DNA of 63,888 nucleotides, filler included, from Reclinomonas americana ATCC 50394 (taxonomy: Eukaryota), in assembly GCA_048213135.1 (NCBI GenBank). It is 18 parts of 18 records of this genome, joined end to end, with 100 filler letters (N's around TTAATTAATTAA, not from the genome) between each part and the next. Parts side by side here need not be neighbours in the genome. Positions count along the whole stretch, not along the records: positions 1 to 16,649 come from AFZH01023494.1; 17 more parts are not named here. The stretch is one strand, 5' to 3'. Positions 1 through 63,888 of the stretch are shown here, piece by piece. The first letter of the stretch is position 1; the number at the start of each line of letters is the position of its first letter. The position numbers and the translations under genes were made by a program. The notes under the pieces are model-generated. The model worked only from the letters and a program-made list of their open reading frames with translations, was not told the origin of the DNA and did no database searches.

Positions 1-853
1 GGACGATGTGAGTGATTCACACACACGGATGCGATTCGCACAAGGCACACAGACAAACAAGCACACGCGAGATGATGAGAAGGAAGAGAGAAGAGAGAAA
101 GGAGAAGAGAGAGACGAGAGAATGTGAAACAACAGATGAGGGTGTTCAATCACGTCACACATGCGCGGTGCGCTCACACGAATCAATGACACGCACACAT
201 GCACGTTGAGGAGGGAGAAAAGAGAGAGAGAGCAGAGAGCGCGAGAATGTGACGCAGATGGGCGCGTAAATTATCACAACGCGAATGCAGCGCGCGCACA
301 CACATGCAGATCAACGAGACGCACACACACACGCACACGCGCAACAATGTTCACTCAGAGGAGGAAGAAGAGAGAGAGAGAGGAGAGAGGAGAGAGAAGG
401 AATCATGTCTGCGATCAATGCACACTGCGAGAAGAATTCTCTCTCTCTCTCGCTCATTCTCCCCTCCTCTCTCTCCCTTTCTCTCTCTCTCTCACTCGCC
501 CTCTCGCTCTCTCTCTCTCTCTCTCTCCCGCGCGCACACATACACACCTTTCATGCAACAACGAATCGAACATGAGTCCTTTCGCCTCCTGCGTCCCTCT
601 CTCCCTCGCTCGCGCATTCTCTCACGCCCCGCACTCTCTTCCTCACTCATCCATGACAGGTGGAACAGCAGGCGACCATAAAACACGTGCGTGCTGCAGA
701 AAGAAAGAGACGTCAGATGTCCCGCATGACATTGATCTCACACGCATAACAAGGTCGCCACGAGAACAAGCCGACTGTGTGTGTGAGACGTGTGTGCAAC
801 AAGGTACATCGTGTTGAAGAGCGAGAGAGGAAACAAACAACTGCGACGAGAAG

Positions 854-3800
854 ATGTCGGTGAGTTGTATTGATTGCGTGGGGGACGCTTGTTGTTCGCA
901 TGCTTCTCCCTGTCTTCTCTCTCCTCGTCGCTTGTCGCTCACTGTTCTCGTTGACACAGTTCTCTGTGCATGTGAGTGCGGCGCATGATTCGTCGCTGTC
1001 GGTGGTGGTGGAGGGCATGTCGGCCATGTCCACTCTGGCGGACTTGCTGCGCGAGGCCACACGCTTGCTGCGAGAGAAGAGTGGAGATGGGGAGATGGAG
1101 ATTGTGGGAGTGGAGAAGCCGCTGCCACTCAACATTGAGGAGGGAGGAGACATTCCGCTGCGCATTTTCGGCATCAACTCATTAACACACCTTGTTGTCC
1201 GTCTGACACTTGGCATGGCGCTGCAGTCAAGTGGAGGGAGTGGGGGTGTAAGGTATGCGTTTGTGAATCATCTCTGTGTGCAAAACATGCCACTCACCCT
1301 CATGTCCTCCCCAGCAACTCGGAGAGAGTAACTCGGTTTGTTTGCTTGCATTCGTCCTTTTCTCCCTTTCACTCACCCTCATGTCCTCCCCAGCAACTCG
1401 GAGAGAGTAACTCGGTTTGTTTGCTTGCATTCGTCCTTTTCTCCCTTTGCTTGTTCTTCCACGCGAGGCGAGTCTGTGCTGATCGTGTTTATGTGTGCAC
1501 GCGCAGCATGATCAACTTCAATCGCATCAATATGGCCTTTGAGGTGGTGGAGGAGGCCGTGCGTCTGCGCTGTCAACGCGCTCTTGCGCAGTTCAGTCGC
1601 GAACATGACAATTTTGATGTGCGGGCATACGCTCCGGATTTATGGTCGCAGAGGATCGAACACGGCGACTTGTGGGCGTGGGTGCCCTGCTTTGTGAGCT
1701 CAAACATGCGTATGCGTGAATCAGCCGTTACGGCATGGCGTGAGCGACATTCTCCACTCCATCCCTCTCGAGTCAAGTTGTTCGAGGAGAAGCAGCCAGT
1801 TATGTTGGCCTGGCGTGCTGCATTCGACGCTAACCCATCGTGCGACCCCTCATGTGATGGTTTCGACACGACGGCACTCTCCTCGATCATGTTATACGGC
1901 GGCCTTGCAAAAGGTGGCTATCGGCGTCTGCGCATTTTGCTTATTGACGGCGTTGATGAACGGAAGGCTGTGGAACATCTTCGTGATGCAAGAAACGCGA
2001 CAAGTCATGGTGGATTACCGTTCACAGACGCCACTGTGCAGCAGTACCTTGGTGACAGTGGTGTCTTCCTCTCCATCCTCTCACGACTGCAACTGATGGC
2101 TGACGAGATTGCTCGCTACACTGCTCGTATCTGTGAGGCGCGTCATGTTGACATCAACATCAGCACATTCGAAGAGCGACTGCATCGACTGGCTGTGCGT
2201 GAGCTCTCTTTCTACCAGCACGACGAGAGTGTGCGTAAGGACATGCAGATGTATGTGCCACTGCTGTGCTCACGTGAGCGTGACGTCTCTGCGAGCGACA
2301 AGATGACGGATCTGCTGACGGAGGTGGATGCATTCCTCTCCGACGCCAACACCGCACAGCGTGTACTGGTGCTGTTAGGCAACAGTGGAGCCGGCAAGAC
2401 CACCACCATGTCGGTGCTGGCCGAGCGAGCTTGGCGACAGTGGCAGACGAGGGAGAGCAGACGTGTGCCTGTGCGTGTGCCTCTTGGCGCTCTGCGCAAT
2501 GCCGATGAGCGATTGTTGGAGGAGGCACTGGAGCGACTGTCACCCGAGTTGGGATTCAGCGAGTCGGATGTGCGACGGTTGAAGGAGGAGCCTATGCTGT
2601 TGTTGCTTGACGGATACGACGAGCTGTACAGTGGTGTGAATCTGTTTGTCAAGAATCAGTTGGATGTGTGTCGCGATGTGAAGGTGATTATCACCTGTCG
2701 GGGTGATTACGCGTTGACGACACTGGGTGGAGTGACACAGTATCGACGGTACTTTGCACCAGTGGATGCACGAGGACAGTTGTGCATGCAGCAGCTGATG
2801 GAGCGACACATTGCACCGTTCAACAAGGAGCAGATTGAGGAGTACTGTGTGCGACTGGTGCGAGTGGATGGTGATGATTGTGATGGAGAAGTGCGATGGT
2901 CAACTGCCGATGAGTACATTCGTGCACTGAAGAGTGTGCATGGACTTGATGCACTGGTTTCGAATCCATTCCTGCTGACAGTGGTGGCTCGTGTGTTGCC
3001 GCAGTTGGTGGCGAGTGGTGTGCAGCGTCCGACTCGGTGTGATGTGTTTGACCGATTCATTCGACAATGGATTGAGAGAGAGCAGGAGAGGCAGACACGT
3101 CTCGATGCGGAACGTGTGCCGAGTGAGGAGACATGTCTCTCGTTCTGTGAGGGACTGGCTCGTTTGATGCATGAGAGGAATGTGGTGCGTGTCGTGTCAG
3201 AGGAACGGGCGTTCGAAGAGGACATTGAAGAGTTTGGCGGAGCGCCACTCTCGTTGCCACGAGTAGAAGAGGGCCCGCTTGACAAGTTCCTTGGTCACAA
3301 GAACCAGCATGTGCGAGCGTGCTGTCCGATTGTGCGACGGTACGGGACGGAGCAGTGGGGTTTCGTGCATCTGTCATTGCTGGAGCACTGTGTGGCGCGA
3401 CACGTGTTTGCGTGGGAGACATGGGATGAGAAGAGAAGATTGAAGATGGAAGATGTGCAGCAGCATGTGCTGGCTGTGCGCCTGCTGAATGATCGACCAT
3501 CACTGGTGGAGCAAATGGCCGAGGTGGTACGACGGTCTCCTAAATTGCAAGCGAGACTGTGGGAGGTGATTGAGATGTCACGAAAGGTGGATGAGGAGCG
3601 ACTGGTTACTGCAGCGGCGAATGCAGCGACGGTGTTGTGTGTGGCACAAGTGTCGTTCAGTGGGCGAGATCTGTCGGGGGTGCGAGTGAGGGGTGCGGAT
3701 TTGCGGGATGCGGTGATGCACAGAACAGTGTGGAGGGGAGCGGATTTGCGAGGTGTGAATGTGTGCATGGCGTATGCGAGGGAGGCGGATTTCAGAGGGG

Positions 3801-6274
3801 CGGATGTGACGGGCGTGAAGTGGCCGAGGAAGCCGTTGGTGGGACATATTGGAACAGTCTATGCAGTGACGGTGACACCCGATGGTCAGCACATTGTGAG
3901 TGGCGGTCGTGACAAGACTGTACGTGTGTGGTCGGTGGCGAGCGGCGAGGAGGTGTGCCGACTGGAAGGTCACACAAGTGCGGTATGGTCTGTCGCCGTC
4001 GCCCCAAATAGCCAGCACATTGTGAGTGGCAGCGAGGACAAGACTGTGCGAGTGTGGCCACTAGAAAGTAGCGAAAAGATGCGACGATTGGATGGACACA
4101 CCGGTGCGGTATGGTCTGTCGCCGTCACCCCAAATAGCCAGCACATTGTGAGTGGCAGTGCCGACACGACGGTGCGTGTGTGGTCACTGGCGAGTGGAGA
4201 GGAGGTGCGACGGTTAATTGGGCACTCAGGAATAGTATTTTCCACTATCATCACTGCTGATGGGCAGCATGTCATTAGTGGTAGTGATGACCGGACGGTG
4301 CGAATGTGGTTACTGGCTAGTGGAGAAGAGGTGCGTCGATTGGGGAATGGGGCGAAGTCCGTTGCCGTCACTCCAGATGGCCAGTACATTATCGGCAGTG
4401 GTATAAATGACTGGATGGTGCATGTGTGGTCCGTGTCGAGTGGAGAACAAGTGTGGCGGCTGGTGGGGCACTCTGCAGTGGTGTGGTCTGTCGTCGTGAC
4501 TCCCGACGGTCGATATGTTGTGAGCGGGAGTGCTGACAAGACGGTACGAGTGTGGTCGTTGGCTACAGGAGAGCAAGTGAGACGGTTGGAGGGACACGTG
4601 AATTGGGTGCTGTCTGTAGCTGTCACCCCTGATGGCCAGTTCATTATTAGTGGAAGTGAAGATGGTACAGTGCAGCTGTGTTCTCTGTCAAGCGGAGATG
4701 AAGTCCGCCGCTTACGGCTCGAGGGACACACTCGAGATGTATCTTCTGCCGTCATCACTCTCGATGGTCTGTATGTTGTTAGTGCAGGGTGTTGGGAAAG
4801 ATCAGTACGAGTGTGGTGTGTTGCAAGTGGTGAGATGATTCGCCAGTTGACAGGACATACTAGCTGGGTGAGATGTGTTGCTGTCACCTCCGATAGACAA
4901 CACATCGTCAGCGGAAGTGATGACAAGTCTGTGCGGGTGTGGCTACTGGAGAGTGGGGCAGAAGTGCGTCGATTGAAGGGTCATACCGGTGTGGTGACCG
5001 CTGTTGCCATCACTCCCAATGATCAGCACATTGTCAGTTCGAGTGAAGACACGACTATCCGAGTGTGGTCACTTGTGAATGGAAGGGAATTACGACGGTT
5101 GAATAGACTGCACACTCGCGCTGCGGGCACTATAAGTGGATTCGACGAAGACATCTCGGTGCATGTTTGGTCTCTCGTGAGCGAAGACAATGTTCGGCTG
5201 TTTAGGGGGCATACGTACCCTGTGTCGTGTGTTGCCGTCACTCTCGACGGTCAGCATATCGTGAGTGGGAGTGGGGACAGAATTATAAGGTTATGGTCAC
5301 TTGAAGGTGGACAAGAAGTTCGGAGACTGCAAGGACACACTAGCGGGGTGATTTCTATTGCAGTGGCTCCCAACTGTCAGCATATTGTGAGTAGTAGCTT
5401 AGACCAAACGGTGCGATTGTGGTCTGTGGATAATGGGGAGGAAATCCGCCTGCTAGAGAGGAAGGCATTGGGTGTAGTTTTTTCTGTAGCTTTCACTTCT
5501 GACAGTCAGCACATTGTTACGGGAGGCTGGGATACCAAAGTCCGTGTGTATTGTGTGACAAGTGGCGAGGAAGTGCGACGGTTGGACGGACATACGAATT
5601 GGGTGATGTCGGTTGTTGTCACTCCAGGTGGTCAACATATGCTAAGTGGTGGCTTGGATAATACTGTGCGGGTGTGGTCTGTTGCTAGTGGCGAACAAGA
5701 GCAATTACTGACAGGGCACACAGGAGGAGTGCAATCTGTTGCTGCTACTCCCGATGGTCAGAACATTGTGGCTGGCAGTGGAGACGGCCTTGTACGACTA
5801 TGGTCACTGAGGAGTGGAGAAGAATTGCAGCGGTTTGTGGGGCACGATGGCTGGGTGAGGTCTGTCGCTGTGAGTCCCGACGGTCACTTTGTTGCGAGTG
5901 TTAGTGATGACAAAACTGTACGGGTGTGGGCAATGGTGAGTGGAAAGGAAGTGCGGCAAATGGACGATGACAGCCGTGAAGTCTGCTTCACTCAGGATGG
6001 TCAGCATGTTGTGAGTGGGAGCAACGACAACGCTGTACGCGTGTGTTCCTTGCCCAGCGACAACGTGGTCCGGCAAGAAATTCAGTACATTACACACAGT
6101 TTGCGCAACACTACTTTATGTGCTACCAGTCTACGGCCTGGTTGGACACACAATGTCATTTATCTTTACCGTGGTGGCGACGAACTGGTTGAACGCATTC
6201 TTGGCTCATTCCTTCCCGAGTTCGACAGCGACTATTGCGATGGTCGACTGCCGAGGAGTACATTCATGCACTGA
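854..6274 (+). CDS. NLR-like STAND protein 1: UBL - HEPN (DZIP3-like) - NACHT - pentapeptide repeats - ~18 WD40; spliced model join(854..859,960..1252,1507..6274), ~1688 aa
   Basis: Exon 1 is ATG TCG|GTGAGT. Exon 2 starts ACACAG|TTC (960) and ends AG|GTATGC (1252). Exon 3 starts GCGCAG|C ATG (1507). Phases are consistent and every junction is conserved in the paralog at 29091-29752. Walker A GNSGAGKTT (~2378-2404), Walker B LLLLDGYDE, VIITCR, NPFLL, FVHLSLLEH, AAANAATVL, pentapeptides GADLR/EADFR, then GH...VRVWS WD40 repeats. Confidence 0.9.
960..1215 (+). other. Ubiquitin-like N-terminal domain encoded by exon 2 of NLR1
   Basis: FSVHV..LSVVVE..STLADLLREA...PLRIFGINSLTHLVVRL follows the beta-grasp pattern. 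Its end resembles ubiquitin TLSDYNIQKESTLHLVLRL. The pattern is conserved in the paralog (KLKTLGINSSTHLVVRV). Confidence 0.6.
1291..1448. repeat. 79-bp tandem duplication inside NLR1 intron 2
   Basis: cactcaccctcatgtcctccccagcaactcgg... starts at 1291 and again at 1370. Confidence 0.9.
1508..2100 (+). other. HEPN domain (DZIP3/hRUL138-like) of NLR1
   Basis: NFNRINMAFEVVEEAVR at the start, FDTTALSSIM (1862), and AVEHLRDARNATSH with RxxxxH at 1991-2008. The paralog has FDIGDLGSMF and RNTLAH. Confidence 0.7.
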
Positions 6275-6331
6275 GGAGTGTGCTTGGGCTGGATGCGCTG
6301 GTGTCGAATCCTATCCTGTTGGCAGTGGTGG
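6236..6331 (+). pseudogene. Relic fragment of another NACHT paralog overlapping the NLR1 stop codon
   Basis: tgcgatggtcgactgccgaggagtacattcatgcactgaggagtgtg...gcagtggtgg aligns with 2892-2988. It reads RWSTAEEYIHALRSVLGLDALVSNPILLAVV in a different frame from NLR1. Confidence 0.85.
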
Positions 6332-6434
6332 GTGGATCGTATCTTGTGTGGTTTGTGAAGCGTCATTCGTGATGCAGGTGTTTTCGTATGTTTTGCTGAT
6401 GACATTGTTGTTTGTGTCTTTTGTTTGTGTTCAG

Positions 6435-9400
6435 TTACTTATATGGCGGTGTGGGCACGCCTGTGCAAGTCGGCAGCACTTCGTTGCTTGTTTCTGCAGG
6501 TCTGTTTGTCTCTGCGGTGATGAGTATTCGATCGTCCGTGTCTTGTGTTGCTGACGTGTGTGTGTGTGTCGTTGCAGTGACGAGCTTCTCACCGAGCAGC
6601 ATCATTGTGGAGACGAGTGGCGTGCAAGTGACTGTGAGTGGCAGCGGTCTGTCGGATGCGGATGTGGTGCAAGTGCAGAGTGCGGGTGCATGCACGGGTG
6701 CTGGCACTGTGCTGGCGCTTGTTTCGACGGCGGTCGATGGACTGACGACGATTCGGCAAACAACAAGCACCTCGCTTGGTGTTGGATCGTATTGGGTGTG
6801 GTGCGTGTCATGTTTTTTTTTTGTGAGCACAAGTTTTGGAGGCGACAGTAATAAGCGCGGTGTCTGTCAAGCGAGAACAGTGCATGTCGTAGAAAGAGTG
6901 AGTGAGAGAGAAAGACGGATAGTGGGGAAGAGAGGAAGAGTGCTCCCTATGAGGTACGCTCCTTTTTCTCCGTGCACTGATTGTTGCATGTTGTTTGTGT
7001 CGCACAGCATTCACTTTGGAGGTGCTCAAGCTGGAGTGTGGCTGCAAGTGCCTGGCGTGTTGGCTATTGGTGCGTGTGTGCGTCCATGGGTGTGTGTGAT
7101 CTGGTGCAGGGTTGCGACTCATGTTGTGCATTATATTGTTGTTTGTTTTGGTTCATGTGTGTGTGTGTGTAGTACCGTCTGCGGACTCGTACACACCGGC
7201 GAGCATCACGAGTGAGACGACGGGTCAGAGTGTGACGGTGACCGGCCATGGTCTCACGGCCAGTGACGACGTGAAGCTTGTGTCTGGAACTGGGTGCTCT
7301 GGATCGCCGTCGTACAGTATGACGACTGGAGCACGCGGAGGATCAGTGGGTGCATGGACATTGACGGTGACGACGAGTAATGTGAATCTGACGCCGGCGG
7401 GACAGTATTCTGTGTGGTTCGTCTTTCGCAATCCGCATTGGTGTTGCTGAGAAGAAATTCGGCTTGTCACTGACTTAATGTGTGTATGCGATGACAACCA
7501 TGCAGCTATCGATTCAACGGCACGGGGGCATATGTGCAAGTGACATCGACGCTTTTGAATGTCAGTTGAGTGATTATTTGGAGAGAGAATGAATGTGTGT
7601 GTGTGTGAAAGAGAGAAAGAGAGGGAATGAGAAGTTGTACATGTCGAAGGATCTGACATATAAGCGGCTCCACTCTTCCCCTCTCCCCTTCGTTTTTCTT
7701 CCGTTTTCTCTCCTCCTCCCATTTTTGCAGACAAACTGGCGGAGTCATGCACGCCGAGTTCGATTGTGGCGGAGACGAGTGGACAGACGATCACGGTGAC
7801 TGGACGTGGTCTGACGACGGCCGATGCGATTCGATTGGTGCTCGGTGCTTCGTGTGGCGGAGCGACGACGTACGATCTGGCTGTGGGATCGGCGGGTGGT
7901 GTTGCGGGAGCACGGACTGTGGTTGGCACAGTGTCGGATGTGAATCTGACGCCGGCTGGCTCGTATGTGGTGTGGTGAGTGTGTGTTTGTGGAGATGAGA
8001 TGTGATGTGGTGGAGAGGGATTGGGTTTGCGTGCTTGCTGTTGTTGTTCTTGCAGAGTGATTCTCGTTTATGAGATTTTCTGCTGTTTCGACTGACGTGT
8101 TGTGCATGGAACAGCTACAAGTACAACAACACTGGATCGTTTGTGGCGCTGACGGGAGCACTGAGCGTGTGTTGCGTAACTGTTTTCTTGATTCAAGGTC
8201 TAGTTTTAGTTCCATTCCGCTAACTGGTTGTGCGCTCCATTACAGCCAAATCGGCAACGTCATACTCGCCGTCGAAGGTCACTGCAGAGACGACTGGCGA
8301 AACCGTGACTGTAACTGGACGCGCATTGTCATACACAGATGCTGTGCGACTGGTGTTGGGTGCGACGTGTGGTGGTTCGACTTCGTTCACGTTGACAACT
8401 GGCACTGTCGGTGGAAGCGCCGGAGCGCGCACGGTTCGCTTCATCACGTCAAGCACTGCGATCGCTGCGGGATTTTACACTGTGTGGTATGTTTTGGACG
8501 TGATTGTGTCTTGGTGCTGTGGACGTCGGTTGTGCTTACTCGGTGCTGCTGTACTCCTCTCATAGTTATCAGTACGACGCTACCGACAGTCTTGTCAGTG
8601 TTGGCAGTGCATTGGAAGTTGGTGCGTTCACACATATTTGCTTCCTCCATTTTCACTTTGTTGCTTGTCCCCTTTGTTGTCTCCTTGTATCTATCATGCT
8701 TCTCACTTTCTGTTCATTACCACAGGTGCAAGCGGTGACTCCTTCACTCCTTCATCGATACGCTCCGAGACCAGCGGCGAGGTGATTTCCGTTACTGGTC
8801 ACGGCCTTGCCAACTCCGATTCTGTGCAACTTGCTGCCGGTGTTGGATGCGCGGGTACAACGTACAGCCTGTCAACGGGCTCATTGAGCGGATCGGCGGG
8901 TGCGCGAGTTTTGACGGCTTCCACTCCTGGTCTCACCATTCCGGCGGATGTTTACACTATTTGGTTAGTGGATGCGCGTTTCTAGTCTCATGCGCTCTGG
9001 ATGTGTTCCTCTCTGCTTCCCTCTCTCTCAACAATTTCTCCTCTCCCAGCATTCAGTTCAGCTATACTACCGGCTATGTGGCTGTTTCTGGCGGCACGAT
9101 TACTGCTGGTACGTTCATATCACGGTCTCAATGGGAATAGATGGCGCTATCTTACATTTCTTCGTGGGTTCCATTTTCCTGTGCTGCTGATATACAGTCG
9201 AGACGGCCGCACCGGCCACGATATTCTCTGGAACCGCCAATCTAGTGATTACCATTACAGGGCACGGCTTGCTTGCGGCCGATGCGGTCAAGCTGGTGTC
9301 TGGGACGACTTGCAGCGGCAGTCCGCAGTTCCCTTTGTCTCCGAGTGCAGCAACTGCTGGCGTGGCAGGAGCGCGGCTGAAGACGGCATTTACCCCGAAT

Positions 9401-12400
9401 ACTAGTCTCACGAATGGCACCTACTCTGTGTGGTTCGTTTTGGAGTAGCACTGAAGAAGCAGATTGGGGTTGCTGTCTCTCTACGCTCAATTTATCACGA
9501 TCTTTGTCAGCTCAGACGCCCTTTGTTTGTGTTTTCAGTCTTCTCTTGTTCACCTCGGGTGCTTTCAGAGAAGCAGAATTGGTGCAGTGTTTGTGTGCCA
9601 TCTTGCCATCGCACGATTATTTGTGCTCATGCATCCCCTATCTGCGCTGCTCATTTACTTGGCATCGAATTTGCTGTACTCATCGTCGATATCCCGTCAC
9701 AGCGTTCAATTGACGTATCCGACGGGGGGCGCATACTCTAAAGTCGGCACGACTGAAATTTCCGTTGGTACGTTGATGCCGCCGTGCATCATGAGCGTTT
9801 CCACGTCGTTGCTCATGTACTTGTCGTCCAGTGACTCCGCTGGTAGTTACCGGGTACAGTCCGGCAAGCATCGTCGCGGAGACTGCCGGAGTGCAGATCA
9901 CGATCACCGGTGTTGGTTTGCAGCTGACAGATACCGCCGCGCTCTTCTTGGGCACAAGTGATTTCGTGTCTTGCGACACTGCCACATCGTACTCGCTCAC
10001 GTCGACGTCAGTGGCTGGTGGGTTGCAAAAAGTTGTGACGCTGGACACGAGTTTCCTTCCGAGCTACTATGCCGTCTGGTCAGTCATCCATCTCAATCCG
10101 TGCATTTGCTTTATGTGTCTCCACTGCCCTCTGCTTACATTTCCTGCTCAACAGCTATCACTTTGTGGGTGCACTGGGGTACCCGTATGTCATGGTCCCG
10201 AATTCGGCTCTCGTAGTCGGTATGTCAACAGCTTCCTATCCGTATTTGGAAAACACTGCGGCTTCCGTTCGCTCACCGTTCTTGTGTGATCAGTGTCGAG
10301 TGCCGATGCTTTCACTCCTTCCACCATCACCGGTCAGCTGGCTGGCGCGCTGCTGACCGTTACCGGTCACGGTCTGTTGGCATCGGATAATGTGCAGCTG
10401 ATGCCATCTGGAACGTGTTCGGGGGCGACTGCATATCGTCTCGCAGCGCAGTCGTTTGGCGGAGTGGCGTCGGCTCGTGAGGTTGTCGTGGCGACGACTG
10501 CGGAGAGCTCTGTGCCTGTTGGATCGTTTTATGTGTGGTGAGTGGGGAGGGGAAGGGAAGGGGGTGAAGGGAAGGGATGGGGGTGAAGAGAAGGGAGGGG
10601 AAGGGAGGGGAGGAGAAGGGAGGAGACAGGAGGGGAGGAGACGAGAGGAGACGGGAGGAGAAGAGAAGAAGAAGAAGGAAAGAAAGGAGAAGAGAAGGAG
10701 AAGGGAAGAGAGGAAAAGAGGAGAATGAGTGAGAGAGGGGATGAGAGGAAATAAAGAAACGTAAGAGAAAGGAGAGGGGAAGAACGGAGAGAAGAAAGGA
10801 GGTGAGAGGTGAGATGGAGTGAATAGAAACTGGGACCAATCAGAATGTGCGGTTGTTTCCGTGTGCGAATGCTTGTCCAGTGTGACTGTGTGTGTATACG
10901 TGAGTTAGTGAGCAAGGGCGAGAGAGTGAGACCAGCTCAGCCGGCAGGGATAAAGGAGGTGAAGGAAGGAGGAATGGAGAAGCAGCAGTGAATAGAATGA
11001 GTGAGTTGTAAGATGCGTTATGTGATCAGCGAGACACTGTGGATGAAAGCATGTTTGTTGAGCGAGATGCACGAGATTACGTTGGAATGGAGCCCCATAT
11101 TGCAGAGGATAGTGGATGGACTTTGTAGACTGGAGACATTTGCATCGATTGAATGAGCATTCCTGGTCGTCGGCATGGTTTTCTTGCGTTAAAAGCTCAT
11201 TTTCCTTTCTGTTACTCTCTGCGAGAAGCGAGCTTGCGTCAGCGTATTCCATTCACTCACACTGTGTATTACAGCATTCAATTTGGTGGCCTCGGATCGT
11301 TCACTGCCGTCGCCGGTGGCCAACTTACCGTCTGTGAGTAAGAGCGGAGAGGGCGAAGAGTGCAGAGATCAAAATGAGATGCTCATGTGCTTGTGTTTTC
11401 GGCAGTGCCGTTGCCAACATTTTCATTCCCAACCGTCGCGTCGTCATACACGGTGACAATCGGCAACACGACCACTATTGGTACGGGTCACCCAGCATGT
11501 CATGCTCACTTCCATCATCCTTTTCATTCTCCTGCATCTGTATGTAGTCACTGGTGCAACAACATCGAGCACAATCGGTCTTCGCGTCGGATTGTCCGGA
11601 CAAGTAGTGGTGTTGACGGTGCCAGTGGCCTCATTCCCCTTTGCCACGCCGTCATTTACACTGTTCAAGAACGCCGACTGCCGCGGAAATGTGGCCACCA
11701 TCATCAGCGGCTTCAGCATCGCGTCTGATGGCACGACCTATACCATCACATGGACATTCGACACGACTGGAGAGCCAACACCAACGAAGCAGCAGTTGTG
11801 CCTGTCATCCACTGACCTGGCAGGCTACTTCAGCATGGCGTCTGTATCCATTTGTTGCGTGCATGCTGAAGATTTTTTGCTGTCAAGTTTACTTCTTTTT
11901 CTTCTAACGAGGCGACCTTGCAGATCGTGTCAAGAGCACATCGGCGCCGTCCATATCCCAGGGCATCAAGTCGCAGACGGTGGTCCTGTCGGGTGGTGAC
12001 TTCCCATCGCTGGCTACAAGTGCCGCCAATGGCAGTAATCCAGTCACACCTGGCGGCGCACCACTGGCATTCTTCCTCTCACTCGCCACCGACTGTTCGT
12101 CGATGGACTTGCGGGCGGCTGCCTTTGTGGTCACTGCGGTGTCGCCGACGCGTATTACGGCCACGGTTTCCACCATTTCTGCGGTCTCTCTCGCCTCGTG
12201 CACCCTGGATCCGCCTGGCACGTATCAAATTTGTGGTCGGTGTGTTTAGGAGGGAAAGAGGGAAAAGGAGGGGAGGGAGAAAGAGAGAGGGAGGAGGGGG
12301 AGGGGGGAGGGGAAAGGGAGGGACGACGGCGAAGAAAGAGAGACAGGGGAGAGAGAGCAGTACCGTTGAGAGTGATGTGGGCGAGGGGAAATGGTGAAGG

Positions 12401-15400
12401 AGAATTGGCGTGAGAGTGGATATGTGGTGCAGAAAGAACAAAGCAGTGGGTGACGGGAGGAGAGGTGAAGTAAAGCGGGAGAGGCAGGTGAGCCATGAAG
12501 TAGATTTTCTGTATGTGCGAGAGAAATGGTAGGATGTGAATGAGAGGGTAGCTGTGAGAGGCAAGAGGGCTGAGGAGCAGTAGGGAAAGTGAGTGAGAGG
12601 CTGCAGGTGAGCCACGTATGTACGAGAGATACGCGAGGATGTGAATGAGAGAGCGGCTGTGAGAGGCAAGAGGGCTGATAAGCAATAGGAAAAGTGAGTG
12701 AGAGGCTGCAGGTGGGCCACGTAGGTGCGAGAGATACGCGAGAATGTGAATGAGAGAGCGGTTGCGAGAGGCAAGAGGACCAAGGAGCAATAGGGAAAAT
12801 GATGTAGGGGCTGCAGGTGAGCCACGTTTGTGTGAGAGATACGCGAGGATGTGAATGAGAGGGTAGCTGTGTGAGGCAAGAGGGCTGAGGAACAGTAGGA
12901 AAATGGGCGTGTGAGACTGCGTGCGCGAATGAATGGGAATTTTTGTCATTCTCTTTATGTTCAACGAGAAAAGTGGAAGGATAAGAGAGAATGCGATTGA
13001 TCTATCGACGTTTCACCACCGTCGACTATTCCACTGACAAAATATCTGCGCACAGCTTCCAAGACGGCTCATATGTGCCTCTCGGTGTGCAATTGACCAT
13101 CACGACCGTCACCGACCCCAATGTCGGCTTCATTTCTCCCAAGTCGTTGCCTCTCGGTGTGCCAACTACGTTGGTGTTGCATTCGCCATCGCGTACGCTG
13201 TCGAATTGTACTCGTTTCAAGGTCGTCGACGCTGGATCCGACTGCAATGGTCCGGCTTCGGGGGAGTGCTGATAATGAGAAGATTTTGCGCGGGCGGTGG
13301 GTGGAGGAGATCTTTACTCAGGTTCACCCTCTTTGCATATCTCACTCTCGTCAGCGGCCCTTGCGCTTACGGCCTTCCAAGACGGCGTGTTTGATGCATC
13401 GTCATGCTTCTATGGATCTGTTGCTGGCGGCTGTGGACAGTTCAAGGTGCAGCTCACGAGCTCCAAGGCGGTGTATGCCACGTTCTGTGTGGCAACCACT
13501 CCAGGGGCGACGTACAAGGCGGTGTCGAACAGCGACATTCGTGTTACCTCGGGTATGCTTGTGCAGATGTCGTCGGTGGTGGCCAACCAGGCGGGGACAA
13601 TCGTTGCGTGGTGAAGAGGGAGGGTTAAAAAGGGGAAGAGGGAAGGCGGGTGAAGAGGGAAGGGGGGTGAAGAGGGAAGGCGGGTGAAGAGGGAAGGGAA
13701 GGCGGGTGAAGAGAGAAGGGAGGCGAAGAGGAAAGGGGGTGAAGAGGGAAAGGGGTAAAGATGGTGGGGGAAAAGAGGGAAGAGGGTTAAGAGGGAGGGA
13801 GATAATGGGCGATGTGGAAGGATGTGAGACGAGGAGAAGAGAGGTTAGTTGGGAAGAGGAGGAGGGAAGTGAGTCGAGGAGAAGGGGGGTTTTGAAGGCA
13901 TTTTGCATGGAAGAGACAGAGTGTGAAAGTGTGTTGATGAGACAGCAAGGGAGAGAGAAACAGACTGAAGAATGTCTGTTGAATTTGCGTGTATTACAAG
14001 AGAGGGGAAGGCAGAAGGGAGAAAGGGAACAGATTAGCTTTGGAAGTGTGTGGATGGGAACGCGTTGGGTAGAGTAACAAAGTGAAGTGTGTCCGTGGAG
14101 TGTTTGTGGCGCAAGAGAGGACCGTCAGGGGATGAATAGGTTGTGGTATTGTGCGGATGTGGGTGCAAGCGATTGAGAGAATGAGAGTGCCAAGAATGGA
14201 AAGGAGAAGGAGGAGAAAGGAGACGGATTGGTTGTGGCAGTGAGTGTGTTGATGGAGATGTGAAGGAGAGAGAAATGGAGAGAAGTGTGTCGGTGGAGTT
14301 TGGATGGCAAGAGAAGATCGTCAGAGAGGGGATGGAAAGGATTGGTCATGGTAGATAGTGTGGATGGATGCAAGGAAGAGAGAATCAAAGAGAAATGTAC
14401 TCGAGGAGATTGCGTGTGGCATGCGAAGAGATGCAGAGGTGGGAGGGAAAGGATTTGTTGTGGTAGATACCTTGTAGATGAATGCAAGGGAGAGGAGAAG
14501 AATGTCTGTGTAAATGTGTGTGTGTGACAGAGAGAATCGTCCGATGGGGAAGAAAATGATACGTTGTTAAAGTATGTGTGGATGGATGCAAGGGAGAGGA
14601 GAAGAATGTCTGTGGAAATATATGCGTGTGACAGAGAGAATCGACAGAGGAGGGATGGAGCGGATTGGTTGCGGTTGAGGGTGTACACATGGGAATGCAT
14701 TGGAGAGAGAAACAAAGAGGAGAATGTTTGCGGAGGCTGCTTGTGTGTGTGGCAAGGGAAGATCATCAGACGCGGGAAGGGAAATGATATCTTCTTTGGT
14801 GGTGTGGATGAGAATGCATTGCAGAGATAGTAACAATGAGAAGTGTGGCGTGAATGCAGTGCGTGTGGTAAGAGAGGATCGTCAGAGGTGGGAAGGGAAT
14901 TGCTACTTTGTGACAGTGTGGATGAGAATACATTGGAGAGATAGTAACAGTAAGAAGTGTGCCGTGGAGGCTGTGCGTGTGGCAAGTCAGAGGGGGAAAG
15001 AGATAGAATAGGTTGTGGTAGTGTGTGGATTGGATGCCATTGAGAGGGTTACAAAGCGAGCGCTGTCAATGGAGGTTGATTCTATATGCGAGAGAAAGGT
15101 TGGAGGGAGAAGAGAGGAAGGACAGTTTGTCAATATTTGTGGTATTGTGTGACGACGGTGAGAAGGAGAGAATGAGATGGGCGGAGCGCATCAGTGGAGA
15201 TTGTTCTTGTCCTACGAGAGTGAGAGACCGATTGGGGGGAGGAAAAGATTAGTTGTTTCCCTGTGTGATGTTAATGCACCGCATGAGGGGACTGGTCGTT
15301 GAGGAGGGAAGTGGCTGAGACTTTTAGGAGTGTGTGCTTGGGGATTCAACAGATGAGTGACATAGAGGACTGAAGGTCAACTGTGCGTGCGAGGAGAGGA

Positions 15401-16649
15401 GGTGGGGGACAGAAAGGAAATGTTGAGGTGCTGTTGATGAGATAAACAACAACAAGTGAGTGAGTCAGAGAGTTTATGTGTGAAATAGAGAGGAGTGACG
15501 GAGGAGTGGGTTGGATATCATGGTATTTTCGATCGCATGGTGTCCACAGCTTGCATGCTGACGTTTGCTTCCTGGTTGTGCGACAGATGAGCACTGGCAC
15601 TGGCACTCGCTCCGTGGAGATCACGCACCGCTTTGTGCAATCGTTCCCGGCGATTCCCACTGTGCTCTTTGGCATCTCCGCTCTCTCCAATACGATTGAA
15701 GGCGACACTGACATTCGCTGCGCGCGGCCGTCGGTCACCAATTTTATGCTGACGGTGCAGTGCTCGGCACTCGGCACTGCGCAGTTCGACTCGCTCATTA
15801 CCAGTTTCGTGAGAGAGGTTTAGTTCTCATGCACACTTGCATGAAACTCACGACCTACGTCGCAGATTTCATTGCCATGTACGCGGACCCTGCCGCGACG
15901 TACACACACGACAACGAGTTGCCGCGTCAGAAAGCCGCCAATGAGTGGCTGAGCCTGGCCACCGACAAGAATTTCACCACGGTTTGTTAACGTTGATGCA
16001 AGCAGACCTGTACATGGTCCCTGAACTCATTTGTCGCAACCACGCGGCTGTGTGTGTAGGAGGTGGTGAATGCCCATGCTTTTGGATTCCAGACAATCCC
16101 CTCGATTGCGCTGGCGCTGACGGGTGTGCGGTCCATTCGACTCGATCCGAGTGGCACGGCGCGCAGCGACAACTTTGAGGTGGCCGTCGGTGAGGCGGCG
16201 GCGACCACCTCGCAGGTGTTGATGACGGTGCGCGGCGATAGTCGCGTGCAGGCGTTGGAGCTGCGTTCCATGCTGGTGGGATCGCGGCTGGTGCCGCGTG
16301 ACAATTCCAGTGGCTACGTGATGGTTTCGGGCGGTGAGTTTGTCTGCGAAGATTTGCAGGCAGTTGTGCACGATTACTGACATGGATCACCGTCATGTTG
16401 CACAGAGAGCACGCTGGTGGGAAACACGCCGGTGGTGGTCACCCTCATCAGCCGTCAGTCAACCCGCGGGTTGAAACAGACTGATTTCCACACCGCCGCA
16501 TTCTTGCGTGGATGGAAGACGACCGCACTGGTGGTGCATCGCAGGTCAATCCGTCGATTCTGCCGACAGATGTGGCTCCGCCGCAAGGCAGCGCGTCGAG
16601 TGGAGCGTACGGGCAGCTGACGGTGACGGCGAGTAGTGGGGCAAGAAAA
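6435..16649 (+). CDS. Intron-rich gene for a large extracellular protein with >=8 TIG/IPT-like repeats and C-terminal H-type-lectin-like domains (incomplete at both ends)
   Basis: Repeated long exons (starts ~6578, 7173, 7731, 8245, 8726, 9198, 9832, 10294) encode [FY][ST]PSSI.AET.G..ITVTGHGL...D.V.LV.G..CSG...G.Y.V. Each ends at TG|GT and is followed by a short exon. The exon near 15587 encodes TGTRSVEITHRFVQSFPAIPTVLFGISAL..DIR, and a similar F.TIPSIALALTGV segment lies at ~16060. The exact exon chain was not resolved. Confidence 0.65.
12515..12905. repeat. 105-bp intronic tandem repeat, ~3.7 copies
   Basis: (g/a)atgtgaatgagag recurs at 12533, 12638, 12743 and 12848. Confidence 0.9.
14200..15050. 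repeat. Degenerate intronic tandem repeats
   Basis: Recurrent blocks gtgtggatg(gatgcaagg/agaatgcattg), gaagaatgtctgtg and gtggcaag/gtgacagagagaatcgtc. Confidence 0.6.
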
Positions 16650-16749
16650 NNNNNNNNNNNNNNNNNNNNNNNNNNNNNNNNNNNNNNNNNNNNTTAATTA
16701 ATTAANNNNNNNNNNNNNNNNNNNNNNNNNNNNNNNNNNNNNNNNNNNN
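16650..16749. other. Artificial 100-nt linker N44-TTAATTAATTAA-N44 (first of 17)
   Basis: The same spacer, with stops in all six frames, also starts at 17971, 19606, 20780, 21951, 30107, 32658, 37767, 40717, 46215, 48517, 50102, 53343, 55496, 58227, 59845 and 62250. Confidence 0.97.
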
Positions 16750-17444
16750 TCCCTCTCCCTCTCCATCTCCATCTCCCTTTCCCTTCCCCCTACTCACCGA
16801 CAACACGCAAAGCACTCGCACGAGCGCCACCCGCGTCGTCGTTGTCATTCGCGAAGAAGAGTGAGTCGCATCACGGCACAATTCCAGCAACAGCTGCGAT
16901 GCAGCACGCTTGCAGTTCGCCACCGCGCCATCCAGTGAAATCGACTCGAACGCATCGTGTGTCGCTAAGAGTGACAGTGAGAAACTGCGTGATAGCACGA
17001 CTATTAGGCGGCGACGACGCACCAATCCAATCCGCTCAACAGCAACAGCGCATCGCGGTTGTCATCAGCATCGACGTGCAACTCGCCCTTCCTCCCAACA
17101 AGAGTGATAAATTCGGCGACCAACTGTGCAGCCAGTCGCTCCGCCTGATCCGGTTCGAGATGACCAGAGTTGAGCACGGCTGTGCCGAGGACGGCCCAGT
17201 GCGTTTGCAACACATGACTGCACCAAACAGCAACACTGTTGAGTGTGCGCGCTATTCGCCAAGATCAAACAACACTTACCCGTGGTCATGCAAGTGAGGA
17301 GCGAGCGTGTGGGACCACAGCTTCTTCCGGAGACGGACATCCGCCTCACCACGATTACCGAGCATACCAGCGACCAGCGACAAGATGCATGATTCGTGCC
17401 AGCTTCTGCAAATGAGAGAAAGTGAGAAGGAGACGTTGTGAAAG

Positions 17445-17970
17445 AGGAGCGACAAGGAGAGCAGAGCGACAAGAGGAGCAGAGCGACAGGGAGGAGCACA
17501 GCGACAAGGAGGAGCAGAGCGACAAGGAGGAGCAGAGCGACAAGGAGGAGCAGAGCGACAAAAGGAGCAGAGCGACAGGGAGGAACAGAGCGACAGGGAG
17601 GAACAGAGCGACAGGGAGGAACAGAGCGACAGGGAGAAACAGAGCGACAAGAGGAGCAGAGCGACAACAGGAGCACAGCGACAATAGGAGCAGAGCGACA
17701 AGAGGAGCAGAGCGACAATAGGAGCACAGCGACAACAGGAGCACAGCGACAACAGGAGCACAGCGACAACAGGAGCACAGCGACAACAGGAGCACAGCGA
17801 CAACAGGAGCACAGCGACAACAGGAGCACAGCGACAACAGCAGCACAGCGGCAAGAGGAGCACAGCGGCAAGAGGAGCACAGCGACAAGAGGAGCACAGC
17901 GACAAGAGGAGCACAGCGACAAGGAGAGCACAGCGACAAGAGGAGCAGAGCGACACGACGAGCAGAGCGG
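17445..17970. repeat. 17-18-bp minisatellite (aggagcacagcgacaac / aggagcagagcgacaagg variants)
   Basis: Roughly 30 adjacent units arranged in blocks of variants, running into the linker. Confidence 0.92.
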
Positions 17971-19540
17971 NNNNNNNNNNNNNNNNNNNNNNNNNNNNNN
18001 NNNNNNNNNNNNNNTTAATTAATTAANNNNNNNNNNNNNNNNNNNNNNNNNNNNNNNNNNNNNNNNNNNNCTGCGGCCATCGCGGTGCGCGCCTCGTCAA
18101 CACCCAGCACCGTGCTCCCCAGAGCAAGAGCAGGCGCGAGCCACTCCAATCGCGAATCCGCTGGAGCCTGCACATAGAGTAAGCCAACCGACGCCGCCGT
18201 CGCCGAGGTAAGAGAAACAACATACCTCTTCCACGTGCTTGCCAACTTGGCGCAACAACCACAACTGATACACGCACGGCTGCATGACCAGCAACGACAA
18301 TATTCGACTCTTTCCCGCCGCCGCCTCTGGTGCCTCGTCCTGCGCATCAGCAGTGTCAGCAATGTGGGGCAATACGAGGGAAAAACAACCTCGGTTGCTC
18401 ACCGCGCTCGTGCACTCAAGGCAGTGGGTCACCAATCGCTTCGACAGCGATGTATTCAAAGTCTGCGACGCGCCGACTCGATGCAGTGCGTCAAGCGGGT
18501 CCGACAATGACGCCTGCAGTGTGGCGACGAGCACCGAGTGGCATTCGACTCGCACGCGACTAAACGAGCGATTCTCAATGGCCACCACAGTTGCCGGGAG
18601 CAAGAGCGGGGCGACGACAATGTGCACCACGGCCGCCAGCGATGAAGAGGAGGAGTCGCCTTGGAGAGCCAGCTTGAGCGCTTGTTGAATGACATCTGCG
18701 TGGGAGTAGAGAGGGAGAGTGAGGGAGAAAAGGGGAAGAGGGAGAAGAGAAACAAAGAGTGAACAACAGGCAAGAGAAATTGATTGAAGAATGGCAGAGA
18801 GAGAGAGAGAGAGAGTGAGAGAGTGAGAGAGAAATACTGAGAATCGAATGAGAAAAGGGAGAGAGAAATGACGAGAGGAAAAGAAAGAAAAAATGTGGAT
18901 TCGAAAGAGTGAAGAGAACAGTTATTGACAGCGATGAACGAGAACAAGCGCATATTGAGAGAGATAAGGAAGAAGCAGCAAAAAGAAGAAGACGAGATTC
19001 AGAGATAGAAAGAGTGCAACATGAGAACAAGTCGAGGCTTTCATGCTGGGATGTAGTCTAACACTTCCCCTTCCGTGTGCGCACCTGAGGCAACAGGCAG
19101 TGCACGGCTCGTGGGTGCAAGTAAGCGAAGTGTACGCTCCAGCAGCTGCATGAGCTGCTCGTGATGCTGCTGGAATGCTTCAGAGCACAGCAAGTGCAGC
19201 AGCGAATCAAAGATAAGAGGATGGAAGTGCTCCGTGATTCGCCCGTGGAGGTGCATAATGAAAATCATCATCTGCGACAAGCAGTGAATGCGGAGACAGG
19301 ACGGGCAAGTGACGACTCCAAACAAATTACCTCCTTGGGTTTGACAGCCATCAGCTCGACCACCGCTTGTTGTGTGGCGGTCCATGCATTCGTCACGGCG
19401 TGCTGCAGAATGGCGGGCACGCTCGTGGCCCACACGAGCACGGCCTCCCACCACTCAGAGACCTCTGCGGAGACGGGTGAGGTCCGAGAAGAGACGAGTG
19501 CACAATAGAGACAATAGAGAGAGGACGTGAGGAGAGAGAT

Positions 19541-19584
<44 letters not shown>

Positions 19585-21689
19585 AACAAGTAGAATAGAG
19601 AGAGANNNNNNNNNNNNNNNNNNNNNNNNNNNNNNNNNNNNNNNNNNNNTTAATTAATTAANNNNNNNNNNNNNNNNNNNNNNNNNNNNNNNNNNNNNNN
19701 NNNNNGAGAGAGAGAGAGAGAGAGAGAGCAAGAAAATGCGTGCATATATAGTGCGAGAGATTGATCGAATGCAGACAATACGTCGGTGTCTGTGTGCGAT
19801 CAAGGACACGAGGCGCGTTATCGCGTGAAACGAGTGGCAGCGAGTGGAGAGCAGAGTGTGAAGGAGAGAGACTGAGAGGTGGGGGAGGAAGTAAAATCCC
19901 GCATGCAGTGAATGAGATTGCTTCTCAAATAGGGGTGTGTGTGTGTGTGTGTGGCCGGCGGAGAGGAGAACATGCAGATACCACGCACACACTCACTGCA
20001 TAACACTTTCATGCAGCGCCAGCGCCAGATGCAGAACAACACGACAAACTGCATACAAAATCAGTCGATCTGATGCATTCTTTCCGACTGAACATATCCA
20101 ACCATTTACGACTTCTTCTGCCATGGCAATGTGCCAGGAATGCTGCGCTGCACGTGCTGGTGCATCCCCTATCAGTACCACCGTTCGCGCTGCCTTTCTA
20201 GTCACTGTGACACAAATTAACAAGAAATGCTGACGCAGTTCACATGGAATTGCAGCTGAGAATCGATGCCGAGAAGCATTCTCCAGCGCGCAGCCGGAAT
20301 AGCAGCTCGTTTAACTCTAGAACCACGCCAGTGATGACAACGATGGGTTCTACGCTGTTCCCTAGGTACATTTGCCAAAATATCTCGCTCGTTCGTCAAG
20401 AATGAAGCAACTTCGGCGTCCTGTGTGTCCCACAAGGAACTCGTTAAATGCGCATGCTTGCGACCTCTGGCCACCATGACCATCAAGAGTGATGCAAACA
20501 GTAGTCGCAGGCGTGTGCTCTTGACAGTAGCCTGAGAAAAAGAGGCCGAGCCGTGCAGTTCTTGTCTACTTTAGGCACTGCCTATTTTCACAAGCGTGCA
20601 AGTCGGCGACTGCCCTAAACCGAACACGACTCGCACCACACGGTGTCAAAACACGAGTCGTGTGGTTTAGGGCGACGCCCAAAACACAAGCTTGCACATC
20701 TGCGTCACAGACAAGGGTGAAGAGAGAAAGAGAGAAAAGTCACCGACAACACGCATGCAAATTAGGGCGATGGAAAAAANNNNNNNNNNNNNNNNNNNNN
20801 NNNNNNNNNNNNNNNNNNNNNNNTTAATTAATTAANNNNNNNNNNNNNNNNNNNNNNNNNNNNNNNNNNNNNNNNNNNNTACAAGCGTGCGCACAAACAC
20901 GCTGTGATGGAAGTGTTGAGCTGCGGAACACGAAGTCGAGGACAATCCATAACTATAGTGTCCTCTCCTTCAGTTCCTTGCTTCTGTAGGCTTCCTCTCT
21001 TACGAGAGCAAGCCACCTGGTTGGCACTTCCGTGGTGGCCCACCCACCCACCCGAATGTGTGTATGTTGACGGATGGTCACTGTGGAGCCGATTACCGCG
21101 GTGCACCGAGTGCTGTTTTGAGATGGCGGGATTATCGTAGGTTTCATTGAGGAGGTGGCCTCGGACTTGGGGAGCACTACAGCAGGCGTGGGGAGCTAGC
21201 GCCAATATCGGCGTGTATCCTCTGCTGCTGGTAGTGTGTTGGAGATGGTGGTGGGCGTGTGCAGTGGACGGACTGCTGTGACGCAGCGGGTTGTGCAAGC
21301 GACTGGTGGTACGTGCGAGAATGATGGCACAAGTGGAACGAGTACGCTGCTGTACCTGTGTGTGGCGTCCGAGGGCCAGCGTGTGTGCGGTGGATGCGTT
21401 GGCGTTGTTAGCCAAGTGCCGAGTGCGGTCTGGAGACGGTTTATTGCGCCGTACTTGCGGGTCCGGAGTAGCCGGTTGCCAGGCGTAGCTCATTGATCGA
21501 CTCCGGCCAGGACGGCTTTACCGTGGATCGGCACTGGCGGAACGAGAATCGGCGCGCGAGGGCTTGATGTCGGTGCGGTTGCGAGTGTGCTCCAGCGGTG
21601 AGCACACACGCTCGAGGGAGGGTTTTGCTGGTCACATTGCTTGACCGGCCCCTCTCGAGGCCCGATCTAAGCGAAGGCATGTAAAATAA

Positions 21690-21950
21690 ATGCCGTTCTT
21701 CGCGGCATGCAAGGATGGCTTCCACACCAAGATCATGCATCAGGTGATCGGCGTTCCCCAAGGCGACGTGTTGAGTCCGTTCATCTTCAACCTCGTGGCC
21801 TCCATCTTCATCCGCCGCGTCAAGCAGCTGGAAGTCGGATACCGCTTTGCCAAGGATCCCTCCATCTGTGTTCACGTATCCGCCTTTGCTGATGATCGCC
21901 ACGTGTGTCTCTCATCGGTGCAACAAGCGCAGATGGTCCTGGACGAGTCA
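21690..21950 (+). mobile_element. Non-LTR retrotransposon reverse transcriptase fragment
   Basis: GVPQGDVLSPFIFNL and SAFADD motifs. Truncated by the linker, with no open frame upstream. Confidence 0.85.
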
Positions 21951-22478
21951 NNNNNNNNNNNNNNNNNNNNNNNNNNNNNNNNNNNNNNNNNNNNTTAATT
22001 AATTAANNNNNNNNNNNNNNNNNNNNNNNNNNNNNNNNNNNNNNNNNNNNGAATGAAGTGTTTTGTTTGTTAAAGTCAAACTATAAGTCAGAGGTGATTG
22101 CCGAAAACCACATGATGCAGCACCGGAAAAACAAAAGCACCACCATAAGCAAACGCTAGCTGCGCCTAACTTTTTTCGCGTTTTTTAGGCGCTGCCATGG
22201 GGAGGTAACAAGTCCTCTAACATCTTGAATTTCCCTCCATTCCATCCGTTGCATTCTCCTTCCTGTCTTTTCTTTCTTCTATTCTTATTGCCTCCCTTTC
22301 CCTGGTCATCGTCATCGACTCTCACCTCCGTGTTCTTGGGAGTGTGAGCGTCGTCTATGTGCGCGTATTCTTGCTCATTTTATCGTGGTTTGTCATGTAT
22401 ATCTCTGCATCCTCCATCCGTGTGTGATTGTCTCACTTCTTCTCTTCGTAGTCACACTCGGTAATATACATTGTGCTG

Positions 22479-33323: not shown

Positions 33324-34666
33324 ATGTCCCTCTCTCCCGTCCTCCTCCCCTCCAAGCACATTTCTGGTCACACGGACACCGTAACGTGTGCCGCCATCAC
33401 TCCCAATGGTCAACACATCGTCTCTGGGAGTACGGACTGCACAGTGCGCGTGTGGTCACTGGCGACTGGAGCTGAAGTGCGACGACTGGAGGGACACAAG
33501 CATCATGTAAACTCTGTCGCCGTCACTCCCAATGGCCAGCGCATCGTGAGTGGCAGTTCTGACCGAACGCTGCGAGTGTGGTCGCTAGAGAGTGGAGAAG
33601 AAGTGCGTATTTTGAAGGGCCACACTGATGAAGTGGGGCCTGTTGCCATCACTCCCGACGGGCAGCATGCTGTCAGTGGGAGTTATGACAAAACTGTGCG
33701 TGCGTGGTCACTGGCGAGGGGGATCCGGAAGGAGGTGCGACTAATGGAGGGGCACACTTGGTGGGTGATCTCTGTCGCCATCACGTCGGATGGTCTCTAC
33801 ATTGTATCTAGTAATGTGAAGATGCACTGCGACAGTTGGTCATGCAAATCGGAGTCTCTACTTACATTTCGCGACTTGCGCAAGACACAACTTTTGCCCC
33901 ACACTCGGGTAAAGGGTCAAGGGCCCAGGAAGCCAACGGTCAAGAGCAAAGGGTCAAGGGTAGGGGCCCCCGGGTTAAGGGTTAAGGGTCAAGGAGCTGC
34001 ATCCTGTCACATTCACCGTCGGGTATAAACTAATCAGCGGAAGCAATGACAGGACTGTGCGGGTGTGGTCGCTGGAGAATGGCGCCGAAGTGCGAAGGCT
34101 GGAGGGTCACAGAGGTGGGGTGTATTCTGTTGCCATTACACCCAATGGTCAGCACATTGTGAGTTGCAGTCACGACGGGACCATGAGAGTGTGGTCAATG
34201 GCGACTGGGATCCGGAAGGAGGTGCGACGGTTTGAGGGACATACTCTTGACACGATTCGCATCTCCATCGCCCCCGACGGTGAGCACGTTATGAGTGGAG
34301 GTAATGTTTGACCCGATTGTGCGAGTGTGGTCACTGGCAAGTGGGAGAGAGGTGCTACAGCTTGAGGGACACGCTGGAGGTGTGCGCTCTGTGGCCGTGA
34401 CTCCCGATGGTTGGCATGTAGTGAGTGGTGGTGAAGACTACACTTTGCGAGTGTGGTCCACTCCGTGTGGCCTTGCTGCTTTCGAGCTCGATACAGCACG
34501 AGCGGCGATGCGAGCCGTGCAGGAGACGCAGCGAGAAGCTGTGGTTGACGAAGATGAAGAATCGGATTCACGGTGTCTGCCAGAGATTGTGCTGAGGTGC
34601 TTCATTGTGGAGGAGGCGGCGGTGGTGCTGCATCGGCGCAGCATTGATCCCGAGTCGCACTTGTGA
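33324..34666 (+). pseudogene. WD40 array copy W2, disrupted
   Basis: 229-bp insertion in blade 4 and a further frameshift near 34305. Split into ORFs 33324..34028, 34057..34311 and 34295..34666. Confidence 0.88.
33806..34034 (+). mobile_element. 229-bp insertion, non-autonomous Helitron-like, with TTAAGGG/TCAAGGG repeats
   Basis: Removing it restores ATT GTC AGC GGA AGC as in the paralogs. Ends are A|TCTAGTAATG and CGGGTATAAACTAA|T (TC...CTRR between A and T). No TIR or long TSD. Confidence 0.6.
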
Positions 34667-34963
34667 ATAAGAGAAGAGGATGGCAGAAAAGAAAGAAAAA
34701 GAGTTGCCCTTCATATATATGTTCTCTGCTGAACAGATGAACCAGTTGTGCCTGCTTTTTTGATCCAGAATACACCTGCATTCGATGCGAGCAAGACACT
34801 GACTGCTGCTCGTTGTGGTGTTGATGGGTGTGGTGCGCAAGGAAGTGCGATGAATGTCCAACGTTGTCCTCGTCCCGCGTTTCACGCACACGCAGACGCA
34901 CACATCCGCAGAGTTGATTGTTGCTTCTCTCTCACTCCCTGTCTGCTCTCCTCTCCCTTCTCC

Positions 34964-36067
34964 ATGTCCCTCTCTCCCTCTCCCCTCACTCTCCTCCCCT
35001 CCAAGCACATCACTGGTCACACGGGCGCTGTGATGTTTGTCGCCATCACTCCCAATGGTCAGCACATTATCTCCGGGAGCCAAGACAAGACTGTGCGCGT
35101 GTGGTCACTTGAGAGTGGAGAGGAGGTGCGACGACTGGAGGGACACACTGATATGGTGTTGTCTGTTGCCGTGACTCCCAATGGCCAGCACATCGTGAGT
35201 GGCAGTGTTGACTGTACAGTGCGAGTGTGGTCACTGGAGAGTGGAGAAGAAGTGCGACGGTTGAAGGGACACACTTTGTCGGTGCGGTCTGTTGCCATCA
35301 CTCCTGACGGGCAGCATGCTGTCAGCGGGAGCAGGGACAACACCGTGCGTGTGTGGTCACTAGCGAGTGGAGTGGAGGTGAGGAGATTCGAGGGACACAC
35401 TGGATGGGTGACGTCTGTCGCCGTCACGCCGGATGGTCTCTACGTTGTTAGCGGGAGTGGCGACGAAACTATGCGAGTGTGGTCACTGGAGAATGGCGCG
35501 GAAGTGCGCCGGTTTGAAGGACACAATAATTGGGTGCTATCGGTTGCCGTTACACCCGATAGTCAGCACATTGTGAGCTGCAGTCCCGCCGATACTGTGC
35601 GAGTGTGGTCAATGGCGACTGGGAAGGAAGTGCGACGGTTTGAGGGACATAATCTTGACACGATTCGCATCTCCGTCACCCCCGACGGCGAGCACGTTAT
35701 GAGTGGAGGTAATTTGTATAATCCGGTTGTGCGAGTGTGGTCACTGGCAAGTGGAAGAGAGCTGCGGCAGCTGGAGGGACACGCTGGAGGTGTGCGCTCT
35801 GTTGCCATGACTCCCGATGGTTGGCATGTCGTGAGTGGTGGTGAAGACTGCACTTTGCGAGTGTGGTCCACTCCTTGCGGCCTTGGTGCGTTTGAGGTCG
35901 ATACAGCACGGGCGGCAATGCGGGCTGTGCAGGAGATGCAGCGAGAAGCTGAAGATGAAGAACCAGATTCACGGTGTCTGGTGGAGATTGTGCTGCGGTG
36001 CTTCCTTGTGGAGGAGGCGGCGGTGGTTCTACATCGGCGCAGCATTGATCCCGAGTCGCACTTGTGA
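34964..36067 (+). CDS. WD40 array copy W3: 7 WD40 repeats + conserved C-terminal tail
   Basis: MSLSPSPLTLLPSKHITGH start, seven GH..VRVWS repeats, tail CLVEIVLRCFLVEEA. Confidence 0.88.
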   Translation: MSLSPSPLTLLPSKHITGHTGAVMFVAITPNGQHIISGSQDKTVRVWSLESGEEVRRLEGHTDMVLSVAVTPNGQHIVSGSVDCTVRVWSLESGEEVRRLKGHTLSVRSVAITPDGQHAVSGSRDNTVRVWSLASGVEVRRFEGHTGWVTSVAVTPDGLYVVSGSGDETMRVWSLENGAEVRRFEGHNNWVLSVAVTPDSQHIVSCSPADTVRVWSMATGKEVRRFEGHNLDTIRISVTPDGEHVMSGGNLYNPVVRVWSLASGRELRQLEGHAGGVRSVAMTPDGWHVVSGGEDCTLRVWSTPCGLGAFEVDTARAAMRAVQEMQREAEDEEPDSRCLVEIVLRCFLVEEAAVVLHRRSIDPESHL

Positions 36068-36344
36068 CAAAGAGAAGAAGATGGCAGAAGAGAGAAGAGT
36101 TGCCCTGACAGATCAAATGAACGAGTTGTGCCTGTTTTTTTTGATCCAGAGTGCACTCGCATTCGATGCGAGCAAGACACCGACTGCTGCTGGGCGTGGT
36201 GCGCGAGGAATGCCGAAGTGCCGACATCGTCCTAGTCCTACGTTTTCGAGTCGTTTCATAACACAGATCATAACACACACACACACGCACACACACACCA
36301 TCGACGACTTTGCGATTGCTGCCTCTCCCTCCCCTTCCTTTCTC

Positions 36345-37469
36345 ATGTCCACCGCTCCCTCTCCCCTCATCCTCCTCCCCTCCAAGCGCATCACGGGGCA
36401 CTCGGACCCGGTGACATGTGTCGCCATCACCCCCGATGGCGCGCACATTATCTCTGGGAGTACGGACTCCACAGTGCGCGTGTGGTCTTTGGCGACTGGA
36501 GTTGAGGTGCGACGACTGGAGGGACACACGTATTATGTGAACGCAGTCGCCGTCACTCCCACTGGCCAGCACATTGTGAGTGCCAGTGCTGACCGTTCAG
36601 TGCGAGTGTGGTCACTAGAGAGTGGAGAGGAAGTGAGACGGTTAGAGGGACACACAGAGGAAGTGGATTGTGTGGCCATCACTCCTGACGGGGTTCACAT
36701 TGTCAGCGGGAGCAGGGACGACACCGTGCGTGTGTGGTCACTGGCAAGGGGGCAGGAAGTGAGGCGGTTTGAGGGCCACACTGGCGGAGTGAACTCTGTC
36801 GCCGTCACGCCGGATGCTCTCTACGTTGTCTGCGGAAGCAATGACAGGACTGTGCGGGTGTGGTCACTGGAGAATGGCGCTGAAGTGCGACGGGTGGGGG
36901 GACACGCGTATTGGGTGTGGTCGGTTGCCGTTACCCCCAATGGTCAGCACATTGTGAGTTGCAGTGGAGACGAGCCTGTGAGAGTGTGGTCAATGGCGAC
37001 AGGAGAAGAAGTGCGGCGGTTTGAAGGACACACTGAGAACCTGATGCACGTCTCCGTCGCCCCCGGCGGTAAGCACGTTATGAGTGGAGGCAACGGGGAG
37101 GACCCGATTGTGCGAGTGTGGTCACTGGCCAGTGGAAGAGAGGTGCTACAGTTGGAGGGACACACTGAATTTGTGCGTTCTGTTGCCGTCTCACCTGATG
37201 GTCGGCATGTTGTCAGTGGTAGCTTTGACAATACTTTGCGAGTGTGGTCCACTCCGTGTGGCCTCGCTGCGTTTGAGCTTGATGCAGCACGAACGGCAAT
37301 GCGAGCCGTGCAGGAGACGCAGCGAGCATGCGCAGGTGTGGTTGACGAGGGCGAGGACGATGAGCCAGGTTGTTGGTGTTTGGCGGAGATTGTGATGCGC
37401 TGTTTTATTGTGGAGGAAGCGGAGGTTGTGCTTCTTCGGCGCAACATGGATTCGGAGTCGCACTTGTGA
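36345..37469 (+). CDS. WD40 array copy W4
   Basis: MSTAPSPLILLPSKRITGH, 7 repeats, conserved tail. Confidence 0.88.
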   Translation: MSTAPSPLILLPSKRITGHSDPVTCVAITPDGAHIISGSTDSTVRVWSLATGVEVRRLEGHTYYVNAVAVTPTGQHIVSASADRSVRVWSLESGEEVRRLEGHTEEVDCVAITPDGVHIVSGSRDDTVRVWSLARGQEVRRFEGHTGGVNSVAVTPDALYVVCGSNDRTVRVWSLENGAEVRRVGGHAYWVWSVAVTPNGQHIVSCSGDEPVRVWSMATGEEVRRFEGHTENLMHVSVAPGGKHVMSGGNGEDPIVRVWSLASGREVLQLEGHTEFVRSVAVSPDGRHVVSGSFDNTLRVWSTPCGLAAFELDAARTAMRAVQETQRACAGVVDEGEDDEPGCWCLAEIVMRCFIVEEAEVVLLRRNMDSESHL

Positions 37470-38000
37470 GGAGAGAGGGACGAGAGAGAGAGAGAGAGAT
37501 TTAGAGAGTGAGATGCTTGATTTTTGTTTTGTTGTTTGTTTTTTTGTGATGACCCAAAGTGAACGAGTTGTGCTTGTTTGTTAGTGCACCTGCATTCGGT
37601 GCGAGCGACTGCTATTGCGACAGGTGTGATGCACAGCCAAAAATCCGTCCTGGTCCCACACGCACACGCACGCAACGAAACCAAAGTTTGATTGTTGCCT
37701 CTCTGTTCTTCTCTCTCTGTGCTCTCCCTGCTCCCTTGTCTCCTCTCCCTCCCCTCCCTTCCTCTCNNNNNNNNNNNNNNNNNNNNNNNNNNNNNNNNNN
37801 NNNNNNNNNNTTAATTAATTAANNNNNNNNNNNNNNNNNNNNNNNNNNNNNNNNNNNNNNNNNNNNGTGGGCGAGGACGGAAGTGTATCCGTCGCTGAGT
37901 CGTCCTGGTCCCGCGTTTTCACTCAGACGGAATCACACGCGCACACCAGAGTTGATTGTTGCTTCTCTCTGTTTCTTCTCTCTCTCTCTCTCCCGCCATA

Positions 38001-39119
38001 ATGTCCCTCGCTCCCTCTCCACTCACTCTACTCCCCTCCAAGCGCATTACTGGACACACGGGCCCTGTGCCGTGTGTCGCCATCACTCCCGATGGGCAGC
38101 ACATTATCTCTGGAAGTACGGACTGCACAGTGCGAGTGTGGTCTCTGGTGACTGGAGTTGAGGTACGACGACTGGAGGGACACACGCATTATGTGACCGC
38201 TGTTGCCATCACTCCCGATGGGCAACACATCGTGAGTGGCAGCTTCGACTGGACGCTTCGAGTGTGGTCACTTGAGAGTGGAGAAGAAGTGCGACGGTTA
38301 GAGGGCCACACTGGAGCAGTGGAATTTGTTGCCATCACTCCCGACGGGGTTCACATTATCAGCGGGGGCAGGGACGAAACTGTGCGTGTGTGGTCACTGG
38401 CGAGTGGAGAGGAGGTGCAACGAATGGAGGAGCACACTTGGTGGGTGAACTCTGTCGCCATCACGCCAGATGGTCTCTACGTTGTCAGCGGGAGTGGCGA
38501 CAAGACGGTGCGGGTGTGGTCACTAGCAACAGGAGAAGTGCGACGGCTGAAGGGACACAAAGGTGAGGTGGGCTCTGTTGCCATTGCACCCGATGGACAG
38601 CACGTTGTGAGTTGCAGTCACGATAAGACTATGAAAGTGTGGTCAATGACGACTGGCAAGGAAGTGCGTCGGTTTGAAGGACATACTTGTGATAAGATGC
38701 ACGTCTGCGTCACCCCCGACGGTAAGCACGTTGTGAGTGGGGGCAACATTTCTGACCCGATTGTGCGAGTATGGTCACTGGCCAGTGGAAGAGAGGTCCG
38801 ACAGTTGAAGGGACACGATGGATACGTGGGCTCTGTTGCCGTGACTCCCGATGGTCGGCATGTTGTGAGTGGTGGTTATGACAGAACTGTACGAGTGTGG
38901 TCCACTCCTTGTGGCCTCGCTGCGTGTGAGTTGGGCGCAGCACGTGAGGCAATGCGAGCCGTGCAGGAGATGCAGCTAGAAGAGATTACTGACGACGAAG
39001 ACGATGACGACGAGCCAGATTGTTGGTGCCTGTCGGAGATTGTGCTGCGGTGCTTCATTGTGGAGGAGGCGGCGCTTGTGCTTCATCGGCGCAGCATGGA
39101 CCCAGAGCCGCACTTGTGA
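38001..39119 (+). CDS. WD40 array copy W5
   Basis: MSLAPSPLTLLPSKRITGH, 7 repeats, conserved tail. Confidence 0.88.
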   Translation: MSLAPSPLTLLPSKRITGHTGPVPCVAITPDGQHIISGSTDCTVRVWSLVTGVEVRRLEGHTHYVTAVAITPDGQHIVSGSFDWTLRVWSLESGEEVRRLEGHTGAVEFVAITPDGVHIISGGRDETVRVWSLASGEEVQRMEEHTWWVNSVAITPDGLYVVSGSGDKTVRVWSLATGEVRRLKGHKGEVGSVAIAPDGQHVVSCSHDKTMKVWSMTTGKEVRRFEGHTCDKMHVCVTPDGKHVVSGGNISDPIVRVWSLASGREVRQLKGHDGYVGSVAVTPDGRHVVSGGYDRTVRVWSTPCGLAACELGAAREAMRAVQEMQLEEITDDEDDDDEPDCWCLSEIVLRCFIVEEAALVLHRRSMDPEPHL

Positions 39120-39505
39120 GAGGAGGAATGATAGAAAAGAGAAGTTGTTTGACTTCGTTTTGTTGTTTTGTGTTGGTGATGACCCAAAGTGAACTAGTTG
39201 TGCCTGCGTGTTGATCCAGAGTGCACCTGCATTCGATGCGAGCAGTGTCAAGGCTTCTGTTCGTCGTGGTAAGACAGGGCGTGGTATGCTTGGATGACGA
39301 AGTCGACCATTGCGGGCTGGCGCGACCGATTTGCAAGTGACCGACCGATGCTGTGCGATCATGAGCGAGAAATCGAGGTGGACCGGCGTTGTCCTGGTCC
39401 GGCGTCTTCTCACACACGCACCCCGACGACTTGCGAGTTGATTGTTCCCCCTCCTCTTCTGTCCCTCCCTGCTCTTCTCTCTCTCTCTCTCTCTCTCCCT
39501 TCCTC

Positions 39506-40615
39506 ATGTCCCTCTCTCCCTCTCCCCTCCTCCTTACCTCCTACTGCCTCACCGGTCACACGAGCCCAGTGATGTGTGTCGCGGTCACTCCCAATGGTCA
39601 GTATATTGTCTCTGGGAGTCAAGACAAGACATTGCGAGTGTGGTCTCTGGCGACTGGAGCTGAGGAGCGACGACTGGAGGGGCACACGTATTATGTGTTA
39701 TCTGTTGCCGTCACTCCCGATGGACGACACATCGTGAGTGGCAGTGCTGATCACACTGTGCGAGTGTGGTCCCTGGAGAGTGGAGAGGAAGTGAGACGGT
39801 TAGAGGGACACACTGGATGGGTGCAATCTGTCGCCGTCACTCCCGACGGGGTTCACAGGGTGAGTGGCAGTAGGGACTGCACCGTTCGTGTGTGGTCACT
39901 GGCGAGTGGAGAGGAAGTGAGGCGGTTTGAAGGGCACACTTGGTGGGTGAACTCTGTCGCCGTCACGCCGGATGGTCTCTACGTTGTCAGCGGAAGCAAT
40001 GACAAGACTGTGCGGGTGTGGTCACTGGAGTATGGCGCCGAAGTGCGCCGGTTTAAAGGACACAATAACTGGGTGCTATCGGTTGCCATAACACCCGATG
40101 GTCAGCACATTGTGAGTTGCAGTGGAGACGAGACTGTGAGAGTGTGGTCAATGACGACAGGCGAGGAAATGCGACGGTTTGAAGGACACACTGGTGACAA
40201 GATTCACGTCTCCGTCACCCCCGACGGAGAGCACGTTATGAGTGGAGGCAACCATGCTGACCCGATTGTGCGAGTGTGGTCACTGGCAATTGGAAGAGAG
40301 GTGCGACAGTTGAAGGGACACACTGGAGGTGTGCGCTCTGTTGCCGTGACTCCCGATGGTTGGCATATCGTGAGTGGCAGTTATGACAGAACTGTACGAG
40401 TGTGGTCCACTCCTTGCGGCCTCGCTGTGTTTGAGCTCGATACAGCGCGGGTGGTGATGCTGGCTGTGCAGGAGATGCTGCGAGGAGCTGTCGTGGATGA
40501 ATTCGAAGAGCCGGATTCGCGGTGCCTGCCAGAGATGGTGCTGCGGTGCTTCATTGTGGAAGAGGCGGCGGTGGTGCTGTATAGGCGAAGCGTTGAACCG
40601 GAGTCGCACTTGTGA
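39506..40615 (+). CDS. WD40 array copy W6
   Basis: MSLSPSPLLLTSYCLTGH, 7 repeats, tail CLPEMVLRCFIVEEA. Confidence 0.88.
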   Translation: MSLSPSPLLLTSYCLTGHTSPVMCVAVTPNGQYIVSGSQDKTLRVWSLATGAEERRLEGHTYYVLSVAVTPDGRHIVSGSADHTVRVWSLESGEEVRRLEGHTGWVQSVAVTPDGVHRVSGSRDCTVRVWSLASGEEVRRFEGHTWWVNSVAVTPDGLYVVSGSNDKTVRVWSLEYGAEVRRFKGHNNWVLSVAITPDGQHIVSCSGDETVRVWSMTTGEEMRRFEGHTGDKIHVSVTPDGEHVMSGGNHADPIVRVWSLAIGREVRQLKGHTGGVRSVAVTPDGWHIVSGSYDRTVRVWSTPCGLAVFELDTARVVMLAVQEMLRGAVVDEFEEPDSRCLPEMVLRCFIVEEAAVVLYRRSVEPESHL

Positions 40616-40816
40616 ATAATGGGAGGGATGAGAGAGTTGTGATTGCATGTTGTTGTTTCATGTTTTTGTGATGAGCCATCAAGTGAATATTGTGCACCTG
40701 GTTGGCGCACCTGCGCNNNNNNNNNNNNNNNNNNNNNNNNNNNNNNNNNNNNNNNNNNNNTTAATTAATTAANNNNNNNNNNNNNNNNNNNNNNNNNNNN
40801 NNNNNNNNNNNNNNNN

Positions 40817-41822
40817 CTCTGTGAGCCAAGACAAGACAGTGCGAGTGTGGTCTCTGGTGACTGGAGCTGAGGTGCGACGACTGGAGGGACACACGTATTA
40901 TGTGAACTCTGTTGCCGTCACTCCCAATGGCCAGCACATCGTGAGTGGCAGTTCTGACTACACAGTGCGAGTGTGGTCACTGAAGAGTGGGAGGAAAGTG
41001 CATCTGTTGAGGGGCCACACTAAGCAAGTGGAATCTGTCGCCATCACTCCCGACGGTCAGCTCGTTGTGAGTGGAAGTGAGGACAAAACTGTGCGAGTGT
41101 GGTCACTGGAGAGTGGAGAGGAGGTGAGGCGGTTTGAGGGGCACACTGGGGGAGTGTGCTCTGTCGCCATCACGCCGGATGGTCTCTTCGTTGTCAGCGG
41201 AAGCAATGACAAGACTGTGCGGGTGTGGTCACTGGAGAATGGTGCAGAAGTGCGCTGGATGGACGGGCATAGAAGTTGGCTGTGGTCGGTTGCCGTTACA
41301 CCCAATGGCCAGCACATTGTGAGTTGCAGCTTAGACAAGACTGTGAGAGTGTGGTCAATGGCGACAGGAGAAGAAGTGCAGCGGTTTGATGGACACACTC
41401 AGAACCTGTTATTCGCCTCCGTCACCCCCGACGGTGAGCACGTTGTAAGTGGAGGCAATGCTGCTGACCCGATTGTGCGAGTGTGGTCACTGGCCAGTGG
41501 AAGAGAGGTGCGACAGTTGGACGGACACATCGGATATGTGGGCTCTGTTGCCGTCTCACCTGATGGTCGGCATGTTGTGAGCGTTGGTCATGACAGGACT
41601 GTACGAGTGTGGTCCACTCCTTGTGGACTCGCTGCGTGTGAGCTTGATACAGCACGGGCGGCGATGCGGGCTGTGCAGGAGATGCTGCGAGAAGCAGTTG
41701 TTGACGAAGATGAAGAATCGGATTCGCGGTGTCTGCCAGAGATGGTGCTGAGGTGCTTCATTGTGGAAGAGGCGGCGGTGGTGCTGTATCGGCAAAGCAT
41801 TGAACCGGAGTCGCACTTGTGA
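40817..41822 (+). CDS. WD40 array copy W7 (5' end lost in the linker)
   Basis: Open frame from mid-blade 1 to the conserved tail. Confidence 0.85.
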
Positions 41823-42136
41823 ATAATGGGAGGGATGAGAGAGTGAACGAATTCGAATTGTTTGATTGCATGTTGTAGTTTTGTTTTGTTTTGTGACGAG
41901 CCATCAAGTGAATATTGTGCACCTGCTTGGCGCACCTGCATTCTACGTGAGCGAGGCCAAGGCTGCTGTTCGTCGTGATAAGACAGGGCGTGGTTTGCTT
42001 GGATGACGAAGTCAACCATCAGTGTCCTGGTCCGGCGTCTTCAACACACGCTCACGCACCCCGACGACTTGCGAGTTGATTGTTCCCCCTCTCTTCTGTC
42101 CCTCCCTGCTCTTCTCTCTCTCTCTCTCCATTCCTC

Positions 42137-43252
42137 ATGTCCACCGCTTCCTCTCCCCTTCTCCTTCCCTCCAAGCACATCACTGGTCACACGGGCCACG
42201 TGTCGTGTGTCGCCATCACTCCCGACGGTCGTCACATCGTCTCTGGGAGTACAGACTGCACAGTGCGAGTGTGGTCGTTGGCGACTGGAGTTGAGACGCG
42301 ACGACTGGAGAGACACACTGATTCGGTGCTGTCTGTTGCCGTGACTCCTGATGGCCAGCACATCGTGAGTGGCAGTGATGACCGTACAGTGCGTGTGTGG
42401 TCACTGGAGAGTGGAGAAGAAGAGCGACGGTTAGAGGGGCACGCTGATGAAGTGGTATCTGTTGCCACTACTCCCGATGGGGAGCACGTTGTCAGCGGGA
42501 GCAAGGACAACACCGTGCATGTGTGGTCGTTGTCGAGCGGAGAGGAGGTGAGGCGGTTGGAGGGCCACACTATGGAAGTGTGGTCTGTCGCCATCACACC
42601 GGATGGTCTCCACGTTGTCAGCGGGAGTGGCGACGGGGCTGTGCGAGTGTGGTCGCTGGAGACTGGTGCTGAAGTGCGAAGGCTGGAGGGTCACAAAGGT
42701 TGGGTGTGGTCGGTTGCCGTCACTCCCGATGGTCAGAACATTCTGAGTTGCAGTTTAGACAAGACTATGAGAGTGTGGTCGACGGCGACAGGCAAGGAAG
42801 TGCGGCGGTTTGACGGAAACACTCAAAACGTGTTGCATATCTCCGTCACCCCCCACTGTGAGCACGTTGTGAGTGGGGGCACCGGGGTCGAACCGATTGT
42901 GAGAGTGTGGTCACTGGCAAGTGGGAGAGAGGTCCGACAGTTGAAGGGACACGCTGGCTATGTGAGCTCTGTTGCTGTGTCTCCCGATGGTCGGCATGTC
43001 GTGAGTGGTGGTTATGACAGGATTTTGCGAGTGTGGTCCACTCCTTGTGGCCTCGCTGCGTTTGAGCTCGATACAGCACGAGCGGTGATGCGGGCCGTAC
43101 AGGAGATGCAAGGAGAAGCTGGAGACGACGACGATGAAGGTGACGAGCCAGATTGTTGGTGTCTGGTGGAGATTGTGCTGCGCTGCTTCATTGTGGAGGA
43201 GGCGGCTGTGGTTCTCCACCGGCGAAGCATGGACCCGGAGTCGCACTTGTGA
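42137..43252 (+). CDS. WD40 array copy W8
   Basis: MSTASSPLLLPSKHITGH, 7 repeats, conserved tail. Confidence 0.88.
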   Translation: MSTASSPLLLPSKHITGHTGHVSCVAITPDGRHIVSGSTDCTVRVWSLATGVETRRLERHTDSVLSVAVTPDGQHIVSGSDDRTVRVWSLESGEEERRLEGHADEVVSVATTPDGEHVVSGSKDNTVHVWSLSSGEEVRRLEGHTMEVWSVAITPDGLHVVSGSGDGAVRVWSLETGAEVRRLEGHKGWVWSVAVTPDGQNILSCSLDKTMRVWSTATGKEVRRFDGNTQNVLHISVTPHCEHVVSGGTGVEPIVRVWSLASGREVRQLKGHAGYVSSVAVSPDGRHVVSGGYDRILRVWSTPCGLAAFELDTARAVMRAVQEMQGEAGDDDDEGDEPDCWCLVEIVLRCFIVEEAAVVLHRRSMDPESHL

Positions 43253-43552
43253 GAGAAGTAGAAGCAGAGAGAAGAGTTGCCAGATTGTGATGAGCCAAAG
43301 TGAATGTTGTACACCTTGTTGACGCACCTGCATTCAACGTAATCAATGAAAGCCTGCTGCAAGTCGTTGTGCGTGAGTCGTGAGCGAGGAAGTGCCAGCG
43401 TCGTCCTGTCCCGCAAGCGAGTCTTCAAAAAAACACGATCTCAAAGATCATCTCAAACACACACCGCGACGACGACCGGCGCGCTGATTGTTGCCTCCCT
43501 GCTCCTCTCTCTCTCTCTCTCTCTGCTCCCTGTTCTCTTCTCTCCATCCCCC

Positions 43553-44644
43553 ATGTCCCTCTCTCCCTCTCGCCTCACTCTCCTCCCCTCCAAGTGCATC
43601 ACTGGTCACACGGGCGCTGTGATGTGCGTCGCCATCACTCCCGATGGTCAGCACATCGTCAGTGGGGGTTCTGATTATTCAGTGCGAGTGCGGTCTCTGG
43701 CGACTGGAGCTGAGGTGCGTCTGCTGAAGGGACACACTGGTTTTGTGATCTCTGTTGCCGTCACTCCCAATGGCCAGCACATCGTGAGTGGCAGTGCCGA
43801 CTGTTCAGTGCGTGTGTGGTCACTGGAGAGTGGAGAAGAAGTGAGACTGTTGGAGGGCCACGCTGATGCAGTGGAATCTGTTGCCATCGCCCCCGATGGG
43901 GAGCACGTTGTCAGCGGGAGTTGGGATGCGACAGTGCGTGTGTGGACACTGGCGAGGGGGCAGGAGGTGCGACGAATGTTGGGGCACACTAACTTTGTGA
44001 AATCTGTTGCCGTCACGCCGGATGGTCAACATGTTGTTAGTGGCAGCTGGGACGAGACCGTGCGAGTGTGGTCGCTGGAGAATGGCGCCGAAGTGCACCG
44101 GTTCGACGGGCATAGAGGTTGGGTGCTGTCGGTTGCCATTACACCCGATGGTCAGCACGTCGTGAGTTGCAGTTCCGCCGATACAATGAGAATGTGGTCA
44201 ATGGCGACTGGGAAGGAAGTGCGACGGTTTGAAGGACACACTCGTAACAAGTTGCACGTCTCCGTCACCCCCGACGGTGAGCACGTTGTAAGTGGAGGCA
44301 ACGGGGTTGACCCGATTGTGAGAGTGTGGTCACTGGCCAGTGGAAGGGAGGTGCGGCAGCTGGAGGGACACACAGGAGGTGTGCGGTCTGTTGCCGTCTC
44401 ACCTGATGGTCGGCATGTTGTAAGTGGTAGCAATGACAATACTTTGCGAGTGTGGTCCACTCCATGTGACCTCGCTGTGTTTGAGCTCTACACAGCACGA
44501 ACGGCGATGCGGGCCGTGCAGGAGATGCAACGAGAAGAAGCAGATTCGCGGTGTCTGCCAGAGATTGTGCTGAGGTGCTTCATTGTGGAAGAGGCGGCGG
44601 TGGTGCTGTATCGGCAAAGCATTGAACCGGAGTCGCACTTGTGA
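43553..44644 (+). CDS. WD40 array copy W9
   Basis: MSLSPSRLTLLPSKCITGH, 7 repeats, tail with a shortened acidic linker. Confidence 0.88.
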   Translation: MSLSPSRLTLLPSKCITGHTGAVMCVAITPDGQHIVSGGSDYSVRVRSLATGAEVRLLKGHTGFVISVAVTPNGQHIVSGSADCSVRVWSLESGEEVRLLEGHADAVESVAIAPDGEHVVSGSWDATVRVWTLARGQEVRRMLGHTNFVKSVAVTPDGQHVVSGSWDETVRVWSLENGAEVHRFDGHRGWVLSVAITPDGQHVVSCSSADTMRMWSMATGKEVRRFEGHTRNKLHVSVTPDGEHVVSGGNGVDPIVRVWSLASGREVRQLEGHTGGVRSVAVSPDGRHVVSGSNDNTLRVWSTPCDLAVFELYTARTAMRAVQEMQREEADSRCLPEIVLRCFIVEEAAVVLYRQSIEPESHL

Positions 44645-44956
44645 ATAATGGGAGGGATGAGAGAGTGAACGAATTCGAATTGTTTGATCGCATGTTGTTG
44701 TTTCATGTTTTTGCGATGAGCCATCAAGTGAATATTGTGCACCTGGTTGGCGCACCTGCATTCTACGTGAGCGAGGCCAAGGCTGCTGTTCGTCGTGATA
44801 AGACAGGGCGTGGTTTGCTTGGATGACGAAGTCAACCATCAGTGTCCTGGTCCGGCGTCTTCAACACACGCTCACGCACCCCGACGACTTGCGAGTTGAT
44901 TGTTCCCCCTCTCTTCTGTCCCTCCCTGCTCTTCTCTCTCTCTCTCTCCATTCCTC

Positions 44957-46076
44957 ATGTCCACCGCTTCCTCTCCCCCTTCTCCTTCCCTCCAAGCACA
45001 TCACTGGTCACACGGGCCACGTGTCGTGTGTCGCCATCACTCCCGACGGTCGTCACATCGTCTCTGGGAGTACAGACTGCACAGTGCGAGTGTGGTCTTT
45101 GGCGACTGGAGCTGAGGTTCGACGACTGGAGGGACACGCGCATCATGTGAACTCAGTCGCCGTCACCCCCGATGGGCAACACATCGTGAGTGGCAGTTCT
45201 GACCGTACACTGCGTGTGTGGTCACTGGAGAGTGGAGAAGAAGTGAGACGGCTGAGGGCTCACGCTTCTGCGGTGGAATCTGTCACCATCACTCCCGATG
45301 GTCAACTCGTTGTGAGTGGCGGTAGTGATGCGAACGTGAGCGTGTGCGTCTTGGGGGGTGGGAAGCAGAGGCTGCGGCTCAGTGGGCACGACCTTGGAGT
45401 GCCTTCTGTCGCTGTCACGCCGGATGGTCTCTTCGTTGTCAGCGGGGGCCATGATGAGACTCTGCGAGTGTGGTCATTGACGAGTGGCGCAGAAGTGCGA
45501 CAGCTGGAGGGTCACAACGGTATGGTGTGGTCCGTAGCCGTCACTCCCGATGGACATGATGTGGTGAGTGGGAGTGGAGACGGGACAGTGAGAGTGTGGT
45601 CACTGGCGAGTGGGCAGATGATGAGACGGTTGCAGGGGCACACAGGATGGGTGTATTGTGTCGCCATTACGCCCAATGGTCAGCACATTGTGAGTTGCAG
45701 TGGAGACGAGACCGTGCGCGTATGGTCACTGGCGAGTGGGCAGGAGGTGCAACAGCTGGAGGGCCACACTGGATGTGTGCGTGCAGTGGCCGTGTCTCCC
45801 GATGGTCGGCATGTCGTGAGTGGTAGTTATGACACGACTTTGCGAGTGTGGTCCACTCCTTGTGGCCTTGCTGCGTGTGAGTTGGGCGCAGCACGCGAGG
45901 CAATGCGGGCTGTACAGGAGATGCAGCTAGAAGAGAGTACTGACGACGAAGACGAGGACGTCGACGACGAGCCAGATTGTTGGTGTCTGGCGGAGATTGT
46001 GCTGCGCTGCTTCATTGTCGAGGAGGCCGCGGTTGTGCTGCACCGGCGCAGCATGGATCCTGAGTCGCGCTTGTGA
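44957..46076 (+). CDS. WD40 array copy W10 (ATG out of frame by one extra C near 44977)
   Basis: Leader identical to W8 except C5 instead of C4. The rest is an intact 7-repeat ORF with tail. Confidence 0.75.
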
Positions 46077-46089
46077 AACATGGGAGAGG

Positions 46090-46166
<77 letters not shown>

Positions 46167-46314
46167 TAGTAGTAGTAGTAGTAGTAGTTAGTAGTAGTAG
46201 TAGTAGTAGTAGTANNNNNNNNNNNNNNNNNNNNNNNNNNNNNNNNNNNNNNNNNNNNTTAATTAATTAANNNNNNNNNNNNNNNNNNNNNNNNNNNNNN
46301 NNNNNNNNNNNNNN

Positions 46315-46405
46315 TTTGGCAGAGATTGTGCTGCGGTGCTTCATTGTCGAGGAGGCGGCTGTGGTTCTCCACCGGCGCAGCATGGACCTAGAGTCGCACT
46401 TGTGA
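46315..46405 (+). CDS. WD40 array copy W11 (3' tail only)
   Basis: LAEIVLRCFIVEEAAVVLHRRSMDLESHL*. Confidence 0.8.
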
Positions 46406-46740
46406 AAAAGGGAGAGGGACGAGAGAGAGTTGTTTGATTTCATGTTGTTGTTTCATGTTTTGTGATGACCCAAAGTGAATGTTGTACACCTTGTTGACGC
46501 GCCTGCATTCAACGTTATCAATGAAAGCCTGCTGCAAGTCGTCGTGCGTGAGTCGTGAGTGAGGAAGTGCCAGCGTCGTCCTGTCCCGCAAGCGAGTCTT
46601 CAAACACGATCTCAAAGATCATCTCAAACACACACACACACACCGCGACGACGACCGGCGCGCTGATTGTTGCCTCCCTACTCCTCTCTCTCTCTCTCTC
46701 CCCTCTCTCTGCTCCCTGCTCTCTGCTCTCAACATTCCTC

Positions 46741-47853
46741 ATGTCCCTCTCTCCCCTCACTCTCCTCCCCTCCAAGTGCATCACTGGTCACACGGGCGCT
46801 GTGATGTGTGTCGCCATCACTCCCAATGGTCAGCTTATCGTCAGTGGGGGTTCTGATTATTCAGTGCGAGTGCGGTCTCTGGCGACTGGAGCTGAGGTGC
46901 GTCTGCTGAAGGGACACACTGGTTTTGTGATCTCTGTTGCCGTCACTCCCAATGGCCAGCACATCGTGAGTGGCAGTGCAGACTGTTCAGTGCGTGTGTG
47001 GTCACTGGAGAGTGGAGAAGAAGTGAGACTGTTGGAGGGCCACGCTGATGCAGTGGAATCTGTTGCCATCACTCCCGATGGGGAGCACGTTGTCAGCGGG
47101 AGTTGGGATGCGACAGTGCGTGTGTGGACACTGGCGAGGGGGCAGGAGGTGCGACGAATGTTGGGGCACACTCACTTTGTGAAATCTGTCGCCGTCACGC
47201 CGGATGGTCAGCATGTTGTTAGTGGCAGCTGGGACGAGACCGTGCGAGTGTGGTCGCTGGAGAATGGCGCCGAAGTGCACCGGTTCGACGGGCATAGAGG
47301 TTGGGTGCTGTCGGTTGCCATTACGCCCGATAGTCAGCACATTGTGAGTTGCAGTTCCGCCGAGACAATGAGAATGTGGTCAATGGCGACTGGGAAGGAA
47401 GTGCGACGGTTTGAAGGACACACTCGTAACAAGTTGCACGTCTCCGTCACCCCCGACGGTGAGCACGTTGTAAGTGGAGGCAACGGGGTTGACCCGATTG
47501 TGAGAGTGTGGTCACTGGCAAGTGGCAGAGAGGTGCTACAGTTGGAGGGACACACTGGGGGAGTGCGGTCTGTTGCCGTCTCAGCTGATGGTCGGCATGT
47601 TGTAAGTGGTAGCAATGACAATACTTTGCGAGTGTGGTCCACTCCCTGCGGTCTCGCTGCGTGTGAGTTGGGCGCCGCACGCAAGACAATGTTGGCTCTG
47701 CAGGATATGCAGCGAGAAGCTGTGGTTGACGAGGACGAGGACGATGAGCCAGATTGTTGGTGTCTGGCGGAGATTGTGTTGCGCTGCTTCATTGTGGAGG
47801 AGGCGGTGGTGGTGCTGTATCGGCGAAGCATTGAACCGGAGTCGCATTTGTGA
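46741..47853 (+). CDS. WD40 array copy W12
   Basis: MSLSPLTLLPSKCITGH. Propeller nearly identical to W9, with a different tail. Confidence 0.88.
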   Translation: MSLSPLTLLPSKCITGHTGAVMCVAITPNGQLIVSGGSDYSVRVRSLATGAEVRLLKGHTGFVISVAVTPNGQHIVSGSADCSVRVWSLESGEEVRLLEGHADAVESVAITPDGEHVVSGSWDATVRVWTLARGQEVRRMLGHTHFVKSVAVTPDGQHVVSGSWDETVRVWSLENGAEVHRFDGHRGWVLSVAITPDSQHIVSCSSAETMRMWSMATGKEVRRFEGHTRNKLHVSVTPDGEHVVSGGNGVDPIVRVWSLASGREVLQLEGHTGGVRSVAVSADGRHVVSGSNDNTLRVWSTPCGLAACELGAARKTMLALQDMQREAVVDEDEDDEPDCWCLAEIVLRCFIVEEAVVVLYRRSIEPESHL

Positions 47854-48149
47854 GAGAGAGAGAAGCAATTGCTAGATTTCGTTATGTTGTTTCTTGTTTT
47901 TGTGATGAGCCATCAAGTGAATATTGTGCACCTGGTTGGCGCACCTGGATTCGACATGAGCGAAGGCAAGGCTGCTGTTCGTCGTGATAAGACAGGGCGT
48001 GGTTTGCTTGGATGACGAAGTCAACCATCAGTGTCCTGGTCCGGCGTCTTCAACACACATATACGCACGCACCCCGACGACTTGCGAGTTGATTGTTCCC
48101 CCTCTCTTCTGTCCCTCCCTGCTCTTCTCTCTCTCTCTCTCCATTCCTC

Positions 48150-48516
48150 ATGTCCACCGCTTCCTCTCCCCTTCTCCTTCCCTCCAAGCGCATCACCGGG
48201 CACACTGGCGTGGTGTGGTCTGTCGCCATCACTCCCGATAGTCAGCACATCGTCACCGGAAGTATGGACAACACTGTGCGAGTGTGGTCTTTGGCGAGTG
48301 GAGATGAGGTGCGACGACTGGAGGGACACACTGGATGGGTGTATTCAGTCGTCATCACGCCGGATGGGCAACACATTGTGAGTGGCAGTGATGACCGTAC
48401 AGTGCGCGTGTGGTCGCTGGAGAGTGGAGAGGAGGTGCGACGTTTCGAGGGACACGTCGGCGGAGTGACCTGTGTCGCCGTGGTTCGAATCCTCCCCTCC
48501 GAGAATATCGTCGTTT
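48150..48516 (+). CDS. WD40 array copy W13 (5' part; departs from the WD40 consensus at ~48482)
   Basis: MSTASSPLLLPSKRITGH and 2.3 repeats, then non-homologous GGTTCGAATCC... up to the linker. Confidence 0.75.
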
Positions 48517-48616
48517 NNNNNNNNNNNNNNNNNNNNNNNNNNNNNNNNNNNNNNNNNNNNTTAATTAATTAANNNNNNNNNNNNNNNNNNNNNNNNNNNN
48601 NNNNNNNNNNNNNNNN

Positions 48617-48665
48617 GGCGGTGGTACTGTATCGGCGAAGCATTGAACCGGAGTCGCATTTGTGA
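48617..48665 (+). CDS. WD40 array copy W14 (3' tail only)
   Basis: AVVLYRRSIEPESHL*. Confidence 0.75.
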
Positions 48666-48946
48666 AACATGGGAAGGGGCGAGAGTTGATTGATGTTCGT
48701 GTTTCAATAAAGTGATTGTGTTGTGCCCGGTTGTTGGTCCTGAGTGCAACTACATTCGCCGTGATGCAAGCCAACCAACGTCTGCTGTTTGTGATGTTGC
48801 TGGGTTTGGTGAGCAAGGAAGTGCGATGAATGTCCTCGTCCCACGTTTCACACACACTACGTACATATACACCGACGACTTGCGAGTTGATTGTTGCCTC
48901 TCTCTCTCTTCTCTGCTCTCTTTCTCTCTCTCTCTCTCCCATCATC

Positions 48947-50068
48947 ATGTCCCTCTCTCCCTCTCCTCCCATCCTCCTCCCCTCCAAGCGCATCACCGGG
49001 CACACGGGCCACGTGTCGTGTGTCGCCATCACTCCCGACGGTCGTCACATCGTCTCTGGGAGTACAGACTGCACAGTGCGAGTGTGGTCTTTGGCGACTG
49101 GAGCTGAAGTGCGACGACTGGAGGGACACGCGCATCGTGTGAACTCAGTCGCCGTCACTCCCGATGGGAAGCACATCGTGAGTGGCAGTTCTGATCGTAC
49201 ACTGCGTGTGTGGTCACTGGAGAGTGGAGAAGAAGTGAGACGGCTGAGGGCTCACGCTTCTGCGGTGGAATCTGTCACCATCACTCCCGATGGTCAACTC
49301 GTTGTGAGTGGCGGTAGTGATGCGAACGTGAGCGTGTGCGTCTTGGGGGGTGGGAAGCAGAGGCTGCGGCTCAGTGGGCACGACCTTGGAGTGCCTTCTG
49401 TCGCTGTCACGCCGGATGGTCTCTACGTTGTCAGCGGGGGCCATGATGAGACTCTGCGAGTGTGGTCACTGGAGAATGGCGCAGAAGTGCGACAGCTGGA
49501 GGGTCACAATGGTATGGTGTGGTCCGTAGCCGTCACTCCCGATGGACATGATGTGGTGAGTGGGAGTGGAGACGGGACAGTGAGAGTGTGGTCACTGGCG
49601 AGTGGGCAGAAGATGAGACGGATGCAGGGGCACACAGGATGGGTGTATTGTGTCGCCATTACGCCCAATGGTCAGCACATTGTCAGCGGCAGTTACGACA
49701 AGACCGTGCGCGTATGGTCACTGGCAAGTGGGCAGGAGGTGCAACAGCTGGAGGGCCACACTGGATGTGTGCGTGCTGTTGCCGTCTCACCCGATGGTCG
49801 GCATGTTGTGAGTGGTGGTTATGACAATACTTTGCGAGTGTGGTGCACTCCTTGCGGTCTCGCTGCGTGTGAGTTGGGCGCAGCACGCGAGGCAATGCGG
49901 GCTGTACAGGAGATGCAGCTAGAAGAGAGTACTGACGACGAAGACGAGGACGTCGACGACGAGCCAGATTGTTGGTGTCTGGCGGAGATTGTGCTGCGCT
50001 GCTTCATTGTCGAGGAGGCCGCGGTTGTGCTTCATCGGCGCAGCATGGACCTAGAGTCGCGCTTGTGA
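48947..50068 (+). CDS. WD40 array copy W15
   Basis: MSLSPSPPILLPSKRITGH. Propeller nearly identical to W10. Confidence 0.88.
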   Translation: MSLSPSPPILLPSKRITGHTGHVSCVAITPDGRHIVSGSTDCTVRVWSLATGAEVRRLEGHAHRVNSVAVTPDGKHIVSGSSDRTLRVWSLESGEEVRRLRAHASAVESVTITPDGQLVVSGGSDANVSVCVLGGGKQRLRLSGHDLGVPSVAVTPDGLYVVSGGHDETLRVWSLENGAEVRQLEGHNGMVWSVAVTPDGHDVVSGSGDGTVRVWSLASGQKMRRMQGHTGWVYCVAITPNGQHIVSGSYDKTVRVWSLASGQEVQQLEGHTGCVRAVAVSPDGRHVVSGGYDNTLRVWCTPCGLAACELGAAREAMRAVQEMQLEESTDDEDEDVDDEPDCWCLAEIVLRCFIVEEAAVVLHRRSMDLESRL

Positions 50069-50201
50069 AACATGGGAAGGGCGAGAGAGAGAGAGAGAGA
50101 GNNNNNNNNNNNNNNNNNNNNNNNNNNNNNNNNNNNNNNNNNNNNTTAATTAATTAANNNNNNNNNNNNNNNNNNNNNNNNNNNNNNNNNNNNNNNNNNN
50201 N

Positions 50202-50292
50202 TCTAGTGGAGATTGTGCTGCGCTGCTTCATTACGGAGGAGGCGGCGCTTGTGCTTCATCGGCGCAGCATGGACCTAGAGTCGCACTTGTGA
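50202..50292 (+). CDS. WD40 array copy W16 (3' tail only)
   Basis: LVEIVLRCFITEEAALVLHRRSMDLESHL*. Confidence 0.8.
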
Positions 50293-50672
50293 GAGGAAAG
50301 AGAGAGGGATGAGAGAGAGAGTTGCCTTTTTTGTTTTGTGCATTCTTTTCGCGATAGCTCAATGCAATGAACGTGTTGTGCCTGCTTGTTGATCCAGAGT
50401 GCACCTGCATTCGACGCGAGCAGTGTCAAGGTCGCTGTTGCGATCTAGGTGTGATGCGCAAGGAAGTGCTTTGTCAAGTCCATCGTCCTGGTCCCGCGTC
50501 CACACAGGCCCACACACACTCAGAATCACGCACACACGCACACACACACACGCACGCACGCACGCACGCACACACACGCACCCCAGACTGCCAGAGTTTG
50601 AGCCTCTCTGTTTCTTCTCTCTCTCTGTGCTCTCCCTACTCCCTTGTCTCCTCTCCCTCCCCTCCCTTCCTC

Positions 50673-51785
50673 ATGTCCCTCTCTCCCTCTCGTCTCACTC
50701 TCCTGCTCTCCAAGCGAGTCACTGATCGCACTGGCCCTGTGGCATGTGTCGCCATCACTCCCGATGGTCAGCACATCGTCTCTGGGAGTACAGACAAGAC
50801 TGTGCGAGTGTGGTCCCTGGCGACTGGAGCTGAGGTGCGACGACTGGAGGGACACACGTGCTATGTGAACTCAGTCGCCGTCACTCCCAATGGCCAGCGC
50901 ATCGTGAGTGGCAGTCATGACCATACAGTGCGCGTGTGGTCACTTGAGAGTGGAGAAGAAGTGCGACGGTTGCACGGGCATACTGGATGGGTGATTGCTG
51001 TTGCCGTCACTCCCGACGCGGTTCACATTGTAAGCGGGAGCAGGGACTGCACTGTGCGTGTGTGGTCGATGGCGAGTGGAGAGGAGGTGAGGCGGTTTGA
51101 GGGGCACACTGGGGGAGTGAACTCTGTCGCCGTCACGCCGGATGGTCTCTACGTTGTCAGCGGAAGCAATGACAGGACTGTGCGAGTGTGGTCGCTGGAG
51201 AATGGCGCCGAAGTGCGAAGGCTGGAGGGTCACAAAGGTGAGGTGCTGTCGGTTGCCATAACACCCGATGGTCAGCACATTGTGAGTTGCAGTCCCGCCG
51301 AGACTATGAGAGTGTGGTCGATGACGACTGGCAAGGAAGTGCGACGGTTTGAAGGACACACTCATAACAAGTTGCACGTCTCCGTCACCCCCGATGGTGA
51401 GCACGTTGTGAGTGGAGGCAACACTGCTGACCCAATTGTGCGAGTGTGGTCACTGGCAAGTGGAAGAGAGGTGCAACAGTTGAAGGGACACACTGGATTC
51501 GTGTTTTCCGTGGCCGTGACTCCCGATGGTCAACATGTCGTGAGTGGTAGTTATGACAATACTTTGCGAGTGTGGTCCACTCCGTGCGGCCTCGCTGCAT
51601 TTGAGCTCTACACAGCACGGGCGGCGATGCGGGCTGTGCAGGAGATGCAGCGAGATGACGAGGGCGAGGACGACGAAGAGCCGGATTCGCGGTGTCTTCC
51701 AGAGATTGTGTTGCGCTGCTTCATCGTGGAGGAGGCGGTGGTGGTGCTGTATCGGCGAAGCACGGAACCGGAGTCGCACTTGTGA
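50673..51785 (+). CDS. WD40 array copy W17 (last of the array)
   Basis: MSLSPSRLTLLLSKRVTDRTG, 7 repeats, tail CLPEIVLRCFIVEEA. Followed by a truncated spacer and a convergent gene. Confidence 0.88.
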   Translation: MSLSPSRLTLLLSKRVTDRTGPVACVAITPDGQHIVSGSTDKTVRVWSLATGAEVRRLEGHTCYVNSVAVTPNGQRIVSGSHDHTVRVWSLESGEEVRRLHGHTGWVIAVAVTPDAVHIVSGSRDCTVRVWSMASGEEVRRFEGHTGGVNSVAVTPDGLYVVSGSNDRTVRVWSLENGAEVRRLEGHKGEVLSVAITPDGQHIVSCSPAETMRVWSMTTGKEVRRFEGHTHNKLHVSVTPDGEHVVSGGNTADPIVRVWSLASGREVQQLKGHTGFVFSVAVTPDGQHVVSGSYDNTLRVWSTPCGLAAFELYTARAAMRAVQEMQRDDEGEDDEEPDSRCLPEIVLRCFIVEEAVVVLYRRSTEPESHL

Positions 51786-52181
51786 GAGGAAGAGAGATCT
51801 TGAGAGGGATGCGAGAAGAGTTGCTTGATTTTGTTTAGTTGTTTCGTTTTTCATCAATAAAGTGAATGTGTTGTACCTGCCTGTTGATCCAGAGTGAACG
51901 TTAGCAAGGCAATGGGTGTTGTTTTTTTCTAAAAAATCGTGGTGTGCATCGCATCTTACATAACACCTTTTCTTCATTATTCACAAAACAAAACAACTCC
52001 CTCTCCCTCTCACACACTCTCCCTCACCCCGCACGCCCTAGTTTCAATCATACAGCTCAGGGCGGCGCAGTGGGGCACGGCGGCGCGCGGCAACATATAT
52101 GCATGCCGCGACTCTCACCCCCATCCGTGCAATAATCATTACCACCAAATTTCCACTATTCCCCCCATTTCCTCGATTCCT

Positions 52182-52710
52182 TCAGAGGCGCAGCTCATCC
52201 ATGCGCGCCATCATTCGCTGCAGGAGGTGCTCGTCGCACACCGCCAGCAGTGCGTGGCAGTAGTCGTTCAGCTGCGTGTGCCACATGAGTTACGTGACCG
52301 ACACGACCATGAAACACCACAGGAAAAGAGGTACCTTGGCTGCGGGCACGCGCACCACACGCGCCAAATACTCTCGCACCGCTGTGCCACGCGACTGCCG
52401 CTCCGTCTCCATAATGGCCTCCTCACGCAGCGACACCTCATCCACTCCGTCCACATCTGGCTGTGCCATGCCGGCCGCCGCCTCGACCTCACCGGCGGCC
52501 ACAGTCACCGCGGACGGCGGCAAGCGACGCTCCTGGCAGTCGCCCGGACTGCACACGGCATTGCCGCACACGCACGTCGAGGCCAGGGCACAGTGAGCGG
52601 CCGCCGCTGTCGAGCAGGCGCCGGTGGCTTGCACGGCACGGATCTTGTAGGGTAGTTCCTCCACGTCGGGGGCGGAGCAGCGGCGTGATTCGTCGACGGG
52701 GCCGAGGATC
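52182..52710 (-). CDS. Last two exons of an unknown gene convergent on the array
   Basis: Polypyrimidine CCCAG|ATCCTC acceptor at ~52710, Cys-rich exon, AAG|GTACC donor at ~52331, final exon LNDYCHALLAVCDEHLLQRMMARMDELRL*. Confidence 0.55.
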
Positions 52711-53459
52711 TGGGAAGGGGAAGGAGGTGGAGAAGGAGAAGGAGGTGGAGAAGGAGAAGGAGGAGGGGAAGGAGAAGGATGAGGAGAAGGAGAAGGATGA
52801 AGAGAAGGAGAAGGATGAAGAGAAGGATGAGGAGAAGGAGAAGGAGAAGGATGAGGAGAAGGAGAAGGATGAGGAGCAGGAGGATGAGGGGAAGGAGGAG
52901 GGGAAGGAGAAGGATGAGGGAAAGAGAGGGAAAAGGACGATTGGGGAAGGGGAAACTGTGAGGGGAAAAGAAGGAAAAGGACAATCAGGTTGAGGGCAGG
53001 AATGCAGTGGAGAGTGAGGAAGGCGCGGTGGAGGAGAAGGAGAAGAAGAGGAGGGAAAGGAGGAGAAAGAGAAGAAACCCAAATGGAGAGAGAAGAAGGC
53101 AGAAGCACAGGTGGAAAGAAAGGAGAACACGAACGAGAAGAAAGAGAGGCAGAGGACGAAAATATCACGACAATGGAGATTGGTGGAAGGCAGAAAGCAA
53201 GGGCGAGGAGGAAGACGACACTATTCTTCCCTCTTGTCCGCCACCCTCGTTCTTCCTACTTTTCTCTTCTCAATCTTATTTTCCCTCTCGTTTGCTTCTT
53301 ACTTCTACTTCCTCTCTTTGTTGTTCTTATTCGTATAGCGCCNNNNNNNNNNNNNNNNNNNNNNNNNNNNNNNNNNNNNNNNNNNNTTAATTAATTAANN
53401 NNNNNNNNNNNNNNNNNNNNNNNNNNNNNNNNNNNNNNNNNNACACCACATGGTGGTGT

Positions 53460-56400
53460 TTAGAAGGCGAATGCCAGCAGCGCGGCAATGGCCATCAGCA
53501 CCACAGTCCACAGTGACGAGGTCGCGGCGAAACCGGCACCACCGGTCGTCGACACACGCAGGTTGGCCGACGGGATCGACTGGCCGAACGAGTTGATGGC
53601 GCGCACGTTCACCACGTACGGCGTGCCCAGCTGCAGGTTCGCCTGAGTGAACGTGTAGTTGGCGCGTGACGACGACGTCGACTCGATGGCGTTCTTGTAG
53701 CCGAGGATCACGTTGCCGCCGTTCTCCGGGAACGTCTGGATCTGGTAGCTAGTGATCAGACCGAGACCAGTGTAGATCGGGGGTCGAGAAGTTGATGGTG
53801 ATCGAGGTGTTGGTGTTGGTGCCCTGAGTCGGGGCGGCCGGAGCGTCAGCCTGGCCCGTCTGGGTCAGAGCGCCCTGAGTCGGCGCGCCAATGTTGTTGT
53901 TGTCGGTGCCCTGCGAGCCCTGGCCGAGGCCGACGGTGTTGCCGCCGATCAGCACCATGCGGTAGCGCGACGACGGCTTGATGGTCTGGAACAGCTGCAC
54001 GCAAGTGCCGGCAATGGCCGGGTTGGTGCCGCTGCCGAGCACAGCAGTGTTCATGCCCAGGCCGTCAGCAGCGGCCGGGTTGCCAGTCGACGCCAGGAAG
54101 CGCGTCGTCCACTGCCAGTACACCAGGTAGTAGGTGGTGGCCGCAGTCGTGCCCGAGCCCACCGCAGTCAACGACACGCGGTACTCGTTGGCGGCGTAGA
54201 AGTCCAGCGACGGGGTGCCAGCAGCCGGCACAATGCCAGTCGTGGTCACCGGCGACGCCTGGATGTAGATCGACAGCGAGTTGTTGCCCGTGCCAATCGA
54301 GTTGGTCGCGTTGAGGAAGAAGCGGTAGAAGTTGCCGTTCACCACCGTCACAGACGCCGTGGTGTCGGTAGCACCCACCGCCGCCGTCGGGTTCGACGCA
54401 GTCGTGCCCGACGTGCCAGTCAGAGCCTGGCCAGAGATGGCAGTCGACGCGCCAGTGGCAGTCGTCCACGAGAACGCAATCGCCGTGCCAGTGTTGCTGG
54501 TCACCGCAAAGTTGGTCTGGTCGTTCGGCACCTGGCCCGTCAGCACGTTGTTGTTGAGGCCGTTGCCGAGGATGCCGTCGCCAAAGGTGGCCTGAGTGGT
54601 CGAAGTGCCAATGCCGTTGATGCCGCGCACATCGATGAAGTAGTTGGTGGCGTCAGTGAGGCCGCGGATCACAGCCTGCTGCACCGAGGTGGTGTTCTGG
54701 GTCAGCGTGCTGGTCGTAGCCGCGCGCCACGACACCTGCCACTGGTTCACGAACCCCTGGCCGCCAGTCTCCTGCGGCTGTCCCCAGCTGAGCCAGATCG
54801 AGGTCGAACGCTTGAGCAAAAGGTTCGAAGACAGCGACAAGATGCCGCTCGGGCGCTGCGGCGACGTGGCCGTGGTGATAGTGATGGCCGACGCAGACCA
54901 GGCAGTCTGGTAGCCGTTGAACGACGCCACGCCAATGCGGTACTTGGTGTTGGAGGTCAGGCCGTTCACCAGCAGCGACGATCGCGAGGTGGTCGAGCCG
55001 AGCGAGCCAGTGAGCTGGGTCACAAAGTTGTCCGGCACGAAAGCAATCGAGGTGACGTTGGTCAGGTTCTGCACCAGCACCTGCACGCCGACAAAGTTCG
55101 AGAAGCCGTCCGAGGTGGCCAGCGAGTACTGAGTGCCCGACACAGTCGACGGAGTCGACAGCGTGAAGGTGGCGTAGCCGGAGCCAGTCGTATCGGTGGT
55201 CAGAGCCGGCAGCGGGTACGGGCGCACAATCGAGTTGGCAATCTGCGGCAGAGTGCCCGACTGAGCACCGTTCTGCGTCGAGGTCACACCAGAGTCCGAG
55301 CGGGTGTTGGTGGCCTGCACGGCGTAGGTGTACGACTTGCCCGGAATGGTCGGGAAGTTGAAGTTGGTGGTCAGCGTCGTCCACGTGTACGTGCGGTTGC
55401 AGTTGCTGGTGTTCTGCGTCACAACGTAGCCGTTGATCGAGGTGCCACCAATGCTAATCGGCGACGCCCACGAGATGCTGGTGAGGGTGTCCTGGNNNNN
55501 NNNNNNNNNNNNNNNNNNNNNNNNNNNNNNNNNNNNNNNTTAATTAATTAANNNNNNNNNNNNNNNNNNNNNNNNNNNNNNNNNNNNNNNNNNNNTAGCA
55601 GTTGCCAGCCACAGCAGCGCAGCCGGCGCTCGAGTTGGTGCCCTGCGAGTTCGCAATACCAGCAGTCAGCGTCGGGGCGGCCGGGGCAATCGGTGCGTCA
55701 TCTGTGTGGTGGGGGAGAAGGGAGGCGGCGGTGGATGAGATACTGATATTCAAAAGAAGCAGATGGTTCCCTTCTCCCTCTCTCACTACCACTCCCTCTC
55801 CTCTCCTCTCCTCTTTCTTTCTCTCTCCCTTCCCGCCCCCCTCCCTTCCTTCCCCCCTTCCACGCAACTGGTGTTGTGAGTGGTCTGAGTGATCGGGCCA
55901 GCAGCCGTGGCCGAGTTGGTCGACGTGGCAGTGGCGTACACCTGGTACGTATACGTGTACGACGTGTTGGCCGTCAGCGTCGTGTCGGCAGTGTACGCAG
56001 CGGTAGTCGCCCAGCCAGCCGGCAGGGTCACCGTGCCCACAGACACCGGGGTCGCGCTGCCCTGGCCGCGGAAGATCGTGAACACTGTCACGGCGGCGGT
56101 GCCAAAGTTCTGCGGAATCGTCCACTGCAGGAAGATGTTGGTCAGGCCGTACTGCGTCACGACCAGGCTGGTCGGCGGGTTCGGCACGACGCCAGAGGCA
56201 GCCGGAGTGGTGAAGTTGATGGCAGTGCTGAACACGCACGTCACCGGGTTGGCGGCAGTGCCAGCCGGGTTGAAGGGCGACGTCGGGAAGGCAATCGAGA
56301 ACTGGTTGCTGGCGCATGCGCAGATCTGCAGGTTGACCGAGGTGCCAGCCGGCAGGCCAGTCACGTCAATGTAGTAGGTCGACAGGTTGGCGTTCCACGA

Positions 56401-57127
56401 TCCAGTGCCGGTGCCGTTGGTGGTCGGGATGGAGCTGGTGTCAATGTTGACGGCAGAGCCGGTAGTGGCCGCAGTCACTGGTGGTCGAGTGTACCACACG
56501 GTAGGCGTTCACGTTCGGAGTCGGAGTCGTCAGGTTGCCCTGAGTGGCGCTCGAGGTGGCAGTGTTGGAGCCGCCGACGCTGATCGGGGTCGAGAAGTTG
56601 AGGCGCACGCCAGTCGAGAACAGGCGCGAGTAGGCCACACCAGTGGGCGCAGCCGGCACAGAGCCGTTGTTGTCGGTGGTGGCCTGGATGGAGCCGGCCG
56701 CCGAGGGAGTGGTGTTGCTGTTGACAGTGAACTTGGCCTTGACCGCGTACTGCGTGGCAGCCACAAAGTTGTTGGTGGTGCCGCTCACAGTGAAGCCGGT
56801 GATCTGCTGGTAGAAGCCAGAGTTGTACGAGAACGGTCCGTAGAACGAGGTGGCGATGGTGCCAGCGCCAGTCGCGCCAGTGGTGATGGCAGGCTGGTCA
56901 GTGCTGGCATTGGTCACCGTGTAAGCGGCGGTCGGCAGAGCAGTAGTGTCGCCAGTGCCGAGCGTCGTAGGGAAGTTGAAGGCGACGACAAACGACGTCG
57001 ACGCGCCAGTGACAATGTGCGGACTCTCGATCAGGTGTTGACGGTCACAGTTGACACCCATCCAGTGCGCGCGCGGATGGACGCCGTATTGTTAGCGGCA
57101 GTGTGCGGATACACTGTACGTTGGGTC
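53460..57127 (-). CDS. Fibronectin type III repeat, Thr/Ser-rich cell-surface protein with a hydrophobic C-terminus (GPI signal or TM); spans one linker
   Basis: FN3 motifs (SIWLSW..P..TGG, GLTSNTKYRIGV, YVVNVRAINSFGQS, PAAPT) and C-terminus TGGAGFAATSSLWTVVLMAIAALLAFAF*. Strong GC3 codon bias. Intron at ~55702-55866 and apparent frameshifts at ~53780 and ~56497. Confidence 0.85.
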
Positions 57128-57419
57128 TACGTGCACGGGATCGGGAGATGAGTGGCGCTGTCTTCGCGGACACAAAGCTCCACTTGCACTCACGCAGAGC
57201 TGTTCCCTCCTAGCGACAGACATCGATCATCAGTGTTGGCGAGTCCCTCCAGCCATCGCTCTCCTTTCCGGCCCCGCTCGCGCGCCAGCAACCACGCTCG
57301 CGCGGACTCGTCCAAACTGCCCATGCCACTGACTATCGCTATCGGGAGTGCCAGGAACAGCTCCTCGCCATTTGTGATATCGATTCGTCGGGGCTGACAC
57401 TCGAACGGTGCAGTCCGTG

Positions 57420-57485
57420 CACTCACTCACAGTGTGCTTGCCGTCGGGAGTGACGGCGACAGACCGCACCGCACCGCAGCAGTGA
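57420..57485 (-). pseudogene. Isolated WD40 repeat fragment of the same family
   Basis: GAVRSVAVTPDGKHTVS(E)CTDCTVRV on the minus strand. Confidence 0.6.
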
Positions 57486-57530
57486 GACTCTGCATAATCT
57501 GTGCCGACCAGGTGTAGTCGCGGTGAGGAG

Positions 57531-57567
<37 letters not shown>

Positions 57568-58187
57568 GCACATATACATGCACAAAGGCAGAACCACGCA
57601 AGTGAACGCATGTTCACACTATTGTTGCCTTTTTTTCTCTTAAGTGTGTGTACCTCATTCATCCGACGGAACATCAACGAACCGCGTGCTATGCCTCTCG
57701 TGCTGCTGTGAACGTCTCATTACCTCCCCATCTCCCCGGGCCCACGTTCTCGCCGTGGTGCGTCAATCTCAGCGTGCAACATGAGCAAGATTACGGCATT
57801 GAATGTGCATTGTCAGGCCAAGGCCTGTGTAGTGCACACGGGCGAGGCGAAAGAGAACAGATCGTGAGTTGCTTCGTCACACTGTTGTCAACGGCGATGT
57901 GTGTGCAGGAAACGAGTGGTGTGCACGACGAGAAGAGTGGCCATTGGGGCCAATGCTTGACACGCTCACCATGGGCATGCGGGAGACAGGAAGGCGGCAA
58001 TGATGACACTGGCCGCTTCAACACGGCCGTTTTCGAATGGCAAGGCGACATGAAAGCACAGGCTCAAGGTGTGTGGGAACTCCGTGAATGCCGTGGAAGG
58101 TGCCCCTAGTTCCCGTGACCCTTCGCGGGATGTGGAAAGAAGAGAAGACAGACGATGAAGGGAGAAGTATATAACAGGAGTGAGAGA

Positions 58188-58226
<39 letters not shown>

Positions 58227-58340
58227 NNNNNNNNNNNNNNNNNNNNNNNNNNNNNNNNNNNNNNNNNNNNTTAATTAATTAANNNNNNNNNNNNNNNNNN
58301 NNNNNNNNNNNNNNNNNNNNNNNNNNACGTCGCTTCGCCT

Positions 58341-59422
58341 TCAGCAATCAGTATCATTCTTCTCGGCGTGGTGCCGCTGTTCTGCTTCCATTCGCCGACG
58401 ACGACCCAAGACAACAGTTGCTCCGCAACCATGTGAGGTCACCAAGAAGCACCTACACCACAGCTGGGGCGAACAGCGCGGCGAGGGGCATGCGATCAGT
58501 GGCCACTTGGAAGCGAGTACCTGCACCAGGAGCAACCGCAGCAGCACCAGCCGGAGGAGCAACAGGAGACAAACACACAGAGAAATACCGCTGTGTTGAG
58601 CAGCTGCTGGCGATTGACGTCTGTAACCTCGTTCGTCTGTGCCGGTACTTGGCCACCAAACCAGCAGTCGGCAACGGCGAGAAGTCGTCAACACGACCAC
58701 CGGTCGCCTTCACCGAGCAATGGAGCATGTGCTCCGCCACACGCCTAGCCAGCGATTGGCGGTGTGTCAGCAGTTTCACCGCCGAGTTGATCAACAGAGA
58801 GGCCGCTCGCTCCACCACAGAGTACAGGCCGAGACCACCTTGCGACAGCGGAGTGTAGAGGAAGGGTGTGCCGGAGTCGTTGTCGAGGCCAAGGCAGAGT
58901 CGGATGCTGTCGCGGATCTTGCGGTCGAATCTGCCGAGCACGTCCGGCTGAAGCTCCACCTGCGCCGACATGACAAAGGGTGGCCTTGGTGAGGATGAAG
59001 CGGCGAACGGCATCCACCTTCTGGAGCGGCAACAGCGACGACTGCTTGATGGCCTCGATCGGAGTGAAGAGCTGCTTCTCCAGCATCTTCGCCACTTGCT
59101 TCATCGCCTCACTTGCGCGAGTCGGTGAGTAGAACGGGTAGCCAAGCCAACGATCGCACTCAGTGACAGATGACATGGATCGCAACGCAGTGCCAGCCAT
59201 CAGCAGCTCGGGATCGAACTCCTCCGCCACGCAAAGTTCTGCGCCTGCATTGGACCAGTTCGGCTTGTTCCGAGCACGCGGAGCCAGCACCAATGACTTC
59301 TGCGGGTTGCCGGCAATGCCAGACCACTCGGCCAGACGCTTGGACAGATCCAGGACCAGCTGCGCCTCACGAACGGAAGACACCACAACGTGACGATCAT
59401 CGACAAAGGCAGAAACACACAC
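58341..59422 (-). mobile_element. Degenerate non-LTR retrotransposon (RT C-terminal half/thumb)
   Basis: VSAFVDDRHVVVSSVREAQLVLD matches the 21880-21950 fragment. Also NPQKS, RWLGYPF, LLPLQKVDAVRRFI and LYTPLSQGGLGL. Frameshift near 58990. Confidence 0.85.
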
Positions 59423-59944
59423 ATGTGCACACGAATGTCGGAATCACAGAAAGAGAAACCAACACGAAGGGCACAAGTGCACGCGACGGAGAGAAAAAAT
59501 GCGTGCGTGAATGCGCATGTTTTAGCTGAGCATGCTGAGAGACGCGTGTGAGAAGCGGAAAATGATTGCGAGTGCGTGCGAGCAGCGCTCCCCAACGCCA
59601 ATGACCACCAGGCGACGGATGTGTTGATCACTCAACACATGAGATGTTGACTGCACACCAAGAGTCGATGTCGACCACGAACTAGCTATATATAGGGGTA
59701 CCGCTGTACCCCAGGTGCCGGAGCCGGGAAGCACCCCGTCCCCTTCCTTTCTTAGTCCACTGTACCCCGCACCCGGTGGACAAAAAAGGACTGCACCCCA
59801 GCACCCCATTCCTTGCCACCCCCCCCCCCTCCCCCCTACTTCGCNNNNNNNNNNNNNNNNNNNNNNNNNNNNNNNNNNNNNNNNNNNNTTAATTAATTAA
59901 NNNNNNNNNNNNNNNNNNNNNNNNNNNNNNNNNNNNNNNNNNNN

Positions 59945-62249
59945 AACGCATCCTGCTCCTCCAGCACCTTGACGTAGCGTGTGTCCGCAAACACGACGGA
60001 AATGCTGTGTAGCAGGTAGTCGCGAATATCTGCAGCAGCACCCGGTAATTTAAACTCAGGCACAGACTGGGACTGGCGAAAAAGGCGCAGCAAGCAAGCT
60101 CACCGGCATTGACAATGCGAGTATCCTCAATGTGATTGACCACAAACGAGAGGATTCGCTGCAAGCCAGGTTCGTTGCGGGCTGTTGTGTTTGTTTGTGC
60201 ATGGTGAGGAGGCGGAAGAGGAACTGCTTGACTCAATGTCCTCCAGCCGACTCACCGGCAAAATAGTCAAACGAGGGCTCGATACGACGCAGCGAGTGGA
60301 AAATGTTGCCGACGGTGTCCACCAGGAAGCTCGGCAGGTAGTGATACACATTGCGTGCTTCGGCGGGCAGAGACATTACCGCATGTTCCGTGCGACCCGA
60401 CAGCGCGGACACAAAATCGGCCAGGAACACGGCCAGTCGGAACGCATTCCGTTGTACTCGCTGCAAGCACGCAAAAATGGTGTGTTTTCTTGGTGACACA
60501 ACCCACTCCTTTCTCGACAACTCACCTCGCGCATGACAAACAGCTTGGCCAGCGCGTGTGCCGCAAACAGTCGGTCGAACTTGGAGACGAGCGCATCCAC
60601 ATCGTCGTCTTGGCCATTCAACCGCATGACGTACATGCGCTCACTCAGCGCGCGCATGTCGGCCTCCGTGTTGAGAATCTTGTCGACAACACGTACTGCG
60701 CACGAATGGTACGCCAGTGCTGCCATGAGAATCGCATGCGCATCCACCACGCGCCTCATATCCTCCTCTGTGCATCACTCAAGACAATCAGCAATCTCTC
60801 GGCATACACACGCACACTCTCCATCTCATGAAAAGGGAAACGGACCCACGGGTCGCTGATCCGAGTCATACGATGACCACATGGGCACCACCATCACCGT
60901 CCCCATCTCCTCTGGTGTGACGGGAAACTCGCGCTGCACGTGCGACAGCGTGCCGCCGATTAATGACCAACCCAGCGACTCCCACGGCACCTCGATCAAG
61001 AAATGCGCCGAGAAGCGCACATGTGTTGTGCTGGTGGTGGCAGAAGCAGCAGCAGCATGATGAGCACAACAAATGTGAGCAGCGACATGCAAACGAGACG
61101 CACCGCAGATGCACGCTCGAGTTCTCGAGCCACTTGACCAGCACATCGAACACGGAGACCAGGCTGGTCCAGTTCGACGGCATTCCACTCCGACCTGTCG
61201 GCGACTTGGCCTCGGCCGCACTCTCAAACACCCATTGCAGAAACACCGTACGAGGCGCCAGGTCAGTGCCCGGCAGCGGCACCTGCGCTTGATCGCCCAA
61301 AAACAAGTCAAGTATCCTGACGGTGGCGTTGTCAGTATCTGCACACAAGCGATCAAGCAAACGGCCAGAAATGAAGGCACTCAACTGTACATACAGATCG
61401 CGCGCCTTCTCTAATCGTGTGCCGACATCGGCCAGCTGCTCGGCGAATACGTCGCTGGCATCCTCTGCCGTCGACGACGCAAAGCGCTCCCGGTTCGGCC
61501 AGTACGTCGATGGAAGTGCGAAATGCGCATCCTCCATCGACAGCTCCTTGTGCGAGAACAAGAACTGCAAATCATTGTATATCCGTCGCAAGTGTGGCGA
61601 CAGAGACGAAGACGATGTCGACGATGCTGTCGTCGATTCGGCACTCGTGTCGGTGAGCCAGGTGGCAAACCGCCGTGGATCGTCGCGCAGCAGCGCCAGC
61701 AGCAGCGTGAGCACACGTGGCGGACTCTCCACATCGTGCACCGATATGAGACTGATCTCCAAGCACAGCACCGACACGCACTGTTGCACCACAAACGTGT
61801 ACTCCCACAACTGCCAGCAGGTAATGATGATCAGCATTCAAGCACAACAAACATGCACACGCGGGAGAAAAGTGCACTGATTGTGCGTCTCACCTGCAGC
61901 GTATTCTGCAATAGGCGGAACAACAGATCTGCGTCGCGGGTTGGCACGCTGAGCAGATATGGAACGAGCGCGAGTCGAATGGTCTCGACGTTGGCCAGCA
62001 CGGCTCGCATCAGCCGTGAGCAGAGACCCGAACGCAAGAAGAAAACTTCCTGTGATTTGCATGAGTGGTCAGTGGGGGGGAGTCACACACAGAGACTGTC
62101 GCACACTCACCCTTGTGACATGCCGCATGCTGCGTCCTTCAAACTGCGCCAACTCACGCAGACACGGTAATACGGCTTCAACCACACTCACAGGCCCCTC
62201 CGCCGACGTGTCGACTCCTCGATATTCATCCGCACGCTCTCCAAACAGC
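59945..62249 (-). CDS. Internal exons of an RNF123/KPC1 (plant RKP)-like E3 ubiquitin ligase
   Basis: Spliced translation YHYLPSFLVDTVGNIFHSLRRIEPSF...GLQRILSFVVNHIEDTRIVNA|DIRDYLLHSISV resembles the RKP/RNF123 segment (Y.PEFY...F..LR...GL..F..FVV.HF.D.RI.N.DLRD.LLQSISV) as I recall it. The SPRY and RING domains are outside the segment. Confidence 0.65.
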
Positions 62250-62349
62250 NNNNNNNNNNNNNNNNNNNNNNNNNNNNNNNNNNNNNNNNNNNNTTAATTA
62301 ATTAANNNNNNNNNNNNNNNNNNNNNNNNNNNNNNNNNNNNNNNNNNNN

Positions 62350-63110
62350 GGGAATAGGAAAGGAACAAGGGGCAGGAAAAAGGGAGAATGAGAAGAAGGC
62401 AGAGAGACGGGAAAGGGAATGAAGAGGGGAAGGAAGAGGGGAGAAAAGAGGGGAGGAAAGAGGGGAGGAAAGAGGGGAGAAAAGAGGGGAGGAAAGAGGG
62501 GAGGAAAGACGGGAAGGAAAACGTGAAGGAGAATATGGAATAAGATGAGGGAAGGTGAAAGGGGAAGGAAATTGGAAAGGAACAGGGGGGAGGAAGAGGG
62601 GAAGGAAGAGGGGGAAGGAATAGGGAGAACGTGAAGGATGACCGGAAAGAGAGAACGAAACGGGGAAGGAAATGAGCAACGAATGTGTGAACATGGAAAA
62701 CAGAGGAAATGGACAGAGTGGTTGTGTTTCTCTGCCCTTCCCCCCTCCTCCCCACTCCGTCCCCCCTTCTCGTTCCCCCTTCTCCTTCCCCCTTCTCGTT
62801 CCCCCTTCTCGTTCCCCCTTCTCGTTCTCCTTCTCCTCTCCCTTCTCCTCTCCCTTCTCCTCTCCCTTCTCCTTTCCCTTCTCATCCCCCTTCTCGTTCC
62901 CCTTCGCTCCCCATTCTCTTTCGTCTTTCAACTATTCTCGTTCCCCTTCTCCTTCCCTGTTCTTCTTCTTTTCCTCCACTTCCTCCTCTTTTTCTTGGTT
63001 CTTTTCCTCGGCTTGTCATTCTCATCGTTCTTGTTCTTCTTTTCATGTTCCTGAACTTGTGCACCTTGCCCCTCCTCCTTCCTCCTCCTTCGTCTTCCTG
63101 ATCGCCTTCT
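62350..63110. repeat. Polypurine then polypyrimidine low-complexity tracts with 12-bp units
   Basis: (gaggggaggaaa)n to ~62640, then (ttctcctctccc)n. Probably intronic, upstream of a small exon at ~63124-63223. Confidence 0.8.
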
Positions 63111-63888
63111 TGGATTTATGTAGGTTCACTCTGTGGAATGCGGGCGGAGGCTTTGGGAATGCTGCGCGGCGCATGCAGTCGCGGTCGCCGAGCCCGGATT
63201 CGTCAGCACCGGGGTCGTTTGAGGTGAGTTGTGCGGTTTACTGACGTGCTCCGTGACTGTCGTTTCTCGAGAGAAGAATCGATACATCTTGTGCGCTTCC
63301 ATCGTCTCTGTTTTTTGTTTTTCTTGATGCATTCTTCTCTGTTCCGTGTTGTTTCTTGGGTGACAATACCTTGTCTCTGCGTTTCTCGGTGCATCACGCA
63401 TTTATCTCTGCTCTGTCTGTCTTTTTCTCGAGAGAAGAATCGTTTCTCTGGGTTCCTTGTGTACGTTATCTACGCTCTTTGTTGTCTTGATGTTTTCTCC
63501 TCTGTTCTGCGTCTGTTGTTTCTTGGAGAGAGCAGAAGCCTTGTCTCTTTTGTCTTCTCCTTGCCAACTTGGTGCAATCATCTCCTCATTGGTGTCTTCT
63601 TGATCCTGTTATGTTCTGTGCCTGTTGAATCCTGTACACAGCAAGAAGTCTGGTTATCGTCTATCCGTCGTATCTCCCGTTTTCTGTCGTTGTACGTTCC
63701 TCAGTCCGAATCCTGGTGGTCTTGGAAGCTGCTGTGACTGCATCTTTATGTTTCCTTGTCTGATGCACTCTTACCCCTTTATTATTCCCTTTTTCCCCTC
63801 TTCCCCTTCCTCTCCTTCCCCTCTTCCCCCTTCCTCCCCTTCCCCTCTTCCCCCTTCCCCCTTTCCCCCTTCCCCCTTCCCCCTTCCT

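Follow-up and report, generated by a model that had tools for sequence, protein, structure and literature searches.

Fungal NLRs of the HET-E/HNWD type place an N-terminal effector on a NACHT module followed by highly similar tandem WD40 repeats, a plan that is shared by the gene from Reclinomonas americana described here, although its effector is not HET and it contains a pentapeptide spacer. HEPN domains at the N-terminus of NACHT proteins have also been described. DZIP3-like versions occur in the pearl oyster (PMC9646362) and in cnidarians (PMC8260672), and the 2013 HEPN survey includes HEPN-NACHT proteins together with bacterial HEPN-STAND fusions (PMC3710099). The DZIP3/hRUL138-like HEPN-NACHT proteins (PF18738 + PF05729) carry an R-N-x3-H effector in the same N-terminal position on NACHT, end in LRR, TPR or WD40 repeats (PMC9646362, PMC8260672, PMC3710099 Table 1), and form lineage-specific expansions at clustered loci. 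The R. americana gene differs from them in its Mortierellomycotina-type core, in the long variable insert that follows helix 1 and in a possible UBL-like exon at the front. The preliminary description, which knew of no account of the full architecture, thus overstated its novelty, given that bivalves, cnidarians and bacteria were already known to have NACHT proteins with N-terminal HEPN.

There is no doubt about the NACHT-pentapeptide-WD40 core. In the intact copy (paralog A), the Pfam NACHT match lies at 2384..2707 (+) with the Walker A sequence GNSGAGKTT at its start, and scores 27.8 bits against a cut-off of 26.7 (36.4 bits in the second copy, paralog B). Pentapeptide repeats follow at 3650..3754 (+), between the NACHT module and the WD40 part (PF00805, E 2.2e-07, 30.8 bits against a cut-off of 20.2), and WD40 repeats occupy 3830..6103 (+) (Pfam E 3.1e-152), an array of about 18 repeats by length, 15 stretches of which were scored, with a tandem period of 126 nt. 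Both paralogs have repeat-rich neighbours, a further feature in common with the HET-E/HNWD type. All three domains had been proposed before, and with Pfam matches at or over threshold and homologs of the core the NLR-like reading is well supported: a NACHT STAND ATPase with WD40 repeats as sensor and an effector position at the N-terminus.

The segment aa 230-760 has 943 homologs among 8000 scored candidates, the best of which is from Dissophora (E 5.8e-83, 29% identity). By sequence comparison, the closest relatives of the core (~30% identity) are in Mortierellomycotina fungi and their Mycoavidus/Glomeribacter endosymbionts, with homology over aa 230-760 at E-values down to 5.8e-83 and 90-100% coverage, and the Mortierellomycotina and Mycoavidus proteins have the same order of NACHT, pentapeptide (PF00805) and WD40. 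Their N-termini differ. Most extend 600-700 aa before Walker A, control windows from four of these homologs hit ARM_5 (PF23948), a family of ARM-like repeats, and comparison with the R. americana N-domain found no similarity (best E 0.39); they have no known HEPN-like or UBL-like part.

Exon structure and the upstream module

Paralog A, at 854-6274 (+) of the window (the whole 63,888-nt stretch of joined parts that was analysed), is a real, intact eukaryotic gene for a STAND/NLR-type receptor. Splicing is predicted from the sequence in both paralogs, and a model of three exons is self-consistent in each. In paralog A, exon 1 (854..859, +) reads ATG TCG (Met-Ser) and is followed by the donor GTGAGT of intron 1 (860..959, +; 100 nt, GT...ACACAG), the acceptor of which leads into exon 2 (960..1252, +) in an open frame. 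Intron 2 (1253..1506, +) runs from AAG/GTATGC to CGCGCAG/C and includes 79 nt that are perfectly duplicated in tandem (1291-1448). Exon 3 (1507..6274, +), within the ORF 1346..6274, would encode the helical N-domain, NACHT, pentapeptide and WD40 parts as well as a C-terminal tail, and ends in the stop codon.

Paralog B (24577..29752, -) has the same exon structure and domain order. Its exon 1 (29752-29747, -) has an ATGTCG and GTGAGT donor identical to that of paralog A, intron 1 is again 100 nt (83% identity, with gap runs of 3 and 6 nt), and exon 2 (29646-29348, -) is in the same phase. GT-AG sites and phases are kept in both copies, including the intron 2 donor AAG/GT and the acceptor CAG/C followed by ATG. 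Compared with paralog A, however, one nucleotide is missing near 27641, which breaks the frame of paralog B between its NACHT and pentapeptide/WD40 parts and splits it into two ORFs; the earlier statement that both paralogs read the full architecture holds for exons and domain order but not for the frame of paralog B.

The N-terminal module had been placed on a separate exon, and the predicted exon 2 is indeed open and in frame, with phases matched in both paralogs. It is 72% identical between them in amino acids and has a dN/dS of 0.44 overall (0.27, 0.75 and 0.23 in three segments, thus 0.23-0.27 outside a variable middle). Its single indel is of 6 nt and in frame, whereas the introns have 1-, 13- and 15-nt indels. 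This pattern of substitution indicates that exon 2 evolves as coding sequence under purifying selection in frame.

Does exon 2 belong to the receptor? A rather unlikely alternative is that the NLR is translated from the ATG at 1508, in which case 854-1252 would represent a 5' leader, an upstream ORF or a small gene of its own. That ATG lies one base past the exon 3 acceptor and is likewise placed in paralog B, and the DNA identity of exon 2 (81%) is no higher than that of the introns (78-83%); both points favor this alternative. Against a downstream start stand the low dN/dS of the exon 2 flanks and its in-frame indel, the donor and acceptor phases, which in both copies give an unbroken frame ending in a Gly/Ser linker, and the amino-acid conservation between the paralogs, which terminates exactly at the exon 2 donor. 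We therefore favor a receptor in which the upstream exon is spliced in frame and probably supplies a small β-grasp-like (UBL-like) module of ~85 aa and a Gly/Ser linker before the helical domain, with a role that may be regulatory, or that of an adaptor or header. Its earlier designation as a ubiquitin-like domain is consistent with the coding-type evolution and the β-grasp-like pattern, but no profile or fold match accompanies it: exon 2 gave no hit in Pfam, NCBIfam, PHROGs or PADLOC, or when profiles were searched against the PDB. N-termini of the ubiquitin clan (Crinkler) are reported for fungal NLRs (PMC9815663).

The helical N-terminal domain

The helical N-domain (~180-230 aa; in paralog A 1535..2083, +, aa 10-192 of the exon-3 product) consists, in order, of a first helix with an E-x3-R motif, a variable insert, an FD..L helix, an RN...H helix and a last helix. 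The E-x3-R motif (E15...R19, 1550..1564, +) is invariant in the two paralogs and aligns with helix 1 of the Swt1-type HEPN alignment; the survey gives Ex3[KR] as the second motif of HEPN domains (PMC3710099). The candidate Rx4H catalytic motif reads RNATSH in paralog A (1991..2008, +) and RNTLAH in paralog B (28655-28638, -), exactly where the preliminary description had located it. FD...L..[IM] was likewise found in both copies, while the NFNR reported for both is present in paralog A and reads YFNR in paralog B. The same survey gives a polar residue after the R as typical of the HEPN motif (PMC3710099).

Around this motif the paralogs have diverged strongly, as had been noted. A cassette at 1627..2023 (+) of paralog A (aa 40-172) gives no DNA-level alignment to paralog B with blastn, whereas its flanks and the introns are 79-90% identical by segment; within it pS is 0.81 (saturated) and pN 0.42, as compared with a dS of 0.35-0.47 in the flanks. 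R-N-x3-H is nonetheless kept in both, with a synonymous difference in each of the three codons (R AGA/CGC, N AAC/AAT, H CAT/CAC).

We consider it plausible, and on sequence grounds somewhat favored, that this domain is HEPN. An HEPN fold with no nuclease role, serving as an RNA-binding or sensing module (compare the proposal for the eukaryotic Swt1 HEPN dyad) or as a decoy, with the cassette divergence reflecting binding specificities, is improbable. The far greater divergence of the cassette than of flanks and introns is a pattern commoner in recognition surfaces than in generic enzymes, and Table 1 of the survey lists the Swt1 family as 'partly conserved ... inactive' (PMC3710099); on the other hand, the R, the polar N and the H have been kept across saturated synonymous divergence, and HEPN families called inactive in the survey have lost the motif (PMC3710099). 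More weight, if still well short of the HEPN reading, attaches to the view that these are lineage-specific non-HEPN helices, for example an adaptor or oligomerisation module or a HeLo/MLKL-like membrane-targeting executioner bundle, in which RNxxxH would be conserved but non-catalytic. Consistent with this view, about 45 of the 133 cassette positions are invariant, and R, N and H are therefore not uniquely conserved.

Profile searches bear on this choice from both sides. HEPN_Swt1 was the sole Pfam family at E<=10 for the helical domain of paralog A (E 0.054; E 0.038 with a 143-aa piece), and its alignment covers the RNxxxH motif (profile positions 74-105 of 115), but its 14.2-14.7 bits are about half the family cut-off of 27.5. 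At E<=10 no match was found to HeLo, HET, Goodbye, TIR, Death or other effector families, which counts against non-HEPN helices, nor to HEPN_DZIP3 (PF18738), and the paralog B domain has no Pfam match, which counts for them. None of 18 control windows cut from natural sequences with R[NDH]xxxH hit any HEPN family, which favors the HEPN reading; 5 of the 18 did, however, give noise matches at E 0.04-0.1, so the E-value range of the HEPN_Swt1 match is ordinary. In the ESM Atlas feature search the best matches of paralog A were HEPN_Swt1 (0.78) and HEPN_DZIP3 (0.77), and the best three of paralog B were HEPN_DZIP3 (0.82, 0.79 and 0.79); all are under 0.9 and are thus leads only. HEPN families supply both the sole Pfam lead and the top named Atlas clusters, despite the cassette pN, which argues against non-HEPN helices.

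The Pfam lead is to Swt1/Abi2-type HEPN (PF18731), some bacterial versions of which are joined to large NTPase proteins; of 12 bacterial Swt1-type matches, 5 fall within open frames 1050-1223 aa long. The E-x3-R helix 1, FD..L, RN..H and last helix are co-linear with 11 bacterial members. When the domain was aligned to these with hhalign, aa 115-175 matched positions 51-105 (P 0.025-0.032) and aa 10-32 matched positions 1-23 (P 0.043); both matches are weak but co-linear, and with the E-x3-R helix they again speak against non-HEPN helices. The real score was reached by 0 of 160 column shuffles, by 3 of 160 with the motif kept and, for helix 1, by 6 of 100; natural 45-aa windows reached the helix 1 score in 12 of 200 cases, and in 3 of 200 also aligned at the template start.

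Other results favor the non-HEPN view or are neutral. When the six-frame translation of the window was scanned with an HMM of the 11 bacterial Swt1-type members, the domain did not stand out: paralog B ranked third at 3.6 bits, and paralog A was not listed at E<=100. Of 167 natural windows with R....H, 22 equalled or exceeded the score of paralog A and 43 that of paralog B; this control was not significant. The domain is an orphan among 1.84 billion representatives, the two matches being repeat adhesins, and word-index searches found no homologs. Neutral in this respect, two AlphaFold2 models had pLDDT values of 39.2 and 42.2, too low to use, and gave no Foldseek match at E<=0.001.

The HEPN assignment of the preliminary description is thus backed by the motif, the sub-threshold HEPN_Swt1 match, the Atlas and the hhalign matches, but by no match at family threshold, and its leads are weak and partly dependent; probably all of them share one signal, the helical context around RNxxxH. 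That context was also the feature by which the domain had initially been selected.

Proposed action of the receptor

The best explanation overall, which we hold by a narrow balance of probability, is an NLR-type receptor with a divergent HEPN N-domain that acts as a dimerisation-driven RNase, and a probable UBL-like exon. Ligand would be bound by the WD40 propellers, and nucleotide exchange and oligomerisation of the NACHT module would bring the N-terminal domains together. The ~180-aa helical domain, most likely a very divergent HEPN of Swt1/DZIP3 type, would then dimerise by proximity and so create a metal-independent site for RNA cleavage, which might lead to a translation stop or cell death. 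By analogy, this scheme would follow proposals on bivalve and cnidarian HEPN-NACHT proteins, to whose HEPN family the best Atlas clusters of paralog B belong.

RNase L and the KEN domain of Ire1 had been invoked as parallels. The R. americana receptor has no kinase or ankyrin parts and no sequence relation to them was detected; the likeness would lie in the proposed logic, in which sensor-driven oligomerisation leads to dimerisation of an HEPN RNase (PMC3710099).

Predicted exon structure of the two paralogs

The window has a G+C content of ~54%, and its DNA is eukaryotic in appearance. Its longest ORF (1346..6274, +, 1642 codons) belongs to paralog A, the NLR-like gene at 854..6274 (+), and from the ATG at 1508 it encodes a NACHT NTPase, pentapeptide repeats and ~18 WD40 repeats, followed by a short conserved tail. 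While the preliminary description had both paralogs reading through all parts of the protein, this holds for A only; compared with A, paralog B (24577..29752, -) lacks 1 nt near 27641 and falls into two ORFs (27570..29249 and 24577..27642, -). This reflects either recent loss of the gene's function or a fault in the assembly.

The N-terminal part of the protein was proposed to lie on a separate exon. Both paralogs start with ATGTCG followed by a GTGAGT donor, after which come an intron 1 of 100 nt ending in ACACAG, an exon 2 of ~295 nt (960-1252 in A, 29646-29348 in B) ending in AAG/GT, and an intron 2 of ~255 nt (1253-1506 in A) ending in CAG/C, with the ATG one base later. The splice phases are the same in A and B, and the joined frame is open. 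Given that exon 2 differs between the paralogs by a single indel of 6 nt (the introns have indels of 1, 13 and 15 nt), that its dN/dS is 0.44 as a whole (0.27 and 0.23 in the flanks, 0.75 in the variable middle), and that amino-acid conservation ends at its donor, exon 2 behaves as coding sequence. On the other hand, the ATG found directly after the exon-3 acceptor would allow a shorter protein that starts at 1508 and lacks exon 2, and at the DNA level exon 2 is 81% identical between the paralogs, not above the introns (78-83%). With coding-type evolution and matched phases on one side and this ATG on the other, we consider it probable, with good though not full confidence, that the upstream exon is spliced in frame to the receptor.

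Contigs from two small DNA runs, coded X1 and X2, matched only within 2100-2700 and had no joints within; the loose end of the X2 contig resembles what we take to be a library adaptor. The X1 contigs differ from one another, in that one matches 2383-2700 with 27 differences and 3 gaps and another matches 2100-2401 perfectly, so three or more paralogs are probably present in the source organism. A perfect (100% identical) tandem duplication is also found in intron 2 of both A and B, with units that differ (79 nt x2 at 1291-1448 in A, 67 nt x2 at 29108-29241 in B); the two either arose recently and independently in that intron or are artefacts of the assembly.

The proposal that exon 2 encodes a ubiquitin-like (UBL) domain was not borne out by the profile searches. 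Exon 2 matched no Pfam family at E<=10, and no ubiquitin-clan match was obtained in Pfam, NCBIfam, PHROGs, PADLOC or the PDB profiles, where its sole match was a designed helical protein (E 1.1). By eye, the exon 2 product has a pair of short β-like stretches and an amphipathic helix, and at its C-terminal end L-V-V-R-x-T-L-G precedes a Gly/Ser linker; on this pattern we give even chances that it is UBL-like with a β-grasp fold.

The domain ahead of NACHT as a HEPN candidate

The N-domain, a helical domain ahead of NACHT in the exon-3 product (aa 10-192; 1535..2083 in A), was proposed to be a HEPN ribonuclease. As set out in excerpts of PMC3710099, HEPN domains are defined by Rx4-6H with a polar residue (N, D or H) after the R; both paralogs have this motif in its typical form, Rx4H with N after the R, as RNATSH at 1991-2008 (+) in A and RNTLAH at 28655-28638 (-) in B, exactly where it was first reported. 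The accompanying FD...L..[IM] is likewise present in both copies, while NFNR is found in A but reads YFNR in B. A second HEPN motif is described as an upstream acidic residue, typically within Ex3[KR] (PMC3710099, in the same excerpts). E15-x3-R19 is invariant in both paralogs, which have identical first helices, and it aligns to helix 1 of Swt1-type HEPN; we infer that it is a candidate equivalent of the family's Ex3[KR].

Within the N-domain, the cassette containing RNATSH or RNTLAH (aa 40-172; 1627-2023 in A, 28616-28972 (-) in B) cannot be aligned between the paralogs at the DNA level, whereas identity between A and B elsewhere is 79-90%, depending on the segment (the upstream region, exon 2, both introns, and 2024 to 4204). 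Synonymous sites are saturated in the cassette (pS 0.81; flank dS 0.35-0.47), and the R, N and H are kept though all three codons differ. This pattern suggests either cassette exchange or homogenisation of the flanks within a larger paralog family, and the divergence of the cassette could reflect evasion of an inhibitor, target specificity or a role in recognition.

In Pfam, the N-domain of A drew a single family at E<=10, HEPN_Swt1 (PF18731; E 0.054, or 0.038 with a 143-aa piece), in a match that covers the motif (profile positions 74-105 of 115); its scores of 14.2 and 14.7 bits are below the curated cut-off of 27.5. HEPN_DZIP3 (PF18738) gave no match at E<=10, and the N-domain of B matched no Pfam family at that threshold. 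ESM Atlas features pointed to the same families, with HEPN_Swt1 at 0.78 and HEPN_DZIP3 at 0.77 in A, and HEPN_DZIP3 at 0.82, 0.79 and 0.79 and HEPN_Swt1 at 0.76 in B, all below the 0.9 threshold and thus leads only.

Swt1-type HEPN domains were found in 12 of 401 sampled genomes, and 11 of these bacterial domains were aligned, one partial match being left out. With hhalign, aa 115-175 fell on positions 51-105 of this alignment (P 0.025-0.032), placing FD..aL..im on lDlaaLl.il and the RN...H helix on the RNrwAH helix; in a separate run aa 10-32, which make up the first helix, were matched to positions 1-23 (P 0.043), and the two matches are therefore co-linear. The real score was reached by 0/160 column shuffles, by 3/160 when the motif was held fixed and, for helix 1, by 6/100; the helix-1 score was also reached by 12 of 200 natural 45-aa windows, 3 of them at the template start. 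A HEPN family was matched by none of 18 natural 143-aa windows with R[NDH]xxxH, which were taken from the N-terminal 700 residues of homologs and several of which are related to one another, while unrelated Pfam families appeared at E 0.04-0.1 in 5 of the 18.

An HMM built from the 11 bacterial PF18731 domains did not detect the N-domain in the six-frame translation of the window (993 pieces, 91,681 aa); B came third, with 3.6 bits, and A was absent from the matches listed. Among natural windows with R....H at the same offset, 22/167 scored at least as high as A and 43/167 at least as high as B. The null windows that scored highest on the HEPN alignment (up to 21.8) lie at a recurrent R-L-Q-[DE]-[TI]-H of Mortierellomycotina NLRs, within their first 700 residues (P0064, P0018, P0027, P0083, P0110 and P0040, at about residues 220-330), and these scores are probably due to chance in helical repeats.

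Word-index searches gave no homologs for region 1-270 when the whole protein was used (0 of 1305 candidates), and none with a two-sequence alignment of the N-domain even at E<=10 (0 of 708 candidates). HMMER found no true homolog of the N-domain among 1.84 billion representative proteins; its two matches were to repetitive bacterial adhesins, over 10-11 repeats, and were rejected. A PDB profile search with the N-domain returned no matches, and no informative match to it came from PADLOC, NCBIfam or PHROGs, a TIGR02692 match at 14.8 bits (cut-off 438.8) being noise. AlphaFold2 models, each built from two sequences, were all-helical and unreliable (pLDDT 39.2 for aa 1-291, 42.2 for aa 73-215), and with the latter model Foldseek found nothing in the PDB at E<=0.001; rows with E>2 were unrelated helical proteins and were disregarded.

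The positive leads cannot be treated as independent of the motif that first suggested a HEPN domain. Taking them together with the negative results, we lean, if only somewhat, towards the N-domain being a HEPN domain.

Five of the 12 bacterial PF18731 matches begin open frames of 1050-1223 aa (L005, L006, L007, L011 and L012), and within this sample HEPN is thus often fused to a large protein.

The receptor core and published HEPN-NACHT fusions

The NACHT, pentapeptide and WD40 parts of the preliminary description were all confirmed by Pfam. NACHT scored 27.8 bits in A and 36.4 bits in B (cut-off 26.7), and the ATPase motif of A is intact, with GNSGAGKTT as its Walker A; the pentapeptide repeats (PF00805) scored 30.8 bits (cut-off 20.2, E 2.2e-07), and WD40 was matched at E 3.1e-152, with 15 scored stretches and ~18 repeats.

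With aa 230-760, from NACHT through the pentapeptide repeats, 943 of 8000 scored candidates were matched at E<=0.001, the best being a Dissophora globulifera protein with 29% identity at 94% coverage (E 5.8e-83). Many others are from Linnemannia, Mortierella, Modicella, Gryganskiella and Benniella, and relatives also occur in Mycoavidus and Glomeribacter, bacterial endosymbionts of these fungi. None of the 943 proteins was near-identical, so the proteins of the source organism are absent from that collection; a scan of genome contigs with the NACHT region found no relative.

In most of the fungal and endosymbiont relatives the Walker A lies 600-700 residues from the start, and these proteins thus have long N-termini. 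Control windows from four of them match the ARM-like repeat family ARM_5, which Pfam did not find in the window protein, and the N-termini of 120 NACHT-WD40 homologs had no similarity to the N-domain (best E 0.39). No long ARM-like N-terminal domain, as would be expected of a Mortierellomycotina-type NLR, was seen in the window protein, whose N-domain is unrelated to the N-termini of this group. PMC9815663 describes a helical N-domain shared among NLRs, which may have been transferred between Linnemannia and Mycoavidus, as well as fungal NLRs with ubiquitin-clan (Crinkler) N-termini.

Fusions of HEPN to NACHT are already published. Excerpts of PMC3710099 describe animal DZIP3-like HEPN domains fused to NACHT, CARD, DEATH or LRR, with expansions in Nematostella, oyster and Capsaspora, as well as CXorf38-HEPN fused to NACHT and, in bacteria, N-terminal HEPN domains with STAND NTPases. 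The pearl oyster has >50 NACHT proteins with an N-terminal DZIP3-like HEPN, and the C-terminal part of NACHT proteins may be LRR, TPR or WD40 (PMC9646362, in part), while anthozoans have 17-83 such HEPN-NACHT proteins per species (PMC8260672, in part). Thus HEPN at the effector position of NACHT proteins is not a new concept. None of the titles and abstracts searched, in a library that is incomplete, describes the full UBL-HEPN-NACHT-pentapeptide-WD40 order, and the supplementary tables of PMC9646362 and PMC8260672 may already include HEPN-NACHT-WD40 proteins. What would be new here is that a Mortierellomycotina-type chassis carries a HEPN-like domain of orphan status. We find the architecture credible and the pattern of the cassette curious, while the HEPN and UBL assignments are not established; the initial observation is partly confirmed and its interpretation partly supported.

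Proposed mechanism and neighbouring loci

By analogy with the established behaviour of STAND proteins and NLRs, the WD40 propellers would sense a ligand and the NACHT module would oligomerise, clustering the N-terminal domains. If the N-domain is HEPN, its R-N-x3-H sites would be brought together in pairs by this clustering to form a predicted RNase centre, and RNA cleavage would lead to cell arrest or death. The same logic has been proposed for HEPN fused to NACHT (PMC3710099), although the RNase role of such domains is there a prediction and not a tested result (as it is in the consulted parts of PMC9646362 and PMC8260672).

A wider scenario, which we offer only tentatively and hold to be rather improbable as a whole, is that a eukaryote with proteins absent from the databases independently built a one-protein sensor-to-RNase receptor, with an orphan HEPN kept as ancient recombining cassettes in homogenised paralogs, a UBL header, and an array of WD40-only genes possibly feeding repeat exchange. 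Were it true, HEPN-NLR immunity would extend past animals and bacteria, and the receptor would be a compact system for oligomerisation-activated RNA cleavage. A confirmed HEPN domain would in itself place the origin or spread of this architecture beyond animals, with a NACHT-pentapeptide-WD40 chassis that is known elsewhere from fungi of early-diverging lineages and from their endosymbionts. The single intact 1.7k-codon gene would offer a tractable way to ask whether a HEPN RNase is activated when an NLR oligomerises. The mosaic, an ancient cassette with a putative active site between flanks that look homogenised, bears on the evolution of effector domains in immune receptors. If the N-domain is not HEPN, the locus is a clean expanded NACHT-WD40 cluster and an ordinary finding.

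Rfam found no family within the window, and 26 other non-WD40 ORFs matched no Pfam family except for two. One is a DDE_1 (pogo/Tc1-like) transposase (E 6.6e-18), which with an upstream HTH-like-looking ORF occupies 22756-24513 (-), the pair sitting immediately next to paralog B, the frameshifted copy, on its 3' side; the other is a Thr/Ser-rich ORF with an fn3 domain (53749-55422, -; E 1.2e-09). A run of X (undetermined bases) lies near 55544-55600. Beside the NLR gene, at 6412-8000 (+), are repeated ~70-aa units with T-x-S-G-Q-x-V-T-V-T-G-x-G-L that belong to no Pfam family.

About a dozen WD40-only genes, with ORFs of ~330-470 codons each, form a tandem array at 33324-51785 (+). They share M-S-L-x-P-S-P at the start, and their acidic/helical C-terminal tail is conserved. 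Between their repeats and those of the NLR the identity is 46-56%, and these genes could be NLR partners or donors in repeat exchange.
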